Shown: positions 1 through 64,000 of the stretch, piece by piece
How the letters are laid out: each line of letters begins with the position of its first letter
Numbering within the stretch: the first letter of the stretch is position 1
Origin: Nitrospirota bacterium
GTDB lineage: Bacteria; Nitrospirota; Nitrospiria; Nitrospirales; Nitrospiraceae
Assembly (NCBI GenBank): GCA_963701855.1
Contig: CAVPBK010000009.1
Location: 288,001 to 352,000 of the forward strand
Direction: 5' to 3'
DNA length: 64,000 nt
The notes under the pieces: model-generated
Database searches by the model: none
The model's input: the letters and a program-made list of their open reading frames with translations, nothing else
Told to the model about the DNA's origin: nothing
Program-made: the position numbers and the translations under genes

Positions 1-2118
1 TACGTTCACGTTCATGTGATACCCCGTAGCACCAAAAAACGCGTCGAGTATGCCACGTAGGTTCTTGATTCTATCCTCTTCGATCCTCCCAAGGCCCTCC
101 GGCAGTAACGTTGTCGTGAGTGAAATGCCGTCAGCGGCGTCGCGGTATGGAATTTTGGCCACCGAAGCAGCCGATGCATGAACGCCGTGCTTGTCGCGTC
201 CGTGCATCGGATTGGCGCCTGGAGCGAACGGCTGCCCCTTCCTCCGCCCATCCGGGGTGTTGCCGGTATTCTTTCCGTAGACAACATTTGACGTGATGGT
301 CAGGATCGATTGTGTGTGCAGGGCATGTCGATAGGTCGGATATTTCCTCAGCTTCTTCATGAACGTACTGACAACCCAGGTCGCCATCTGGTCGACGCGG
401 TTGTCGTTATTTCCAAACTGCGGGAACTCGCCTTCGGTTTGATAGTCGGTAATCAGGCCCGTTTGATCGCGGATCACGCGGACCTTGGCATATCGGATAG
501 CGGAGAGGCTATCGGCAACCACCGACAGACCTGCCATACCAAACGCCATAGTTCGCAACGGTGCATAATCGTGGAGGGCCATTTCAATCCGCTCATATGC
601 ATATTTGTCGTGCATGTAGTGGATGATATTCATGGCATTGACGTAGACCCCGGCGAGCCAGTCCATCATCGTCTCGAAGCGATCGATCATGTCCTCGATA
701 TCGAGGTACTCGCCCTTGACTGGCTCGGTTGCCGGACCCACCTGCTTGCCGGTGAGTTCATCGCGGCCACCATTGATCGAGTACAAGAGGCATTTTGCCA
801 TATTGGCTCGAGCGCCGAAGAACTGCATTTGTTTGCCGACCAGCATCGGAGAGACACAGCAGGCGATGGCGCCGTCATCCCCCCAGGTACTTCGCATAAT
901 CTCGTCGTTTTCGAATTGAATTGAACTGGTGTCGATCGCCACTTTTGCAGCAAAACTGCGAAATCCATCGGGAAGACGCGGGGAATACCAGATCGTCAGG
1001 TTTGGTTCCGGCGCCGGACCGAGATTGGAGAGCGTTTGCAGATACCGAAAGCTTGTCTTGGTGACGAGTGGCCGTCCGTCATCTCCCATGCCGGCAATCG
1101 ATTCGGTGACCCATGTTGGGTCACCCGCAAACAGTTCATCGTATTCAGGCGTGCGCAAAAAACGAACGATTCGCAGCTTGATGACAAAATCATCGATGAT
1201 TTCCTGCGCCTGCTGTTCCGTGATCGCGCCGGCCGCAAGGTCGCGCTCGAAATAGATATCCAGAAACGTCGAGGTCCGCCCCAAAGACATCGCCGCGCCG
1301 TTCTGCTCTTTCACCGCAGCCAAGTAAGCGAAGTACAGCCACTGAACAGCCTCGCGTGACGTGCGAGCCGGAACGGAGATATCGAACCCGTACTTCGAGG
1401 CCATCTGCTGAAGTTCCTCGAGTGCGCGAATCTGTTCACTGAGCTCTTCGCGGTCCCGAATGATCTCATCGGTGGACATGGCCGAATCGAGGCCGCATTT
1501 CTCTTCCTGCTTTCGTTCAATGAGCCGGGCGACACCGTAGAGGGCAACTCGGCGATAATCGCCGATGATTCGACCTCGACCATAGGCGTCAGGAAGCCCG
1601 GTCAAAATATGCGAACTGCGGCAATTTCTGACGTCCGCCGTGTAGGCATCGAACACGGCTTCGTTATGAGTCTTTCGATATTTGGTAAAGGTCTCAACTA
1701 GATGTGGCTCTGGTTCGTATCCGTATGTCTTCAGCGCGTTGAGAACCATCCGGAATCCGCCGTTTGGCATGATTGCCCGCTTGAGCGGCGCATCGGTTTG
1801 TAGGCCGACGATCACTTCATGATCTCGATCGATGTACCCTGGAGCATGCGCCGTGATGGAGCTGGGAATCTGAGAGATATCGAGTACCCCCTTCTTGCGC
1901 TCCTCCACAAAAAGGTCAGTGAGGATTTTCCAGATCTTCTTGGTACGCTCGGTTGCCGGAGCGAGAAATGAATGATCTCCTTCGTATGGTTTGTAATTCT
2001 GCTGGATAAAGTTGCGAACATTGATTTCCCTTTGCCAAAGACCCGGATTGAATCCCTCCCAGCCTGGAGCTATCTTGGCGCGGTTGGATTCAGGTTTCGC
2101 TGAAACAGAGGTAGCCAT
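1..2118 (-). CDS. pflB: Pyruvate formate-lyase (formate C-acetyltransferase), 3' end runs off the window
   Basis: Not in the ORF track because it has no stop in the window. Manual translation from ATG 2118 (RBS AGGAGGAG) gives [22 protein letters not shown], the active-site Cys pair [20 protein letters not shown] and [11 protein letters not shown], and stays open to base 1. Confidence 0.95.
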
Positions 2119-2134
2119 GGTACTTCTCCTCCTG

Positions 2135-3320
2135 TTAACGCAATTTAAGCAGGTTTGCCGTATGCCGGGCGATCATCAATTCCTCATTGGTGGGGATCAC
2201 CCACACGGAGACCTTGCTTTGGAGCGTCGAGATCCGCGGACCTTTTCGGGCATTTGCCTGCGTATCGAGTGCGACGCCCAACCATGCCGACGCTTCGCAG
2301 ATCCGCTGGCGAATCGCCGGCGAGTTTTCGCCGATGCCGGCGGTAAACACGAGGGCATCGACCCCGCATAGAACGGCGGCGAGTGCACCGATCTCCTTGG
2401 CGGCGCGATAGACAAAGTAGTCCACCGCAAGCCGCGCTTCCGGCTCGGCTCGTCCCAGCAGGTCGCGCATATCGTTGCTGATCCCTGAGATCCCCAAAAG
2501 ACCGGACTTTTTGTACAGCACAGTTTCTACTTCTTTCGCTGAGAGTTTCAGGCCTTGAAAGAGATGCAGCACGACGCCTGGATCGAGCGTGCCGGGCCTC
2601 GTACCCATACAGAGACCATCAAGCGGAGTGAAGCCGAGCGTGCAATCGACGCTTTTCCCTCCTCGCAGCGCGCATAAGCTCGCCCCGCTTCCGAGATGTG
2701 CGACGATGACGCGGGCATTGGCAATTTCTGGAGCGACCTCCGGCAAAACCGACGCGATATATTCGTAAGACAAGCCATGAAAGCCGTATCGTTGCAGACC
2801 TGCTTGGCGAAGGTCACGCGGGAGCGGGATCAGTTCGGCAACGGCGGGTTGTCCACGATGAAAGCTGGTATCGAAGCATGCCACCTGCGGCACATCGGGC
2901 AATCGTTCGGAGACGGCTTCGATGGCTGCCAGATTGTGAGGCTGATGAAGGGGCGCCAGTGGAATCAACTCGCGAAGCTCCGTAAGGACTTTCGGGTTCA
3001 AGATTGTCGGCCCGGCGAAATGCGCCCCACCGTGGACGACGCGATGGCCGACGCCCACCACTCGCGAGCCGCCATATTTCGATCTCAGCCACACCGCGCT
3101 CGCATTTATGGCCTCACGACCGTCGCGAGCGGCAACATCCTGGTTTGCCAAGCGGTTCTCCGTCGGCGTCTTTCACAGAGAGACGAGGTGACGTGCCGAT
3201 TCCTTCGATTTGGCCCCGCGCTTCCACGCGCCAGGCTTCGCCAGCCGGTCGCTGAAACACGCAGAACTTCAGACTCGACGATCCTGCATTGACCACCAGC
3301 CCATAGTCGTCCACGGCCAC
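2135..3320 (-). pseudogene. ackA: Acetate kinase split by a single frameshift near 3150 (true lesion or sequencing error)
   Basis: N-terminus VVNAGSSSLKF in ORF 3114..3320. The rest (GHRVVHGG, APLHQP, FDTSFH, RYGFHGLS, HLGSGAS, FTAGIGEN, IPTNEE) is in ORF 2135..3151, in another frame. Confidence 0.9.
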
Positions 3321-3323
3321 CTC

Positions 3324-4256
3324 CTACGGCCTCTTCCGCCGCGCATGAGCCACCAATACTGCAACGGCACAACTGGCGATCCTGGCACGCACGCTATCGG
3401 CCCGGCTGGTTAGGATAATGGGAACCCGTGCACCCAGGACCATGCCTGCGCTGTCGGCTTTGGCAAGAAAGCTCAATTGCTTGGCAAGCATGTTACCCGC
3501 TTCCAAATCAGGGGCGAGCAAGATGTCGGGATCGCCGGCAACCGCGGATTGAATGCCTTTTGTCTCGGCTGCTTCCTTGCTGATGGCGTTGTCAAATGCC
3601 AGTGGTCCATCCAGGATGCCATTCTTGATCTGCCCACGATCAGCCATCTTGCAGAGCGCCGCCGCATCGATCGTGGCCGGCATTTTTGACGTAACAATTT
3701 CAACCGCGGCGAGGATGGCCACCTTGGGTCTTTCCAGACCCAAAGAGACTGCGAGATCGATTGCGTTCTGGCAGATATCAACCTTGTCCTCCAGACCAGG
3801 CGCGATATTGATCGCGCCGTCCGTAATGAGCAGAGGCTTGTGATAAGTCGGGACATCCATGAGGAAGGCGTGGCTGATGCGGCGTCCCGTGCGCAATCCA
3901 CCCTCGCGCGAGACGACCGCGCCCATGAGCTCATCCGTGTGCAGGCTTCCCTTCATCAGAATCTCAGCTCGACCTTCTCGAATGAGGGCAACAGCCTTCT
4001 CTGCTGCCGCATGGCTGTGCGGTACATCGATGATCTCCAGGTTCTTGAGATCGATGCCGGACGCCGCTGCCGTCTTTCTAATGCTGGCGGCTGGTCCAAC
4101 CAACAGCGGTATGATCAATCCTCGCTGGTACGCTTCGACCGCTCCGCTCAAGGCCGTCGCTTCACAGGGATGTGCCACCGCGGTAGGAATTGGCTCAAGA
4201 TTTTCGCACCGCGCAAGGAGTTGTTCGTATTTTCCTGTTCCAGTGGCATAGGTCAT
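3324..4256 (-). CDS. pta: Phosphate acetyl/butyryltransferase
   Basis: LMKGSLHT, DGPLAFDNAIS, PDLEAGNMLAK and PIILTSRADS motifs; adjacent to ackA. Confidence 0.9.
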   Translation of the reverse strand: MTYATGTGKYEQLLARCENLEPIPTAVAHPCEATALSGAVEAYQRGLIIPLLVGPAASIRKTAAASGIDLKNLEIIDVPHSHAAAEKAVALIREGRAEILMKGSLHTDELMGAVVSREGGLRTGRRISHAFLMDVPTYHKPLLITDGAINIAPGLEDKVDICQNAIDLAVSLGLERPKVAILAAVEIVTSKMPATIDAAALCKMADRGQIKNGILDGPLAFDNAISKEAAETKGIQSAVAGDPDILLAPDLEAGNMLAKQLSFLAKADSAGMVLGARVPIILTSRADSVRARIASCAVAVLVAHARRKRP

Positions 4257-4259
4257 GGC

Positions 4260-5558
4260 TTATCTCCTCCTTGCGTCGGCTGCCGTCGGTGTGGTGCGTG
4301 CTGCCGATCCCGTCTCTTTCAACAACATGGTCAACACGACCGCGATGGCCACGCCATAGAGAAGAGAGACAAAGGTAGACTGGTAATGCTCCGCCTTCAT
4401 TGGCGAAGCTCCCCCTGACGCGGTGTACAGAATCCAACTGAACACCGGTCCGAGTAAGGCGCTGAACGTAAAATTCAGGAAGTTGATCACACCAGTCGCG
4501 GTGCCACCAAAGTGCGGCGGGTTGGCCTCTTTGATCACGGTGTAGGGCAACATCGCCGCACCGGATGCGATGCCGGCGATAAGGCCTACCGAATACGGAG
4601 GGAACAGGCCCGTCTTCCCGTAGAGGATCCAGCCCAGACACGCGAGCAGCACCAGGGAGGCGCTGATGATCACCGGCTTGCGCCGTCCGATTCGATCGGA
4701 AATAAGTCCAAGCAGGGGGCAACCAATGATCCAACCGAAGGGAACTGCGGCCGAGCGCATGACTGCCGAGCCGTACTCCAGACCATGCGCTTCCTGGAGG
4801 TAGCGGACACCCCAAATCATGTCGAAGATCGTTGTCGGGATGAATAGCAACCCGGAGATCACGCCACACAAAATCGACTGCGGATTCTTGAACACGGTTT
4901 TGAAACCTCTGGCCGTGCTCTTCAATCCACTACCGGGCAGTTTGGTCGGTTCGTCTTTCGGAAGGAGGACAAACAAGATTGCGCCAATCAACAAACCGCC
5001 GACTCCCATTCCTGTCCAAAAGATATTCCAGGCTAACCCGTGCCCGATCAGAGGCCCGACGAGGAACTGTCCTGCCGATCCGCCCCCCATTCCAAACATC
5101 TGGGTGGCGCCGATCAACGTGGCGGCACGCGACGGCGAAAAGTTTGTGGTTGCGATATAGATCGCGCCTACAAGCGCAAAGACTCCGCCGGCGCCCTGCA
5201 TGAACCTCCCGACACTCGCGAAATTGTGGTTGCCTGTCGCAAACAGCAACGCCCCAATACCGACGACAGCCGCCGCTCCTGGCAATAGGCGGCGCGGCCC
5301 AAGTCGATCCATCGCCGCTCCAGCGACCAAACTGAAGGGCGAGTATCCGTAATAGAACAAGCCGACGAGGGAAGCGACAGCGAGCGGGCTGATTCCGAAC
5401 GCATCGCTCAGCTCCGGCATCATCACCGCCGGAGCCGAGCGAAGAGCGTACTGGTAGAAATAGTAGATCGCCGTTAACATCCAGGCAATGACAGCGAGAC
5501 GGACGCTCTTGTGTAAATCTCTCTTGCCTGTCACTTCAATAGTGGCTGCCGTTTCCAT
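4260..5558 (-). CDS. MFS transporter
   Basis: About 12 hydrophobic segments; motif A-like GAAMDRLGPRR and GLISDRIGRRK. Confidence 0.9.
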   Translation of the reverse strand: METAATIEVTGKRDLHKSVRLAVIAWMLTAIYYFYQYALRSAPAVMMPELSDAFGISPLAVASLVGLFYYGYSPFSLVAGAAMDRLGPRRLLPGAAAVVGIGALLFATGNHNFASVGRFMQGAGGVFALVGAIYIATTNFSPSRAATLIGATQMFGMGGGSAGQFLVGPLIGHGLAWNIFWTGMGVGGLLIGAILFVLLPKDEPTKLPGSGLKSTARGFKTVFKNPQSILCGVISGLLFIPTTIFDMIWGVRYLQEAHGLEYGSAVMRSAAVPFGWIIGCPLLGLISDRIGRRKPVIISASLVLLACLGWILYGKTGLFPPYSVGLIAGIASGAAMLPYTVIKEANPPHFGGTATGVINFLNFTFSALLGPVFSWILYTASGGASPMKAEHYQSTFVSLLYGVAIAVVLTMLLKETGSAARTTPTAADARRR

Positions 5559-5585
5559 CAGTTCTCCGTCCGTTGCGCGGCTCGA

Positions 5586-7136
5586 TCAACAGAGCGTCAC
5601 GGAGACGGCCAGTCCGGCCTCGCTCGTTTCCTTGTACTTACTGTTCATTTCCTTGGCGGTCTGAGCCATCGCCGTGATCGTGGCGTCCAAATCAACCCGA
5701 TGTCTGCTTTCGATCTCATTGGTGGCGATCACGTAAGCGGTCCAGGCCTTGACGGCGCCGAAAGCGCATCGCTCAATGCACGGGACCTGAACGAATCCGG
5801 CGACCGGGTCGCAGGTCATTCCCAGATGATGTTCCAGCGCCGACTCCGCCGCGTTCTCGACGACCCGGGGACTCGCGTCGTATGCGGTCGTGAGGAGTGC
5901 CGCGGCCATCGCCGACGCGACGCCGATCTCCGCCTGGCAGCCACCCTCGGCGGCAGATAGCGTCGCATTGTGCTTGCACAGGTAACCAATCGCCGCCGCC
6001 GCAAGCATGCCTTGGCGGATCTTATCTGCCGGAACCTTGCGCTGTTCGCTCAGCCCGTACACCAGGGCTGGCATGACTCCGGCGGACCCTCCTGTCGGCG
6101 CGGTGATGACGAGGTGGCCCCGCGCGTTTTCCTCGGACGCCGCCAGCGCCCACGCCGAGACGACACCAATGGCGCGATCCGTCTCGTATTTATCGTCCAT
6201 GGCGCGTTTGAACACGGTTGCCGCCTTGCTGTGCAGCTTGATGGGGCCAGGCAACACGCTGTCTTCCGGAGCACTCAACCCTGACTTCACAGCGGCGATC
6301 ATCGCGTTCGTGATCTTGTCGATGAAGGCATAGACCTCCGCCTCGCTCCTCCCGGGGATCGCCATCTCGTTGGCGAGGATGACTTGCGCAATCGTCAAGT
6401 TGTTTTTCTCCGCGTGCTGCCGAAGTTCTTTCATCGTCGAGAACGGGTACTTCGGCTGGTTTTTCTTCGGAGGCGTATAGCCTTTCCACTCGATGAATCC
6501 GCCGCCCACAGAGTAGTACTCTTGCTCCAGCAGCACATCCTTTCCTGCCAGGAGCTTGCAGGTCATGGTGTTGGGGTGCGGGAAGTCGCCCTTGGGGGCA
6601 TCGTAGACAATGTCCTTGAGACTCACGCTAACGGTCTTGCTGCCGAGCTTCACCGGAAACGACTGGTCAGGCTTATCGCGCAGGCTGTCGAGAAACGCGG
6701 GGTCAACGGTTGCCGGCTCCTTCCCGACCAACCCCGCGAGCGAGGCACGCTCCGTACCGTGCCCTTTGCCCGTCGCACTGAGGCTGCCATACAAGTGAAC
6801 CTTGAGCGCTGTTGCTTTGTCGAGTGTGTCCGCCGGCAGTTTGGTACAGCGCTGGTAGAATTCGTAGGTAATGCGCATCGGGCCGATCGTGTGCGAGCTC
6901 GAGGGACCAGGCCCGACTTTGTAGAATTCGTCCAGCGTCGTCATCACCGGCCCCTTTTTCTCCTTCACGACGTTCAGATCGTTTGAGAGCGGCGGCGGCG
7001 GCCCTGCAGTGGACCGCTTTGTTCTCTCCTCAGCGCTGACCGGTTGACCCAGTATCACCGCAGTTGCGCCGATCAACGCGCTTCGCATTAAGAAAGTGCG
7101 ACGATCGACACCAGGCGGGATTTCTTGCGAAATCAA
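5586..7136 (-). CDS. sdaA: L-serine dehydratase (Fe-S type, fused beta/alpha) with an N-terminal twin-arginine signal; start uncertain
   Basis: GPGPSSSHTIGPM, YGSLSATGKGHGT, APTGGSAGVMP, GGCQAEIG and MTCDPVAGFVQVPCIER; N-terminal DRRTFL followed by a hydrophobic stretch and VSA. Confidence 0.92.
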   Translation of the reverse strand: MISQEIPPGVDRRTFLMRSALIGATAVILGQPVSAEERTKRSTAGPPPPLSNDLNVVKEKKGPVMTTLDEFYKVGPGPSSSHTIGPMRITYEFYQRCTKLPADTLDKATALKVHLYGSLSATGKGHGTERASLAGLVGKEPATVDPAFLDSLRDKPDQSFPVKLGSKTVSVSLKDIVYDAPKGDFPHPNTMTCKLLAGKDVLLEQEYYSVGGGFIEWKGYTPPKKNQPKYPFSTMKELRQHAEKNNLTIAQVILANEMAIPGRSEAEVYAFIDKITNAMIAAVKSGLSAPEDSVLPGPIKLHSKAATVFKRAMDDKYETDRAIGVVSAWALAASEENARGHLVITAPTGGSAGVMPALVYGLSEQRKVPADKIRQGMLAAAAIGYLCKHNATLSAAEGGCQAEIGVASAMAAALLTTAYDASPRVVENAAESALEHHLGMTCDPVAGFVQVPCIERCAFGAVKAWTAYVIATNEIESRHRVDLDATITAMAQTAKEMNSKYKETSEAGLAVSVTLC

Positions 7137-7359
7137 CCGGTCCGCGCGGCCAAGCGGGCCTTCCTGGCCGGCCTCATGTGTGTGTTCTTCCGAATTGAGA
7201 TCACCAGCCTCGTGTCTTTTCTTTGTTCCTCATGTCGTCCCTCCTTCGTTTGAAGCAATGTAATCTCGTTCGTCAAACTCGTCGACTACCGTGATGAGCG
7301 CAGCCGCCGTTGTTGTGAGCACGGCGCATGTGCGACGCCGGTTCACGGCCGACAAAAGG

Positions 7360-8907
7360 TCACCAATTCCCCAGATTCACGAGGTCGTACTGCAAGACGA
7401 AGTTAAGCCGGATGTCGTCCCCTCGCTCCCCGGTTTTCACCGTATGTTGCCCCCACAAGAGTCCGCCCCCGACCGTGAATCCTGCACCAGGACTGTACAT
7501 CAGATTGCCTTCCGCATACTGGGTGCTCGTGAAGTTACTGTTCGAGTTGAGGGTTACCGTAGGAGACGCGATGTTCGTCGTACTGACATGCAAATATCCA
7601 TAGGTGAATGACGAGCGCCATCGTTCAGCCCAAAAATGCTGATACGAACCAAACGCTCCCCATGCCGGCAGAGCGACAATCGTCCCGTCCGGCTTGACGC
7701 CGACGTCTAGGCCGGTCCCCTCCCCGAGGTCGTTTATGTACCGGGCAATCCCGTCCCCGATGATGCCTTGGACCATGACGTTGTCTTTCTTATAGACCGT
7801 CGCGGCAGCCGACACCATGCCGCCCCATCCGAAGACATGTTTATCAGTCCCCGGAGTGACAAAGCCGCCCAGGTCGCGGAACAACCAGGCATTCTGAATG
7901 TGGAATCGGCTCTGCTCATGGCGGTATCGAAGGACAAAGTCAGGGATCGGGTTGTTTACATTGATGGCTGTGGTTCCACTCGTGACGGTCCCTGGCATTT
8001 GCGTGTTCGGTTGCTCGACAGACACCGCAATATTGTTCTCCTTGTTCATCGCGTAGGTATACCGGACCTGCGGTTGCAGTCTGAAGATCCAGGAGTTCGG
8101 TCCTTCGAAGTCCACCGTGTCCGGAATGGCATCCTGGTCTCCCCAGGCAGTCCAGGTCTGTCCGACGAGTACATTCTGCCATTGACCATAAAAATGGCGC
8201 AGCCGGAAGCTGTTCGTCGTATTCGGGCCGTTGTTGAAGTCGTTCTCATAATAGATGCGCAGGGGGCCGTAATTCGTGTTGTTCCTGATTTCGAAGCTGA
8301 TTCTCGACGGAGCCACACTCATGCTGGTGTTGTCGCTTCCCGGATTGGGACCGGTTGGAATCGATGAGGTCACAAATTTGGACGTATTGCCGGCTGGGCT
8401 GAAATCATGAATCACGTCCGTCCTCGCGAACCCCCCGAGCCGCAACATGGTCTCGGTTCCAGGCAGGCGAAAGAATCCCCTGAGTTGAGGATCGAACGGT
8501 GCATTGTCAAGCCGCGGATCGGCGTAGTTGTCTTGGCGCAGCATCCCGCGCTCGCGTTCATGCTCGGGAACTTCGGCGCTCGTACCCGGCGTCGGACGCT
8601 GGTATCCCTCCTCACGGTTGACGTTGCTCTCGCCAACCTTAGGTGAGCCGCGATCTTTCTTCAGTTCCTCCACCATCTGTTCGAGAGACTTCACCCGTTC
8701 TTTTAACGATTCATCCGACGCCGCTGATGGCGCTGGGCCTTGTCCCGGTTTACCCTGATCTTGGGCCACGGAAAAGGTCGGACACAACAGAACAAGAATT
8801 GAGGCGATCGCGAGAATCGTCCGGACTATCGAGGACACGGGACGCCTTCGTGCGTCGGACGGACAGGTTTCGACCATCTCCTTGTTGGTTAGTTGTGATC
8901 TTCTCAT
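7360..8907 (-). CDS. DcaP-like trimeric outer-membrane porin
   Basis: Signal peptide, short coiled coil, then LRLGGFARTD, FRLRHFYG, GQTWT and PDTVDFEGP...RLQPQVRY; beta-rich C-terminus; RBS AAGGAG before ATG 8907. Confidence 0.8.
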   Translation of the reverse strand: MRRSQLTNKEMVETCPSDARRRPVSSIVRTILAIASILVLLCPTFSVAQDQGKPGQGPAPSAASDESLKERVKSLEQMVEELKKDRGSPKVGESNVNREEGYQRPTPGTSAEVPEHERERGMLRQDNYADPRLDNAPFDPQLRGFFRLPGTETMLRLGGFARTDVIHDFSPAGNTSKFVTSSIPTGPNPGSDNTSMSVAPSRISFEIRNNTNYGPLRIYYENDFNNGPNTTNSFRLRHFYGQWQNVLVGQTWTAWGDQDAIPDTVDFEGPNSWIFRLQPQVRYTYAMNKENNIAVSVEQPNTQMPGTVTSGTTAINVNNPIPDFVLRYRHEQSRFHIQNAWLFRDLGGFVTPGTDKHVFGWGGMVSAAATVYKKDNVMVQGIIGDGIARYINDLGEGTGLDVGVKPDGTIVALPAWGAFGSYQHFWAERWRSSFTYGYLHVSTTNIASPTVTLNSNSNFTSTQYAEGNLMYSPGAGFTVGGGLLWGQHTVKTGERGDDIRLNFVLQYDLVNLGNW

Positions 8908-8999
8908 GGCAATTCTCCTTGTCGTTGAGGTCACTGCCCACTGTCTGCCGCAGCCTTGCATGGCTGAATGGGAAAGGATCCCTTGAATCGCAGATCGAG

Positions 9000-9145
9000 C
9001 GGTGTCTTGTCTGGTCTCGGCTCAGCATGGGGGTCCTGCCGGAGCATCATCTCAGGAACGAGTCCGAGGACACGGTCAATCGTGGCATTAGGCTCATCGT
9101 CACGATAAGCACCCTAGTTCTAGGCTTGGTCACGGCCTCAGCCAG
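9000..9145 (+). pseudogene. Fragment of a DUF4239-like membrane protein
   Basis: LPEHHLRNESEDTVNRGIRLIVTISTLVLGLVTASA resembles the N-terminal part of that family; no start, and it ends abruptly against the next fragment. Confidence 0.5.
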
Positions 9146-9340
9146 TCAAAGGAATCTGAGCGGCCAGAAATTCTTGGCCTCCGCGTCGGTGAGAATCCTA
9201 TTGGCGGCGACGATGAGCTTCTTGTCGGCTTTGATTTTCTCTTTCAGAATGTCCATGTTCATCTGCTCAGCCTGCTGAGCATGAACCGGCCCTAGAATGA
9301 GAAACGACAGCATGAGCATCCCGATCTGCAGAATCATCAT
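9146..9340 (-). pseudogene. 3'-truncated paralog of the exported helical protein at 41164..41643
   Basis: MMILQIG...QMNMDILKEKIKADKKLIVAAN..LTDAEAKNFWPL matches the first ~60 aa of the 41.2-41.6 kb gene, then stops. Confidence 0.8.
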
Positions 9341-9404
9341 GATACGTTCTCCTCCCTTGGTTAATTCACGACCGGCCATAGACATATCTCGACGGTAGCT
9401 ACGC

Positions 9405-10043
9405 CTACAACACCGGCTTAATCTCGACGAATGGGGTGACCTCTTTCACCCCTTCGGTGGCGCGGATGATGCGCAGGACGCTCTGCCGCTCATCCTCGCT
9501 CCGAGACCGGCCGATGAGGTACACGACGTTCCGGACCGACCGCCACCGGTAGTTGACCGAGTTGATACCGCGAGTCGAGATCAACTGCGCGTTGATCTTC
9601 GTTTCGATCCAAAAATCGTTGACGGTCTGTTCGACGCCGCTTTTCTGGGAAGCGTCCTTGTTCTTGGCCGCCTCCCGCCGCTGTTCCTGCTCCGCCTTGG
9701 ACACAAGCTGGATCTCGTCGTAGATCTTTCGTATGCGGGGATCCGACTGCTGGACTAGTTGGACCACGTCCTTCTTCATCTTGGCATCGTCGAGCGTGCC
9801 AGTCAGCATCACCCGCTGCTCCCAGACGTCCGTCTTGACGTCGAGCAGCAGACTTTTATCCTTGTCAGCCAGGGCGGAGAGGATACCGGTGTCGATCTTC
9901 GCATCAAGGATATGATCGTCATTGGAACGATCTTCCAGGGCCGTTTTGGCCGCTTGCTCATAGACCTGCATGCATCCGGTCGCGCCGAGCACGGCGACCC
10001 CCGCCACAGTGACCAAGACCATCCGTGCAATACATTGATTCAT
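9405..10043 (-). CDS. Dual BON-domain lipoprotein
   Basis: Lipobox-like LGATGC; two BON-like repeats (DHILDAKID...VMLTG; DFWIETKIN...VYLIG...EGVKEV). Confidence 0.8.
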   Translation of the reverse strand: MNQCIARMVLVTVAGVAVLGATGCMQVYEQAAKTALEDRSNDDHILDAKIDTGILSALADKDKSLLLDVKTDVWEQRVMLTGTLDDAKMKKDVVQLVQQSDPRIRKIYDEIQLVSKAEQEQRREAAKNKDASQKSGVEQTVNDFWIETKINAQLISTRGINSVNYRWRSVRNVVYLIGRSRSEDERQSVLRIIRATEGVKEVTPFVEIKPVL

Positions 10044-10077
10044 GATGTCCTCCCCTTTTGTTGAGTGCATGGCATTA

Positions 10078-10232
10078 GCAGGATGCTGAAAAAGTCCGCC
10101 AGCGTTATTGAAAGGTTAAGGCTGAGGCTAAGGTTGAGCAAACAAGAACCTGTTCGATGCTTAACCTTAACCTCCACCTAAGCCTTCTTCATTTGCTGCG
10201 GCCTTGCTGAACAGCCTTTTTGAGCATCCTGC
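10078..10232. repeat. Small palindromic element with GCAGGATGCT(G/C)AAAAA terminal inverted repeats and an internal hexamer hairpin
   Basis: gcaggatgctgaaaaag...ctttttgagcatcctgc; internal ggttaa/ggctga versus cttaac/ctcaac-type repeats. Confidence 0.75.
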
Positions 10233-10821
10233 GACTATTTTGACATCGGCATCCACACCGTTTACAAACCTGGCCCTTTGGGCTCAGTTCGAGCGCTCCT
10301 TCTCGACTGAACGATCGACGGTCAAGAAAACCTAGTTCCATGTGAGTCCTGGACATTCGAGCACGATGTCATCGAATGCGCTGCCCGGCGAGCGAGGAAT
10401 TTTTCCCTGACTTGCTGATCAAGGCGGTACATATTGGGGACTCATATATCAACTGCTGAAGAAATGCAATGCACAGTCACCGCGTCGTGCAGCTAGAGCG
10501 CCAGGCAATGTTCGGGAGACTGCGTAGCAGCATAAATTCGGATTAACAAAGGGTTAAGCATTTCGAAGAGCTACTCGTGTAATGCGACTCAATCATGTGG
10601 TGGGGTGTTTAGGGGCAACCACGTACTGTATGGTTGCCCCTAATTTCCAGAATTAAGCCCGATGGTTCCCATCGAGTTGAAGCGGCTCAGGCACAGCTTC
10701 TCTTTTCAGAATGTCAAAACCCCAAAGAGAGTTTCCGGCATATGGCTGCTATATAGCTGGTCTTTCTCACAACCGCTCTCGGAAGGCGAATTCGATCAAT
10801 AGAATTGCCGCTGATACCATA

Positions 10822-11004
10822 GGAGCCTGCCCGACATTGACCGTTCTACTGCGGCGAACGATCTGCAACCATCTGCGTCGTGCTCGGCCCTGAAAAATCC
10901 TCAACGTATTCCAGTGAATACGCCTCCGGTTTTTTCTGGCCTTGCGCCGCTCATCTGGTTGTATCTCCTTCGCCTCGCCACGAAGGCAATGTCGGACAGG
11001 CTCC
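10822..11004. mobile_element. 183-bp MITE, copy 1
   Basis: Terminal inverted repeats GGAGCCTG(T/C)CCGACATTG, flanked by TA on both sides; further copies at 15592 and 53660. Confidence 0.85.
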
Positions 11005-11190
11005 TAGTCCTTGAGGACTGTATGATGTCCATGGCGGGACATCATGCAAAGAATACATTTTCCCTACGAGCCAAACTTTACCAGTACGCAAACTTGACGC
11101 ACCTTGACTGCTGATGATAGTTTCCGTCTCCTATTTCGCACTGAGTTACCATAAAAACTCTTCTTCGACGAACAAGTAGGTATAGCCGAC

Positions 11191-12093
11191 ATGCCCAGCC
11201 TTCAATCCGTCAGACGCAAGATCGATTCCGTTAAAAAAACCCAAAAAATCACGAAAGCCATGAAAATGGTTGCGGCGGCGAAACTCAAACGCACGCAGGC
11301 CCGCATTCTCGCGGCGCGGCCCTATGCCCTGAAGATGCGGGAGGCGATCCGCAACCTCAGCCGGCGTGTCAATCGAGAGGCTCACCCGTTGCTCCGTAAA
11401 CGGGAAGGCGCCCACCGTAACGTGATCGTAACGGTCGTGACGAGCGACCGCGGATTATGCGGGGCATTTAACGCGAACATTCTCCGCACGGCCGTCAATG
11501 CACTGAAGGAATTGGAATCCCGCGGTGTGAAGGCTGAGGTCGCTGTGGTCGGTCGGAAAGGCCGCGACTTTTTTCGGCGACGAGACTGGACGGTGCGTCG
11601 TGAGGTGGTGGACATCTTCGATAAATTGTCGTTCGAGCACGGGATGGTGATGGGAGAAGAATTTCCAGCCATCGTCGAATACTCGGAGGGGCATATCGAT
11701 GCGGTGTATATCATCTACAATGAGTTCAAATCCGCCATCCAGCAACGGGTGGTTGTCGAACAGCTCCTTCCATTCGACTGGATCGTTGAAATCACCGGCG
11801 TGAAGGACCTTGACCAAGCCACCGATGTCGTCCCCGGAGGTTATCAGTATGAACCGAGTGAGGACGAACTGCTTAGGCAGCTTCTTCACCGTAACCTCCA
11901 CGTCCAGGCGTACCGTGTGCTGCTGGAATCTTCGGCCGCCGAGCAGGGTGCCCGCATGGCGGCTATGGACGGCGCCACGCGCAACGCGGGTGAACTCATC
12001 AAAAAGCTGACGACCTACTATAACAAGACCAGGCAATCCGTGATCACCAAGGAACTCATGGATATAGTCGGTGGCGCCGAAGCCCTGAAATAA
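11191..12093 (+). CDS. atpG: F1 ATP synthase gamma subunit, stand-alone
   Basis: KITKAMKMVAAAK, TSDRGLCGAFN, EQGARMAAMDGATRNA and RQSVITKELMDIVGGAEAL. Confidence 0.97.
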   Translation: MPSLQSVRRKIDSVKKTQKITKAMKMVAAAKLKRTQARILAARPYALKMREAIRNLSRRVNREAHPLLRKREGAHRNVIVTVVTSDRGLCGAFNANILRTAVNALKELESRGVKAEVAVVGRKGRDFFRRRDWTVRREVVDIFDKLSFEHGMVMGEEFPAIVEYSEGHIDAVYIIYNEFKSAIQQRVVVEQLLPFDWIVEITGVKDLDQATDVVPGGYQYEPSEDELLRQLLHRNLHVQAYRVLLESSAAEQGARMAAMDGATRNAGELIKKLTTYYNKTRQSVITKELMDIVGGAEALK

Positions 12094-12097
12094 CCCT

Positions 12098-12225
12098 GTT
12101 GGTTCATTTGGTTGCTCAGGTTTGTTTTGTTTATCTGGTTGGTCTCGTTTAACCAAAAAAACAAGACAAACCAAACAAGCCAAATAACGTTCTTCTTACG
12201 CTGGTAGACTTTTTCAACATCCTTT
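12098..12225. repeat. Low-complexity 9-mer palindromic element
   Basis: TG-rich arm, then AC-rich arm, ending in a degenerate gactttttcaacatcct. Confidence 0.7.
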
Positions 12226-12238
12226 TAGGAGAAGACTG

Positions 12239-13342
12239 ATGGACCGACTCAAGACGGTAACCCATTCCCCTTCCGTTCGCCTCCACCACTGGTTCATGAC
12301 CTACCGGATCGTCACCTGCGCCGCCCTCAGCCTCTGGGCCGGCCTGACGTTCAACGGATCCATCCTTGAGGCAGCAACTCTCCCGACGGCCGATGAAGTC
12401 TTTCAAGAATTGCATCTATCGGACATCGACCGGAAAAACATCATGCAGGGCAAGATCGTCGATTGGTCGGCCAGTGAAGGGTCGGATCGGGAGTTGGCGA
12501 TTGGTTTTGCCGGGCTGGTCAAAGCCAAACCACAGGATCTGTATCCGTCTTATCGGGAAGCCCTCGTGCTCAAAGAGGTGCCGGTGATCACGGCCTATGG
12601 TCGCCTCACAGGAGAAGGCACCATGGCGGACTTGGCCGGGGTAAAGTTGCAACCGAATGGAGAGAAGGAAGCCAAGCGTTATTTGAATGTGCAACCGGGC
12701 AACGAATTGAATCTCGACGCGAAGGAGATCGCGGCTTTCCAAGCGCTGAAGGCAGGAGGCGATGCGGACGCCGTGCCTGTAGAAAAAGTCGAGGCCCTTG
12801 TGCGCCAGGGGTTGTTGGCCCGATACCAAGCCTATCGAAAAGGAGGACTGTCCGGCATCGCACCCTATGAGCGTGGCGGTTCGGATCAGCTGCGTGCCGG
12901 GGATGAGTTGCTGCTATCCACGAAGAGCTTGACTGGTACCGCCAAGCATCTCCCGGCTTTCCACAAGTTCCTGCTCAACTATCCCAACGGTCTGACCACG
13001 GAGGAGGCCAAGAATCTGGAAGAATTCTTCTTTTGGCTCAATATCGACGTGTTCGGCCGCCCGACCTATGTGCTGGTTCATCGTATGCTATACCACATAG
13101 GCGACGCAGCGCTCGCTGTCGAGCGCCATTTTTACGCGAGCCACGATTACAACAGCATGCTCCAGCAAGTCGCCGCGGTTCCGACCAAAGACGGCACCGT
13201 GTTATTTTACATCGGTCGGGTCTCGACCGATCAAGTGGCGGGGTTTGGGTCTTCAGCGCTTCATCCTGTGTCCCGCGCTATCGCCGCGCCATATCTCAAG
13301 GACATGTTCATCAAAATTCAGGCCAAAGAGGGGAGGAAGTAG
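12239..13342 (+). CDS. Exported hypothetical protein (paralog 1)
   Basis: 367-aa ORF with a signal-like segment; collinear with the next ORF (EGSDRELA, LARYQAYR..GL.GIAPYER, FGRPTY, SHDYNS, RVSTDQV). Confidence 0.8.
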   Translation: MDRLKTVTHSPSVRLHHWFMTYRIVTCAALSLWAGLTFNGSILEAATLPTADEVFQELHLSDIDRKNIMQGKIVDWSASEGSDRELAIGFAGLVKAKPQDLYPSYREALVLKEVPVITAYGRLTGEGTMADLAGVKLQPNGEKEAKRYLNVQPGNELNLDAKEIAAFQALKAGGDADAVPVEKVEALVRQGLLARYQAYRKGGLSGIAPYERGGSDQLRAGDELLLSTKSLTGTAKHLPAFHKFLLNYPNGLTTEEAKNLEEFFFWLNIDVFGRPTYVLVHRMLYHIGDAALAVERHFYASHDYNSMLQQVAAVPTKDGTVLFYIGRVSTDQVAGFGSSALHPVSRAIAAPYLKDMFIKIQAKEGRK

Positions 13343-13344
13343 CT

Positions 13345-14457
13345 ATGAAAATGGTCGCGGCGGCGAAATTCACCGGTACGCAGAACCGCTCTCTCGCGTC
13401 AGGGCCCTGCTTCATGACCCGCAGAATCGTCACCTGCGTCGCCCTCAGCCTCTGGATCGGCCTGACGTTCAACGGATCCATTCTTGATGCAGCAACCCTC
13501 CCGACGGCCGACACAGTCCTTCTAGATTTACATCTATCGGACAGCGACCGGGCAGACATCCGGCAGGGCAAGATCGTTAAATGGTCGGCCACTGAAGGGT
13601 CGGATCGGGAACTGGCGGTCGGCATGGTCTTGCTGGCCAAGACAAAAGCCGAGAATCTTGTCGAGATCTTTCGTGAGGCCAGTGCCTATAAAGAAGAAAA
13701 AGCGGTCACGGCGCATGGCGAGATTGCGGGTGACGGAACGCTGGCCGATTTCGCGGGCGTGAAGCTGGAACCGAACGGAGAGAAGGAGGCCCTCCGCTAC
13801 CTCTCGGCGGGACCGGGCGGGGACCTGAATCTGGACGCGAAGGAGATCGCCGCCTTTCGAGCGCTGAAACCAGCCGGCGGGAAGGTTGCCGTGACAGACG
13901 AGCAGGTCGAGGCACTAGTGCGCCAGACCTTATTGTCGCGATACCAGGCCTACCGGGCGAATGGACTTGCAGGCATCGCACCCTACGAGCGTAAAAACGG
14001 GCTTCGCCTGCAGGCGAGCGACGAACTGTCCCTGGCAGTCAAGCAGATGAAACTCCTGGCCATATATGCCCCGTCCGTGCATACCGCATTGCTCAATTAT
14101 CCGGCTGCCAAGGAAGGCCAGAAGGCTCTTGAAGAACATTTCTACTGGCTGAATATGGACCTCTTTGGACGTCCGACATACGCCTTGTCTCACCGCATGC
14201 TCTTCCAGGTCGGCGAAGTCTACTTCGCCTCGGATCGCCACTACTACACCAGCCACGATTACAACAGCCTGCAGCAGGGAGTGACAGCGCTTCCAACCAA
14301 GGACGGCACGCTCGTGATCACCCTGGTCCGAGTGTCAACCGACCAGGTGGGCGGCTTTGGATCTTCGGCAAAACATTCCATCTCTCGTGCCCTTATGGGA
14401 CCCTACTTTGACAGCCTGTACGAAACCCTTCGAGCCAAGGCAGAGAAGAAACAGTAG
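13345..14457 (+). CDS. Exported hypothetical protein (paralog 2) with an AtpG-derived N-terminal leader
   Basis: RBS GGGAGGA and ATG 13345 just after the stop of paralog 1; begins MKMVAAAK, as in AtpG. Confidence 0.8.
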   Translation: MKMVAAAKFTGTQNRSLASGPCFMTRRIVTCVALSLWIGLTFNGSILDAATLPTADTVLLDLHLSDSDRADIRQGKIVKWSATEGSDRELAVGMVLLAKTKAENLVEIFREASAYKEEKAVTAHGEIAGDGTLADFAGVKLEPNGEKEALRYLSAGPGGDLNLDAKEIAAFRALKPAGGKVAVTDEQVEALVRQTLLSRYQAYRANGLAGIAPYERKNGLRLQASDELSLAVKQMKLLAIYAPSVHTALLNYPAAKEGQKALEEHFYWLNMDLFGRPTYALSHRMLFQVGEVYFASDRHYYTSHDYNSLQQGVTALPTKDGTLVITLVRVSTDQVGGFGSSAKHSISRALMGPYFDSLYETLRAKAEKKQ

Positions 14458-14617
14458 CCGGTTCGGACTGCGACCAGGATTTTTTGATCTGACCGTCCGG
14501 CGCGCTTCTCACAAATGAGGCTCGGTTGTGACTTGGCAAATGCGGCCGTTCCTTTCATTCTTACCTTGAGCGCCGCATCATGATCACCCGTTTCACTGGG
14601 AATACCAGAATACAGGG

Positions 14618-15592
14618 GTGGTTGTGAGCACGGGCTTCTTGCTCATTGCACTCGTGACGCTTTCGCTAGCTGTGGCAGAGAGCGGTACGACACCGGCAGC
14701 CGCCGCAGTATCTGAAAGTAGCGAAGAAGCCAAACCTGACGCGAAGCCGGCGGAGGGTAAACGCCGCCCGTTGCAATCATTCCTGCAGGGCGCCACTCCT
14801 GAAGAGCACGAACGGCTCGAGGAAGAACGAAAGCGTATCTCGGCGGCCGCCAAGACCTTCGGCACAGACCCCACCGCCATCAACGGTTATTATCAACTCG
14901 AATATGGTCACAATACCTTCACTAACAATCTGCGCGTCGATTCGGCGACCGCAGAAGCCCGCCTGCCCATCACACCGAACTTTATCATGCGGGTGACCAT
15001 GCCCTATGTGTTCGCCGATCTGGACCAGTCCAGAGGATTTACGACGAATGGCGCGAGCGATCTCCTGGTTCGAACGGGCGGACGGGTATATGCCACCCCG
15101 GATGTGGCCCTGTTCGTCGGTACCGATGTCTTTTTTCCGACAGGCTCGAACGATCGACTGAGCACAGGAAAATATACCCTTGGGCCAGCAGCTGCGGTGG
15201 CGGTCCCATTACCCAGGGCGCGCTCGTTATTCATTACATTTCTCCAGGACTTCGACTCTGTCGGGGGTGATCCCAGCCGCCGCGACATCCACTTCATGCG
15301 AGTCTCGTCAGCGGTCAACACCATCTGGTCCGAGCGGTGGTGGACCACAGCGTCCATGGAATGGGACATGGATTGGAACAGGAATCGAAAGACCACGATG
15401 AACCTGCTGGGTGAGGTCGGCCACCGGTTTGATAAACATTGGAATCTCTTTGTCTCATCCGGCGCGGGAGTGATGGGAAGGGAGTCATTTTTGGGTTTGG
15501 ACTGGACAGTGCAAGCCGGCGTGCGTTGGGTGTTCCAGACCCCGTTCTTTTCCGAAAAAGTCGTGGAAGAGCTTCCAATAGAAGGACGTTAG
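14618..15592 (+). CDS. Putative outer-membrane beta-barrel protein
   Basis: Signal peptide, alternating beta pattern and a PTGS..RLSTGKY.LGP motif. Confidence 0.65.
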   Translation: MVVSTGFLLIALVTLSLAVAESGTTPAAAAVSESSEEAKPDAKPAEGKRRPLQSFLQGATPEEHERLEEERKRISAAAKTFGTDPTAINGYYQLEYGHNTFTNNLRVDSATAEARLPITPNFIMRVTMPYVFADLDQSRGFTTNGASDLLVRTGGRVYATPDVALFVGTDVFFPTGSNDRLSTGKYTLGPAAAVAVPLPRARSLFITFLQDFDSVGGDPSRRDIHFMRVSSAVNTIWSERWWTTASMEWDMDWNRNRKTTMNLLGEVGHRFDKHWNLFVSSGAGVMGRESFLGLDWTVQAGVRWVFQTPFFSEKVVEELPIEGR

Positions 15593-15774
15593 GAGCCTGT
15601 CCGACATTGCCTTCGTGGCGAGGCGAAGGAGATACAACCAGATGCAAGGCCGCAGGCTCGGAAAAACCGGAGGCGTGTTCACTGGAATACGTTGAGGATT
15701 TTTCAGGGCCGAGAACGACGCAGATGGTTGCAGATCGTTCGCCGCAGTAGAACGGTCAATGTCGGACAGGCTCC
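15592..15774. mobile_element. 183-bp MITE, copy 2 (opposite orientation to copy 1)
   Basis: Same terminal repeats and TA flanks; its left end overlaps the TAG stop of the upstream gene. Confidence 0.85.
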
Positions 15775-15854
15775 TAGCCCGCATCCGAAGATCGTTGTTT
15801 GGTTTGTCTCGTTTATTTGGTCAACCAGAGAAACCAGACAGACCTGCGCCGCTC

Positions 15855-16649
15855 TTACTTCATCCCGGCCAGAAGATCGATGAGCCCCTGGTCGGCAAAA
15901 TCGAGCTGAATGAGACCGAACCGCGGGTAGTCGAGATCGAAGATCACATAAATGGTGAGCGTCACGACGACCGCGAACGTGAATACGTGGAGCCTGACGT
16001 TGCGTGTCTTGGTGTAGGCCAATACATACCCGGCCAGCAAGGAGCAGACCAGCCCGAGAATCAGGAGGACGGCAAAAATTAATATAGGGGTGTGCGTACG
16101 TGCCGCAATGGTGCGAGCGGTGGTCACGTCGATCATTTGGTTCAGCGCCGGGACCATGACGATCGTCGCCTGCGGCGGCGCCTCTTTCAATGCAACGAGA
16201 GCCCCGGCCCAGATCTCATTCTGCAACGTCATGCCAACCGCTGCCCGCGCATTAGAGGCCTCAATGTCGGGTAACAGCCGATAGACCGCGATGCGCGCTT
16301 CGGCATACTGGCGGAACTTCTCCCGCAGCGCCGGTTGCGATGCAGCCGGCAGGAGATCGAGCCGTAAATAGGCCGTGCTGATGGCATTCGCTTCCTCCAC
16401 GATCAACTCGCGGCGCAGCTCATACCGGGAAGCGGCGCCCGAGAACGTGAACGCAATCATCAAGCCCATGAGGCCAAAGATAGCGGTTTCGACTCCCGTC
16501 AGTCGTGAACGAACGACATCCGTCTCTTGTCCGAGGCTTCGCTGTCCCCATCGCTGCCCGATTGTCAGCATCAGGAGCATGCCGGCAAAGAGACCCAGGA
16601 TCAGTAAGAACGCGATGGCGTTATAACTCAGGCCAGACTCACCAGCCAT
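15855..16649 (-). CDS. DUF4239-like (bestrophin-like) membrane protein
   Basis: GLMIAFTFSGAASRY..RR..IVEEANAISTAYLR and IFDLDYPRFGLI; four hydrophobic segments. Confidence 0.75.
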   Translation of the reverse strand: MAGESGLSYNAIAFLLILGLFAGMLLMLTIGQRWGQRSLGQETDVVRSRLTGVETAIFGLMGLMIAFTFSGAASRYELRRELIVEEANAISTAYLRLDLLPAASQPALREKFRQYAEARIAVYRLLPDIEASNARAAVGMTLQNEIWAGALVALKEAPPQATIVMVPALNQMIDVTTARTIAARTHTPILIFAVLLILGLVCSLLAGYVLAYTKTRNVRLHVFTFAVVVTLTIYVIFDLDYPRFGLIQLDFADQGLIDLLAGMK

Positions 16650-16697
16650 ATCTCTCCCTCACCCGGCCGGACAATGCACTCGCTCTATCAGCTCACT

Positions 16698-16818
16698 CTT
16701 GTTCGTTTGGTCTGTCTCGTCTATCTGATTTATTTGGTTTGTCTTGTTGATTTGGTTCATCGAATTGGTCTTGTCTAACCAAATAAACTAAATAAACCAG
16801 ACCAACCAAACAGACCAC
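16698..16818. repeat. Low-complexity 9-mer palindromic element
   Basis: ttggtctgt/ttggtttgt arm, then aaccagacc/aaccaaac arm. Confidence 0.7.
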
Positions 16819-17169
16819 ACCGGAAGTAAAAATGGCGCTCAGAGTAGCACAAGCTTGTGTAGGCGGGTAAGAGGTCTTATCGGTCGATAGAGGCACATGC
16901 GTTCGACCGGCATATAGGGGGGATCTAGCCCGTGCCGAAGAGGCGAGCTGCTGATCGGAGTTCGCGGCCTCAGCTCAAAGTTTCAATCTCTAACGATCCA
17001 TGCCCATCGCATCATTCTCGGCCGGCTCTCAAGAACCGTGAAGCGTGAAACGAGGGTCAGCCTCGGCCCTGCGGCCTCGCATATCGAGCTTGTCGCTGAA
17101 CTTGAAGAGCAACGTGCATGGTTTCTGGCCTACCGAGCCGCCGGTATCCACGCCCATGTCGGCAGCTGG

Positions 17170-17457
17170 TTAGGCTACTTCCAACTCCTCGTGCACGCGC
17201 CGGCCAAGCGCCGTGGCGATATTCACCAAAGCATCCAGGGAGAACCGCGACACCCTCCCGCCCAACAGGTCATTAATGCGCGGCTGAGTGACGCCGCAAT
17301 GAGTTGCAGCGTCGGACTGCTTCCAGTCCTTGGCCTTGATGATAACCGCGATCTGCTGCATCAATTCGGCCCGCGCCTGAAGATTGGCTGCCTGCTCAGG
17401 CGTGTCGGCAATCGCATCCCACAGGCTACTGAAAGTCTTGGTTTTGTTCTTGGTCAT
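17170..17457 (-). CDS. HigA-like XRE-family antitoxin (orphan)
   Basis: WDAIADTP..AANL.ARAELM and the HTH motif GVTQPRINDLL.GR.SRFSLDALV. Confidence 0.85.
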   Translation of the reverse strand: MTKNKTKTFSSLWDAIADTPEQAANLQARAELMQQIAVIIKAKDWKQSDAATHCGVTQPRINDLLGGRVSRFSLDALVNIATALGRRVHEELEVA

Positions 17458-17811
17458 AGTCCACCTCACATCAGTTCGGTGAATGACTTTTTAGCAAGCT
17501 CGAAGTCACCGGAGAAGCCATGCCCGTGCAGCCGGCCATAATCTAATTTTCTCTCAGCATGTACTACTTCTTCCTGTGAATGGATGACTGGTGCGCAGAA
17601 CTCACCGGCGGCAGCACGAACAAGCAGGGTTCGCCTGTGCTGATATAGCAAGCAGATTCTCTGCGACGTGCGTGAGAGCATAAAGATTCGGAATTGACGT
17701 GTCTACGCAGAACAACCGGACACCCGTGTCTTGCCGAATGCGTCCACTCCGTCCTGCATTGCTCCAAAGCAGACGGTTTGCTAATCTCCGCTCGGACCAC
17801 TATTCGAGCGA

Positions 17812-19386
17812 ATGACAATCTTGATCAAACATGTGGTAGTGAACGTCGCTGCACTGTTTGTCCTGTTACTCTCTGCCATCCATTTCTGGACCCAGCCAGC
17901 CTGGGCAGGTGAGGCACAAGCCGCCTCGCCATCCCCATCCGAACCCACGCAGGTGGACAAACCGTCCCCGGTGGAGCAACCCGCTGATCGCCCCTCTGAA
18001 CAGCGCCTCGGACCGCTCGCACATCGCTTCCAAGAGATTATCTTCTCGGACGGTTCGGGACTGAGCGTCCCGCAGTCCCCGCTCCACCTTGATCAGTTGC
18101 TCCATGTCCCCGAATGGCTGCACCTGGGTCTCGACTTCCGTACACGCTACGAAGCCTACAGCCAGCCGGTCAAAAAGAACGAGACGACTGGAGCCGCGCA
18201 ATTTTCTGAGCGCACGGATGTTCAGCTCGGCATCCATTATAAGCCGTTCAAATTTCACGCGGAGTTTCTGGACGCCCGCCCGCTCTACAACTACGGCCTC
18301 ACGGTCAGCAACCGGATGGAAAACCAGAACGATCTGCTGCAACTCTATGGCAGCGTGGGGACGGACAATTTCCTCGAATCGGGCCTACCGGCCGAGCTGC
18401 AGGTTGGTAAGTTTACTCAAGTTTTTGGAAAGGGCCGGCTCATCGCTAGGAGTCAGTACAGCAACGTCCCCATTTCGTTCGTGGGCGCTCACTGGACATT
18501 GGGAACACTCAAGGATTGGGAAATCAGGGCGTTTGTCATGCGCCCGGTACAAAATCATCAGACATCACCGGACACCGTCCCCTCGAATACTCTGTTTAGC
18601 GGCATGTCGTATCTGGACCAGCGCATGCCCTGGTTCCATACTGAGCTGTACGCCTATTACATATCGCAGAACGAGCAGGTACAGGGCACCACCGGCATCA
18701 ATCAGGACCAGAGTACCCAAGGTCAACTGGCGGACCTCTACACCCCAGGCTTCCGGCTCTTCAAGCCGGAAGCCAAGGCAACCTTCGATTATGAAATCGA
18801 ATCCGCCTACCAGTTCGGTCGATCGGCACTCAAGCCCGGATCCCCTGTATTAACCACATTCGCGTACTTTCAGCATGCGGAGGTAGGGTACACGTTCGAT
18901 CACCCCTGGACACCGTCGATCCGTTTCAAATACGACTATGCCAGCGGCGACAGTGATCCCAACGACAACAAGAACGGCCGTTTCAATCCACTCTTCGGTA
19001 CACAAAGTTTCCCATTCACGTACACGGGCATCTGGTCCCTATTCAAACGGGCGAATATCAGCTCCCCAGGCTATGTCCTGTCCATGGAACCGCTGAAGGA
19101 TGTCCACGTCTTCTTCAAACAGCGCTTTTGGTGGTTGGCCCAGTCCAAAGACGAGTTCGTCGGATCTGGTCTGCAGGATTCAACCGGGCGTGCCGGCAAG
19201 TATGTGGGATCGGAAATTGATCTGCGGCTGGCCTGGACCGTCAGCCAGAATCTGCTGCTTGAAGGAGGATGGATGTATCTGATCAAGGGGAGTTACTATT
19301 CCAATCTCTTGAGCCAAGGCGTTGCGGGCGCCCCCAACGACAACAATACTAATTATGTGTTCGTGTCTATGCGGCTCTTTTTCTGA
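17812..19386 (+). CDS. Alginate-export (AlgE-like) family outer-membrane barrel
   Basis: Signal peptide, RTRYE, GRLIAR, YDYASGD.DP...GRFNPLFG and G.EIDL; C-terminal Phe. Confidence 0.8.
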   Translation: MTILIKHVVVNVAALFVLLLSAIHFWTQPAWAGEAQAASPSPSEPTQVDKPSPVEQPADRPSEQRLGPLAHRFQEIIFSDGSGLSVPQSPLHLDQLLHVPEWLHLGLDFRTRYEAYSQPVKKNETTGAAQFSERTDVQLGIHYKPFKFHAEFLDARPLYNYGLTVSNRMENQNDLLQLYGSVGTDNFLESGLPAELQVGKFTQVFGKGRLIARSQYSNVPISFVGAHWTLGTLKDWEIRAFVMRPVQNHQTSPDTVPSNTLFSGMSYLDQRMPWFHTELYAYYISQNEQVQGTTGINQDQSTQGQLADLYTPGFRLFKPEAKATFDYEIESAYQFGRSALKPGSPVLTTFAYFQHAEVGYTFDHPWTPSIRFKYDYASGDSDPNDNKNGRFNPLFGTQSFPFTYTGIWSLFKRANISSPGYVLSMEPLKDVHVFFKQRFWWLAQSKDEFVGSGLQDSTGRAGKYVGSEIDLRLAWTVSQNLLLEGGWMYLIKGSYYSNLLSQGVAGAPNDNNTNYVFVSMRLFF

Positions 19387-19796
19387 ACTCCGTTGTCCGC
19401 GCAAGCCTCTGGGTCTCATCTCGCTCTGTTCATTGCCGGGAGCGCTTTGGCCCCGACTATTCTTTCATTGACAGTCCCGACGCGCCACGATGGGTTCCCC
19501 TCTCCTCGTAGCTTGAAACCAGCATATCTCTGTGAATAGGGGCCAAGGAAATTGAGTAGGAGAGTCGACTCATCCTACGGCCGACATTTCGTGTGGCTGG
19601 GAGCAGCTTATGTGGTGGTGGGCGAAACGCGATTAACACTGTCTGGCGCTGGGTGATGATAACTTCTACGGGTAACGATGTGAAGGCAAGAGCAACTCGG
19701 CACATCGCGTTGCTGCAGCCTCTGGTGGATCGTCCTACATTCCACCTCACTGAAAGGAAACATGCGTGATACAGCCCGTGACGTCCGCGCGAAACT

Positions 19797-20162
19797 TTAA
19801 ACGTCCTCCGGGATAGGCTTGTTTATCTCTTTTTTCTCAAGAGTGCCTGACTCGAACTTGATGGCCTTTTCAATAGCCTCGCTTAACGATTCTCCATACG
19901 CGAAATATCTGTAGCTGACATAAGCCGTGAAACACCCCACTGCCAACTCACCGACTCCAAGCAGCATGGCAGCGCCGACACCTACTACGAACCCTGGAAG
20001 GGTCCCGTGGCCCGGGAGGACGTGAAACACATGCCGGACTCCAGTACCTACCGCGTCCCAGCCTTCCTCTAGGGCATTGACTACGCCCTTGCCGCTCGCA
20101 GCAACAGAATCAGTCAAAGTCGCCGATTCTGTTTCCATCGTGTCGGTTGTGCTCTCTTCCAT
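19797..20162 (-). CDS. Small Gly-rich (GxxxG) membrane protein, possible fez accessory
   Basis: RBS GGAGGAG; acidic N-terminus; hydrophobic GFVVGVGAAMLLGVGELAVG; same strand as the P-type ATPase cluster; an alternative start at 20183 is possible. Confidence 0.6.
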   Translation of the reverse strand: MEESTTDTMETESATLTDSVAASGKGVVNALEEGWDAVGTGVRHVFHVLPGHGTLPGFVVGVGAAMLLGVGELAVGCFTAYVSYRYFAYGESLSEAIEKAIKFESGTLEKKEINKPIPEDV

Positions 20163-20667
20163 GTTCCTCTCCTCCATATTCATTTCCTTCAGACTCAATA
20201 ATTCACGCGCAAATGTTATCTGAACCGTAATCGCTTGTAAAGATGTCCGAGGAGGGGCACCTCGGTTACACCGGCCACTGTCGCTGAAGAGAGAGCTTGA
20301 TAACGAGACACTCCTCCAGCGCACATTCGCCGCTCCTGAGTCTTCCGCTGTCGGCAGAAGGCCAGGCGTTTTGTGAGCTTCTGCATTTAAACAAATAAAC
20401 CAGCACAGAGCGTACACAGCCTGCTGTTGTTTCTTTTACACAGGGACTCGGTTCAAATCAGGCCCCGGGCGAAATAGTTAAAGCATACAATTATAGATAA
20501 TGGCATACATAACTGTTATACATGAATTATACTGATTGTAGATGGTCTCTCATGCTCATTTGTGTCACAGACCAACACCATTATATATATGCATCTGACT
20601 CATTATAAGGAAATTGCCTCCAGTTCCCCAGGTAGACACAAGACATCGGAATGGATCAATCAGGCGC

Positions 20668-21315
20668 TCAGGGGTTGTTGATGGGGGACGAGCCGGGAGA
20701 TACCCGGAGCATAAAGAACAGTTCTCTCAACGGCAGGAGGATCCAGAGGAGCAGCGCGACATTGTTGCTCACGAGGGAGACAATGATGCTTACCAACGCG
20801 AGTCCGGGAGCGGCATAGACGGCCCACACCGGAACCGTCACCCAGGTTCCGCCCGTCTCATCCGTCCGCCATTTTTCCCTCGCCAACACATACTGCCCCA
20901 ACACGTTCATCGACAAGGAGGCCAGCCCAAGATTCGCGGAGAAGACGATCGTGGCAATACGGTCGCCCTCATAATGACCGATCAGAGAGGCGGCATACGG
21001 GGCCAGCGAGATGAAGAGCAAATGCACGAAGTTGAGCACCAGCGCACGCGCATCACACTTGGTTACTGACTGAAAGATCCGGTGATGATTCAACCAGAAG
21101 AAAGCGACCACAGAAAAACTGATGATATAGGCGAAAAAGTTAGGGAGTTGCTCAAACAGGTCGGTGGTCAACTGGGGATTGGTGATCCCCGGAATCTCCG
21201 GCACCTTGAGATCCAGCACGAGCAGTGTGAGGGCAAACGCATACACGCCGTCCGAGACGGCGCACAGGCGGTCATGTGTGTGCGTGTGTTTCAGAAACAG
21301 GGGCAGTGCTCTCAT
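20668..21315 (-). CDS. TMEM175-family channel
   Basis: RL.AVSDGVYAFALTLLVLDL and SF.VVA.FW.NHH; six TM segments. Confidence 0.85.
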   Translation of the reverse strand: MRALPLFLKHTHTHDRLCAVSDGVYAFALTLLVLDLKVPEIPGITNPQLTTDLFEQLPNFFAYIISFSVVAFFWLNHHRIFQSVTKCDARALVLNFVHLLFISLAPYAASLIGHYEGDRIATIVFSANLGLASLSMNVLGQYVLAREKWRTDETGGTWVTVPVWAVYAAPGLALVSIIVSLVSNNVALLLWILLPLRELFFMLRVSPGSSPINNP

Positions 21316-21458
21316 GAATTAGCCTCAGACCCTGGCGCACGTTGAAGCGGCCCGTATTTCTTGAGCCAATGATGGAGAGAGACTATGTCACGGATATATT
21401 GCGAAAAAAGTCAGGAAAAACGCTCGACCGAGGCTCGCGCATGAGGCAGTGAGAAGGC

Positions 21459-22130
21459 CTACTGCCCTGCTTTGGGAACTGGCTCTCCGGCTTCAGGCTC
21501 ATCGCCTGTCTTCAAGATGGTGGCCTTGGAGAAGCAGTACGTGGACAGGATCAGGAACGGTACGCCAGGAACCCCCGGCACAGCAAACATCGCTACTCCC
21601 ACGACCATGCTGGCATATCCCACCATCCAATAGCCTTGCTTGACTGACCCGGCTGCTTGAGGCACACCATTGGAACCAGGGCTACTTTCTGCCGTATTCA
21701 GGTATCGCCACGGCTGCAACCAGGTCATCGCAAACGAATTGGTTGCAGCCTCGGGCAACGCGGCAGATGCACACTGTTCGAGCTCTTCGCGATTACGACT
21801 TTGCAGGAATAGGCACAGCGACTTCGAAGTCCACATCGCGGGATCGTGCACGACCGTGACACTCTGGCAGCCTGGCGCAACAGTGACTTCAGTGACGCCA
21901 GCTTGCACCGACAGCAATGGTCGTAGTCCGCCGACCATATGCGAATCGGCTTTGAGAGTCGGCACACGCAGCCGGACACGCCCAGGAATCGAATGAATGA
22001 CGTGGGTGGCCGCCAAGGGTCCGTTGAGTTGCACCGATGCAGACCGGTTCTCTCCACCTCCAGGCACGGACGAGGAGTTGTTGACTCCCTCAAGTGGCAT
22101 ATCAGATGGGCTCAGATCATTCCGGGCCAT
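21459..22130 (-). CDS. HMA2-domain membrane protein (FezC-like) with a YbaN/DUF454-like tail
   Basis: HSIPGRVRLRVP...GVTEV...SVTVVHD; C-terminal VPGVPGVPFLILSTYCFSK. Confidence 0.7.
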   Translation of the reverse strand: MARNDLSPSDMPLEGVNNSSSVPGGGENRSASVQLNGPLAATHVIHSIPGRVRLRVPTLKADSHMVGGLRPLLSVQAGVTEVTVAPGCQSVTVVHDPAMWTSKSLCLFLQSRNREELEQCASAALPEAATNSFAMTWLQPWRYLNTAESSPGSNGVPQAAGSVKQGYWMVGYASMVVGVAMFAVPGVPGVPFLILSTYCFSKATILKTGDEPEAGEPVPKAGQ

Positions 22131-22143
22131 TCGTACGACCTCG

Positions 22144-24672
22144 TCATCCCGCGATGGTGACCTTCTCAGTCATAGGTGAAGGCAGGAGTTTTATGCCAGG
22201 ACGCGCTGGAGAAACGACCTTGACCGGTTGCTGCTCCATGATCGGACGAAGGCCGTTGAGCGTCGCGATAATCGCCGACCCGTTGCTGAGCAGTGTGGCC
22301 CCAATCGGTCCAAGCAAGCCGATACAGGCCAGACCGGCTGCGAACGTGTTGGGAATTGAAATGATCTTCCAATTCTGCCGGATCAACGCGACCGTTTCGC
22401 GGCCGATGTCGATCGCGAGGGGAACCTTCCAGAGCCCCCCGTGCAAGAGCACCACAGGCGCCGTTTCCCTGGCTGCTTCCGTGCCTCCTTCAACGGCAAT
22501 GCCCACGTCGGCATAGGCCAGCATGGGAGAGTCGTTGACTCCGTCTCCGACAACGGCGACCTTATATCCCTCGCGTTGCAGACGCTGGACTGCCTCCGAC
22601 TTGTCTCCCGGAAACACTTCGGCCAGGTACTCGGTGATCCCAAGTTCCGCGGCAATTCTCCTGGCAACATCCTTGTGATCGCCGGTGATCATCACGATAC
22701 GTTTAATTCCCCGATCCCTCAATGCCTGGACGATATCCCGTGCCTCGGGCCGCAAGGGGTCGGAGATGGCTAGTAATCCGATTACGAGCCCGTCTTTCGC
22801 TACGCAGAGTGGAGAAATCGCCTGTTGCTGCATCATCAAGATCAGTTCCTGCGTCTCCGGCGATAGGGTCAACCCACGAAGCGTCATGAACCTGGGACTT
22901 CCCACCAGAACCACCGAATCGTTTACAATCGCCTCAACACCGAGACCCAGGCTGTAATCCGACGCGGTCCGGTCCGGGATCGACAGCTGTCTGGCCTCTG
23001 CAGCCCGGACGATGGCGTCCGCCACAGGATGCGTCATCCGCAGTTCCGCTGCGGCGGCCAGCGCGAGCACCTCATCGGCTGTACTGCCGTTGACCGGCAC
23101 CACATCCAGGATGTCGGGATGCCCCGTGGTCAAGGTGCCGGTCTTGTCGAAGACGACGGCATCCACTTCCGCGAGGCTTTCCAGATGCCGCCCTCCTTTG
23201 ATCAGAATCCCGTTCCGAATTGCCTTCGTCATAGCGGATAAGACAGTCGTGGGAGCCGCAATCCTGATTCCCGTTCCGTAGTCGACAACAAGGACGGCAG
23301 CCGCGCCCTGAAGACCGCCTCCCATCACGGCTCCGATGGCGCTTCCCACGAAGCTGTAGGGTACGAGATCGTTCGCCCACTTGACGGCGTAATTCTGGAT
23401 TTTGGTTTCACGAGCCGGCGCGGCCTCCACGAGCCGCAGGATCTGAGCGGCCTCTGTTGCGTTTCCAATCCGCTCGGCGCAGATATAGATTTTCCCTTCC
23501 CGCACCACCGTGGCAGCGTAGACAAGAGCGCCCTCCTCCTTCTCGACCGGGAGCGATTCGCCGGTGAGCGAGGCCTGGTCCACCAGAGCCTTGCCGCTGA
23601 GCACAGTGCCATCCACGGCAATACGCTCGCCCGGATAGACGACCACGGTCTCGCCGATTTGAACCTCTGCCACGCTGACGCGCACTTTCTGTCCGTCGCG
23701 CACCACCCAGGCCTCGATGTTCTGGTAGCCGAGGATTTCCTCGATCGCCTTCTTCGATTGCATCATGGTGAGGTCGCGAATCCAGTCCGCGACGTTGATA
23801 AGCCAGACCATGAAGATTGCCATCGGGAAGGTGCCTTGCATGACGAGCAACGTAGTGGCGGAGGCATCCAGCACATCGACGTTGAGCTTGCCGTCTTCCG
23901 AAATCGAGTGATGGGCCCGCTTGAGCATCGGCATGGCGCTGGCCAGAAGCAACAGGGGCACCAGCGGCAGCACCAGCGGTTCGACGAGGAACACCAGACA
24001 GATTCCGGCGCTCGAATACCAGAGTTCATTTCCCGCCTCATCAGTCGGGGCCTGTGCCTGATCTACCGCCTCTTTCGCAGATTTGTACGATAGAACCTCT
24101 GCTGCCGAGAGTAGTTGCAGCCACACGCAGAGCCTGTTGGGCGTCCAGACGGCGGGGTCGCAGGTGACCGTCACACTGTGACACCAGTCATTCACTGTGA
24201 CATCGGTCACGCCTGGCTGGTCCTTGAGAAGCCGCTGCAGTGGTTCGACTAGGCCTGGCGAGGTCTTGAGCGCCGGCACTCGCAATCTGATACGTCCGCG
24301 AACTGCATGGACCACGCTGGTATCAGCCAGCGTATCGGTAGGTTTCGCACGCGTTGTTATGAGCTCAGCAATGGCAACCGACGGAGAGGGATGATCTCCG
24401 TTCTTGGGTTCAGCAATCGCAACAGACGCAGAAGGATGATCTCCATTTTTCTGGTGCGGTGGTATCTGGTGAGGGATCAGGGCCGAGAGCGCATCCCGCT
24501 CGCTTCCATTCGGGAGGAGACTGAAGACAAAGCCGTTCCCCTTTTCATCTTCAGGGTTCAATGATTTCCGCTTTTTCCCAACCTTTATGATTCGCTTTTC
24601 GGCCCGAATTGTTTTCACGATGATACAAATCCTTTTCGGAAATGAATCGGCCGCTGCCTCCATCAATTCCAA
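22144..24672 (-). CDS. P1B-type ATPase, P1B-6/FezB-like (real start may be GTG 24618)
   Basis: TGES, DKTGT, HP and GDGVND motifs; N-terminal HAVRGRIRLR HMA2 domain; TM motif DYGTG in place of CPC; C-terminal SNGSAIIATLNGLRP. Confidence 0.9.
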   Translation of the reverse strand: MELMEAAADSFPKRICIIVKTIRAEKRIIKVGKKRKSLNPEDEKGNGFVFSLLPNGSERDALSALIPHQIPPHQKNGDHPSASVAIAEPKNGDHPSPSVAIAELITTRAKPTDTLADTSVVHAVRGRIRLRVPALKTSPGLVEPLQRLLKDQPGVTDVTVNDWCHSVTVTCDPAVWTPNRLCVWLQLLSAAEVLSYKSAKEAVDQAQAPTDEAGNELWYSSAGICLVFLVEPLVLPLVPLLLLASAMPMLKRAHHSISEDGKLNVDVLDASATTLLVMQGTFPMAIFMVWLINVADWIRDLTMMQSKKAIEEILGYQNIEAWVVRDGQKVRVSVAEVQIGETVVVYPGERIAVDGTVLSGKALVDQASLTGESLPVEKEEGALVYAATVVREGKIYICAERIGNATEAAQILRLVEAAPARETKIQNYAVKWANDLVPYSFVGSAIGAVMGGGLQGAAAVLVVDYGTGIRIAAPTTVLSAMTKAIRNGILIKGGRHLESLAEVDAVVFDKTGTLTTGHPDILDVVPVNGSTADEVLALAAAAELRMTHPVADAIVRAAEARQLSIPDRTASDYSLGLGVEAIVNDSVVLVGSPRFMTLRGLTLSPETQELILMMQQQAISPLCVAKDGLVIGLLAISDPLRPEARDIVQALRDRGIKRIVMITGDHKDVARRIAAELGITEYLAEVFPGDKSEAVQRLQREGYKVAVVGDGVNDSPMLAYADVGIAVEGGTEAARETAPVVLLHGGLWKVPLAIDIGRETVALIRQNWKIISIPNTFAAGLACIGLLGPIGATLLSNGSAIIATLNGLRPIMEQQPVKVVSPARPGIKLLPSPMTEKVTIAG

Positions 24673-24781
24673 ATATGAATTTCACATTGCTGATCGAGCA
24701 CTATCGGCTGATTACGAGTGGGCGATCTTCGTCGCCTAATAACACGTGCCCTCAACCGCAGGCGGCTCAAGCGCTCAGTCC

Positions 24782-24997
24782 TTACTGGCCACCCTTGTCA
24801 TCAGTCTTGTCCGTCTCCTGTGCCTGGGTCTTCGACGTCTCCAACTCGGACTTTGCCTCCGCAAGAAGATCCTTGAACTTCTCGCCCGTCTCAGAGGCAT
24901 ATTCGGAGGCCGCACCAGCCACAACGATTCCACCCTTGATCAGTTCTTTAAGAATGGGACGGAACATGGACCCGATCCCTGATACGATGCGCTCCAC
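24782..24997 (-). CDS. Small DUF5132-like protein (FezA-like)
   Basis: RBS AAGGAGG with GTG start; RPILKELIKGGI...ETGEKFKDLLAEAKSEL. Confidence 0.75.
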   Translation of the reverse strand: MERIVSGIGSMFRPILKELIKGGIVVAGAASEYASETGEKFKDLLAEAKSELETSKTQAQETDKTDDKGGQ

Positions 24998-25355
24998 AGT
25001 TGACCTCCTTCGTTAGCAGCCTGCTCGAACAACAACGGCAGTTCTTTTAATCTACATCGCCGTAAGTAAATAATTCAATGAATGCATCCCTGATGATTGT
25101 GTGTTATATACCCATCTAATAGGGGGGACCGACGCAGACAATATGAGTGATTTCTTGGTCTAAGGGAGCGACGGTAATCTGGATTTGGAGAGTCGTACGA
25201 ACGCGAACTTCAGCTTGCGAGCCCCTTCGACAGACTCTACTTACCCCCGTCGAAGGGATCATGCGCGAGAGAGCAACCGGCTGCCTCAGCCAGCCTGAGC
25301 AGGTTGGCCCTGACAGGAATGTGAGCGGAAACCCTTGGCGCGATAGCTTCAGACG

Positions 25356-25625
25356 TTAATGAGTCGCTTGCACCTCGGCCGGCAAGGTTTCTCCCGTAGG
25401 GGTCGCAGCCAGTTCAGCTTTAGCTTCCGCAACTAAATCACTGAAGTAGCTACCCCCTCCGGAACACATATCGGACACGGCTTCTTGGACGACCAGCCCG
25501 CCCTTGACCACTTCCTTTGCCGCAGCCCACGCCACCGTCCCTGCGCTTGACGCGACACTCATGACTACCTTCGAAGCGACTGCACCGATTACCACACCGG
25601 CTACGCTGCCGATAATAACTTCCAT
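25356..25625 (-). CDS. Small DUF5132-like GxxxG protein (FezA-like)
   Basis: RBS GGGAGGGAG; GSVAGVVIG, AKEVVKGGL and FSDLVAEAKAEL. Confidence 0.75.
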   Translation of the reverse strand: MEVIIGSVAGVVIGAVASKVVMSVASSAGTVAWAAAKEVVKGGLVVQEAVSDMCSGGGSYFSDLVAEAKAELAATPTGETLPAEVQATH

Positions 25626-25692
25626 AACTCCCTCCCTTTCGGTTAGATCATCCCTCATGCGTGAAGGATTCACCAGGCGTTAACGCTTTCTC

Positions 25693-25804
25693 ACTGTAGC
25701 CGAACTATTTCTCTGGAGTCAACTGCTTCGAAAAGCTCAACGGACCCCTCTGCCGATTCATGACATGACGAACCGTTGCCACTGGCTGGCAAATCATATA
25801 CGAT
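25693..25804. promoter_or_regulatory. Back-to-back sigma70-like promoters for the fez-like genes (-) and parA (+)
   Basis: Minus strand TTGACT-18-TACAGT (25722..25693); plus strand TTGCCA-17-TACGAT (25776..25804). Confidence 0.5.
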
Positions 25805-25859
25805 GCGGCTTCGCGCCATCTAGGAAAGGTGCGGAGAAAAATTGAGGAGCCTACCGATC

Positions 25860-26648
25860 GTGGCACGCCTCATCGCCATCATCAATCAAAAGGGCGGAAG
25901 CGCCAAGACGACGACCACTGTCAACCTGGCATCGGCACTGGGCAGGCAGGATCGGCGAGTGCTCGTGCTGGATCTCGATCCGCAAGCTTCCGCATCAAGT
26001 TGGCTCGGAGCGAAAGACGGTGAACGAGGTCTGCTGGACGTCTTGACCAACGGATTGGCCCTGGCCGGACTGATTCAACCGACGTCGGCCGACGGTGTCG
26101 AGATAGTTCCTTCTTCTACCTGGCTGGTCGGAGTTGAGAAAGCCCTCGCGAGTACAGTCGGAGCGGAAACGATTCTGCGTCAACGACTCGCCGCGCTGGA
26201 GGGACGGTGGCACTATATCCTCATCGACTGCCCCCCCACGCTCGGCATCCTGGCGACCAACGCGTTGGTCGCAGCCAAGGAGGTGCTGATTCCCGTGGAG
26301 TGCCATGTCATGGGTCTTGGTGGACTTGCGCGGTTGCTCCAAACTATCGAGATCATCAAGGAGCGACTCAATCCCGATATCAAGGTGGCCGGCATTCTGG
26401 CTTGCCGCGTCGATGCGAGAACTCGCCACGCGCAGGAAGTGGTCGAGCAACTCCGAAACCGCTTCGGTCCGCTCGTATATGACACGATGATCCGGGAAAA
26501 TATTCGTTTGGCCGAATGTCCCTCGTTCTGCCAGCCCATCGATCGCTATGATCCGTTCTGTGCCGGAGCGGTGGACTACCGGAAGCTGGCAAGCGACGTC
26601 ATGAAGCAAGAAAGTCAATCACCGGCACGAGTTACCGCTCTCAGGTAA
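25860..26648 (+). CDS. Orphan ParA/Soj-family ATPase
   Basis: Deviant Walker A NQKGGSAKTT, DLDPQ, IDCPPTLG, VLIPV, DARTR and IRENIRLAECP; GTG 25860 with RBS GAGGAG. Confidence 0.93.
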   Translation: MARLIAIINQKGGSAKTTTTVNLASALGRQDRRVLVLDLDPQASASSWLGAKDGERGLLDVLTNGLALAGLIQPTSADGVEIVPSSTWLVGVEKALASTVGAETILRQRLAALEGRWHYILIDCPPTLGILATNALVAAKEVLIPVECHVMGLGGLARLLQTIEIIKERLNPDIKVAGILACRVDARTRHAQEVVEQLRNRFGPLVYDTMIRENIRLAECPSFCQPIDRYDPFCAGAVDYRKLASDVMKQESQSPARVTALR

Positions 26649-26679
26649 CCGTCCACCCGCTACAGAAAAATGTATTCAG

Positions 26680-27018
26680 ATGGCAAAGCGAAAAACGATC
26701 GGGGAAAATCCACTAGACGCGATCGCGCCTGATCGCACAGCGCGTCAAAAGAAAGAGACCGTTGCGGCTACGAACCCACGGCCTGCTGTTGCAGTCTCGC
26801 CCGCTGAGCCACGGCGGCCGGCGAAGACGGCGCCGGCCGCCGTTAATCCTGAAAAGGGAACGGCCACCTCTATTATCCAGGCTACTCGGACACAAGCCCC
26901 GGCTCGACAAACACCAGCGCAACAAGATTTGCTCCGCCGCATCAAGTCTCTAGAGGAGCAGAATACGTTGATGAAATGGCTGGTCTATGGAGCGATTGGG
27001 CTGGCCTTTCTGTTGTGA
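26680..27018 (+). CDS. Putative ParA partner: basic N-terminal peptide, disordered linker, coiled coil and C-terminal TM anchor
   Basis: MAKRKTIGENPLDAI, a P/A/T-rich linker, LLRRIKSLEEQN and WLVYGAIGLAFLL-stop; starts 31 nt after parA. Confidence 0.75.
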   Translation: MAKRKTIGENPLDAIAPDRTARQKKETVAATNPRPAVAVSPAEPRRPAKTAPAAVNPEKGTATSIIQATRTQAPARQTPAQQDLLRRIKSLEEQNTLMKWLVYGAIGLAFLL

Positions 27019-27090
27019 CCGAACGAACCTCCCGCGGCAAGGTCTGACCGGCTACCTCTCGCCTTCGCGACATACCTCGGCACGCTCGAT

Positions 27091-28149
27091 TCATACCGGT
27101 AGAAAGAAAAACCCGATCGCGAGCATCAGATAGACGGCGATCAGCATCACTCCCTCCATCCAGTGACACTCTCCGTCGGAGGTCTGGCGACTGACGATGG
27201 CGACGGCGAGGACGATCGCCACGATCTCAAAGGCGGTGAAGTGCAGATCCATGGGCTTCCCCATGAAGTAGCCTGCAAACACCAGTACCGGAGCTACGAA
27301 CAACGCCACCTGCGTGCTGGCCCCGACCGCGATGCCGAACGATAAATCCATCTGGTCTTTTCTGGCGAACCCCACGGCATTCATGGCCTCTGCGGCATTG
27401 CCGACCAGCGCGAGAAAAATGATGCCCGTGAAAATCGGCGTCATCCCGATCGAGGCAGACGCAGGTTCGATCGCTCCGACGAGGATTTCACTCACGACGG
27501 CGATCACGACGGTCACACCGGCCAGTACGGCGATGGATTTCCCTTTGCTCCATGGAGCTTCATGCGAGGCTTCATGCGCCTCTGCCGCACCGGAGGCGTC
27601 AGGTCCAGGCTGGATGAGTTGCCGATGGGTCTTGAGTGTAAACACGAGACTCAACAGATAGGTGACAAAGAGCACGATAGAGATTTGCATGCTCACCTCG
27701 CGCTCTTTGCCTGTTGCAAAATGAAACATGGCCGGGATCAGCAGCGCGACCGCCGCCACGAACAAAAGGCCCCCGCTCATGCCCGCGACGGTGGGATTGA
27801 ACCGCTGACGTTCCCGGCCCCACCCGCCGATGATCATCGACAGGCCGAGTGAAAAAAGCGTATTGCCGAGAATCGAACCGGTGATTGACGCCTTGACGAC
27901 ATCGACAAGCCCCTCTTTCAGAGCAAAGCCGGCGATGATCAGCTCAGGGGCATTCCCGAGGGACGCGCTCAGCAAGCCGCCGATGGTGGCTCCGACATAG
28001 GTCGAGAGATGTTCCGTGGAGCGCCCCATCAGGCCGGCCAGCGGTATGATGGCGAGCGCGGCGGCGGCAAACACCATGACAGGGTTGGCGCCATACCAAT
28101 CAAGCCCCACGGCGATCGGAATAAACACCAACAACAGATTCAAGCCCAT
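27091..28149 (-). CDS. cax: Ca2+/H+ antiporter (CAX family)
   Basis: GNAPELII, SITGSILGN, GNAAE and GASTQVALFVAP alpha-repeats. Confidence 0.92.
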   Translation of the reverse strand: MGLNLLLVFIPIAVGLDWYGANPVMVFAAAALAIIPLAGLMGRSTEHLSTYVGATIGGLLSASLGNAPELIIAGFALKEGLVDVVKASITGSILGNTLFSLGLSMIIGGWGRERQRFNPTVAGMSGGLLFVAAVALLIPAMFHFATGKEREVSMQISIVLFVTYLLSLVFTLKTHRQLIQPGPDASGAAEAHEASHEAPWSKGKSIAVLAGVTVVIAVVSEILVGAIEPASASIGMTPIFTGIIFLALVGNAAEAMNAVGFARKDQMDLSFGIAVGASTQVALFVAPVLVFAGYFMGKPMDLHFTAFEIVAIVLAVAIVSRQTSDGECHWMEGVMLIAVYLMLAIGFFFLPV

Positions 28150-28204
28150 GCTAGTTGTCCTTTCTCGCGGTGTCGATCACACATTTTCAGCACGTCTTGG
28201 ACAA

Positions 28205-28349
28205 GTCTGGTCTGTCTGGTTTGTTTTGTTTATCTGGTTGATTTGGTTCCTCCGGTTAGTTTCGTATACCCAAAAAACCGGAAAAACGAAACAGACCAGA
28301 CAAACCAAATAACGGTCTTCACACGTTGGCGGACTTTTTCAGCATCCTG
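28205..28349. repeat. Low-complexity 9-mer palindromic element with a conserved end
   Basis: Ends ggcggactttttcagcatcctg and abuts the TolC stop codon. Confidence 0.75.
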
Positions 28350-29768
28350 TTAGATCGTAATATCGCGCCCGGCCGCCCACTCGAGCCGGAGCCAGTTCTG
28401 CTGGTGACCGAAGATCGCTTCCAGATGGTTCTCCTCCGTGTCCGCATAGGAACGACGCGTATTCTCCAGATCCAAAATCCCGATCTCTTTCTTGGTGAAC
28501 GCCTGCTGCGCCGCGCTGAACAGCGTCGACGCCTGCACCAGAGCACCGTTCATGGCTTCAACAAGTTTCCGCCCGTGCAAGAACTTCCGGTACGCGACGG
28601 CGACCTCATTCTGAATCTGGATCTCCGTCTTCTCGATCTCCGCGTCAATCGAACTGATTGCGACTTCAGCCTCGACGATCCCGCCCTGATTCCGGTCAAA
28701 GACTGGCAGCGGAACAGAAAGACCAACGCCCCACTGTTGCTGGTTATCAGGCCCATGCGCTCCCTGCATCGAATAGCCGAGGTTGGTTGTCACGTTGGGG
28801 ATCCGTATCGCCTTGGCAAGCTGCAGTTCAGTCTTTCGCTTGTCACGGGTCAGCCGTTTGGACCGGATGTCCGGCCGATTCGCCAGAGCATAATCCAATA
28901 ACTTCGCAAAATTCGGCTCAGCCGTACGATACGCGAGACTCGTGTCGAGTTCCAGTTCCACGTCCGGCGGAATTTGCAACATCATGCGAAAATCTCCCGA
29001 CACTTCTTCGATCCGCTGCATATCTCGGAGCACCTCGGAGTCTGCATTCACAGCCAGCAGGCCCAGCCGGACGCGATCGAGATCTGAGCCGCCCCGTTTC
29101 CCCTCACCGCTGAAGCCTTGCAGTAACTTGATAAGAACGCTTTGGACTTCTAGGTCCACCGCAAGGTGCCCTCGCTGCCGTTGCACCCGGAAATACGTCT
29201 CCTTGAGCGTGAACCCCAACTGCCGCACCGCATCTTCAAACTTCGCTTCGTTGGACATGGTATCCAATGCGGCAGCCTCCATCCGGTATCCTCGTCTCCC
29301 CGCAACCTCGAACAGTTGGGTCAACGACGGGGCCACCGCACCGCACTTGTCAAGGTTGCACCCCTGCGTATAGGAGCTAAGAGTACTGACCGATAACGTC
29401 GGATTCGGATATAGCCGCGCCGTGATCTGCCGGCCCTTCGCAGCATCGATTCCGTAGCTTGCGATGATGAGATCGAGGTTTCGCTTCAGGAATAGCGCCA
29501 TCGCTTCATCCAGCGTGAGCCGCAAAACCTTCTGAGAGGAAGGAAGCGGCGACGGCTTCGGTTCCGGCGCCTGACCAAACCTGATCCCAGACCTCCCAAG
29601 AATATTATCGACCCAGGATTCTATCGTTTCTTTCTGGCTCGCCGCGTACGCCGGAGCATCTACGATCAACCCTGGCCATGCGACGGCGATCATGAGCGCC
29701 GAAGCCAACACCCAACGAATGAGAGGGCGTCGGGTTCCCGTGCTCCCATGCCTAAACTGAATGTCCAT
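28350..29768 (-). CDS. TolC/CzcC-family outer-membrane efflux protein
   Basis: LTLDEA...NLDL, PNPTL, ALANRPDI and SVPLPVFDRNQG; RBS AGGAGG before ATG 29768. Confidence 0.88.
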   Translation of the reverse strand: MDIQFRHGSTGTRRPLIRWVLASALMIAVAWPGLIVDAPAYAASQKETIESWVDNILGRSGIRFGQAPEPKPSPLPSSQKVLRLTLDEAMALFLKRNLDLIIASYGIDAAKGRQITARLYPNPTLSVSTLSSYTQGCNLDKCGAVAPSLTQLFEVAGRRGYRMEAAALDTMSNEAKFEDAVRQLGFTLKETYFRVQRQRGHLAVDLEVQSVLIKLLQGFSGEGKRGGSDLDRVRLGLLAVNADSEVLRDMQRIEEVSGDFRMMLQIPPDVELELDTSLAYRTAEPNFAKLLDYALANRPDIRSKRLTRDKRKTELQLAKAIRIPNVTTNLGYSMQGAHGPDNQQQWGVGLSVPLPVFDRNQGGIVEAEVAISSIDAEIEKTEIQIQNEVAVAYRKFLHGRKLVEAMNGALVQASTLFSAAQQAFTKKEIGILDLENTRRSYADTEENHLEAIFGHQQNWLRLEWAAGRDITI

Positions 29769-29785
29769 AAGCACCCTCCTTGATC

Positions 29786-29935
29786 CTGGTCGGTCGTGTC
29801 TGTCTGGTCTATGTGGTCTGTCTTGTCTGTTTGGTCTGTCTGGTTTATTTGGTTGAACAAGACCAACTTGATGAACTAAACAAACCAGACAAACTAGATA
29901 GACCAGACCACCAGATGAACTAGATAGACTAGACA
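29786..29935. repeat. Low-complexity 9-mer palindromic element
   Basis: ctggtctgt repeats, then accagacaa/actagatag repeats. Confidence 0.75.
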
Positions 29936-30168
29936 CGAAGTGTAAAGGGAAATAAAGTTAGCACAGCTTGTGCGCGCAAGGAAGAGGTCTTGTCAGTTGA
30001 AAGAGCTGCATGGTACAAACGGCCAGGATTGGCAGAACGTGAGCGAATTCTGACCGATCAGTATCCAAGGCCACGACGCGTGGTCTACACATCAGCCTCA
30101 CCACCACCGGAAAACAGCATGGTCTTCACCCACGTCGCCGAATTTCGGCGATACGATCGAAAAGCAAT

Positions 30169-31086
30169 GTGCGCATGACACTGCACGGCACCCTCTACGA
30201 GATCACGAATTTCACATCGTTCTTCCAGACGCATGTGCTGGAGTCGCGCCGGCCAGATCCGAATAGCATCCGCCCGATCAAGAATGGCTGGATCAGACTC
30301 TGCCGAGGCGAAGGAGCCCATTCAGGATCTCCATTGCCCCTCCCTTGTCGAACGGATGACAACGGGCGTTTCGATTTGGACCTGTCACAAGTCCCCGATG
30401 CCCCGGTGTTCGTGGTCGCGGGCGGCTCAGAAAAACTGCGGGAGAATTATTGGTATCGATCCGCATGCATTCAACTCGTCACGCTCAACCAGCATGCACA
30501 AGAAATCTACCTGGCCCGCGCCACGATTTCAGACGAATCCGGATTTTCTCAAGCCGAACTCGCCGGCCTGTTGGAACAGACGAAAAAACAGGTCGCCGAC
30601 CTCGAACGGATTCACGGAACGATTACCCAGAGTGGTATCGCCCTACACTGTGGAGGAAAAGGCGGGAAGGCATCGTGCCGGCTCCTGCTCAATCCCGATC
30701 AGTCCGGTAATCTGAAGTCGATCCTGCACCATTCTGTTGAGGACTTTCGCTTGGAACTGCCCGGTCCGTCGTGGCTGGTCGGACTCCTCGTTTCAAGGGA
30801 CGCGATCGAAACATCCATCCGAAACGGCCTCCGGAATCTCGCGCGTGAGATCGACGAACGGCTGCGCCTCCGTGCCATCGCGTTTTTCACGGACCAGGTT
30901 AAGACGATGGACCCCGCGCTTGACACCAAGCTGGCCGGCGCGGCCACGCTGACCGTGGAACGTCTACGATACCCTGTTGTGGCACGTCAAAGCGGAGCAA
31001 GCGGCGGCGACCGAGCCATCGCGGGTGATGTGTTCCTGGGTTTTCCCCAGACCTTTCGAGGGGCAGGACACCAGAAAACATCGTAA
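30169..31086 (+). CDS. Hypothetical protein
   Basis: 305-aa ORF with globular-looking composition; no recognised motif. Confidence 0.65.
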   Translation: MRMTLHGTLYEITNFTSFFQTHVLESRRPDPNSIRPIKNGWIRLCRGEGAHSGSPLPLPCRTDDNGRFDLDLSQVPDAPVFVVAGGSEKLRENYWYRSACIQLVTLNQHAQEIYLARATISDESGFSQAELAGLLEQTKKQVADLERIHGTITQSGIALHCGGKGGKASCRLLLNPDQSGNLKSILHHSVEDFRLELPGPSWLVGLLVSRDAIETSIRNGLRNLAREIDERLRLRAIAFFTDQVKTMDPALDTKLAGAATLTVERLRYPVVARQSGASGGDRAIAGDVFLGFPQTFRGAGHQKTS

Positions 31087-31205
31087 GAGTAGGGTGAATC
31101 CCCTGCTGAGACAGTTTGATATGAGCACACATGTTGGATCAATGGATGATGCTCCTCACCGGCGAGATCATATGCTAAGCCCTCTGCAAATTCTTCGCAG
31201 ATTTG

Positions 31206-31457
31206 CCCGCAGTATTCATGACGGTTCGTCGCGAAATCGCAGAGCCGCGTCGCGAGACAGGCGCGCGAAGCCTAGGGGACTGGCTCCGCCGTCTGTGGCG
31301 GTGCCTGTCCCGCTTCCAGAACGGGGACAGGCACCAAAAAGAAGGGGTGCCAGTCCCCAACAGTACGTGGAGGGTCCGAGGAGCGAGCCCGCTGGCCGAA
31401 GGCTCGTCGTAGCAACGGATCAGCGATTGCAGCAGAAGTGTTCATGAATAATGCGGG
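31206..31457. repeat. MITE/REPIN-like element with CCCGCA(G/T)TATTCATGA terminal inverted repeats and internal GGGACAGGCACC-type hairpins
   Basis: cccgcagtattcatga...tcatgaataatgcggg; internal ggggactggctcc/ggtgcctgtccc and ggggacaggcacc/ggtgccagtcccc. Confidence 0.65.
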
Positions 31458-31821
31458 TTAGCGCTGACACAAACAGGACGCCAAGCACAGCATGGCCAAT
31501 CCCCGCTCCCCACAGCAACAGGCCGCCGAGACCCAACTCTGCCGCAGTCCAGAATAAAACCACGGCGGCCAGCACGTTATATGCGGTGATCCCGAGGCTC
31601 ACCGCCAGCCCGGCAGGAGTCCCGGCATGATCGCGGGCTTTCAGACAGGCCAGCCCAAGAGCGAAGACTCCCGCGCCGAAGAGCCGCGCCAGGACTGACG
31701 TGATCGGATCTACCGGCCCTCTGAGCAGTAACGATAGCAGCGGTCCCGGGGTAATCAGTGCCGGCACCCCCGCAAGTATTTCAAGACCGCCGCACAGAGT
31801 CAGCAAGAGTCTCAGCGACAT
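31420..31821 (-). CDS. Small 4-TM membrane protein; its last ~12 codons come from the repeat element
   Basis: Hydrophobic 133-aa ORF. Confidence 0.7.
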   Translation of the reverse strand: MSLRLLLTLCGGLEILAGVPALITPGPLLSLLLRGPVDPITSVLARLFGAGVFALGLACLKARDHAGTPAGLAVSLGITAYNVLAAVVLFWTAAELGLGGLLLWGAGIGHAVLGVLFVSALTRIIHEHFCCNR

Positions 31822-31884
31822 CGCGTCTCATCCTTTCGATCAACAAAGGAATGCTCGGCATCGATAGTCTCTCTCATTGCGCAA

Positions 31885-31919
31885 TTGACATCAATATGTT
31901 CCTTCGATATGCTTTGATG
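31885..31919 (+). promoter_or_regulatory. vapBC promoter with operator palindrome, probably a leaderless transcript
   Basis: TTGACA-17-TATGCT, with 7 nt between it and ATG 31921; inverted repeat CATCAA...TTGATG. Confidence 0.65.
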
Positions 31920-31920
31920 C

Positions 31921-32178
31921 ATGCGAACAACCATTAACCTCCCGGATGACCTTTTGTCCCAAATCAAGAGGCTTGCGGCTACGTCACATTCCACGGTCAC
32001 CGCGCTGATCAGCGACGCGCTACGAGAAGCGCTTACCAAGCGTCGCCACAAGCGGAAGAACGGGCGGGTGACTTTGACGACCTACGGAAAAAAAGGCCTT
32101 CGCCCCGGTGTAGATCTCGACGACGGCGCTGCCTTGCTCGATCTGATGGAGCCACCGCATGGTTCTGGCCGACGTTAA
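31921..32178 (+). CDS. vapB: VapB-type RHH antitoxin
   Basis: MRTTINLPDDLL...LRPGVDLDD; overlaps the PIN gene. Confidence 0.85.
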   Translation: MRTTINLPDDLLSQIKRLAATSHSTVTALISDALREALTKRRHKRKNGRVTLTTYGKKGLRPGVDLDDGAALLDLMEPPHGSGRR

Positions 32179-32596
32179 TGTCCTGGTCTATGCACATCGT
32201 GAGGATGCACCTCGTCACCGCGAATATCTGAATTGGGTCAATCGGGTGCTCAGCTCCGACGCAGCCTTTGGCGTTTCCGACCTGGTTCTGAGCGGTTTTC
32301 TGAGAGTCGTGACCCATCCACGTGTGTTTCGCGATCCTACACCGCTCGACCGCGCGCTGAGATTCGCTGTCTCAATACGTGACCACCCCAACGCCGTGAC
32401 GCTTGCTCCCGGCGAACGTCACTGGGATATCTTTCAGCGTCTATGCCACGAGGCCAACGCCAAGGGTAACCTCATTCCTGATGCCTATCTAGCCGCGCTT
32501 GCCATTGAAAGTGGCGCGGAATGGATTACGACCGATCGAGACTATGCCCGTTTTCCCGGTCTTCGATGGCGACATCCCCTAAGTGCCGGCCAATAA
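32159..32596 (+). CDS. vapC: VapC PIN-domain toxin
   Basis: DVNVLVYA, DAYLAALAIE and TTDRDYARFPGL. Confidence 0.92.
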   Translation: MVLADVNVLVYAHREDAPRHREYLNWVNRVLSSDAAFGVSDLVLSGFLRVVTHPRVFRDPTPLDRALRFAVSIRDHPNAVTLAPGERHWDIFQRLCHEANAKGNLIPDAYLAALAIESGAEWITTDRDYARFPGLRWRHPLSAGQ

Positions 32597-32699
32597 CATC
32601 TACCGGACGGTCAACGATGAATGACCGCCGGATAGGAGAGTTTCAACGACACTGTTTGCGCCGTTGTGCTTTGACATGTTCGCCACATGCAGACAGGCT

Positions 32700-32936
32700 A
32701 TGGCCGTGCCTAAGATGATTCAGCTTCGCCACGTACCGGATGACTTGCATCGAAAACTCAAGGCGCGCGCGGCCCTCGCCGGTTTGCCACTGTCTGACTA
32801 TCTCCTTCAAGAAGTCCGTCGCGTCGCGGAGCGGCCGACAATCGGTGAATTGAGAAATCGTCTTGCCCACCGATCCTCTTTCACGCCCACGGTTTCTCCG
32901 GCTAAGGCCGTCAGAGCGGAGCGAGACGATCGGTGA
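32700..32936 (+). CDS. FitA-like RHH antitoxin
   Basis: IQLRHVPDDLHRKLKARAA.AG..LSDYL. Confidence 0.8.
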   Translation: MAVPKMIQLRHVPDDLHRKLKARAALAGLPLSDYLLQEVRRVAERPTIGELRNRLAHRSSFTPTVSPAKAVRAERDDR

Positions 32937-33325
32937 TTGTTGTTGATGCCTCGGTTGTCATCGAGGTGTTGCTGAATACTCCTGCCGGAACTCAGATGGC
33001 CGAACGGTTTTTTGACCCAGACGAAACCATTCATGCGCCCCATCCCCTCGATGTCGAAGTCGCGCAAGCCCTGCGCCGGTATACGCGGACCGGTGAACTT
33101 AATCCTGTTCGGGGGCTCCAAGCGCTCGAGGATCTTGTCGATCTTCCGCTGACCCGATGCCCTCATGATCTCCTTCTGCTCAGGATCTGGGAACTTCGTC
33201 ATAATGTCACCGCGTACTACGCCGCGCACATCGCTCTCGCCGAAACACTTGGAGCACTGCTGTTGACTCGCGATACGGCGCTCGCATCGGCTCCGGAAAA
33301 TCGCGCGCGGATCGAACTCATTTGA
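32933..33325 (+). CDS. vapC: VapC PIN-domain toxin, possibly degenerate
   Basis: MIVVDAS, LDVEV and LLTRD; the usual YDAAY reads YYAAH here. Confidence 0.85.
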   Translation: MIVVDASVVIEVLLNTPAGTQMAERFFDPDETIHAPHPLDVEVAQALRRYTRTGELNPVRGLQALEDLVDLPLTRCPHDLLLLRIWELRHNVTAYYAAHIALAETLGALLLTRDTALASAPENRARIELI

Positions 33326-33497
33326 CCCGTCCGTTCTCCTCACGTCCCTTCGCTCGTCACCTTCTGGACCTGCCGGTCAAGTCCTAAGATGGAACGGCGC
33401 CTGAAGATCTTTTTCACCTTGCCCCTTCGAGATGACACAGGGCGCTCCCGCGATGCGAGGGCGCCCTGTGTCCTTCACCCGGGATCGATAGAATCGA

Positions 33498-35936
33498 TCA
33501 ATCCGTCAATCGCTTGCGCGCGTGAGCCTCGTGCACGGCCTGCTGCTCTGCCTCGGTGCTCGCCGATTTCATTTCTTTCAAGTCAATCGTGACGCTGTTG
33601 ATCTTGCCGGTGAATTTGTTGTTGCCTTCCTTGTAGTCCTCCGTCACCGGCGTCCCGTCGTCTGCCCCGACATCGGCGCCTTCATCGGCTGAGAAGATGC
33701 AACATTGCGTGTGCTCGATCCGCCCTTCGGCCACCTTCTGGCCGTTAACAAAGATCGTTCCGATCCCACCCTTGCCCATACCAGGGCCATCGGAGGCAAA
33801 CTCAAACCGAATGGTTGCCTTACCGGCCGGCAACGGTTGTGCCGCAGCCACGTTGAACCGCTGCAAGCCAAGGAAGTTGTAGGTGTATATCGGCTTCCCA
33901 TCTTTCATATAGAGACTCCAGCCACCGAACCTGCCGGCCTGGGCGAGGATCACACCGTTGGCGCCGCCCTGGGGGATCTCCACATCGGCGCTGATTGTAT
34001 GCGACTTGTTCTTCAGATTGATGAAGACGTGCTCCGACATCCCGATCATCCCCTCGTAAACCGTCAGAGAGGTGCGACTCCCCATAAGATCAGGCCGCCC
34101 GGCCATGGCAGGGATAAGGCGCTCAAAGATGCGGTCATCGATGGGCAGCACCCGGTTCTTGACCGCTTCCTTCATAAAGAGGTCTTGCAGCTCCTTGAGC
34201 TTGGGCAAATTCTTCGTGGCCAGATTGTTCACCAGGCTGAAATCATTACGCGTGTCGTAGAGCTCCCACTTGTCATCGGCAAGCGCTGTGCGTGGCTTCG
34301 GCTCCCACGGTGCCCGGTGCACAGTACCGGCCAACCAGCCATCGGAGTAGATGGCCCGGTTGCCCATGATCTCGAAGTACTGCACCAGGTGCCGGCTGTT
34401 CGCCATGGGCTTGGCAAACGTGTAGACCATGCTCACTCCTTCGATCGGCTCCTGTGGCGTGCCATTCACGACTTTCGGCTCGGGTAACTCCGCCGCTTCC
34501 AGGACTGTCGGCGCAATATCGATGACATGATGGAACTGCGCGCGCACCTCGCCTTTTGCCTTGATGCGCTTGGGCCAATGAACCACCATCCCGTTGCGTG
34601 TACCGCCGAAACTGGAGGCGATCTGCTTGGTCCATGTAAACGGCGTATCGCCCGCGACAGCCCACCCGGCGGCCATGTGGGGATAGGACATCGGGCCACC
34701 GAGCTCATCATAATGTTTCAGAATGTCCTGAACGGTTTCGCGCACACCGTTGAAGTAGGTCATCTCGTTGAACAGGCCATTCATGCCGCCTTCGGCACTC
34801 GTGCCATTGTCGCCGAGGATGTAAAAGATCAAGGTATTATCCATCTGGCCCGTCTGCTCGAGGGCCTGGATCAGCCGGCCAATCTCCGTGTCCGTGTGTT
34901 CGCCGAAGCCGGCAAATATCTCCATCTGACGAGTAAAGAGTTTCTTCTCCTCATCCGAGAGCTTGTCCCAATCCTTGATGGCTTCCGGCTTGGGTGCGAG
35001 CTTCGTCCCCTGCGGGACGACACCCAGCTTGATCTGACGGGCCAGGGTCTCTTCGCGGAAAGTGTCCCACCCGCCATCGAACTGGCCCTTGTACTTGGCG
35101 ATCCATTCCTTCGGGACATGATGGGGCGCATGAGTGGAACCGGGGGCGAAATACATGAAGAACGGCTTGTCTGGCGTGAGCGATTTCTGGTACTGCATCC
35201 AGTGGATCGCCTGGTTGGTCATGTCGGTCATGAAGTGATAGTTCGGATCTTTTGGCAACTCCACCTGCGTCAATCCGTCATAGACCAGCGGCGCCCATTG
35301 GTTGGTCTCGCCGCCGAGAAAGCCGTAGAACTTATCGAAGCCGGAGCGGGTTGGCCAGCGGTCCGTCGGGCCGGAGGGACTGAGTTCCCAGGCGGCAGTC
35401 TCATGCGACTTGCCGAAGGCAGCCGTGCTATAGCCGTTCAGCCGCAACACCTCGGCCAGCGGCGCGACATTGTTGGGTCGGCTCCCGGTATTGCCGAGGA
35501 ACGCAGTGGAAATCTCCGTGATCGCCCCCATGTTGTTCATGTGATGATTACGGCCACTCAGCAACGCAGCTCGAGTCGGCGAACAGAGCGCCGTTGTATG
35601 GAAATGGTTGTAGCGCAAGCCGTTGTCGGCGAGTCGCTCGACCGTCGGCATATGAATCGGGCCTCCGAACGCACTGGACATACCGAACCCCATGTCGTCG
35701 ATCAGCACGACAAGCACGTTCGGCGCGCCGGCCGGCGCCTTGACCTCAAAGCGCAGCGGGGCTGTGGCCTTGCGAGCGTCGATCTCCGTGATCGCTGGGC
35801 GCTTGGGTTCCGGAATCGGCAACACCGTCCGATCCAGCTTGTCCGCCGCGTGAGCTGGAATAGAAATAGTTGCCGTCACCGCAGACAACCCCATCAGCAT
35901 GATGGTGAGCGCAACCAACCTTGTCTTTTGCCGCAT
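33498..35936 (-). CDS. Exported Cys-type arylsulfatase (long form)
   Basis: PNVLVVLIDDMG, CSPTR, LSGR, FGKSH and HVIDIAPT; C-terminal beta domain. Confidence 0.93.
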   Translation of the reverse strand: MRQKTRLVALTIMLMGLSAVTATISIPAHAADKLDRTVLPIPEPKRPAITEIDARKATAPLRFEVKAPAGAPNVLVVLIDDMGFGMSSAFGGPIHMPTVERLADNGLRYNHFHTTALCSPTRAALLSGRNHHMNNMGAITEISTAFLGNTGSRPNNVAPLAEVLRLNGYSTAAFGKSHETAAWELSPSGPTDRWPTRSGFDKFYGFLGGETNQWAPLVYDGLTQVELPKDPNYHFMTDMTNQAIHWMQYQKSLTPDKPFFMYFAPGSTHAPHHVPKEWIAKYKGQFDGGWDTFREETLARQIKLGVVPQGTKLAPKPEAIKDWDKLSDEEKKLFTRQMEIFAGFGEHTDTEIGRLIQALEQTGQMDNTLIFYILGDNGTSAEGGMNGLFNEMTYFNGVRETVQDILKHYDELGGPMSYPHMAAGWAVAGDTPFTWTKQIASSFGGTRNGMVVHWPKRIKAKGEVRAQFHHVIDIAPTVLEAAELPEPKVVNGTPQEPIEGVSMVYTFAKPMANSRHLVQYFEIMGNRAIYSDGWLAGTVHRAPWEPKPRTALADDKWELYDTRNDFSLVNNLATKNLPKLKELQDLFMKEAVKNRVLPIDDRIFERLIPAMAGRPDLMGSRTSLTVYEGMIGMSEHVFINLKNKSHTISADVEIPQGGANGVILAQAGRFGGWSLYMKDGKPIYTYNFLGLQRFNVAAAQPLPAGKATIRFEFASDGPGMGKGGIGTIFVNGQKVAEGRIEHTQCCIFSADEGADVGADDGTPVTEDYKEGNNKFTGKINSVTIDLKEMKSASTEAEQQAVHEAHARKRLTD

Positions 35937-36036
35937 CGTCTCTCTCCTCCTCTTTAAGATTCATCGTTGCGAAGCTCATCTGTCATTCATCAGGCCTGAC
36001 CCAATGACTCCTTGATGACTGAGATGGGAACAGGAA

Positions 36037-36747
36037 TTAATCGATCCAGCCCTGTTGCTGGAATTTCGGTTTGATCTTCTCCGCAATTTCCTTCGCAATC
36101 GCCTTCGCTCGGCCCTCAATCTTACTGCTGCCGCTGTACTCCCCATAGGCTTTGGCCCCGCCGCCGACGATGAGGCCCACGGGGTTACCGGTGGCAATCA
36201 AGGCGACAACCCCCAATGCACCCCCTGGAGTTTTAGCTCCAGTGGAATCTAGGGAGCCGGATCCGAGTTTTCGTAGTCCCTGAGCCGTCATCTGGAAGCC
36301 CTCGGCCGCTACCCTCAACTCGGATGCCCCGGAGCCAAATCCGAGGGCGACGCGTTTTGTCGCGTCGCCCTCGTCGACCGAGAGGAGATAGCCCCGAAAT
36401 ACAAGGTCATTGATTTGTGGCTTCGTACCACTCGAAGCCCGCGCTGCCGGCAGTCCCATGCCGCGGATCTCCTCGGCCAGCTGCGTCGCAATGGCTTCGC
36501 CCACCTTCCGGCCGGTCTCGATTTGCTCGGCGGTTTGGGGCGTAGGGTGCTCGGCATGCTTGCCGGCGAGTGCGGAATCGGCTGGAACCTCGGCGGACGT
36601 CGCGGCGAAGTCATACACCCAGATATGACCGGGGCGAGGGATCTTTCCCCCCATATATTCGTGCCGGTCACTTACCTCGGTTGAGGCGCACCCGGCAGCA
36701 ACCGCCATGGCCAACATACACAATCCGATGCGTGTAAAGGATTGCAT
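36037..36747 (-). CDS. DUF4410-like lipoprotein
   Basis: Lipobox AAGC; VYDF and VDEGDATKRVALGFGSG. Confidence 0.7.
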   Translation of the reverse strand: MQSFTRIGLCMLAMAVAAGCASTEVSDRHEYMGGKIPRPGHIWVYDFAATSAEVPADSALAGKHAEHPTPQTAEQIETGRKVGEAIATQLAEEIRGMGLPAARASSGTKPQINDLVFRGYLLSVDEGDATKRVALGFGSGASELRVAAEGFQMTAQGLRKLGSGSLDSTGAKTPGGALGVVALIATGNPVGLIVGGGAKAYGEYSGSSKIEGRAKAIAKEIAEKIKPKFQQQGWID

Positions 36748-36902
36748 GGCAGACCTCCTAGGATGAGACGGATACTGATACCGCGCGTACTGTCTTCTAT
36801 TGAGACACTACGCGCAATGTTTAAAGCGTCGCAACAGCATCGAAGGAGCCCGTCAGTCCACAACGCCGTTCAGGATAGCCATTTGGCTGTGTCATAAGCC
36901 TA

Positions 36903-38084
36903 TCAGTGCGCATCGCGCACCAGCCGGAATCCGACATGGTTCGTGCCCGTATCTGGCTCGCCCTTGCCGCGACCGCCTGCGATGTAGCGCGCGCAATACT
37001 GATCGGTGCAGAGGAATGAGCCGCCCCTGTGAACTTTCTTTTTGACACCTGGCTCGCTGGGATCGAGACTGTCGACCGGCCCTTGTGGATTACGCGTGAA
37101 CGCTCCTTCCTCGGCTAGCGTCTGATAGTAATCATGCCGGTACCAATCGCTGGTCCATTCCCAGACGTTCCCGGCCATGTCGTATAGCCCGTAGGCATTG
37201 GGAGGGAACGACGCCACCGGCGCTGCGCGCTCGTGGCCGTCTTCTTTCGTATTCTTCTCAGGGAAGTGACCTTGAAATGTGTTGGCCATGAACTTGCCGC
37301 CCGGTTTCAACTCGTCGCCCCAGGCATAGGGTTTTCGCTCCAACCCGCCGCGCTGCGCGAATTCGAACTCGGCTTCCGTCGGCACACGCTTCCCTGCCCA
37401 TTTGGCATAGGCCAATGCATCCTGGTATGCGATGTGGGCGACTGGATAGTTCCCGCGATCCTTGATCGTGCTATTCGGTCCCTCCGGATGCCGCCAGTTG
37501 GCACCCTTCACATAGCTCCACCATTGGAAATGGTCGTTCAGTTTTACGGCATGATCAGGCGGCGAGAAGACAACCGACCCGGCCACGAGATTTTCCGGTG
37601 GCGCGCCGGGGAAATCCTCCGCGCGCGGCGCCTGCTCGGCAACCGTCACATACTTGGTTGCCTTCACGAATTTAGCGAACTGGTCGTTCGTGACTTCGGT
37701 CTTGTCCATCCAGAATCCATCCACAAAAACACGATGCCACGGTTGAGCGTCGGGAAACTCCTCCGCCCCCATCCAGAACTCGCCGCCGGGAATCCAGACC
37801 ATGCCTTCCGGCGCCGGACCAGGAGGAGGCGGAACTTTCGTGCGCGGTGAGTCCCCGGACAACTGGGCTGATTGGCTCGGGACTGGGCTCGGTTGCGGAG
37901 TGACGGCCGCGGCGCCGCGGCCGGCCTTCGCAGCGGAAATGCCCATGTCGCAAGTCATGCCGGACTTCGGCGCTGTTTCGACCGACGGAGAAGTGTTGCC
38001 GGAGCTATACCACCAAGCGGTCAGGACGATGCTTGAGCACAGAGGCAACCAAATCCTGATGAGAGATGTGCGTGTCATGTTCAT
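36903..38084 (-). CDS. Formylglycine-generating enzyme family protein
   Basis: GMVWIPGGEF.MG, PTEAEFE, GLYDMAGNVWEW, RGGSFLCTDQYCARY and HVGFR. Confidence 0.93.
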   Translation of the reverse strand: MNMTRTSLIRIWLPLCSSIVLTAWWYSSGNTSPSVETAPKSGMTCDMGISAAKAGRGAAAVTPQPSPVPSQSAQLSGDSPRTKVPPPPGPAPEGMVWIPGGEFWMGAEEFPDAQPWHRVFVDGFWMDKTEVTNDQFAKFVKATKYVTVAEQAPRAEDFPGAPPENLVAGSVVFSPPDHAVKLNDHFQWWSYVKGANWRHPEGPNSTIKDRGNYPVAHIAYQDALAYAKWAGKRVPTEAEFEFAQRGGLERKPYAWGDELKPGGKFMANTFQGHFPEKNTKEDGHERAAPVASFPPNAYGLYDMAGNVWEWTSDWYRHDYYQTLAEEGAFTRNPQGPVDSLDPSEPGVKKKVHRGGSFLCTDQYCARYIAGGRGKGEPDTGTNHVGFRLVRDAH

Positions 38085-38246
38085 CGCGCCCTCCGGTCAA
38101 CTTCAGAATATCGATTTCGGCAACAACAGAATTCCCACAAAGCCGACAGGAGAGAATAGACTTCGCTTTATGAGCGGCTCTTTCGAGTACAAAAAGTTGG
38201 CCGCTGAACAGTGCTGTTCATTGTTGTGTTCTTTCAGTAGTGACTG

Positions 38247-38352
38247 CTTGGTCTGTCTGGTTTGTTTGGTTTGTCTTATTTTTTGGTTTGGCAAAACTAA
38301 CCAGACAAACGAGATGAACCAGATAGACCAGACCAACCAGATAGACCAACTA
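38247..38352. repeat. Low-complexity 9-mer palindromic element
   Basis: TG-rich arm, then aaccagaca/gaccagacc arm; abuts a stop codon. Confidence 0.75.
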
Positions 38353-39069
38353 GGCTTTCGGTTCGACGCAATCCATCCCACTCCGCCATTGGCACAATCG
38401 GTAGCGGGCCTTCTCAGCCCAGAAGCGGTACGCCTCCTCCACATCATTCCAGGAGTAGGTCACGCCCTTTAGACTCTTGGTGCCGCCCCGGCGGTCCACC
38501 GCCTCAACAAGAATAGTTCCCATGACGCTGTCGGTCACCTTGATCTCAACCGCCGCACTGCCGGTGAATGCCGATACCCCGGTTGCGAGGCTCTTCATGC
38601 CCGAAAGCAGCCGCGTCTGCGGGATGACGCTCGTCACCGTATCCAGCACTGCATTGGATTCTCCCGCTTCGGTGATGGCGGCTTGAATCCGCAGCACATC
38701 CGGACCAGCTTGGCTCGTCATCTCGTAGTCCTTCTGGAGAGATGCGTCGAGCCTCAACCATAAGATAGTAGCCAGCCGCTGCCGATCTTCAATGGACACG
38801 TCCTTGAGTTGAGAGTCCGTCTGACTCATCCAGACCGTCACCGGATCCAACAACACTTTCCTATACTTGCGCCAATCGACGGCGGGGTTCCTGTAGATCA
38901 ATAAGGCTTGATCCTCAGCCGATTCCGAGATCGTGCTGCGCTGGCCCTCCCTCAGTAGGGAATAGTCGCTCAAGAACCCGGACTTTTCCACCGACTTCGC
39001 CTCTTGGGTCGCAGCGCAGCCAGTCACAACAAACATGAGTAACAGAATTGCTCCAACCATCTTATGCAT
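38350..39069 (-). CDS. DUF3313-like lipoprotein
   Basis: Lipobox VTGC; SGFL.DYS.L, LDPV, AITE and EAVDRR. Confidence 0.8.
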   Translation of the reverse strand: MHKMVGAILLLMFVVTGCAATQEAKSVEKSGFLSDYSLLREGQRSTISESAEDQALLIYRNPAVDWRKYRKVLLDPVTVWMSQTDSQLKDVSIEDRQRLATILWLRLDASLQKDYEMTSQAGPDVLRIQAAITEAGESNAVLDTVTSVIPQTRLLSGMKSLATGVSAFTGSAAVEIKVTDSVMGTILVEAVDRRGGTKSLKGVTYSWNDVEEAYRFWAEKARYRLCQWRSGMDCVEPKA

Positions 39070-39200
39070 GCGCGTCTCCTGTTATGGTGAGCTGAACGCC
39101 GGTTTTTCTCCACAGAATGATTGAGGGGAACGCAGTACTGTGCAGGGGGATCATTGTGGTGGCAACGGCCCCTCTTACTCGTACTGTTTGAATTTTTGAG

Positions 39201-39229
39201 ATTCTATGAGAATGAGGCTTACTATTCAA
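39201..39229 (-). promoter_or_regulatory. sigma70-like promoter
   Basis: TTGAAT-17-TAGAAT upstream of the 38350..39069 gene. Confidence 0.55.
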
Positions 39230-39316
39230 TGGACATCGACCCCATCACCTCAAAACAAAACTGCTTAGGTGTTCAGGCTGAAGGCTGAAGGTCGGGGTTC
39301 GAAGTTCTGATCACTT

Positions 39317-39796
39317 CTATTTGTCCGGGGGATAGTCTTTGAATGCCTTGGCGACTCCCTTGTTGACCATTTGAAAATTCTTTCCCAAGTCGTCCCCCAC
39401 AGTTTCCCTGATCACGGCCCGCCACACCAACTTCTTTTTCGACGACTCGGCCAGATTCACGACCAAGGTGGCTTCCTGATACTTATCGGCATCATTCACA
39501 CCGAATAACAGGTGTACCAGCAGGTCTGGACGGTCTTCCAAGCCGACTTGCCGGATCCCTTTGGCGGCGAGCTGTTCGTCGACCATCTCTTTCATCCGCA
39601 TCCTCAAGGGCGAATTGTCAGACGCCTCGATCTTTTGCCCTCTGTCCGTCATCCCCGAAAAGGCAAACGTATGAAACGCAGAGAACTCGGCGGACGGTTC
39701 GAATTCTGTTTGCACCGTGATCTCATACGGCCTCGTGCAGCCGCCGACAGCGAACAGCCCCAGCGCCAGCCACACGATCAGAAATCTGATGTTCAT
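39317..39796 (-). CDS. DUF4136-like lipoprotein (short paralog)
   Basis: VGGC lipobox; FSAFHTFAF, PDLLV, LVWR and F..YPP. Confidence 0.78.
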   Translation of the reverse strand: MNIRFLIVWLALGLFAVGGCTRPYEITVQTEFEPSAEFSAFHTFAFSGMTDRGQKIEASDNSPLRMRMKEMVDEQLAAKGIRQVGLEDRPDLLVHLLFGVNDADKYQEATLVVNLAESSKKKLVWRAVIRETVGDDLGKNFQMVNKGVAKAFKDYPPDK

Positions 39797-39868
39797 TGCG
39801 CCTCCCTCCTGCTATGATTTCTTGTGCAGACAATGCAGGCGTCGCAGGCTGTTGCAAAGGCCGCCAGC

Positions 39869-39982
39869 CTGTCTTGTTCATTTGGTTTGTCTGGTTGTTT
39901 CGTTGAACGAAACTAACCAGATGAACCAAATCAACCAGATAAACCAAACAAACCAGACCAACCAGATAGACCAACTAGACAA
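39869..39982. repeat. Low-complexity 9-mer palindromic element
   Basis: Same architecture as the other copies. Confidence 0.75.
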
Positions 39983-39992
39983 TCCGCTCACT

Positions 39993-40604
39993 TCATTTGG
40001 CCGGGGGATAGGATTTGAATGCCGTGGCGACTCCCTTATTGGCCACTTTAAAATTCTCCTCCAGACTGTCCCCCAAGACTGCCCTGATCACGGCCCGCCA
40101 CACCAAGTGTTTTTTCGACGACTCAGCCAGATCCACGATCAAGGTGCCTTCACGATCCTCATGGATAGTCGCGCGACTAGTATTGACGCGGTCCCACTCG
40201 CCTTCGTGATACTCATAGTTTTCTACGGGACGGCCATAATAGCCGGGGCCCCATCCGTACCCGCGACCATAGAGAGGTGGCCCCGTGGGAGCGCTTTCAA
40301 CACGTTGTTGACCCTTCACGCCAAAGAACAGGTGTACCAGCAGGTCGGGACGGTCTTCCAAGCTGACTTGCCGGATCCCTTTGGCGACGAGCTGTTCATC
40401 GATCATCTCTTTGATCCGCCCCCTCAAGGGCGAATTGTCGGACGCCCCGATCTCTTGCCCTCTATCCGTTATCCCCGAAAAGGCAAATGTGCGAAACGCA
40501 GAGAACTGGGTGGACGGGTCGAAGTCTGTGATGACTTTTGGCCCCTCAGCACAGCCTCCTACAGCGAGCAGCGCCAGCGACGCGATCAAAAATCTGATGT
40601 TCAT
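39993..40604 (-). CDS. DUF4136-like lipoprotein (long paralog)
   Basis: As above, plus a GYGWGPGYYG loop and EGTLIVD. Confidence 0.82.
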   Translation of the reverse strand: MNIRFLIASLALLAVGGCAEGPKVITDFDPSTQFSAFRTFAFSGITDRGQEIGASDNSPLRGRIKEMIDEQLVAKGIRQVSLEDRPDLLVHLFFGVKGQQRVESAPTGPPLYGRGYGWGPGYYGRPVENYEYHEGEWDRVNTSRATIHEDREGTLIVDLAESSKKHLVWRAVIRAVLGDSLEENFKVANKGVATAFKSYPPAK

Positions 40605-40775
40605 CTTCTATCTCCCTTCTACCTATCTTTGAGGTCTCGTTCAGACAAAACAAGGCTCAGACCATATACTGAATTCCAATTTGAGTAAACCAGTCCTAGC
40701 AGCCTGCGGGAAAACTCAGTTTTACACAATACGCCGTTGGAGCCGTCCATATCGGCGTCGAAGTCAACAAAGCAT

Positions 40776-40948
40776 CAGGATGCTCAAAAAGTCCGTCCTC
40801 GTTGAGCGTGGCTCGCCGGGTTGATCTGGTTCATCTGGTTTATCTGGTTTGTTTTGTTCATCGAGTTAGTCTTGTTTAACCAAACAAACCAGACAGACCG
40901 AACAGATCAAATAAACAAGATAGACTGGCGGACTTTTTCAGCATCCTG
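40776..40948. repeat. Complete element with CAGGATGCT(C/G)AAAAAGTCCG terminal repeats and a 9-mer low-complexity core
   Basis: caggatgctcaaaaagtccg...cggactttttcagcatcctg. Confidence 0.8.
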
Positions 40949-40996
40949 CTAGAAGTCTGTGGTTAAAGGGTGGCTAGTCCTGCCTTATGAGGCCAG

Positions 40997-41034
40997 AAAA
41001 AAAAGGGCCAGCCCCCATTCGAGGACTGGCCCTG
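40997..41034 (-). terminator. Rho-independent terminator
   Basis: Minus strand: AGGGCCAG...CTGGCCC stem followed by 8 U. Confidence 0.8.
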
Positions 41035-41163
41035 CTGAACCGGGAAGACCGAATACGACTTCCGTTACACTTGTCGCCCTGGATTCCAGGAAACGGAAAC
41101 CGGCATGATTCGTGCCGGTTGAACAGCCCCGGTTTCTATACGCCGGCGACGGCCTCAGGCCGA

Positions 41164-41643
41164 CTAACTGACCAGCGGAATCTGTGCGGCCAATTCGAAC
41201 TTCACGATCGCCCGGATTTTGTTTTCGATCTGCAGATACCGAGCGACCTTCGTAGCAGACAGCACCTTGCCCAATTTTGCCGCATAGGATTGCCGCAGCT
41301 TCACTTCCGATTCCTCGACCGCCAGCGCTTCGGCGAGCAGTTTCTTGGCCTGGTCATCGGAGATTTCGCCTTTGCCGGCGTTGAAGACATCGGCGTAACC
41401 CTTGAGCATGGTCAGCAGTCGTTGATTGATCTGATCCAATTCTTTTTGATAGCCGTCATACAGTGGCCAGAAGTTCTTGGCTTCCGCGTCGCTCAGATTC
41501 ATGTTGGACGCGACAACGAGCTTCTTATCCGCCTTGATCTTTTCTTTCAGAATCTCCATGTTCATTTGGTTGGCTTCCTGAGCCTGGACCGACCCAACGA
41601 ACAGGAACGACAGTAAAAGCACACCGATTTGCAGAATCATCAT
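41164..41643 (-). CDS. Exported alpha-helical hypothetical protein
   Basis: Signal peptide ending VQA; LSDAEAKNFWPLY..YQ and K.ARYLQIENKIR. Confidence 0.8.
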   Translation of the reverse strand: MMILQIGVLLLSFLFVGSVQAQEANQMNMEILKEKIKADKKLVVASNMNLSDAEAKNFWPLYDGYQKELDQINQRLLTMLKGYADVFNAGKGEISDDQAKKLLAEALAVEESEVKLRQSYAAKLGKVLSATKVARYLQIENKIRAIVKFELAAQIPLVS

Positions 41644-41718
41644 AACGAAATCTCCCTTCTCTGTTGATTCACCACTGCTCATCATCCTCCCGTACCGGCA
41701 CCTTCATGGCACCATCAT

Positions 41719-42279
41719 TTACGGGTGAATCCTGGTAATCTTCGACCCTTGCAATCCCAAGCCGGCCATCAGCCCCTGCTGGTCGAAGATAAACGCGTAG
41801 ACGTCGCTCCGACCAGTTGTCGTCGTCAGGCTCTTCCCCATGCCTTTGTCCATCACGACGATGCTGGGACCGACACCGATCTCCCAGCCCTCGCTCTCAT
41901 CCAGATACGTCAAGGCCTTGTCGTTCATGAAGAACAAGACGTAGCCGAACGTCTGCACCCCGGCCTGCAGACCGTACGACGCGGCCAACGTACTGTAGTA
42001 GCCGGCCTTTTCTCCATGCTTCCGCAATGCGCCTTTCCCATAATGCGCTCCGAGAATAAACCCGCCCTTCACGATATTCGGAAACACGAGGATGCCTTTG
42101 GCCTCTTTCCGAAAGAGCTCCGCTTCCGGCGTGTCCTCGAGGAACTTCTTGAGCGAGGCGTCCACCTCACGATCGATCTGCACGGCTTCGGCCGACTCCC
42201 CTGCAATCGCTATCGAGGCCTGCATCGAAAGCCCAAGGATCATAGAAAGCACGACGGCAATCACCATCTCATACCTCAT
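41719..42279 (-). CDS. SYLF/Ysc84 lipid-binding domain protein
   Basis: AKGILVFP.IVKGGFILG..YGKG, SYGLQAG and GLMAGLGLQGSKI. Confidence 0.88.
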   Translation of the reverse strand: MRYEMVIAVVLSMILGLSMQASIAIAGESAEAVQIDREVDASLKKFLEDTPEAELFRKEAKGILVFPNIVKGGFILGAHYGKGALRKHGEKAGYYSTLAASYGLQAGVQTFGYVLFFMNDKALTYLDESEGWEIGVGPSIVVMDKGMGKSLTTTTGRSDVYAFIFDQQGLMAGLGLQGSKITRIHP

Positions 42280-42476
42280 TGATGCGGGTTTTCGACGGAC
42301 AAGGAAGGTAATCATACTTACTTTCAAGGATTTGTTCTAGCCCCAACTTATCCAGACGATTCGCGTGAAAGGGCGAGTAGCGCGCGGCGATCTGAAGACT
42401 GCAGTGTTCGGAACTTCGACTCCCGACCTTCAGCCTTCAGTCTTCTGATTTCGGCCTACGGACCTCGCTCGTCTCT

Positions 42477-43979
42477 CTATCGTTGCGGCTCTTTTGACTC
42501 ATACCGTTCCTCAACCGCCACTTTGATCACCTGTCCCTCGCGGAGCGGTGTAGCCGCGACAAGGCCATTGACGACCGCGACTTCATCCGTCTTCCAAGCC
42601 GAATGGGCGCGAGCAGCCAAAGACTCGATCGTCTCGTCCTTCCGGGCTGTGATTAACCTGACTCGCTTCTCCGTAATGCCGGCCCGCTCGTGACCTGTGA
42701 GTGGACGAAAACTTCCGGCCACCGCATCGAACACCGGCTGATACGTCTTCAATTGCTCGGTGGATGCAACGACAGCTAGTTGAAAAATCAACCCGCCATG
42801 AGCGATCCAGGTGATCTCGATATGTGCTTTGCCGTCAGCGGGAACCACCGTTCGCGCAGCCGGAAGACCGTTGATGGTAAGGGACTTGGCTTTTGTTGCC
42901 AGATCGATCTTTCTGGCCTTGCCAAGCACCCGCGCGCCCTCGAGCGGATCATCGCCTTTCGCGACGGCCTCGAGCACGACCGCTGCATCGTTGTCCGGGG
43001 CAACAGCCACAATTTTCTCCGGCGCATTCTCGTGCGGCCATTTTTCTGGAAACTTCACGAAGAAACCCAAGTCCGGATGCAGAAACGCCGTCTCTTGAAA
43101 GACGCCGTTCGCCGCGCGCTGGCCGACGACAACTCCGTTCAGCCTGGCCAAATAGGCTTCACTGGTTGGACTGATGGGATCCCGCTTAGCACGGGTCAAC
43201 GATTTCGCATGACGTACGGTATCGGCAACCCGGTCCGACGTCGCAGGATGCGAGTCGAAGAAACTCGGTTTCCGCGGTTCCTTTTCATGCAGAGTCACCT
43301 CACGTTCCAGGTTGGCGAGAAACGTAGACAGTTCGACGGGATCCCAGCCCGCTTCTGCGGCGATCTGCTGGCCCACTTCGTCGGCCTCAGATTCCTGTGA
43401 GCGGCTATAGGGTGAAAAGATCGCGCTCTGCGCAAGATTTCCGACGCCGCCGATCAGATCGCCGACGGTTGAACTGACCAGTCCGGTAATGCCGGAAGCA
43501 AGGCCGAATACCACCGCAAAGGGAGCCTGCTTCGAGATCCGCTGAACGGCATGTTTGCCTGCGACATGACCGATCTCATGCCCGACCACGCCGGCCAATT
43601 CTCCCTCGGTATTCGTCAGGGCCAGGAGGCCGCGCGACACGTAGATATACCCTCCCGGCAGCGCGAAGGCGTTCGGTTCCGCCATATCGACGATATGAAA
43701 TTGGAACGTGATGTTCTTGCGCGGAGAATGTTCGGCGAGACGTTGGCCGAGCTGATCGAGAAACGGAGTGAAGCCCGAATCGTCGGCAAAGCCCATGCCC
43801 GCTTCAATCTTCTTGGCTTCTTCATCGCCAAGTTCTTGCTCCATTTTTCCAGAGATGAGCGTGAGTTCAGGCCGTCCGCTGACTGGATTGATCGCGCAGC
43901 CGGCCCATACGCTCATGATGAGGCCACTCAGAATCAATAGACCGGTGGCGTAAATATTCCGTCTCCATGCGCTGTTCAT
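42477..43979 (-). CDS. M48-family metalloprotease lipoprotein with a LysM-like tail
   Basis: AGCAINPVSG, PNAFALPGG, HEIGH, YSRSQESEAD and SHP. Confidence 0.9.
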   Translation of the reverse strand: MNSAWRRNIYATGLLILSGLIMSVWAGCAINPVSGRPELTLISGKMEQELGDEEAKKIEAGMGFADDSGFTPFLDQLGQRLAEHSPRKNITFQFHIVDMAEPNAFALPGGYIYVSRGLLALTNTEGELAGVVGHEIGHVAGKHAVQRISKQAPFAVVFGLASGITGLVSSTVGDLIGGVGNLAQSAIFSPYSRSQESEADEVGQQIAAEAGWDPVELSTFLANLEREVTLHEKEPRKPSFFDSHPATSDRVADTVRHAKSLTRAKRDPISPTSEAYLARLNGVVVGQRAANGVFQETAFLHPDLGFFVKFPEKWPHENAPEKIVAVAPDNDAAVVLEAVAKGDDPLEGARVLGKARKIDLATKAKSLTINGLPAARTVVPADGKAHIEITWIAHGGLIFQLAVVASTEQLKTYQPVFDAVAGSFRPLTGHERAGITEKRVRLITARKDETIESLAARAHSAWKTDEVAVVNGLVAATPLREGQVIKVAVEERYESKEPQR

Positions 43980-44055
43980 TACGATGTCCTTTCGTTGATG
44001 GATTGCTGCAATCCTACCACCGCCCGATATCCGATGGCGCCCAGGACTCACCTGG

Positions 44056-45174
44056 TTAATTCGCCCTGATCGTCAGAATCGGCTGCTGGATTTTCTGGCC
44101 TGTTTCGCTCAACGTGAACAGGATCGTCAGAAACGTAAAGAGCCGCTTCGTCATGAAGTTCCGGTCGTCGATCCAGTACCAGTGGCCTCGATACTTGACC
44201 TGCGCAAACGAATCGCTTGGTCGTTCGGTGCCGCTTTGAATGACCACGGCCTCCGACAGCCCCGTTACGTTTTTCTCCGTCATGGGCACCAGGCCGTACG
44301 TCCGGTGATCCGCGACGTGTTCCGGAGGCACGGCCACCAGCCCAGAAAATTCAATCATAACCTGATACCCGGAACGGGTATGGAGGGCGATCTCCTGATC
44401 CCCTTGCGAGTCGGCCCCGTAGGTGATACGGATCTCCGATGCCTCAGGATTCAACCGCAACAGCCGCTTGACCTCCGCGACATCCTGCGCGATCTCCGGT
44501 GTCAAGCGGCGCGAATGAAACAGGAAGATGGTCGCGTCCTCTTTATCTTTCTCTCGTTGCAGCTTGACTCCCGCACCGCCTGCCGCTTGAATCCGTTTTA
44601 ACAGCCGGATCACCTCAAGGAACTCTGGATCTGCCGGATGGCCGTTCGGCCCGCCTCTGTGGTTTCGGAGGCCGTTGATCGCCTGGGCACTCACTTGCAA
44701 CAGAATATCCACGGGCCACCCAGCTTCAATGAGAAATATGATCGCACCCGGTGGAAACGGCGTCATCATCGTCTTGATGAAGTCCGGACCCGTGAGCGGC
44801 GAATAGGTGACCGTTGGCCGGTCAAGGTAGCGTCCGCCGGCGCCGAAACTCAGAAAATCTCCGAGGGCTCCGCCCGCGTTGCGCCAAGATTTATCGCCGA
44901 GGCCCCCGCCGGCCGAGATGGTGCTCTCGAGTTCATAGCTGCTGATAACCTGACCCACCTCCATAAATACCGGGACATCCGCATACCGGAGCCTGACGAT
45001 GTTCAAGAGCGTCTGCTGCTTCCAGGAGTCGCTGATCGCGGTGATGTAATCGAACCGGTCTCGATTGACGCTGCTCGGGCCGATGCTTCCGCAGCCGCTG
45101 ACGATCCACAGCACCATTGCGACCAACACAGCGCTCACAAACCGGACAGATGCCGTCGATTCTATTCGTCGCAC
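44056..45174 (-). CDS. Conserved-looking hypothetical lipoprotein
   Basis: VSGC lipobox; LLNIVRLRYAD.PVF, PTVTYSPL.G and YRGHWYWIDD. Confidence 0.75.
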   Translation of the reverse strand: MRRIESTASVRFVSAVLVAMVLWIVSGCGSIGPSSVNRDRFDYITAISDSWKQQTLLNIVRLRYADVPVFMEVGQVISSYELESTISAGGGLGDKSWRNAGGALGDFLSFGAGGRYLDRPTVTYSPLTGPDFIKTMMTPFPPGAIIFLIEAGWPVDILLQVSAQAINGLRNHRGGPNGHPADPEFLEVIRLLKRIQAAGGAGVKLQREKDKEDATIFLFHSRRLTPEIAQDVAEVKRLLRLNPEASEIRITYGADSQGDQEIALHTRSGYQVMIEFSGLVAVPPEHVADHRTYGLVPMTEKNVTGLSEAVVIQSGTERPSDSFAQVKYRGHWYWIDDRNFMTKRLFTFLTILFTLSETGQKIQQPILTIRAN

Positions 45175-45225
45175 GAATGTTCCTCCTTGCATCTGATCCT
45201 TCTCACCTGTGAATGCATCGGTGCC

Positions 45226-45927
45226 TCACCGGGCTTCACGCATGTACAGACTCATCAACCGGGCGATCATCACGGCGAGGTAGAACTGCCCGGCAATGGC
45301 TTCCACAATCGCAAGATTGCGAACCACGTCATTTCCCGGGACCATATCTCCATAGCCCACGGTCGCAAGTGTGATGAAGCTGAAGTAGACGCCTGCCATC
45401 GGGTGGAACGGGTCGGACGCCCCCGGACCGTTGACGATGATCGAGTTAGGCCACATCTGATCCAAGCTCCAGTACAGCACACCCATAAACACCCCGGCCA
45501 ACAGATACGCGCTCAGTGCGGCATAGAGATGCTCGGAAGCGATGATAGACGAGCGGAGAGCAAACCGCAGAGCAATGAACACCGCGTACAGGCCGATTAC
45601 CGTCCAGAGCCAGAGGCTTAGAGTTGAGAGCCCCGCATGGCCTGCCTGCAGAGACCCAATCCTCAGCACGATGGCGACCAGGACGATCGCCGGAAGAACC
45701 CACCGCCCCTTTCGACTTTCGAGTGGAACGGACGCGGCCAGTAAATTAAGGCCCAGAAAAAACTGCATGAAATTGGCGTGGATTCCGATCGCGTTCAGGA
45801 TCGGCGCAACGACGAGCGTCAGGATCAGCGAATAAAACAGGATGGCATAACGATGCCCAAGATAGGCTCGCCACCACCCTGAGAATCCATCCTGATGCAC
45901 CGAGCCGATTGAGGCTTGTTGCGTCAT
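45226..45927 (-). CDS. Potassium channel family protein
   Basis: YFSFITLATVGYGD selectivity filter. Confidence 0.9.
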   Translation of the reverse strand: MTQQASIGSVHQDGFSGWWRAYLGHRYAILFYSLILTLVVAPILNAIGIHANFMQFFLGLNLLAASVPLESRKGRWVLPAIVLVAIVLRIGSLQAGHAGLSTLSLWLWTVIGLYAVFIALRFALRSSIIASEHLYAALSAYLLAGVFMGVLYWSLDQMWPNSIIVNGPGASDPFHPMAGVYFSFITLATVGYGDMVPGNDVVRNLAIVEAIAGQFYLAVMIARLMSLYMREAR

Positions 45928-45944
45928 CCCATCTGTGACCCTGG

Positions 45945-46211
45945 CTATTTGCCTTGTTTCTCCTCGGGCTTTACAGCGGCTTCGAATTCATCCTCGGAAA
46001 TCTCCTTGACCTCAGAGGATTGCAGTGTCACCATGCTGCCGCTCTTCTCATCCTTAAAGGTAATGGCGCCGGCCTTGGTTTTCTCGATGTCCGAGGTGTA
46101 GTAATGCCTGTCGCCGGCCGGATCGTTCACGCGATAATAATTCCCCCCGCAGCCGGCCAGAAGTCCGGCCATTCCACAAAGTATCCCAAGTGCCATAATT
46201 GTCGTCTTCAT
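45945..46211 (-). CDS. Small lipoprotein
   Basis: LAGC lipobox; RBS GAGGAGG. Confidence 0.75.
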   Translation of the reverse strand: MKTTIMALGILCGMAGLLAGCGGNYYRVNDPAGDRHYYTSDIEKTKAGAITFKDEKSGSMVTLQSSEVKEISEDEFEAAVKPEEKQGK

Positions 46212-46225
46212 CTGGGTCCTCCTCT

Positions 46226-46342
46226 CTGGTTGATCTGGTTTGTTTTGTTATCTCGTTTGTTTGGTTTATTTGGTTGGAGCAGACTAACCGGATACACCAA
46301 ATGAACCAGATCAACCAAACAAACGAAATAAACCAAATAACG
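46226..46342. repeat. Low-complexity 9-mer palindromic element
   Basis: Same architecture as the other copies. Confidence 0.75.
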
Positions 46343-46418
46343 ATTTGGGGGCTTATACCACATCATATGCAGAGAAAACTAACTAGCGGTCGTCTCCACG
46401 ATCTCTTCCTAACGGCTA

Positions 46419-46490
46419 GGAGCCTACCCGGCATTGCCGGTCGTGACAAAGCGAAGGAGATGCGGCCAGATGAGCGGCGCAAGGCCCGAG
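46419..46490. mobile_element. Degenerate partial copy of the 183-bp MITE
   Basis: TA-ggagcctacccggcattgcc...gcgaaggagat...cagatgagcggcgcaagg. Confidence 0.6.
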
Positions 46491-46503
46491 GCTGACGCTC
46501 GGT

Positions 46504-47577
46504 TCACGGTTCACGGTTCTTGGAAATTGCCCCACCCTGGTTGATCCATGCCGTGAACAGCGTATAGGCCACCGCGAGTATCACCGGACCGACAAAGAGC
46601 CCGATGATGCCGAAGGCGAGCATCCCCCCGAGCACACCGACAATGATCAGCAGCAGCGGGAGATCCGCCCCTTTCTTAATCAGAATGGGTCGTAGAATAT
46701 TATCCACAGGAGCGACGAGCAGGGTCCACACGAGCAGCACGGTTCCCCAAGTGGTGTCGCCGGTCCAATAGAGCCACCCAATCGCGCAGAGCAGCACGGG
46801 GACCACCCCGATCTGCACGACCGCTGAAATGAACATCACCACGGTCAACATCACGGCGAACGGCACACCGGCGACCGCCAGACCGATCCCTGCAAGCACG
46901 GCATGCACAAATGCCGTCAACACCACCCCCAGCGCCACTCCATAGATCGCCTGTCCGGCCAGACGGATGGCCTGCTCCCCCTGTTCCCCTGCCAGCCGAG
47001 CGCCGAACCGCAGGGCCATCCCACCGGCAGACTCTCCCGTGGCATAGAGCACGGCCGAGATGAGTACGGTCAGGATGATTTGGCCAAGCAACATCCCGAG
47101 ACCCCCGACCTGCTCTGCGACCCATCGCACGACGCCGCCCAGGTATGGTGACAGACGAGTCGCCAGGTCCTCACGGCTCAGCTCGGAGAGTTGTTGCCAG
47201 TTCGACGCCGCCTTCGCGCCAACCAGCGGGATCTTTCCCAGCCAGTCTGGAGGGGGAGGCAGTTTGAGAGTGGAGAGCGAGGTTGTCCACGTAGTAATCT
47301 CCTTGAAATTCTCTACGAAGGCGCCGATCGCGAAGGCGAGCGGCAGAAGGAAGATCGCCAGCAACAGGAGCGTCATCACCGTCACGGCGAGCCACCGCCG
47401 CCCCAGCAGCCAGCGTTGGAGCATTAAGAGCAGAGGCCAGGTGGCGACCACGATCATCGTCGCCCACACGACCGCGGTGAGAAACGGCAAGAGGATCCAG
47501 ACAGAGGACGCAATCAACGCAAATAAGAATACGACCGCGAGCGTGTCACGAGTAAGATCAGATTGTCGTTCTGCCAT
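46504..47577 (-). CDS. ydiK: AI-2E family transporter, YdiK-like
   Basis: WATMIVVATWP, PPPDWL..IPLVG and DNILRP.LI..GADLP. Confidence 0.88.
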   Translation of the reverse strand: MAERQSDLTRDTLAVVFLFALIASSVWILLPFLTAVVWATMIVVATWPLLLMLQRWLLGRRWLAVTVMTLLLLAIFLLPLAFAIGAFVENFKEITTWTTSLSTLKLPPPPDWLGKIPLVGAKAASNWQQLSELSREDLATRLSPYLGGVVRWVAEQVGGLGMLLGQIILTVLISAVLYATGESAGGMALRFGARLAGEQGEQAIRLAGQAIYGVALGVVLTAFVHAVLAGIGLAVAGVPFAVMLTVVMFISAVVQIGVVPVLLCAIGWLYWTGDTTWGTVLLVWTLLVAPVDNILRPILIKKGADLPLLLIIVGVLGGMLAFGIIGLFVGPVILAVAYTLFTAWINQGGAISKNREP

Positions 47578-47622
47578 AGCTGCTCCCTCCGCGCCCGTTT
47601 ACCGCTCTCCCGATGATGCACA

Positions 47623-47770
47623 ACACGAGATACGTGATTCGCGATGCGGGATATGCGATTCGTGGTTCGGGATGCGTGATCCGGGACTCAAAGCGCGCAT
47701 CTCGTATCCCGTACCCCGTTTCTGCATCCCGTATCCCGTTTCTCGTATCCCGCATCTCGTTTCTCCCATC
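47623..47770. repeat. Heptamer low-complexity inverted repeat
   Basis: gggatgc/gagatac arm, then gtatccc/gcatctc arm. Confidence 0.75.
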
Positions 47771-47893
47771 TCGAAGCGCCTGATAGACCCGCGCCACCAC
47801 ACCAGAGAGAAAAAGAAGGACTGCTGACATCATCGAGAATTATTGATCAGACTAGTGGTGCAGTTCATTCGACCACGCCCAGTGCGAAACGAG

Positions 47894-47928
47894 AGGGCCG
47901 CACCCACCGGAGCGGCGGATGCGGCCCT
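47894..47928. repeat. REP-like hairpin (related copies at 51374, 51536 and 55517)
   Basis: agggccgcaccc...gcggatgcggccct. Confidence 0.65.
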
Positions 47929-47994
47929 GCTCGCTCACTGCGCGTCATGCCGTCGCTCAAAAAAAGCAACGGCATGTACGCGAATCGAACGCAG

Positions 47995-48708
47995 CTACTC
48001 CTCCGGCATCTCGCACTTGGCGTCGCCCCGCATCATGCAGGCCCGCCAGGCAAACTTCTTGGCCCAATAGGTATAGGCCTCTTCGACATCGCCCCAGCGA
48101 TGAAATGACTTCCAGGCATATTTGCCTCCACCCCGGCGATCGACTGCAGCGGCCAGCAGTTCACCGGTCTGACTGTCGGTCGCTTCCACTTCAAGCGTCG
48201 ACTTGCCGACAAATGACTCGGTGCTGGCGATATATTTCTTCCCTTTTGACATGACCATGGCGGCCGGGTACGCGGCAGTGATATTATCCACCACCGGAAC
48301 GTTTTTGCCGGCTTCTGTAATGCCGACACGGAGGTGCAGCACGTCAGGCCCTGGCGACTGTGCCATCTGATAATTCTTGCGGATTTCTTCATCGAGCTTT
48401 GACCAGAGGAATTGGGACAGGTATTCGGCATCCTCCTTATCCAGATCCTTTGCATCAGACTTTTCCCCGCGCCAGACCTGCACCGGCTCCAGCCAGACCT
48501 TCGTATAGGATTTGAACTTGACCTTGTCCCCCGTGAAATACACCAGCGTCGCCTCGGTATCGTCCGCCGCCGGACGGAGCTTCGAATAGTCTTTCAGGAA
48601 CCCGGATGGTTCAGCCTTACCCCAATAACCGGTGGCATGCTCCGAATGCGCGCAGGCCGTAAGCAACATCGCACACACCCCACCTAACATCAGCCGTCGT
48701 ATGATCAT
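47995..48708 (-). CDS. DUF3313-like lipoprotein
   Basis: LTAC lipobox; SGFLKDYS.L, LEPV and AAAVDRR. Confidence 0.8.
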   Translation of the reverse strand: MIIRRLMLGGVCAMLLTACAHSEHATGYWGKAEPSGFLKDYSKLRPAADDTEATLVYFTGDKVKFKSYTKVWLEPVQVWRGEKSDAKDLDKEDAEYLSQFLWSKLDEEIRKNYQMAQSPGPDVLHLRVGITEAGKNVPVVDNITAAYPAAMVMSKGKKYIASTESFVGKSTLEVEATDSQTGELLAAAVDRRGGGKYAWKSFHRWGDVEEAYTYWAKKFAWRACMMRGDAKCEMPEE

Positions 48709-48796
48709 GATTGCTCTCCAATTAATGAACATTGATGCTTGCACGGGATCCAGCGAGACCCTCAAGCTGTCAAGCTACAGCGATAGAACTCGCTCG

Positions 48797-49519
48797 TTAT
48801 GCTTTCGGTTCAACACAATTCATCCCGCCGCGCCATTGGCATGCGCGGTATCGAGTCTTCTCGGCCCAAAAGCGGTACGATTCTTCCACGTCATGCCAGG
48901 AGGACCATGACCCGCCGATACTCTTCGTACCGCCACGGCGATCAACCGCCTCCAGAAGTACAGTTCCAGTAGCGCTGTCGGTCACCCTCATTTCTGCGCT
49001 CGCACTACCCGCAAACCCCGCCACGCCGGTGGCCAAACTCTTCCCGCCCGCAAGCACTTTCGCCGGCAAATAGATGCTCGTGACCATATCCAGCACGACA
49101 TTAGAGGATCCTGCTTCGGTGATAGCCACTTGGATGTGCATCACGTCCGGACCAGGTTGACTCGTCATCTCATAGTCGTTCCGGAGAGATTCGTCCAGCT
49201 TCGACCAGAGCAACGCCGCCATCCGCTGCCGATCTTCTGGTGACACGTCCTTGAGCTGCGAGTCTTTCTGACTCATCCAGACGGTCACTGGATCCAACTG
49301 AATCTTCTTATACTTGCGCCAATCGGCGGCAGGATTCTTGTAGATCAACAACGCCTCGCCCTCCGCCCCTTGCGAAAAGAAGCTGCCTCTTTGGCCTTCC
49401 TTCAGCCTGGAATAGTCACCAAGAAAGCCTGATTTTTCCACCGACTTGGCCTCTTGGGTGGCTGCGCAGCCAGTCACCACAAACATAAGTAGCAGAATCG
49501 CCCCCATCATCTTACGCAT
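48797..49519 (-). CDS. DUF3313-like lipoprotein, close paralog of 38350..39069
   Basis: Shared GAILLLMFVVTGCAATQEAKSVEKSGFL start and CVEPKA end. Confidence 0.82.
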   Translation of the reverse strand: MRKMMGAILLLMFVVTGCAATQEAKSVEKSGFLGDYSRLKEGQRGSFFSQGAEGEALLIYKNPAADWRKYKKIQLDPVTVWMSQKDSQLKDVSPEDRQRMAALLWSKLDESLRNDYEMTSQPGPDVMHIQVAITEAGSSNVVLDMVTSIYLPAKVLAGGKSLATGVAGFAGSASAEMRVTDSATGTVLLEAVDRRGGTKSIGGSWSSWHDVEESYRFWAEKTRYRACQWRGGMNCVEPKA

Positions 49520-49583
49520 ACTCGCCTCCCTATTTGTTATTTGTTTTCTCAGTGCCCAAGATTGCAATTGATATCAGGCAGGC

Positions 49584-49675
49584 ATCTTAGGTTTTTTGAA
49601 GAACCAATGCAAAGGATTTCTCCGCCAATCTCCACAGACCATCACCTTGAAAGATCGGCACTCGTTTCGTAGAAT
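49584..49675. promoter_or_regulatory. Bidirectional sigma70-like promoter cassette, copy 1
   Basis: Minus strand TTGCAT-17-TAAGAT; plus strand TTGAAA-17-TAGAAT. Confidence 0.7.
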
Positions 49676-49776
49676 GCGCCCCCTGTGCACCGGTTTACGG
49701 TAATCGCAGCCGCACGTCTTCTGGTTATCAGACGTACCGCGGTGCTCTCCGCCATTCACCTCGTGAATATTGATTG

Positions 49777-50799
49777 ATGCGCCCACGTTTTCTCAAAATC
49801 TTTCTTGCTGTCTGCCTGCTCCTCACATTCCTCACGGCCACTCCCCTTCCGGTTCAGGCTGCCGTCGTCGTACTCAAGAACGGCGATCGGATTACCGGCC
49901 GGATCGTTAAAATGCAGGACAAGCGGCTCGAGATAGATGTGACGTTTGCTGACATCATCAAGATCAAATGGGAGGACGTCCAAAGCATTACGAGCGAACG
50001 GGCCATGTCCGTTAAGCTGTACGGAGAGGTCGACATTCCCGAGGACGCAGGAGAGCGGAGAGTCGACCGGCTCATCCTTTTTACGCTCGGAGAGGGTGGG
50101 CCGATCAAGCTTGAGGATGTGCGCGCAATCAATTTTGCCGAGAATGATTATCGTGGCTATATCAGCGCCGGCGGCAATCAAACCTCCGGCAACACAAAGA
50201 CCGAAGCGTTGAATATCTCCGGAAGTCTTATGTATCGGAGGCTCGAACATCGCTATAACCTGGACGGAAAATATAATCGCGCGCAAGCCGACGGAGAGGA
50301 TACGGCCAATAACTCTGCCTTCAACGTCAAATACGACTACTTTCTGACGCGTCGGGTATATGTGGGAGGGTTCGACCTCGCTGAAACGGACCAGTTCCAA
50401 AGTCTTACCGTGCGCAACACCGGCGGCCTCCTCCTGGGCTACGACATCCTCGACCGGGAACACCACAATCTCACCATAGCCGCCGGCCCAGCGGCCGTGT
50501 ATCAGGATTTCACGACGGACCCGGCGACTATCACACCCTCGGCGTCCGGAGTCCTGCGATATGAATTCATGTTCCGGGGCGATGATGTGGTGTTCTTCCA
50601 CAAAAGCCAAGCATTTAAGGACCTGGGGCATGGGTCGGCGACCCGCGTGAATGCCGACCAGGGCCTCCGGGTAAAGCTTACCAATAACTGGCGGATAAAC
50701 TTTGAATACGATATCCGCTACAACTCGCTGCCGGTCACCGGCAAACAGACGGTCGATACCAATATTATTTTTGGATTCAGCTACGACATTAAACCATGA
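49777..50799 (+). CDS. DUF481-like outer-membrane barrel
   Basis: Signal peptide ending VQA; LKNGDRITG, SGNT, YDYFLT and a beta-strand pattern. Confidence 0.82.
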   Translation: MRPRFLKIFLAVCLLLTFLTATPLPVQAAVVVLKNGDRITGRIVKMQDKRLEIDVTFADIIKIKWEDVQSITSERAMSVKLYGEVDIPEDAGERRVDRLILFTLGEGGPIKLEDVRAINFAENDYRGYISAGGNQTSGNTKTEALNISGSLMYRRLEHRYNLDGKYNRAQADGEDTANNSAFNVKYDYFLTRRVYVGGFDLAETDQFQSLTVRNTGGLLLGYDILDREHHNLTIAAGPAAVYQDFTTDPATITPSASGVLRYEFMFRGDDVVFFHKSQAFKDLGHGSATRVNADQGLRVKLTNNWRINFEYDIRYNSLPVTGKQTVDTNIIFGFSYDIKP

Positions 50800-51049
50800 G
50801 TTAGTCCCCTCTTCAGACTCACGTCGGCAACCGGATTTGGACCGCTTTCGCGAGGGCCTGCACAGACACCTGTCGATCTTCTTCCACATCAGTATCTTCG
50901 AGGGTGACTTCTATCCGGCAACAGCCAGCCAATCTGGAACCATAACGTCCCGTCTGGCCCAGGATCAGGCCGCACTGCATTGGCGTAATACCTCCATCTA
51001 GACGCGATTGGTTTGCCTCGCGTTTGCAAGGTGGATGAACTGCCAAGGG

Positions 51050-51270
51050 ATTGTCGGTACCACTCGACAACGGACCGGCACGCTCTCGGTGGACGGCAAG
51101 CAGGTTACTCAAGGTAAGATCGAGCGCACCATTCCCATCCGCTTCTCGCTCGACGAGACGCTGGACGTTGGCGAGGACGCCGGCACACCAGTGGTCGAGG
51201 GCTACGTGGCCAAGATGCCGTTCAAGTTCACCGGCGTTCTGAAGAAAGTCGTGATTGAACTCGGCAGAGT
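51050..51270 (+). pseudogene. Remnant of the C-terminal domain of a long-form arylsulfatase
   Basis: GTLSVDGKQV..G.IE.T....FSLDETLDVGED.GTPV...Y....FKFTG resembles the C-terminus of 33498..35936. Confidence 0.7.
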
Positions 51271-51604
51271 GGACTCACGGCCAGCGAAGACAAACAGCTC
51301 GAAGAAGTCAACGGGAAACTCGTGGCAGTGTGGGATTAAACCCTTGGTTGGATGAGAGAGTGGGAATCGACACGTAGGGCCGCATCCGCTCCAAACGAGA
51401 GACGCCAGAGTCAGTAGTACCAGGGCAGGACAGAACTCACGAATCTGCCCGAGCGTTCCTCTATTTTCCATCTTCACTTGAGAGGGTTTCAATGCGCCAG
51501 GCTTTCCAGTCCGTCATCATTTTGTACTGCCGCCTGTAGGCCGCACCCGCCGGTGCGGCGGATGCGGCCCTGCCGGAGTTGTTCCAGCATTTCATCGACC
51601 GGTG

Positions 51605-53197
51605 TTACTTGTCTCTCGCGCCTTTCGTCACCGCTTCCATCACTTTGTCGAGATTGAAGCTGCCGGGCTTCTGGCGCGGTGGGAATTCTCTGAAGCTCTG
51701 AAGCCACTGGGCGACATAACCACCCGCGGGTGCGAACGCGAACATGCGCTCGGCCCACCAGCGTTGGTAACCCATGCTCATTTCCTGCTCCGCCAGCTCA
51801 AACGGATCCATACGGAGATTGGTGAGCGAGGGGGCGCGCAGCTCCTCGAAGGGATGCGTCCAGACGCGCATGCCCCGTGCGTTCTGCCGCAAGAAGGTGA
51901 CCTTCCAGTTGTTGAAGCGCAACGCGGCGACACTGCCGTCGTCGGTCCAGTAGAGGAACTCGTGCCGGGGCCATGCCTCCTCGCCCTTGAGCGCCGGCAA
52001 GAGGTTATAGCCGTCGAGGTGGACCTTAAAGGTCGTGTCGCCGACTTTTCGGCCCTTTAGTAAGTCCTCTTTTACTGTCGTGTCGCCGGCGGCGGCGAGG
52101 AATGTCGTCAGCATGTCTTCATGGGCGCCGATGTCGTTGACAACGATCCCAGGCTTGATGACCCCGGGCCAACGAATGAGCGTCGGTACACGATAGCCAC
52201 CTTCCCAATTCGTGTTCTTCTCGCCACGGAACATCGTCGTGCCGCCATCGGGCCAGGTGAACACCTCCGCTCCGTTGTCAGTGGAGTACATCACAATCGT
52301 GTTGTCCTCGATCCCCAGCTCCTTGAGCTTATCGAGCAACTGACCCACCATTGCATCGTGCTCGACCATGCCGTCGGCATAGATGCCAAGCCCGGTCTTG
52401 CCGTCCGATGCAGGCTTGAGGTGCGTAAAAACGTGCATGCGGGTAGAGTTCCACCAGACGAAGAACGGCTTACCATCCTTGTGCGCCTTGTCCATGAAGT
52501 CCAGTGAGCCCTTGGTAATTTCCTCGTCGATCGTCTCCATGCGCTTCTTGGGAAGCGGACCCGTGTCCTCGCATTTTTGCTTCCCAACCTTGCCGAACCG
52601 CGGGTCCACGGTGGGGTCATCTTTGTCAGTGGCAAAGCAATGGTAGACGCCGCGCGGACCGAATCTGGCTTTGAATCCCGGGGCCTTCGGATAGTCCGGG
52701 TTCTCGGGCTCCTCCTCCGCGTTCAAGTGGTAGAAATTGCCGAAGAATTCGTCGAAACCGTGAACCGTCGGAAAAAATTCATTGCGGTCACCGAGGTGAT
52801 TCTTGCCGAACTGGCCGGTGGCATAACCCCGGGCCTTGAGTAAATCGGCAATCGTGGGATCCTCCTTCTGCAAACCCTCAGGCGCGCTCGGCAGGCCGAC
52901 CTTGGTGAGTCCGGTGCGAATGGGCGATTGCCCGGTGATGAAGGCCGCGCGACCGGCGGTGCAGCTCTGCTGCCCATACCAGTCGGTAAACAGCGCGCCT
53001 TCCTTCGCAATGCGATCGATGTTCGGCGTCTTGTAGCCCATCATGCCCTGGTTGTAGGCGCTGATGTTGAAGCCGCCGATGTCATCGCCCCAGATGACGA
53101 GGATGTTAGGCTTCTTGTCGGCGGCAACTGCGGGGAGCGCGCCGCCGAGCAGCGCGATCGTCCCTACGAGAACAAACCATTGAAGCAAACGTTTCAT
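51605..53197 (-). CDS. Exported Cys-type arylsulfatase
   Basis: KPNILVIWGDDIG, SCTAGR, FGKNHLG and STDNG. Confidence 0.93.
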   Translation of the reverse strand: MKRLLQWFVLVGTIALLGGALPAVAADKKPNILVIWGDDIGGFNISAYNQGMMGYKTPNIDRIAKEGALFTDWYGQQSCTAGRAAFITGQSPIRTGLTKVGLPSAPEGLQKEDPTIADLLKARGYATGQFGKNHLGDRNEFFPTVHGFDEFFGNFYHLNAEEEPENPDYPKAPGFKARFGPRGVYHCFATDKDDPTVDPRFGKVGKQKCEDTGPLPKKRMETIDEEITKGSLDFMDKAHKDGKPFFVWWNSTRMHVFTHLKPASDGKTGLGIYADGMVEHDAMVGQLLDKLKELGIEDNTIVMYSTDNGAEVFTWPDGGTTMFRGEKNTNWEGGYRVPTLIRWPGVIKPGIVVNDIGAHEDMLTTFLAAAGDTTVKEDLLKGRKVGDTTFKVHLDGYNLLPALKGEEAWPRHEFLYWTDDGSVAALRFNNWKVTFLRQNARGMRVWTHPFEELRAPSLTNLRMDPFELAEQEMSMGYQRWWAERMFAFAPAGGYVAQWLQSFREFPPRQKPGSFNLDKVMEAVTKGARDK

Positions 53198-53659
53198 CAC
53201 TGCTCCTCCTTGTGTGTTGCGTATGCAGCTCTCAATCCAATGCATGTTCAACTATCAGGGCCTATCAATTCCATGAATCACGTGAGCCCTGCGGCTTTTC
53301 GCGCGTGACATCGTCTCGAAACGGCCGCCTCCCTCGCCGAGGAGAGAGGCGGCCCTGTGTGTGGCTCACCTCACGCAGCCGACATCAGCCCGCAGCCAAC
53401 GCATGCCGCAGATTCGCGGTTGTCGGCCGTTCCCCGTTCGGGTAGTTGATCGGTGCTGTCTTGCGCGGACACCGGCTGCATGAGGGTTGTCAGGGCCAGT
53501 GGTGCCAGGGCGAGACAGAGCCCACGAATCAATCTGAGCGCTCCTCGATTTTCTTCTTCCCTCGGATGGGCTTTATTTTGCCAGGCTCTTAAGGTTAAAC
53601 CCATGGTCAAAAGGCGCATGGTAGACGCATTCCACCTGTTGTCGAGATTCCCGTTCCTG

Positions 53660-53842
53660 GGAGCCTGTCCGACATTGCCTTCGTAACGAGGCGAATGAGG
53701 CGCGGGCAGATGAGCGGCGCAAGGCTCGAAAAAACCGGAGGCGTATTCGCTGGAATACGTTGAGGATTTTTTCGGGACGAGAACGACGCAGATGGTCGCG
53801 GATCGTTCGTCGCAGTAGAACGGTCAATGTCGGACAGGCTCC
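53660..53842. mobile_element. 183-bp MITE, copy 3
   Basis: Same terminal repeats; its right end overlaps the TAG stop of the HAD gene. Confidence 0.85.
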
Positions 53843-55482
53843 TACGGTTCGAATGGAAACACGCGCTTCCAATCCTGCTTCATGTCCACAACGGTCCAGT
53901 TCTTCGTCCTGGCTTCGTCCCAGGCTGTATCGAGCCTTCCAATTGACGACGTGCGGTCGTAGGCCCACTCGCGCTCGGCATCGGTATGATGGACGATCAG
54001 CCCGAAGCGCGCGCCGCTCCCGGCGGTCGTCCACTCCAGCATCTGCTGGTCGCCGTCTGAGTTGCCGAAGGCAGCGATCGGACGCCTGCCGATGTGCTGA
54101 TGGATGCCGACGGGCTTGCCCACGTTGTCGTCAATGAAGTTCACCTCGGCCAATCGCATGAGCACGGGCTTGCCGTCGCGCAATTCGAATTTCGTTTTGA
54201 TGCTGCTGCCGACGACCTGCTCCGGCGGAATGCCGTAGACCTTCTCCACCCACGGCCGCATGAATTCGATGCCCCCGCCCGAGACAATGAAAGTCTTGAA
54301 ACCGTTCGCGCGCAAATAGGTCAGCACTTCGACCATCGGTTGATAGACCATCTCGGTATAGGCCCGCTTGGACGTGGGATGCTTCGCGGTGGCGACCCAA
54401 TCCTTCACGATTTGCTCAAACTCCGCCGTGGTCATACCCGCGTGCGTGGCCATGACAATCTCCAGCATCATTCGTTGGCCGCCTGCCAGCGCACCTTTTA
54501 TGTCACCCTTGAGCAGCGAGGCAAACGGTTCATTGGTCTTCCACTCGGGATGTTGCGGCGCGAGCGTCTTCACGCGGTCGAGGGCAAAGAGGAATTGAAA
54601 ATACATCGGCTGCTCGGCCCAGAGCGTGCCGTCGTTGTCGAACACGGCAATGCGTTCGGCGACCGGCACGAAGTCGGGCGAGCCTTCTTTCGTGACCTGT
54701 TCGACGAAGGCGATGATGGATTTCTTTGATGCCGTGTCGTTCCACGAAGCGAGCGGCTGACTTGCCTGGTTCTGCCAGAGCATCTTCGCGGCGGTCCCGA
54801 AGTCCCCGAGATGGTAGACACTCACGCCCGCGATCCTGAAGGTGAACGGAATGTAAGGCGCAGCCTTCATCTGCTTGAGGAAGTCCTCCTTGCCCAGCCC
54901 GATGGTGACGTGCGGGCTGTAGTCCTTCCCGATGTGCTGAGGGACAAATCCGTTGACGTAGGGCGCGACCGCCCCATTGATCGGTGTGCCGCCCACGTTT
55001 TGAACGAACGCCGCGTCAGTCCCCTCCTGCGCGCAATAGGGCGCGACGGCGTCCATGATTGCCTGCTGATACTTGAGCAGCTCCGGAGTCGGTGCAATGG
55101 TGATTCCAGCCAGCCCCAGCCCCTTGAAGGGGATGTAGTAGTAACCGGTTGTCTTCAACTCCATCCCAACTGGATTCTGGGCAACCCCTACTTCCTTCAC
55201 CGCGGCGAACACCTTGTCCAGGTCCTTGGTGAAGACGAAGCGCTGGAGAACGGAAATGTGCGGGGTGTGCGTTGCGTCCAAGGCGAACCCATGCGGGTAG
55301 TTCTCCCGGAGGCGAGCATTGTCCGCTTTGGCCTGGGTAAGCATGGCGCCGTCAGGGTCGAGCAGAATGTCGATGGCAGTGAGCGCCGAGTCCGCGGCGT
55401 GCGTCGGGACGACTGAGCCGCATAGCGCCAGCGCACACACGAGAACAAGGGCGATCAGTCGTCGCATGTAGAGACGTCTCAT
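53842..55482 (-). CDS. Exported fusion of a 2H-phosphoesterase-like domain and a HAD-family phosphatase
   Basis: Signal peptide; PHIS and PHVT motifs; then FDNDGTLW, IVSGG, GKP and FGNSDGD. Confidence 0.85.
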   Translation of the reverse strand: MRRLYMRRLIALVLVCALALCGSVVPTHAADSALTAIDILLDPDGAMLTQAKADNARLRENYPHGFALDATHTPHISVLQRFVFTKDLDKVFAAVKEVGVAQNPVGMELKTTGYYYIPFKGLGLAGITIAPTPELLKYQQAIMDAVAPYCAQEGTDAAFVQNVGGTPINGAVAPYVNGFVPQHIGKDYSPHVTIGLGKEDFLKQMKAAPYIPFTFRIAGVSVYHLGDFGTAAKMLWQNQASQPLASWNDTASKKSIIAFVEQVTKEGSPDFVPVAERIAVFDNDGTLWAEQPMYFQFLFALDRVKTLAPQHPEWKTNEPFASLLKGDIKGALAGGQRMMLEIVMATHAGMTTAEFEQIVKDWVATAKHPTSKRAYTEMVYQPMVEVLTYLRANGFKTFIVSGGGIEFMRPWVEKVYGIPPEQVVGSSIKTKFELRDGKPVLMRLAEVNFIDDNVGKPVGIHQHIGRRPIAAFGNSDGDQQMLEWTTAGSGARFGLIVHHTDAEREWAYDRTSSIGRLDTAWDEARTKNWTVVDMKQDWKRVFPFEP

Positions 55483-55580
55483 GATGGGCTCCTTTCGTCG
55501 AGTCGATGGCTTGTCTGGCCGCATCCCCTTGCGGCGGATGCGGCCCGGTGCGTCGAGTCAGCGTGTCCCCGAGTAGGGTG

Positions 55581-57161
<1,581 letters not shown>

Positions 57162-57226
57162 GGCTCCTCCTTGTGTGCTGCGTATGCAGCTCTCAATCCA
57201 ATGCACGTTCAACATTGCCCCCTCCT

Positions 57227-58576
57227 TCATTGATTTAAAATATCTCGCATCTTCTTGTCGTTACGACGCCGAGCCGCCGGGCCGAAGGTCACCCCTTGCG
57301 AGCCCCAGTTCAGGGTAAAGGCAAAGAAATGCATCATCGCGTCTTTATAGGCGCCGGTCACCTGCCCGGCCAGCGGACCGCGATTTTGCGAGATCGACAG
57401 ATCGCCCATATAGGACACCTCATAGCTGAAGCCCAATTTGACCTTCTCGTTCATCAGCCAATTGGCGCCCAGGCCGAACTTGTACGTCGCACCAACCGGA
57501 AGGGCGATACTTCTGTTTGCGGACTGATACCATGGAAGAATCGTAGGCGAACCCGCTGTTGAGCAGCCACTCTGGGATTCAGCCGGTATTGGGTGCCGAC
57601 TCCCACATGGTAGGTATCGTTGTAATCGACGTTGGTGGTCAGCGACGGGTTGTTTTGACCACCCGTAACTGCGACGTCCACCTTGCCGAATTGGCTCCAA
57701 TTTTCCCACCCGAAGTCACCCATGATCGCCCACGCGTCACTGAGTTCATGATAGCCGCTGAGGATGACGTGCTGGGGCACCGTCACGCCTAGATCGAGAT
57801 TGCGGTTCAGGAGACCCCTATTTTGCAACGCGGAGCCGATGGTCCCCAGGTTCGAAAAGGTGGGGGTGGTCGAGAAATTCAATTTGATCGGCGAATAGTA
57901 GGTGACACCGACCGGGTGCCTTTTTTTGGCTCGACGAGAACACCGAACTGGCCGCCGACTCCCGCAGTCGTATCCGAGAGAGACAGCCGCCCATCCCCGG
58001 CGCCCGGCGGAAGCACGTTGTTAACATTCGACGTAAACTGGAGATAGGCTAGCATGACGTTGGGACCGCCTCCAATGGAAAGATATTCGTTCACCCGGTA
58101 ACTCGCCACCGGGGCAAAGGTGATCCCGGCTAACATGTCACTTGCTTCACATAATAGCGGCCGGCAAAGCCCTGGTTATTCTTCAATCCCAGGCCAAAGT
58201 TCGACAGGATGCCGAGCCCGACTTTGAAATCCTTGCCGAGGCTGTGCACATAGAAGCCGCTCGCGCCCGGCATCGCCCCGATTGGATTCCCGCCCCCATT
58301 CCCGCCATAGGGTGTGTTGGTGCCGCTGAATCCGCCGCTTTGGAAATACAAAGCCTGCAAGCCACCTTGGAATTGATTGCCTTCCAGACGGCTCATGCCG
58401 GCGGGATTCTTAAACAGGGTGGAGGCATCCTGCGTGCGCGCCGCCCAGCCTGCTCCTGCAAGCGCTACGTCTTCTGTTCCGATTTCCGTCAAGAACAATC
58501 CGCCGGCTTTGGACTCATATGCCAGAGCCACAATCATCACAACTGTCGCCAGTACCAAGGTCAACTTCCGGAACAT
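57227..58576 (-). pseudogene. OmpP1/FadL-family outer-membrane transporter with about four frameshifts
   Basis: AARTQDASTLFKNPAGM and GRYY; continues across ORFs 58130..58576, 57879..58136, 57454..57882 and 57227..57709. Confidence 0.85.
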
Positions 58577-58607
58577 ACTTAATTCTCCTTTTTCTTTCGA
58601 TCGACGG

Positions 58608-58706
58608 CCTGTCTGGTTTATTTAGTTTGTCTCGTTTGTCTCGTTTTTTGGTTGAACGAAATTAACCAGATGAACCAAATCAACCAGACAAACGAGATGA
58701 ACCAGA
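58608..58706. repeat. Low-complexity 9-mer palindromic element
   Basis: Same architecture as the other copies. Confidence 0.75.
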
Positions 58707-58742
58707 AATGCCCTGGAATGCATGCAATTTATTAAGACAGGC

Positions 58743-58846
58743 ATCTTAGATTTTTTGAAATATCAATGCAACGGATTTTCCTGCCGTGTGTTTCTGCCGG
58801 CCTCTACAAACCTTACCTTGAAAGATCGGCATGCGTTCCGTAGAAT
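58743..58846. promoter_or_regulatory. Bidirectional sigma70-like promoter cassette, copy 2
   Basis: Same four hexamers and 17-nt spacers as 49584..49675. Confidence 0.7.
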
Positions 58847-58958
58847 GCGCGCCCTATGCACGCGGGCTCTCATCCATAGGGCAGGCATGGCACATGCCGT
58901 AATTCCTTTTGCTTTCATGCAATAACTGTTTCTATCGCGGTGCGGTTACCTTTTATCT

Positions 58959-60506
58959 ATGCGTAACCACTTGCCGATGATACGCCGGCTTGTCGTGATG
59001 CTCTGCGCCGTCCTGTGGGCCTTCTGGTTCATTCCCCTCTCCTATGGAGGAAACGACGAGGCGCAGGACTCGCCACCCGAAGACCAATCACGTCTCAAAT
59101 CGGCCAGTGAGATAATTGCACGATCGAGCCAACTGATGCAGGACTCACCGAAACAGTTTAAGGACTACTTCCAGGAGAAAGTCGCGAAAATGGAAAAAGA
59201 ACCTTGGCGTGAAACCGCCGATGAAATCCTGATCGATTCTGGCCAAGTCCGGTGGCACCGCTATCTGCGGGCTCTCGCGGACACCCCGCAATGGCTGGAC
59301 ATCGGATTTTCACATCGCATGCGATATGAGAGCCTCACGAACAATTTTCGAAAGGGCGAGGACGAGGATGTCAATGGGCTCGCCCTGCGCACCCGCCTCA
59401 GGGTCGGCGTCGATTGGAATATGTTTCGAGTCCTCCTGGAAACCCAGAACTCGACCGATGTGCAAGAACAGGGTGCCACCGACGCCACACTCAACTCTTC
59501 ACTCTTGAGCCAAGACCGCCTGCTGCAAGGGTTCCTCGCGATGAAATTCGACAATGTGTTCGACACCGGACTACGGACCGATGTGCATCTCGGCAGGATG
59601 ACGATGGATTTTTGAAACCGGCGGCTCATCGCCCGGAACGACTTTCGGAATACGACGAACACGTTTGAAGGGGCTCACTGGAACCTGGCAGAAGAGCATG
59701 TCTGGCGGACTCGCACGTTCATCGTCAAACCGGTGGCCGAAACCTTTGGGGTCCTCCAGCCGGTTTCGGATAGGCTGTTCTGGGGCGTACGATATGAGGA
59801 CCGCCGCCAGCCCTGGCTTCTTCTCGATCTGTATTACTTCGGCATCAATGGAGGTGAGAGTCAAGGCCGGCAACGCACCCTTGGTACGTACGGCATTCGG
59901 CATTTTCGATCCGCGGAGGTCAGCCGGTTCGATTACGAGGGTGAGTCGGCCTTTCAGAAGGGCACGAGAGACGGCCTGGATCACTTCGCTCACTTGCAGC
60001 ACTTTCAAATCGGCTACACCTTCGATTTGCCAATGCAACCCCATGTCATCGTCCAGTATGACTATGCCAGCGGAACCAGTGATCCGAACAGCGGCAAGAG
60101 CGGAACGTTCGATACCCTCTTCGGAGCCCGGCGGTCCGAGTACACCCTCACCGGCACCTTCGGGCCATTTTTTCGATCGAATATCAGCTCTCCGGGTATT
60201 CGCCTGGAAACGCAAACCAAACGAGAAGTCGATCTGATCCTGAAGTGGCGCGCGTGGTATCTTGCCCAATCAAAAGACGCATGGGTCGGTTCCGGGTTAC
60301 AGGACCAGACCGGAGCAGCCGGCAACTTTCTCGGACAGGATGTGGAAATCCGCGCGCGCTGGAAGTGGGGCACCTACACGTCGTTCGATGTGGGCTATGA
60401 CCACTTCTTCAAGGGGTCGTACATCAGGAACTTGGCCCAAATCCAGGGGAACCCTTCGGGCAAGGATAGCGACTATTTCTATATCCAAAGCGAATTCCAG
60501 TTCTAA
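58959..60506 (+). pseudogene. AlgE-like outer-membrane barrel interrupted by an in-frame TGA at 59613-59615
   Basis: GRMTMDF*NRRLIARNDFRNT; the downstream ORF 59733..60506 is in the same frame; YDYASG...GTFDTLFGARR; C-terminal FQF. Confidence 0.82.
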
Positions 60507-60531
60507 TACTGGCCGACTGCCGCAGACTGTC

Positions 60532-61521
60532 TTGCTTCTCGTGGTGCTCGTCAGTCTCTTACTCGCGCCACGACCGGCTTCTTCGAAAGAGGGTTGGTCT
60601 CTCGAAGGCCGGGGAACTCTCTTCTATACCGATGACGTCGGTTTGTTTTCCGCCGCCCGACGTTTGAGCAGGGACAGCGATCCGACCCAGCCGGCCATCG
60701 ATTCGAAACTGACGGATCAGGGATCGGACATGGTGTTCGAGCCGGTGGCCAACGTCACGCGGTCTATGACGAACAACCTTGGACGGCTCGACCTCAATGT
60801 GCAAGGCCAGGGCTTCATCTTCACGGAGAATCCGGAGTTCAACCACGGCACGCTGAGGGTCCAGGCCATTCAGGACCTTTCCTCCAGCACCCGCGCGCAG
60901 GCGAGATTTTATTATGCCCCAAACCAGTTTCTCGGCAACAACGAAGAGCGTCAGTCAGGCCAGAAACAGCTGTCGGACGAACGATTCACCAGTTACATCT
61001 GGTCAACCCGCCTCATTCACGATGTGACTCCGGATCTCTCCCTCCAATTGCTCGGCCGGTACGGCCTGCGCCGTTATAACGAAGCCTTCTCGGAACGCAA
61101 CACAAACTTCTGGACGATCGGCCCGCACGTGGATTGGCGCGTCGCCCCGAAGCTTAAGCTCGGGCTGAGCTACCATTACGAACGCGGACTGGCTCAGGGG
61201 CGCAACCAGCCGCAGTTCGAGGACGATACGTCCTATATCAACCACTACCTGTCCGCAGACGTCGACATTGAACTGACCGAGCGGCTCTCGCTCCTCACCG
61301 CGTTTCACTTCGAACATAACATCTGGACCAGTAGTCTCGCCGGCGATGAACGGAACGGCGCCTATGAAAACATCTATCAAGGTGAAATGACTCTGACCTA
61401 TCGCCTGACAGAATCAATCCAAGGATTCGGAGGAGTTCAGCGTTCCAGCCGGAAGGAAAGTTTTGAGTCGAGTTCTATCAAGGACACCAATGTCGGCATC
61501 GGCCTCTCCGCGCAGTTCTGA
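60532..61521 (+). CDS. Outer-membrane beta-barrel protein (start codon uncertain)
   Basis: Hydrophobic leader, alternating beta pattern and C-terminal IGLSAQF. Confidence 0.7.
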   Translation: MLLVVLVSLLLAPRPASSKEGWSLEGRGTLFYTDDVGLFSAARRLSRDSDPTQPAIDSKLTDQGSDMVFEPVANVTRSMTNNLGRLDLNVQGQGFIFTENPEFNHGTLRVQAIQDLSSSTRAQARFYYAPNQFLGNNEERQSGQKQLSDERFTSYIWSTRLIHDVTPDLSLQLLGRYGLRRYNEAFSERNTNFWTIGPHVDWRVAPKLKLGLSYHYERGLAQGRNQPQFEDDTSYINHYLSADVDIELTERLSLLTAFHFEHNIWTSSLAGDERNGAYENIYQGEMTLTYRLTESIQGFGGVQRSSRKESFESSSIKDTNVGIGLSAQF

Positions 61522-61644
61522 TCTGGCTGGTTGATCTGGTTAGTTTCGTTCAACTAAATAAACAAGACAGGCTGACTGCCGATGTCTTTGCTGATGTATG
61601 GCTGATAGGTGCTGCTCCACTTCAAAGGCCCCTCTGCCGCGCAA

Positions 61645-62055
61645 TCACAAATCCCCGATCTGCACCCACGGAACTCTGGCAAAGTGTTTGCGGTCATAGG
61701 TGAGAATCTCTGTGAGTCCTTGCTCTTTCATATGGAAAGCGTTGTACGCGTCCACGAAATCGATGTTCGCATGGACATAGAGATCGAGGGCCATGAAGAG
61801 CAGCGGCGACTCGGAACAATCCAGATTGGGCGTATTCAGGATCTTCTCAACTTTCGCGGCGATATCCGGCTTCTCCAGTTTGTAAAAGGATTCCAGTGTC
61901 CAGATGATCTCGGCGATGACCAGCAGGCTCGTCGCCAATCTGATCTTGCCTCGCAGGGCATCGCGAAACAGCATCTCGGCTCGCTTGGCTTTCGCCGGGT
62001 CGTCGTTGGTCAGAAAACGGAGAAACACATTGGTATCCACGAAGACACTACCCAT
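61645..62055 (-). CDS. vapC: VapC PIN-domain toxin
   Basis: FVDTNVFLR, IAEI, DFVDAY and TYDRKHF. Confidence 0.9.
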   Translation of the reverse strand: MGSVFVDTNVFLRFLTNDDPAKAKRAEMLFRDALRGKIRLATSLLVIAEIIWTLESFYKLEKPDIAAKVEKILNTPNLDCSESPLLFMALDLYVHANIDFVDAYNAFHMKEQGLTEILTYDRKHFARVPWVQIGDL

Positions 62056-62299
62056 GCCCGGCCACCTTCCTTGCTATAGTCCGCTTCACCGATTGACGAA
62101 TCTTTTCAAAATCTTCCGGATGCACAGACGGCCCAACCGACCCTCTGAGGTCAAGAATGGTTCCTTTGACAACCTTCAAGACCACCTCTTCGTCTCTCAT
62201 CACGAAGAGAACTTTCTCGCCTTCCTTCATTCCCAGGCGGTCACGAATCGCTTTAGGAATAGTGACCTGCCCCTTCCTGGTCATAGTAGATTCAAGCAT
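62048..62299 (-). CDS. AbrB/MazE-type antitoxin
   Basis: KGQVTIPKAIRDRLG..EG; upstream TTGACT-17-TAAAAT with a GTAGTAC/GTACTAC palindrome. Confidence 0.9.
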   Translation of the reverse strand: MLESTMTRKGQVTIPKAIRDRLGMKEGEKVLFVMRDEEVVLKVVKGTILDLRGSVGPSVHPEDFEKIRQSVKRTIARKVAGHG

Positions 62300-62410
62300 T
62301 CATACCTCCATCAATTTGGTAGTACATCGTAATTTTAGTACTACTTTTCAAGCGAGTCAATACGCTGCAAAACTTCACGACATCGCGAATGGCCGGTCAA
62401 CCAACGGCAT

Positions 62411-62653
62411 GAACACAACATCTGGACCAGTGGTCTGGCAGGCGGTGAACGGAACGGCGCCCATGAAAACATCTACCAAGGTGAAATGACTGTGACCTAT
62501 CGCCTGACGGATTCCATCCAAGGATTCGGAGGAGTTCAGCGTTCCAACCGGAAGGAAAGTTTTGAGTCGAGTTCTATCAAGGACACCAATGTCGGCATCG
62601 GCCTCTCCGCGCAGTTCTGATCTGGCTGGTTGATCTGGTTAGTTTCGTTCAAC
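62411..62653 (+). repeat. Direct repeat of 61312..61554 (3' end of the barrel gene plus downstream DNA)
   Basis: Collinear over ~243 bp; the 3' half is near-identical. Confidence 0.9.
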
Positions 62654-62739
62654 CAAAAAACTAGACAAACCAGATAGACCAGACCAACCAAACAACCATC
62701 TTCTAACGCTGGCAGACTTTTTCAGCATCCTGCCATTGC

Positions 62740-63831
62740 TTACACAGTCCGTGGTACGAGATGCACCGCGCCGGCTTTGATCGCCGCCCCAACGACTAAG
62801 CCTGTTTTAAGACCAAGTTCTTCTCTAGCCCCTCTCGTAATCACCGCCCGCAGAGGAAAACCGCAATCAACCGTGACCGTCACTAACACACCCTGCGGCA
62901 GCATCTCGGTCACACGACCGGACAGATGATTACGCGCGCTGGTGACACCGCTCCCTGCCTGCTCGAGCAAGACATCTTCTGCGCGAATGCAAACGTAGAC
63001 GGCTGAACCGCTCACGTCCGCGCCTAAGCCCTTCAGCGCCGTCCCGTTCACCAACACGGTCGCCAACCCGTTGTCGTTCGCGACCACTTGCCCCTGCACG
63101 ACGGTCTCAATACCCACGATCTGCGCCACCTCCGCATTGGCCGGCCTAGAGAACACTTCTTGCGGCGAACCAGTTTGAAGGATCGTTCCTCCCTGCATCA
63201 CCGCAATGACATCCCCTAACGTCAAGGCCTCAGCCCAATCGTGCGTGACGACGACAGAAGGAATTTTCAACTGTGTCAACAGGGCTCGCAGTTCTCCACT
63301 CAAGCGACTGCGTGTCGGAACATCCAAAGCAGACAGGGGTTCATCGAGTAATAAGAGCTGCGGTCGCCTGGCAATCGCACGCGCAAGCGCCACACGTTGC
63401 TGTTGCCCACCCGACAACTGCGCCGTTTTGGCCTGTTCGAGCCCTTGAAGTTGCAGCAAGGCGATCAGCTCACGGACACGCTCCCGTCGTGCCACAGCCG
63501 GCAGATCGCTCAATCCATATTCAATATTGCCGGCCACCGTATGCGTGGGAAAGAGCGCATAATCCTGCGACATGTAGCCGACCCGTCGCGCTTGCGGCGA
63601 GAGCCGAATGTTGGACGCCGCATCGACCCAGGTTGTCGAACCGAATTGAATCCGTCCCTCTTCCGGCCATTCCAGCCCGGCAAGACAACGCAGCAGGGTC
63701 GTTTTCCCAGATCCTGATGGCCCGAAGAGAATCAACACGCTCGGAAGGTCGATCGGCAACGTGAGCCGTGCCGCAGCAGTAAACCGACCGAGAAAAGTCT
63801 TGCGGCAATCAACCGTCAACGCTGCGGCCAT
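62740..63831 (-). CDS. modC: Molybdate ABC transporter ATPase
   Basis: GPSGSGKT, LSGGQ and LLLDEP; TOBE domain TSARN. Confidence 0.9.
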   Translation of the reverse strand: MAAALTVDCRKTFLGRFTAAARLTLPIDLPSVLILFGPSGSGKTTLLRCLAGLEWPEEGRIQFGSTTWVDAASNIRLSPQARRVGYMSQDYALFPTHTVAGNIEYGLSDLPAVARRERVRELIALLQLQGLEQAKTAQLSGGQQQRVALARAIARRPQLLLLDEPLSALDVPTRSRLSGELRALLTQLKIPSVVVTHDWAEALTLGDVIAVMQGGTILQTGSPQEVFSRPANAEVAQIVGIETVVQGQVVANDNGLATVLVNGTALKGLGADVSGSAVYVCIRAEDVLLEQAGSGVTSARNHLSGRVTEMLPQGVLVTVTVDCGFPLRAVITRGAREELGLKTGLVVGAAIKAGAVHLVPRTV

Positions 63832-64000
63832 ACCGCCCACACCTTTCGATTCATCGCGTAGACCAGCAGCAGCACGCCATAGGAGACCGCCAGTAATAAC
63901 AGCGCCGTCTTGGCGGCCCCGGCATAGTTGAGCGCTTGCACTTCATCATAAATATCTATCGAGACCGTCCTCGTCTCCCCTTCAATGTTGCCGCCGACCA
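63816..64000 (-). CDS. modB: Molybdate ABC permease, 3' part
   Basis: GGNIEGETRTVSIDIYDEVQALNY..A; overlaps the modC start. Confidence 0.85.
   Translation of the reverse strand, partial: VGGNIEGETRTVSIDIYDEVQALNYAGAAKTALLLLAVSYGVLLLVYAMNRKVWAVWPQR

Follow-up and report, generated by a model that had tools for sequence, protein, structure and literature searches.

The genome of a soil comammox nitrifier carries what its sequence identifies as a horizontally inserted cassette for the fermentation of serine to acetate and formate, the first enzyme of which, the predicted L-serine dehydratase SdaA, bears a conserved export signal. So strong is the conservation of this signal that ammonia and pyruvate are probably released outside the cytoplasm.

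Gene content, host and insertion site

An earlier reading of the 64,000-nucleotide stretch analyzed here (the window) had proposed the order porin, sdaA, MFS transporter, pta, ackA and pflB on one strand, with gaps of 3 to 27 nt from sdaA onwards. All of these genes lie on the minus strand, and the gaps measure 27 nt (sdaA-MFS), 3 nt (MFS-pta), 9 nt (pta-ackA) and 16 nt (ackA-pflB). The genes, strand, gaps and signal motif of that sequence-only reading were confirmed; corrections concern the ackA frame and the start of sdaA. The following features were assigned:

7360..8961, minus strand: DcaP-like outer-membrane porin (Pfam DcaP 51 bits, cut-off 27; Porin_2 50.6 bits)
5586..7136, minus strand: whole open frame of sdaA (SDH_beta and SDH_alpha; TIGR00720 415 bits, cut-off 345)
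5586..6941, minus strand: catalytic part of sdaA, residues 66-516 plus stop (Pfam SDH_beta and SDH_alpha)
4260..5558, minus strand: MFS transporter (Pfam MFS_1 129 bits)
3324..4256, minus strand: pta, short-form phosphate acetyltransferase of the PTA_PTB family (Pfam PTA_PTB 142 bits; NF008852 518 bits, cut-off 413)
2135..3314, minus strand: ackA, acetate kinase, with a GTG start at 3314 behind AGGAGG (Pfam Acetate_kinase 347 bits, for the C-terminal ORF only, profile positions 57-392)
1..2118, minus strand: pflB, pyruvate formate-lyase (Pfam PFL-like 695 bits, and Gly_radical; TIGR01255 1054 bits, cut-off 994)

The gap between the porin gene and sdaA (126-223 nt) is unlike the gaps of a few nucleotides inside the cassette, and the porin, with its signal peptide and coiled-coil-like N-terminal stretch, is located upstream of the cassette and outside its conserved core. 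The genes of the unit extend past the left edge of the window. PflB has 755 aa in full, of which residues 1-706 are encoded inside the window, and its gene ends 149 nt to the left; right behind it, where a search for pflA had been suggested, an ORF for a 273-aa radical-SAM activase matches Radical_SAM and Fer4_12. The cassette genes are presumably co-transcribed and would be used under anoxia. No promoter-like site was found in positions 1..9600, no FNR-type box in the two intergenic regions and no RNA runs with the window stretch.

By sequence, SdaA is a single-chain [4Fe-4S] L-serine dehydratase with beta and alpha domains. From residue 66 of the 516-aa frame it aligned to chain residues 21-476 of the L. 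pneumophila L-serine dehydratase (PDB 4RQO; E 2e-93), the cysteines of which it keeps in the GCQ, TCDP and PCIER motifs and at the C-terminus; C400, C442, C453 and C516 are invariant in all 44 aligned SdaA proteins. Its substrate is presumably L-serine. The window gene is the sole SDH_alpha match in the host genome (97% complete); no copy for a cytoplasmic serine dehydratase was found. Concerning the MFS transporter, its best NCBIfam match, TIGR00893 (anion:cation symporter type), scored 62 bits, far under the cut-off, and no PDB sequence relative or other informative relative was found; it may take up pyruvate.

The host is a nitrifier, as had been surmised: its amoC, amoA, amoB operon was confirmed by Pfam, and its AmoA is of the comammox clade B type, 88-99% identical to that of clade-B-type comammox Nitrospira MAGs (one titled 'Rifle_cladeB') and 57-61% identical to that of a second set of Nitrospira MAGs, which we take to be clade A. 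In the amoA-positive genome G142, of the same genus, a 2.2-kb gap separates the porin gene from an aldolase-like gene, behind which come ackA2, an ORF of 859 aa and a gene resembling that of glycogen phosphorylase, and the cassette is absent at these flanks. The sequence comparison places the insertion between the porin gene and the aldolase-like gene (class I, read by eye). DNA identity to G142 is 83-85% in the flanks and only 69% in the porin gene, the product of which shares only 64% identity with the same-place porin of G142 and 79% with the porin encoded ahead of sdaA in the closest relative locus, L001. The GC content of the cassette is 0.59-0.61, versus 0.555 for the genome. Tat-type SdaA and PFL were each present in two of the 121 sampled Nitrospiraceae genomes, the same two, and no AmoA match was found in the two other cassette-bearing Nitrospiraceae genomes. 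Another ackA, which is intact, lies 3 kb to the left in the host genome. An FdhA match at 819 bits (cut-off 666) lies beside an FNT channel on contig C1.

The N-terminus of sdaA and two frame breaks

Three features precede the catalytic part of sdaA:

7231..7247, minus strand: probable true sdaA start, GAAGGAGG (7247..7240), a 6-nt spacer and ATG (7233..7231); the L001 start is at the same place
7032..7136, minus strand: Tat-type signal peptide, residues 1-35 of the window's open frame, with RR at 7103..7098 and a predicted signal-peptidase I site after VSA
6942..7031, minus strand: Pro/Ala-rich linker and conserved N-terminal extension (L..DLNVVK..KGPV), residues 36-65, from the alignment

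Upstream of the RR codons, the sole ATG, GTG or TTG in the sdaA frame is TTG 7136. It has a poor ribosome-binding site, is TTA in L001 and, as was overlooked before, is unlikely to be where translation truly begins. The L001 gene has an in-frame ATG with a ribosome-binding site 43 codons ahead of RR. In the window, ATG 7233 is the likely true start, shifted out of the sdaA frame by one surplus base near 7212. Neither this frame break nor that of ackA, near 3150, had been noticed. Rather than forming a single open frame, ackA is split into an N-terminal frame, from GTG 3314 to a stop at about 3116, and a C-terminal ORF (2135..3151); a surplus base at about 3150-3152 leaves the N-terminal 54 codons in the other frame.

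The letter at 3150 is absent from contigs of runs X1, X2 and X3 (three studies), the X4 contig continues as though one letter at 3152 were missing, and the letter at 7212 is absent from contigs of X1 and X3 (two studies). The ackA break site is CTG in X1-X3 and TTG in X4, both codons for Leu, and the CTTG of the window looks as though two synonymous alleles had been merged in the consensus. Contigs and window also differ, within the final codons of the MFS gene, by a compensating indel pair (4263 and 4277). Since near-identical soil contigs carry neither break, both are probably consensus errors; the best-matching contigs show 1-2% divergence from it, and the exact strain is in none of the runs.

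The export signal and its distribution

The Tat-type signal of SdaA is, by sequence comparison, real, translated and conserved. The DRRTFL(M) motif, hydrophobic stretch and VSA claimed earlier were found at residues 11-35, and the suggested signal prediction gave 18.6 bits with NCBIfam TIGR01409 (cut-off 16.7). This model scored above its cut-off for the window and four of twelve N-terminal peptides and was listed as a match for ten of the twelve; the Pfam TAT_signal model did not match the window peptide and gave only 8-9 bits for two of the twelve. In a comparison set of 80 homologous sdaA loci from about seven phyla, RR followed by F or I occurs in 76, and three of the four loci without it are cut by contig starts. 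All 44 aligned proteins share D11, R12, R13, F15, R18 and A20. The signal ends with a lipobox Cys in 32 loci and without Cys in 44, mostly in a ...SA(E/Q)E site at the same position; two distinct signal-peptidase motifs at one place would be hard to explain for a cytoplasmic protein. Related loci have an ATG 23-55 codons ahead of RR. In the c-region, the window signal has Q where most relatives carry a basic residue.

Between the window and L001, signal residues 5-36 show 12.5 synonymous changes in 25.3 sites and 3.5 non-synonymous changes in 70.7 sites, that is, 0.49 and 0.05 per site, versus 0.36 and 0.04 in the catalytic domain. Judged by these counts, the signal in this closest pair is under purifying selection as strong as that on the catalytic domain. 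An AlphaFold2 model gives residues 12-29 as a lone helix, followed by a low-confidence linker (residues 43-66 low). With two TatC and four TatA/B/E matches in the host genome, SdaA is presumably exported. Fe-S L-serine dehydratases are oxygen-labile, and we know of no cluster repair in the periplasm, a combination that would be awkward for SdaA in an aerobic nitrifier.

The synteny search proposed earlier found the order sdaA-MFS-pta-ackA-pflB-pflA in about half of the 80 loci, in several phyla (MFS matched in 45, pta in 38, ackA in 41, pflB in 41 and pflA in 37), with the MFS gene behind sdaA in 45 and pflA behind pflB in 37. Tat-type SdaA forms one clade (SH-aLRT 100%), which excludes seven ordinary SdaA of Nitrospiraceae; these are only 40-41% identical and have no N-terminal extension. 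A porin like that of the window is present in only 21 of the 80 loci, upstream neighbours being otherwise variable, which lends no support to serine entry through this particular porin; the earlier interpretation found support in the signal, pflA, the synteny and the nitrifying host, but not in this point. The commonest alternative neighbour of sdaA is an outer-membrane-type protein, and in 25 loci Tat-sdaA is paired with a secreted all-beta protein, PFL genes also being present in one of them. RidA, which deaminates the enamine/imine product, is encoded in or beside the cluster in seven loci, and all seven copies have Sec-type signal peptides (by inspection); such copies beside sdaA would fit deamination outside the cytoplasm. 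Asparaginases bearing signal peptides adjoin Tat-sdaA in 10 of the 80 loci, and aspartases bearing them lie near sdaA in four Pyrinomonadaceae loci. We found no paper on a serine dehydratase family with Tat signals.

Proposed pathway, alternatives and related systems

We regard it as likely, if well short of certain, that the mobile six-gene cassette (sdaA-MFS-pta-ackA-pflB-pflA) yields substrate-level ATP from serine under anoxia, with SdaA exported by Tat as a [4Fe-4S] holoenzyme. Serine would reach the periplasm through outer-membrane channels; the Tat pathway would move the folded, cluster-bearing SdaA across the inner membrane, and there the enzyme would convert serine to pyruvate and ammonium. 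The MFS transporter would import pyruvate, PflB activated by PflA would cleave it to acetyl-CoA and formate, and Pta and AckA would form acetate and one ATP. The formate could serve as substrate for the host formate dehydrogenase, encoded at another locus beside the formate channel.

Exported SdaA might instead serve mainly nitrogen supply, releasing periplasmic ammonia from serine or a related hydroxy-amino acid for uptake or for ammonia monooxygenase, with PFL as mere carbon disposal. The host oxidises ammonia, some loci add a signal-bearing asparaginase or aspartase, and the loci pairing Tat-sdaA with the secreted all-beta protein almost never have PFL genes; pflB, pta and ackA are unmatched in roughly half of the 80 loci, which, together with the other secreted partners, indicates that the export signal predates the link to fermentation or is more widespread than it. 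Yet in the sampled Nitrospiraceae the enzyme was found only together with PFL, the two further genomes with the cassette have no AmoA match, and ammonia monooxygenase requires oxygen, which inactivates Fe-S serine dehydratases. We consider this account unlikely. Somewhat more doubtful is that the cassette is a decaying horizontal acquisition in this strain. As assembled, with two frame breaks, it could be broken; were both one-base insertions real, AckA would be truncated and SdaA would start poorly or not at all, and the proposed pathway would be inoperative here. Two disruptive surplus bases within about 4 kb, when five long ORFs in the 12 kb leftward are open, the distance of the best contigs from the exact strain and the intact second ackA favour decay. 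Against it stand the contigs without the surplus bases, the resemblance of CTTG to merged alleles, the lack of further stops in the other four genes and in both halves of the broken ones, and the 87-94% identity that cassette genes retain to Nitrospiraceae counterparts.

We give very little credence to the view that the N-terminal extension is no export signal and that SdaA is cytoplasmic, with the extension perhaps acting as a tether to the inner membrane face or as a regulator and with the MFS transporter importing serine. To our knowledge every SdaA, SdaB or TdcG enzyme characterised so far is cytoplasmic, the TAT_signal score is not significant, the acidic n-region ahead of RR is, at 23-55 residues, unusually long, and an Fe-S enzyme seems fragile in the periplasm of an aerobe. 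However, a lipobox Cys or SA(E/Q)E site at equal distance from RR would be useless in the cytoplasm, and the TIGR01409 score, the Sec signals of all neighbouring RidA copies and the outer-membrane-type neighbour also argue for export.

Like the type 2 L-serine dehydratases (E. coli SdaA, SdaB and TdcG; L. pneumophila LSD, 4RQO), the fermentative SdaA proposed here has beta and alpha domains in one chain and the cysteine motifs. Unlike them, it adds 65 N-terminal residues, about 97 if the start is ATG 7233, comprising a long acidic n-region, the invariant DRRxF, a hydrophobic stretch, a signal-peptidase site and a Pro/Ala linker. The E. coli tdcABCDEFG operon converts threonine and serine anaerobically to a short-chain acid and ATP, with TdcG as Fe-S serine dehydratase, TdcD as acetate/propionate kinase, TdcE as PFL-type enzyme and TdcF as RidA-family protein. 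The cassette shares with it the Fe-S dehydratase, the kinase, the PFL-type keto-acid formate-lyase and a transporter, and seven related loci the RidA counterpart. It differs in the export signals of the dehydratase (and of RidA where present), in a transporter that is an MFS protein of anion-symporter type instead of an amino-acid permease, in the inclusion of pta and pflA, in the lack of a PLP dehydratase and of a TdcA/TdcR regulator, and in its spread over several phyla.

Fe-S proteins exported by Tat include hydrogenase small subunits and NrfC/DmsB-type ferredoxins, and Tat lipoproteins are also known. SdaA resembles them in having a twin-arginine signal on a protein that needs its cluster before export, with lipobox variants, but it is a non-redox lyase of central amino-acid metabolism, its cluster has an open, substrate-binding iron whereas theirs transfer electrons, and no dedicated chaperone gene was found in the cassette. 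Periplasmic deamidases such as AnsB (asparaginase II), and the gamma-glutamyltranspeptidase and exported AnsB of Campylobacter, serve nutrient capture. As proposed for the cassette, they act on an amino acid outside the cytoplasm, and the product is imported; they are, however, cofactor-free, Sec-exported and yield an amino acid, whereas SdaA, an oxygen-sensitive Fe-S enzyme with a Tat signal, would release a keto acid.

If the proposed pathway is correct, it would provide this clade-B-type comammox Nitrospira with an anoxic maintenance metabolism. Ammonia monooxygenase is generally held to face the periplasm-side compartment, and it is in the compartment faced by this enzyme that the ammonium would be left.

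Organization of the cassette and its reading frames

The window corresponds to G000:C9:288001-352000, on contig C9 of the host genome, and the sequence-only reading had placed at its left end an operon in the order porin-sdaA-MFS-pta-ackA-pflB. This order was found as described, on one strand and with gaps of 27, 3, 9 and 16 nt from sdaA to pflB, and the pflA gene sought to the left of the window was located as a 273-aa Radical_SAM + Fer4_12 ORF after pflB.

Genes of the cassette and the neighbouring porin (window coordinates; profile matches in bits)
7360..8961, minus strand: DcaP-like porin (Pfam DcaP, PF19577, 51 bits, cut-off 27; Porin_2, 50.6 bits)
5586..7136, minus strand: sdaA, single-chain Fe-S L-serine dehydratase (SDH_beta, PF03315, 141 bits, and SDH_alpha, PF03313, 234 bits; TIGR00720, 415.2 bits, cut-off 345.1)
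4260..5558, minus strand: MFS transporter (Pfam MFS_1, 129 bits)
3324..4256, minus strand: pta, short form (NF008852, 518 bits, cut-off 413)
2135..3314, minus strand: ackA (PF00871 Acetate_kinase, 347 bits; TIGR00016, 345 bits, cut-off 293), frame broken in the window
1..2118, minus strand: pflB (TIGR01255, 1054 bits, cut-off 994, plus Gly_radical, the glycine-radical domain)
Left of the window, after pflB: pflA, 273-aa ORF (Radical_SAM + Fer4_12, family-level match)

The pflB gene encodes 755 aa in all and reaches 149 nt past the left edge; in the whole genome it matches TIGR01255 with 1135 bits and has no internal stop. The GC content of the cassette is 0.59-0.61 versus 0.555 for the genome. 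With the FNR/CRP-type box consensus TTGAT-N4-ATCAA and up to two mismatches allowed, neither of the intergenic stretches 7137-7359 and 8962-9404 had a match; across the window there were 35 matches versus 23 expected. A sigma-70 promoter scan of positions 1..9600 gave no sites, and terminator-like sites in the same interval occurred at chance level.

From residue 66 on, SdaA aligns to the solved structure of the Legionella pneumophila L-serine dehydratase (4RQO, E 2e-93). The GCQ, TCDP and PCIER motifs match 4RQO column for column, the chain ends in Cys, and C400, C442, C453 and C516 are invariant in all 44 aligned sequences; the roles of the C-terminal Cys and of the cluster-binding cysteines we take to be those known from the 4RQO work. 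No second SDH_alpha match was found in the host genome. For the MFS protein, a PDB search gave no sequence relative and the NCBIfam matches fell far under their cut-offs, the sole family hint being of the anion:cation symporter type; its Atlas neighbours bear automatic names only, such as 'MFSD1 family'.

Two frames of the cassette are broken in the window. The sequence-only reading had missed that ackA is split into two frames, its first 54 codons (GTG at 3314, behind AGGAGG) being out of frame with a 338-codon ORF at 2135..3151. It had also missed that the TTG at 7136 is probably not the true start of sdaA: this is the sole in-frame ATG, GTG or TTG upstream of the RR motif in the window, but it has a poor ribosome-binding site and is TTA in the closest relative, L001. 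In L001 the gene begins at an ATG with a good ribosome-binding site, 43 codons before RR; the matching ATG of the window, at 7233 behind GAAGGAGG, is put out of frame by one surplus base.

We compared the window over 2000-7400 with Logan contigs from four soil runs of four studies (X1 to X4), which are about 98-99% like the window and hence represent close strains in other assemblies. No RNA run carrying the stretch was found. The letter at 3150 is absent from the X1, X2 and X3 contigs, which restores the ackA frame, and the letter at 7212 is absent from those of X1 and X3, which restores the sdaA frame (X2 and X4 have no cover there). At the ackA break X1 to X3 read CTG, the X4 contig continues as though the following letter were absent, giving TTG, and the window reads CTTG; since CTG and TTG both encode Leu, two synonymous alleles seem to have been merged into one consensus here, leaving the surplus base. 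Taken at face value, the breaks in the window would instead mark real, strain-specific decay of the cassette, a reading we consider improbable because the soil contigs omit one letter at each covered site and thereby restore the frame. Both breaks, in ackA at about 3150 and in sdaA at about 7212, are for this reason probable consensus errors.

The X1 and X2 contigs also differ from the window by a compensating indel pair at 4263 (+C) and 4277 (-1), which changes the final codons of the MFS gene and could be either strain variation or a further consensus problem. A third single-base frame break may lie at window 30169-31447, where an ORF of 305 aa and one of 156 aa, on the same strand but in different frames, share about 110 nt; the 305-aa ORF, which comes first, had no Pfam match at 1e-8.

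The N-terminal signal of SdaA

Fe-S L-serine dehydratases are textbook cytoplasmic enzymes. The SdaA residues before 66 are extra relative to the 4RQO alignment, and they hold DRRTFL, a hydrophobic stretch and VSA ahead of the catalytic part, as the sequence-only reading had claimed; DRRTFLM, which resembles the (S/T)RRxFLK motif of Tat substrates, is followed by RSALIGATAVILGQPVSA, with a predicted signal-peptidase site near the N-terminus. Cleavage sites were judged by eye and with a regular expression of our own rather than with a trained predictor. The prediction of a Tat signal was borne out by one profile and not by another: the window peptide scored 18.6 bits with NCBIfam TIGR01409 (cut-off 16.7) and had no match to Pfam PF10518. 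Among 12 N-terminal peptides, TIGR01409 listed ten and placed four above its cut-off, and the shorter PF10518 model gave 8-9 bits (cut-off 22.7) for two, none significant.

A scan of species representatives (one genome per species) returned at least 553 relatives from about seven phyla. The loci studied here are the best 80 of these, 69-91% identical to the query; by record title 62 belong to Acidobacteriota and nine to Pseudomonadota, and the remaining ones to Planctomycetota, Myxococcota, Nitrospirota, Verrucomicrobiota, Binatota and one labelled cyanobacterium. Of these 80 loci, 76 have RR with F or I after it; among the other four, a contig start cuts off three and one is interrupted. In the alignment of 44 complete proteins D11, R12, R13, F15, R18 and A20 are invariant. 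An ATG lies 23-55 codons upstream of RR across the studied loci, and the n-region is acidic and conserved (DPL..T..L(I/V)S.E(I/V)P.G.DRR). A lipobox Cys, as in (I/M)(T/N)GC, closes the hydrophobic stretch in 32 loci, and 44 loci have no Cys at this position but mostly G-R-x-x-S-A-(E/Q)-E. Two alternative signal-peptidase motifs at one position are what an export signal would predict.

When the signal codons of the window are compared with those of L001, synonymous changes number 12.5 on 25.3 sites and non-synonymous ones 3.5 on 70.7 sites. The resulting ratio of about 0.1 equals that of the catalytic domain, and therefore the region is translated and purifying selection acts on it. In an AlphaFold2 model (mean pLDDT 74.9) residues 12-29 form an isolated helix, and the linker after it is modelled with low confidence. 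The host genome encodes two TatC proteins and four of the TatA/B/E family. The extension was also considered as a bacterial-microcompartment targeting peptide; this was rejected, as the scanned cassette genes include no shell protein and RR with the lipobox or SA(E/Q)E fits export.

The Tat-type SdaA proteins form one clade (100% SH-aLRT) in which phyla are intermixed. It is distant from seven ordinary Nitrospiraceae SdaA, which are 40-41% identical and have no N-terminal extension.

Gene context and insertion site

The search for synteny among Tat-sdaA homologues that the sequence-only reading called for showed the cassette genes recurring and, where found, keeping the order of the window.

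Per-gene tblastn matches among the 80 sdaA loci, truncated loci included
MFS: 45/80 loci
pta: 38/80 loci
ackA: 41/80 loci
pflB: 41/80 loci
pflA: 37/80 loci
Window-like porin: 21/80 loci

The immediate upstream neighbour of sdaA is variable in 20 cassette-bearing loci (DUF2950, PPK2, malic enzyme and others, and DcaP-like in one), so the conserved core runs from sdaA to pflA without the porin. The gene order kept across loci and the gaps of 3-27 nt are indirect evidence for a putative single transcript.

In most of the 16 PFL-less loci examined, the gene directly downstream of sdaA encodes a secreted, conserved protein some 500 aa long, here called unk500, which occurs with at least 48% identity in 25 of the 80 loci, or in 28 if three weak matches are included. 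One of the 25, L019, also has PFL genes. Members are about 450-590 aa long with a Sec-type signal peptide (for example L017:9612-11150), and ten Acidobacteriota copies are 61-82% identical among themselves. The family had no Pfam match at 1e-6 and was absent from the host genome when searched. Its AlphaFold2 model, almost wholly beta-strand, is poor (pLDDT 36.6), too poor for a fold search; it suggests that unk500 is probably an outer-membrane barrel. Homology of unk500 to the DcaP-like porin was rejected (hhalign probability 0.1).

Other neighbours carry export signals too. RidA, the enzyme that hydrolyses the enamine/imine formed by serine dehydratases, lies in or beside the cluster in seven loci (L035:9580-10014, L024, L026, L043, L047, L062 and L071), either beside sdaA or between pflB and pflA; by inspection, all seven copies have a Sec-type signal peptide. 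No signal-bearing RidA was found in the host genome by tblastn. Asparaginases with signal peptides lie near Tat-sdaA in 10 of the 80 loci. Aspartases occur in 10 as well, and four of the eight inspected, all from Pyrinomonadaceae, have signal peptides, whereas those of Bryobacteraceae loci have none. The signal-bearing aspartate ammonia-lyases (Lyase_1 + FumaraseC_C, Sec-type) are at L007:9561-11066, L012:4149-5600, L019:6458-7909 and L067:2529-3989. Judging from these peptides, the enzyme of the Pyrinomonadaceae loci looks like a second normally cytoplasmic deaminase that is exported. The signal-bearing RidA, asparaginase and aspartase neighbours argue for a predicted chemistry outside the cytoplasm.

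Concerning the insertion site, a genome of the same genus that is amoA-positive (G142) has a porin and, after 2.2 kb, genes for an aldolase-like protein, AckA2, a protein of 859 aa and one resembling glycogen phosphorylase; these flanks are 83-85% identical in DNA to those of the host, with no cassette between. The window's porin is 69% identical in DNA and 64% in protein to the G142 porin and 79% identical to the porin upstream of sdaA in L001. Because it is closer to the latter, it may have arrived with the cassette. At G000:C9:286432-286543 (window about -1568..-1457), some 280-390 nt past pflA, two short pieces of porin-like sequence (42 and 70 nt) adjoin each other; they match the 3' end and the middle of the porin gene in the window with 81-86% identity and may be an insertion footprint or the remains of a lost second porin copy. 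A tRNA or att remnant suspected by eye downstream of pflA was discarded (none by ARAGORN, no Rfam match at E up to 1). No donor of the transfer could be named from the outgroup-rooted quick tree of Tat-type SdaA because the root within the Tat clade is unreliable: three Nitrospiraceae rows stand at the base of the clade, on no starred branch, and a very long branch leads to the outgroup, with 1.8 changes per column on either side of the root.

Farther left on contig C9 (window coordinates -11099..-2029) there are an intact second acetate kinase of 416 aa, an 859-aa ORF and class I aldolase-, glycogen-phosphorylase- and phosphoglucomutase-like ORFs, all names except ackA being given by eye. The group resembles a resident cluster for fermentation or glycogen metabolism, next to which the cassette was inserted. 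On the other side a BON-domain lipoprotein-like gene (window 9405-10070) adjoins the porin; a search of 30 other genomes of the genus at E 1e-20 gave no match to it, so the flank on this side varies as well and the gene is useless as a synteny anchor. Farther along, window 33498-38084 encodes an 812-aa sulfatase and, across a DUF4410 gene, a 393-aa maturase of the formylglycine-generating-enzyme type.

Host, proposed pathway and significance

The host genome (4.30 Mb, 15 contigs, 97% complete) contains an amoC-amoA-amoB operon, and the host is a nitrifier, the case in which the sequence-only reading had thought the cassette would be notable. Its AmoA is 88-99% identical to those of Nitrospira MAGs such as CG24A, CG24C and RSF3 and of one titled 'Rifle_cladeB', and 57-61% identical to those of a second set of Nitrospira MAGs. 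We take the CG24 and RSF3 MAGs to be clade B and the second set clade A; the 'Rifle_cladeB' record title supports assigning the host AmoA to comammox clade B. Any SdaA was present in nine of 121 sampled Nitrospiraceae genomes and the Tat type in two, the host and G042 from another genus, which are also the only two of the 121 with PFL. No SdaA was found in 10 other genomes of the host genus, and no AmoA match in G042 or in the genome holding L001. Given this sparse distribution and the lack of an AmoA match in those two genomes, the host is the only cassette-bearing ammonia oxidiser among the genomes examined.

Among known systems, the tdc operon of Escherichia coli, which combines TdcG, TdcD, TdcE and TdcF with a transporter, comes nearest in its logic. 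The cassette is distinguished from it by its export signals, by its MFS and by including pta and pflA. From known family functions we propose that the cluster of SdaA would be inserted in the cytoplasm and the folded enzyme exported by Tat, with signal peptidase I cleaving after VSA, or with lipidation instead in the 32 lipobox relatives. Serine that had passed the outer membrane would be converted in the periplasm to pyruvate and ammonium. Pyruvate may then be taken up by the MFS, in line with the anion:cation symporter hint far under cut-off, and converted by PflB, with PflA, to acetyl-CoA and formate; Pta and AckA would yield acetate and ATP. At G000:C1:84229-87148, on another contig, a formate dehydrogenase alpha gene (TIGR01591, 819 bits, cut-off 666) adjoins a formate/nitrite-family (FNT) channel gene (PF01226, 244 bits), so the host could oxidise or export formate, a possible fate for that made by PflB. 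PFL and the [4Fe-4S] L-serine dehydratase class are both oxygen-sensitive, and the cassette therefore fits anoxic episodes in soil.

In the literature searched, which excluded subscription journals, no title matched a Tat or twin-arginine signal on a serine dehydratase (serine ammonia-lyase), comammox or Nitrospira with a serine dehydratase or pyruvate formate lyase, or Acidobacteria with serine dehydratase and formate lyase together. Some abstracts had the organism name or 'serine dehydratase' alone, and in the portion of PMC12817590 that carries the matching terms these are unrelated to each other.

We conclude that the feature is real and conserved: a known enzyme with a new predicted localisation, encoded by a mobile fermentation cassette in an unexpected host. 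Ammonia monooxygenase is generally held to face the periplasm. It is conceivable, although we rate it as rather doubtful, that this comammox bacterium would make its own nitrification substrate through periplasmic, Tat-exported SdaA and gain anoxic ATP through PFL, coupling ammonification, nitrification and fermentation in one cell, and that the family would be a widespread, unrecognised route of extracytoplasmic deamination in soil bacteria. The contribution of the window is the comammox host and the mapped cassette insertion. For comammox Nitrospira, a PFL fermentation route for surviving anoxia and the possibility that organic nitrogen supplies ammonia directly would both be new in the papers searched. 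If the exported family, predicted to be lipid-anchored in many species, is real, many soil bacteria would deaminate serine outside the cytoplasm, and models of amino-acid turnover, ammonium release and reactive-enamine damage would change.

Follow-up and report, generated by a model that had tools for sequence, protein, structure and literature searches.

A candidate type Ib partition module inside a ferrosome-like metal-transport cluster of Nitrospiraceae

Why is a ParA-type ATPase, together with a small partner carrying a hydrophobic tail, encoded back-to-back with genes resembling those of ferrosome clusters? We addressed this question for a 64,000-nt stretch of DNA from a Nitrospirota bacterium of the family Nitrospiraceae (contig CAVPBK010000009.1, positions 288,001 to 352,000), which we refer to as the window. 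The initial annotation proposed that this gene pair spaces or segregates ferrosome-like organelles over the nucleoid. To our knowledge, the spacing and inheritance of bacterial membrane-bound organelles are largely unknown beyond the actin-based magnetosome chain. The statement that no ferrosome-positioning system has been described agrees with our literature searches, which returned no native system and only an engineered one, in which a McdA tag was used to distribute heterologous ferrosomes over the nucleoid of E. coli. The locus constitutes a compact candidate system made of two genes and one peptide, with the following features:

25860..26648, + strand: ParA/Soj-type ATPase, 262 aa from GTG 25860 (frame open from TTG 25842)
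26680..27018, + strand: adaptor (partner), 112 aa, with N-terminal peptide, linker and C-terminal helix
26680-26724, + strand: putative ParA-binding peptide MAKRKTIGENPLDAI, adaptor residues 1-15
Adaptor residues ~16-78: linker, disordered, hypervariable and Pro-rich
26914-27012, + strand: single helix of the adaptor, residues 79-111
26977-27015, + strand: last 13 helix residues WLVYGAIGLAFLL, uniformly hydrophobic

The parA reading frame (25842-26648, + strand; 268 aa, the numbering used here for ParA residues) contains the motifs NQKGGSAKTT, VDARTRH and IRENIRLAE, and its product matched the Pfam families AAA_31 (E 9.3e-50) and CbiA (E 2.2e-24). Its deviant Walker A sequence KGGSAKTT fits the definition of the ParA/MinD family, KGGxxK[ST]. 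Residues K17 and K22 were found to be invariant across 39 sequences, as were the basic residues R189, R193, R195, R207, R218 and R222. The best solved relatives were a ParA family protein (8RAY_B, E 3.8e-59) and Thermus Soj (1WCV, E 2.2e-53). Alignment to solved Soj structures reaches residue 257-258 and leaves a short polar tail with no added C-terminal helix; this alignment and the motifs bear out the earlier description of a Soj-like ATPase with KGGSAKTT, DARTR and RENIR segments and without a MinD-type membrane helix. With 262-268 aa, the protein corresponds end-to-end to Soj-size ParAs and has no N-terminal DNA-binding domain, as in type Ib systems. When a dimer was predicted with ATP/Mg, the ParA chains of the model reached a pLDDT of 90.

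The adaptor gave no match in Pfam and NCBIfam searches, and 39 homologues were identified. Based on the alignment of 24 of these homologues, both ends of the protein contain invariant residues (M1, R4, T6, I7, N10, P11, L12 and D13; D83, L84 and R87), while the linker differs in length and sequence. An AlphaFold2 model presented residues 14-78 as disordered, followed by one helix at residues 79-111 with a pLDDT of 78-90. Relative to another genome of the same genus, ParA was 96.6% identical and the partner 48%, and the high variability of the linker explains why DNA similarity to this genome breaks at 26744-27090; the invariant ends beside such a linker speak for constraint on the genes. The architecture initially described for the partner was recovered as far as the N-terminal peptide, the disordered linker and the single C-terminal helix are concerned, but the supposed transmembrane helix is short: the uncharged C-terminal stretch of subfamily 1 adaptors spans 13 residues in 19 of 23 sequences, 14 in one and 16 in three, and 13 residues is, by length, short for a helix that would span a bilayer. 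The uncharged tail of a second subfamily comprises 17 residues. The N-terminal peptide also occurs on variants that possess only a coiled coil.

Upstream of parA, the pair and its neighbors are separated by a shared control region:

25626..25859, no strand: divergent control region, 234 bp, with two promoter-like sites
25776-25804, + strand: promoter-like site for parA, TTGCCA-17-TACGAT, conserved in relatives
25722-25693, - strand: promoter-like site for the DUF5132 operon, TTGACT-18-TACAGT, conserved in relatives

An alignment of 11 upstream regions revealed a conserved Shine-Dalgarno sequence (GAGGAG) and the start GTG 25860 for parA, and ATG 25625 as the start of the divergent DUF5132 gene. 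These conserved starts set the spacer at 234 bp, very close to the ~230-bp divergent promoter region first reported. The scan for promoter-like sites yielded four sites versus 0.5 in shuffled sequences, with one facing each way. Our search for iterated centromere-like repeats in 25600-25900 and 26950-27150 returned only short two-copy matches. As already annotated, no parB or rep genes were found near the pair: the only ParB_N match of the genome is located on another contig, within gidA-gidB-soj-parB and thus next to the canonical soj.

The genes surrounding the pair are the following:

25356..25625, - strand: DUF5132 protein b, FezA-like; GxxxG-rich N-terminal hydrophobic helix, then a soluble helix; likely start ATG 25625
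24782..24997, - strand: DUF5132 protein a (Pfam DUF5132 E 2.4e-6, 28 bits versus a cut-off of 25)
22144..24672, - strand: P1B-type ATPase, 842 aa, with N-terminal R-rich/CoBaHMA (HMA_2) domain HAVRGRIRLRVPALK
21459..22130, - strand: FezC-like protein, 223 aa, with HMA_2 (CoBaHMA) domain and DUF454-like helical hairpin
20668..21315, - strand: TMEM175-family K+ channel homologue (Pfam E 1.2e-27), in many but not all cluster versions
19797..20417, - strand: small membrane protein 'p206', family unassigned, kept in the cluster in relatives
27091..28149, - strand: Ca2+/H+ exchanger (cax), convergent with the adaptor gene (NCBIfam TIGR00378, 358.5 bits versus a cut-off of 211)
28350..29936, - strand: TolC-like outer-membrane efflux protein, a variable member with 9-nt tandem repeats on its flanks

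DUF5132 protein b, which is conserved beside parA, scored below the Pfam cut-off (DUF5132 E 6.2e-4); the N-terminal helices of the DUF5132 proteins are of the GSVAGVVIGAVA type, with GxxxG as in FezA. R-rich motifs were detected in the ATPase (GRIRLRVP; Pfam HMA_2 E 1e-5, below cut-off) and in the FezC-like protein (GRVRLRVP; HMA_2 E 5.2e-4 and DUF454 E 4.8e-6, both below cut-offs), which we compared with FezC and with the Microcystis CoBaHMA_DUF454 protein. FezB is defined as a P1B-6 ATPase with D[YF]SCA and HNxxT in its transmembrane metal site. The window ATPase does not present this signature and reads VVDYGTGIR and LLSNGSA; the combination of D[YF]GTG and SNGSA was found in the window and 10 relatives, whereas the sequence L012 reads DYSCA and HNSTT. 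The exchanger gene adjoins the ATPase gene even in a distant family of the phylum, and no iron-uptake or Fur genes and no carboxysome genes were found among the neighbors scanned. The cluster is thus fez-like but not a canonical fez cluster: the R-rich ATPase, the GxxxG proteins and the FezC-like protein are present, but the P1B-6 motifs are not, cax is a conserved member, and DUF5132, CoBaHMA-DUF454 and cax genes are also found around ccyA in Microcystis.

When co-occurrence and synteny with the ATPase were checked, the pair proved to be tied to the cluster in every genome examined. Membrane-type pairs were located inside one cluster in 11 of 11 genomes and in 21 of 23 metagenome loci, and this cluster comprises DUF5132 proteins, an R-rich P1B-ATPase, a FezC-like protein and a Ca2+/H+ exchanger in two gene orders. 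ParA orthologues were detected in 10 of 371 genomes of the family, and all 10 encode an ATPase of the close type. In nine of these genomes a single contig carries both genes, with 1.1-1.9 kb between them, and in the tenth the genes sit at two contig ends; in an eleventh genome ParA is in three pieces. Among the 23 metagenome loci with a membrane-type partner, cax is directly downstream in 22 and ParA upstream in 22, the sole exception in each count being a contig end, and DUF5132 is found upstream in 12. Two metagenome loci have no DUF5132 within 453 and 555 nt upstream of parA, which counts against the explanation that we favor below. One genome (G318) presents the other gene order, a ParA that is 64% identical and a partner of the second subfamily, with its 17-residue tail; its pair is still located between the ATPase gene and cax. 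Every membrane-type pair stems from a single bacterial family, with the ParAs in one clade, so that the linkage rests on one or two evolutionary events. An island of patchy distribution, in which the genes are physically linked, would produce the same co-occurrence.

Both genes have their nearest relatives in type Ib plasmid partition modules, located beside RepA and integrase genes, in which the N-terminal peptide is fused to a ribbon-helix-helix (RHH) centromere-binding domain. On an Acidobacteria contig, a ParA that is 68% identical is followed by a 102-aa protein whose first 17 residues are 88% identical but whose C-terminus is different, and then by RepA_C (E 2.2e-34) and a tyrosine integrase. 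The Cardinium plasmid pCher encodes a ParA that is 50% identical and a partner (MAKRQTIGENPLDSLI...) with an RHH-type C-terminal domain. The ParAs found beside RHH/peptide proteins on the Cardinium plasmid and the RepA/integrase element are thus 50-68% identical to that of the window. The model of an RHH-type relative had a pLDDT of ~90 over residues 40-95, and its best VIA-align match was the centromere-binding ParB of pCXC100 (3no7_B: Z 5.7, rmsd 2.7, 53 residues), a middling score for the RHH assignment of this model. Most other top rows were RHH proteins or antitoxin/repressor DNA-binding domains, and a Foldseek search of the same model against the PDB gave no match at E <= 0.001. The match of the window partner to the RHH-family profile is confined to profile positions 1-30, and the partner has no RHH domain. 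The RHH form was represented by at least 330 clusters versus 39 for the membrane form.

A quick tree of 47 ParAs grouped all 14 whose partner is of the membrane type in a single clade (SH-aLRT 99). Rooting on the Soj of the window's genome, a root that depends on one long branch, placed this clade within ParAs that have RHH partners. Comparison of the partners shows, at the level of their sequences, that a helix and hydrophobic tail replaced the RHH centromere-binding domain in Nitrospiraceae. The tree and the relatives point to the window ParA as a captured plasmid type Ib ParA, and not as an ancient orphan. The prediction that the pair would not occur apart from fez genes stands in part: members of the ParA/peptide family are indeed encountered away from fez-like genes, but these are all of the DNA-binding form. 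Cross-talk with an orphan RHH relative (G000:C6:912 kb) was considered and rejected, as this relative has no N-terminal peptide and no adjacent ParA.

The modeling that had been suggested for the ParA dimer and the peptide was conducted with ATP/Mg and partner residues 1-40. The predicted fold scored 0.67 versus 0.26 for the best of three controls; of the solved complexes, 116 of 157 reach this mark, as do 2 of 215 mismatched pairs. The runs share at least 61% of contacts, with a partner pLDDT of at least 49. Partner residues 3-12 and 14-15 contact both ParA protomers in the model, and the ParA residues that they contact are invariant or nearly so across 39 sequences. The peptide resembles the N-terminus of the genome's own ParB, MEKKALGRGLDALLP, and it is possible that the complex passed the controls because of its likeness to solved ParA-ParB-peptide complexes. 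The occurrence of the same peptide on RHH partners and the predicted fold, which exceeds its controls, support the view, already put forward, that the basic N-terminal peptide is the ParA-binding module of the adaptor.

As a tentative explanation, to which we give somewhat less than even weight, the pair may be a domesticated type Ib partition module that distributes membrane cargo built by the surrounding genes. The ATP-bound ParA dimer would most likely bind the nucleoid, since the ATPase and the Soj-type basic surface are fully kept. The partner peptide MAKRKTIGENPLD is predicted to dock across the ParA dimer interface and may stimulate ATP hydrolysis. The hydrophobic tail would most likely insert in a membrane and, because the pair lies inside the cluster, this membrane is most likely that of a compartment or assembly produced by the surrounding genes, namely those for the DUF5132/FezA-like proteins, the R-rich P1B-ATPase, the FezC-like protein and the Ca2+/H+ exchanger. 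A ParA gradient could then spread this cargo over the nucleoid and pass it on to both daughter cells, as McdAB does with carboxysomes. Published work describes ParA/MinD ATPase genes as usually located beside their cargo genes, and partners as devoting a charged disordered N-terminus to the ATPase and the rest of the protein to the cargo. An organelle as the cargo, and iron as its content, would both be inferences; the stored metal is probably not handled as FezB handles iron. We are somewhat more doubtful of a broader formulation, in which a ferrosome-like cluster captured a plasmid module and had a membrane anchor swapped in, making this the first natural ParA-type positioning of a lipid-bounded prokaryotic compartment. 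If true, the organelle would replace the plasmid as cargo, and the N-terminal peptide would constitute an address tag that is both natural and portable.

Alternatively, the pair might act at the cytoplasmic membrane instead of at an organelle; an anchored partner and nucleoid-bound ParA would there space transporters (P1B-ATPase, cax and a TolC-like route) or another membrane complex along the cell, a task that ParA-like proteins perform for other envelope machines. The cluster does contain envelope-type genes (outer-membrane efflux protein, porin, cax), and many of its versions present the TolC-like gene in a co-directional array with a porin close by. The TolC-like protein and the nearby porin would equally suit an envelope transport system, which counts against a domesticated module with a compartment as cargo. 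The tail also carries no organelle-membrane mark, no compartment is known in the Nitrospiraceae hosts, and a review describes ParA-like ATPases with membrane-associated cargos. However, the core genes (GxxxG proteins, R-rich ATPase, FezC-like protein) build ferrosomes elsewhere or accompany intracellular carbonate granules, and the TolC-like gene, which several relatives lack between cax and the gene that follows, is absent from several versions that keep the pair. We consider a role at the cytoplasmic membrane unlikely.

It is also possible, but quite improbable, that the pair plays no part in the cluster and is the relic of a plasmid or element integrated between cax and DUF5132, which lost its DNA-binding domain and persists by linkage or through an unrelated benefit. 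The mobile-element ancestry of ParA is consistent with a relic, as is the orientation of the pair, which runs against, and interrupts, an array whose other genes are co-directional (compare G295). This complete genome, G295, carries an intact cluster but no pair; its cax branches within pair-bearing lineages, which indicates that the pair was lost, with the cluster undamaged, and is dispensable. No homology that would define the borders of an insertion was found between the cax-DUF5132 spacer of G295 and the flanks of the pair in the window. In two MAGs, frameshifts that are either real or sequencing errors split ParA, the partner or neighboring genes. Against a relic, reading frames are intact elsewhere, and the ParA catalytic residues, the peptide and the tail are invariant over ParA identities of 64-100%, five genera and two gene orders. 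The RHH domain was replaced by a new conserved C-terminal module, which is not decay, and the GC content of the pair (0.58-0.59) matches that of its flanks (0.57), with no anomaly. Finally, a 270-nt contig from one of three metatranscriptome runs, a soil library, spans parA at 26214-26483; elsewhere on the locus the three runs gave only short, poorly matching pieces. This contig provides weak support for expression, since DNA may occur in such libraries; the RNA evidence as a whole is close to nil, and stretches without cover carry no weight either way.

Another reading, which we find very unlikely, is that the C-terminal helix binds a protein cargo, a monolayer or a condensate without crossing a membrane, like the McdB C-terminus on carboxysomes, and that the cargo is a protein assembly with or without a relation to the cluster. 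The brevity of the tail, mostly 13 uncharged residues, is compatible with such binding, as are variants such as P0306 and P0308, in which the same peptide and coiled coil are accompanied by no more than a short amphipathic end. In contrast, the tail is hydrophobic throughout (mean Kyte-Doolittle 1.9-2.9) and keeps a small-xxx-small pattern, it reaches 17 residues in the second subfamily, and all conserved neighbors of the pair are membrane proteins. As a special case of the domesticated module, the cargo could be a true iron-phosphate ferrosome built by fez genes, as the R-rich ATPase, GxxxG and FezC-like proteins might suggest, but this is similarly improbable given that DYGTG/SNGSA replace the P1B-6 motifs, which the FezB of L012 keeps in the same phylum, and given the conserved cax, the ccyA-like gene content and the lack of iron-uptake and Fur genes among scanned neighbors.

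What is new here is the ancestry of the pair: its closest relatives are type Ib plasmid partition modules, whose RHH domain was replaced in Nitrospiraceae. The locus illustrates a possible evolutionary route by which the ATPase-binding peptide of a plasmid ParB is kept while its cargo-binding domain is swapped. Type Ib systems, TP228 ParFG among them, combine a small Walker-type ParA with an RHH centromere-binding protein. The plasmid and mobile-element modules nearest to the window pair have its ParA subfamily and N-terminal peptide, but the window partner has no RHH domain, no rep gene lies near the pair, and no iterated repeats were found upstream of parA. The ParAB system of pCXC100 (PMC3074162), whose ParB gave the best alignment to the RHH relatives, is a further example. 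McdAB resembles the window pair in that a ParA-family ATPase and a small adaptor are encoded among cargo genes; McdB, like the window adaptor, combines a charged N-terminal peptide for ATPase binding with disorder and a helical C-terminal portion. The cargo surface of McdB is a protein shell, however, and a hydrophobic anchor is absent from it, whereas the window pair derives from a plasmid ParAB and its cargo would be membrane-bound. Chromosomal Soj/ParB shares with the window the Walker A signature lysine, a ParB-like peptide and 38% identity between the window ParA and the genome's own Soj. The arginine of the DxRT motif is also present in the window ParA, and we take it to be Soj R189. The window pair nevertheless has no ParB_N or HTH domain and no parS, and the canonical soj-parB is located elsewhere in the genome.

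The fez clusters of Grant and Komeili have an R-rich P1B-ATPase, GxxxG membrane proteins and a FezC-like protein with an HMA domain and two helices, like the window, but the window differs by its D[YF]GTG/SNGSA site and by the additional cax and TMEM175 genes. Their preprint mentions no ParA, and uses 'position' once and 'segregat' never. The ccyA neighborhood of Microcystis comprises two DUF5132 genes, CoBaHMA_DUF454 and a Ca2+/H+ exchanger that are co-expressed and linked to intracellular amorphous calcium carbonate. The window likewise brings together DUF5132, a CoBaHMA_DUF454 protein and a Ca2+/H+ exchanger, but it additionally has a P1B-ATPase and its host belongs to Nitrospiraceae from soil-type metagenomes. 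The cluster marks a group of ATPases sister to FezB, distinguished by an all-oxygen metal site and by linkage to a Ca2+/H+ exchanger. These two traits hint at a compartment for a non-iron metal and may connect the ferrosome and calcium-carbonate gene sets.

The genome that holds the window is a 4.3-Mb Nitrospiraceae genome, with the window on contig 9, and the candidate positioning genes lie inside a metal-transport cluster. The relevant features are the following.

Features of the window around the ParA-partner pair
Minus strand, divergent from parA: six genes, encoding two DUF5132 proteins, a P1B-ATPase, an HMA_2 + DUF454-like protein (223 aa), a TMEM175 homologue and a small membrane protein
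22144-24672, minus strand: the P1B-ATPase (842 aa), with an R-rich HMA_2 domain
25842-26648, plus strand: ParA/Soj-like ATPase (ORF reading)
26680-27018, plus strand: partner or adaptor, 112 aa (ORF reading)
Convergent with the partner gene: Ca2+/H+ exchanger, cax (TIGR00378, 358 bits)
28350-29936, convergent with the partner gene: TolC-like protein (OEP)

The ATPase presents the motifs KGGSAKTT, VDARTRH and IRENIRLAE and matches Pfam AAA_31 (E 9.3e-50) and also CbiA; the solved structures that align best are the ParA family protein 8RAY_B (E 3.8e-59) and Thermus Soj 1WCV (E 2.2e-53). It shares 38% identity with the genome's own Soj, which is located on another contig in a standard gidA-gidB-soj-parB array that also holds the sole ParB_N match of the genome. 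Alignment of 11 upstream regions placed the start of parA at GTG 25860, with a conserved GAGGAG, and that of the divergent DUF5132 gene at ATG 25625. The two genes therefore share a spacer of 234 bp with one promoter-like site per direction, and the initial annotation was correct in describing a Soj-like ATPase behind a divergent promoter region of ~230 bp. A soil metatranscriptome library (run X20) contains a 270-nt contig that matches parA at 26214-26483 apart from 4 differences; it hints only weakly at transcription, since DNA may have been carried over into the library.

All 39 homologues of the partner come from environmental assemblies. When 24 of them are aligned, residues 1-13 are almost invariant (M1, R4, T6, I7, N10, P11, L12 and D13), as is the last third (DLLSRIQSLEEQNE-IKWLVGGAILLALLL), and the Pro-rich middle varies in length and sequence. 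Judged from its sequence, the partner is evidently a real, constrained gene. AlphaFold2 predicted residues 14-78 to be disordered and 79-111 to form a single helix. The uncharged C-terminal tail is 13 residues long in 19 of the 23 proteins measured, 14 in one and 16 in three; 13 uncharged residues are few for a helix that is to cross a bilayer. Searching 1.84 billion representatives with a profile yielded 37 proteins at E <= 0.001, including a second subfamily with a 17-residue tail (WLVGAVLAPLALLALLL) and variants with the same peptide and a coiled coil that lack the hydrophobic tail. In two proteins (P0306 and P0308), the MAKRRTIGENPLDA peptide has ENPLDA duplicated; a coiled coil comes next and then a short amphipathic end, with neither a ribbon-helix-helix (RHH) domain nor a hydrophobic tail. 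The linker appears to be very free to change: in a genome of the same genus (G177), ParA is 96.6% and cax 96% identical to those of the window and the partner only 48%, and DNA similarity to that locus (L011) ends at 26744 and returns at the cax stop codon (gap 26744-27090). This hypervariability of the linker and 3' part could be fast drift of a disordered linker or allele replacement.

The pair is linked to the cluster. In a phylum sample of 301 genomes, a ParA with >45% identity was detected only in the window's genome and one other. Across all 371 genomes of the family, the ParA was found in 10 (E <= 1e-85) and the ATPase in 30 (E <= 1e-150). Fourteen of these 30 possess a close-type ATPase, like that of the window (at least 62% identity), including all 10 ParA genomes, and the ParA occurs in none of the 16 with the distant type only. 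ParA and ATPase lie 1.1-1.9 kb apart on one contig in nine of the ten genomes; in the tenth they are at the ends of two contigs, both broken in a DUF5132 gene. An eleventh genome carries the ParA in three frameshifted pieces. The window's gene order was found in 10 of 11 loci examined, two of these genomes being MAGs with frameshifts in ParA, partner, ATPase or cax. The order is rearranged in a related genome, G318. One strand carries DUF5132, an ATPase of 980 aa that has two R-rich domains, and a small ORF; the ParA (64% identical) is on the other strand together with its partner, which is 155 aa long and belongs to the second subfamily. After the pair come a gene resembling Na+/H+ antiporters, cax and a further DUF5132-like gene. 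The pair lies between ATPase and cax and is thus still in mid-cluster. The G318 ATPase (L041 8641-11583) has the two CoBaHMA-type R-rich segments GRMRLKLDRLR and GRVRLRVPALT.

We also inspected 23 metagenome loci with a membrane-type partner (peptide, linker and a C-terminal helix with hydrophobic tail). Cax is directly downstream in 22, the remaining locus ending inside the partner gene, and ParA is upstream in 22, the remaining locus starting inside that gene. DUF5132 lies further upstream in 12; nine others hold too little upstream sequence, and in two no DUF5132 was found within 453 and 555 nt upstream of parA. All membrane-type cases belong to one family and one ParA clade, and the linkage statistics therefore represent one or two events; physical linkage alone would give the same co-occurrence. 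The single-contig genome G295 has OEP-cax-DUF5132-DUF5132-ATPase-FezC-like-TMEM175 as one co-directional array, with only 132 bp between cax and DUF5132 and no second ParA. Its cax is nested among pair-bearing lineages (branches 95, 98, 99), and the tree requires two changes, a single gain and a single loss being the simplest case. Two further close-type ATPase genomes count neither way, their contigs ending at the pair's spot. Together, the G295 array and the nested cax mark the pair as an accessory that was inserted against the direction of the array and is dispensable.

In the definition of Grant and Komeili, FezB carries D[YF]SCA and HNxxT; the fez features that they describe also include R-rich motifs, GxxxG proteins and FezC, a two-helix HMA protein. 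The window cluster has R-rich, GxxxG and FezC-like features, but in its ATPase, and likewise in 10 relatives, the sequence at these sites is VVDYGTGIR and LLSNGSA; L012, a more distant ATPase from the phylum, retains DYSCA and HNSTT. Because its ATPase lacks the FezB motifs, the cluster is best regarded as a sister of fez clusters and not a member. The earlier label of fez-like genes thus stands for the R-rich, GxxxG and FezC-like features and falls for the FezB/P1B-6 motifs. R-rich (CoBaHMA) P1B-ATPases with a D[YF]GTG ... SNGSA site without Cys or His form a clade (window, L001, L005-L011, L022, L024, L028) that often adjoins a Ca2+/H+ exchanger, in contrast to L012, a true FezB, which suggests that the clade is a sister group of FezB handling a hard cation. 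Elsewhere in the phylum, in a different family, cax directly adjoins the ATPase (40-42% identity). The ccyA (calcyanin) neighbourhood of Microcystis similarly contains two DUF5132 genes, a CoBaHMA_DUF454 protein and a Ca2+/H+ exchanger, all with counterparts in the window (there an HMA_2 + DUF454-like protein); CoBaHMA is a basic-patch HMA domain, i.e., the R-rich motif, and the ccyA-neighbourhood genes are co-expressed with a marker of intracellular amorphous calcium carbonate.

Several other features surround the cluster. Tandem repeats of 9-nt period (28205-28224 and 29786-29934) flank the OEP gene, and soil metagenome contigs join 28238 to 29910 and 28239 to 29874 without it; OEP is also absent here in several relatives, a pattern that resembles a repeat-mediated polymorphism in the presence of the gene. 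The stretch immediately upstream of the cluster encodes a bestrophin-like channel (15855-16649) and an alginate-export-type porin (17812-19386), the latter kept beside the cluster in several relatives (L002, L005, L047, L052, L053). Two adjacent VapBC-like RHH-antitoxin/PIN-toxin pairs (RHH_1/VapB + PIN and FitA-like RHH + PIN) occupy 31921-33325.

The relatives of the pair outside the cluster point to a plasmid origin. A species-genome scan identified the same N-terminal peptide (88% identity over 17 residues) on an Acidobacteria contig, in a 102-aa protein directly after a ParA 68% identical to the window's; the remainder of the protein differs. The next genes encode a plasmid RepA_C protein (E 2.2e-34) and a tyrosine integrase, an element also present on 2 metagenome contigs. 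The best ParA match in the plasmid collection (50% identical) is on plasmid pCher of a Cardinium endosymbiont, where the following gene encodes MAKRQTIGENPLDSLI... with the same C-terminal domain as the 102-aa protein. This RHH-type form, the same peptide on an RHH domain, comprises at least 330 clusters, and its conserved core, KERLTVHLPV-LIDR-KNAVYWTPGLTLAGLAE, was folded with high confidence as two helices behind an extended segment. Foldseek found no significant match to this model; with VIA-align the first row was ParB of pCXC100, a centromere-binding protein (Z 5.7, rmsd 2.7, 53 aligned residues), the other top rows being mostly named RHH proteins or antitoxin/repressor DNA-binding domains, including PutA, NikR, omega, ParD, ParG and Arc. 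For 11 of the ParAs with 62-68% identity, the longest contig has the same length as the longest contig of an RHH-type partner, which hints indirectly that the two genes are adjacent. A quick maximum-likelihood tree of 47 ParAs was rooted on the genome's own, long-branched Soj; in it, the 14 ParAs whose partner is of the membrane type group in a single clade (SH-aLRT 99) nested among RHH-partnered ParAs. Taken together, the plasmid and element relatives, the RHH fold match and the ParA tree identify the pair as a type Ib partition module whose DNA-binding domain was replaced. At least three kinds of C-terminus carry the peptide, which behaves as a portable module. The initial annotation had tied the pair to the fez-like genes; this holds for the membrane type, found inside the cluster, and not for the peptide and ParA family, which occur elsewhere with an RHH partner beside RepA_C and integrase genes or on pCher. 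The window's genome also encodes an orphan 143-aa relative of the RHH domain of plasmid-type partners (G000:C6:912383-912595, = L054 5264-5695, minus strand; profile E 2.3e-18), without the ParA-binding peptide and with no adjoining ParA.

We modelled the ParA dimer (39-sequence alignment) with ATP, Mg and partner residues 1-40. The model scored 0.67 against 0.26 for the best of 3 controls. Of 157 solved complexes 116 attain this mark, as do 2 of 215 mismatched pairs; contact agreement between runs was at least 61% and partner pLDDT at least 49. Partner residues 3-12 and 14-15 lie across the dimer. In one protomer they contact 156-163, 194-196, 199-200, 203 and 207, in the second 221, 225 and 228-230; most of these positions do not vary in the ParA alignment. 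There is also a resemblance between the peptide and the N-terminus of the genome's own ParB (MEKKALGRGLDALLP). ParA-ParB-peptide complexes have already been solved, so the pass may reflect likeness to them. The model thus supports, without demonstrating, the earlier proposal that the basic N-terminal peptide binds ParA. The published account of ParA/MinD-type partners assigns a charged disordered N-terminus to the ATPase and the remainder of the protein to cargo.

The genomes compared show plainly that the pair's genes are there and are conserved, that one domain was swapped for another and that the pair is embedded in the cluster; a tentative mechanism can be built on these points. ParA would bind the nucleoid, the partner peptide, predicted to dock on ParA, would stimulate its ATPase, and the predicted C-terminal helix would insert in a membrane. 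ParA would then space over the nucleoid the cargo of the anchored adaptor, which may be a compartment or membrane assembly made by the neighbouring genes. We give this full chain somewhat less than an even chance. A rival reading, positioning at the cytoplasmic membrane, is unlikely. That the pair is a relic cassette is distinctly unlikely, with frameshifted copies on one side and the near-invariant ends of the partner on the other. A non-membrane cargo is very unlikely. So is the narrower form of the full chain in which the cargo is strictly an iron ferrosome; the all-oxygen ATPase site and the Ca2+/H+ exchanger point away from iron.

Our literature search found no native ferrosome ParA or positioning system, nor a ParA-like ATPase with a transmembrane partner for membrane-bound organelles. 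The main texts of the ferrosome preprints searched do not mention ParA or positioning, though the supplementary tables of the bioRxiv one could list neighbouring genes. The nearest published item is the distribution of heterologous ferrosomes in E. coli by means of an engineered McdA tag. Like known ParA/adaptor systems, the pair consists of a ParA and an adaptor, but the adaptor is of a new kind, and if the proposed mechanism holds, its cargo would be of a new class for these systems.
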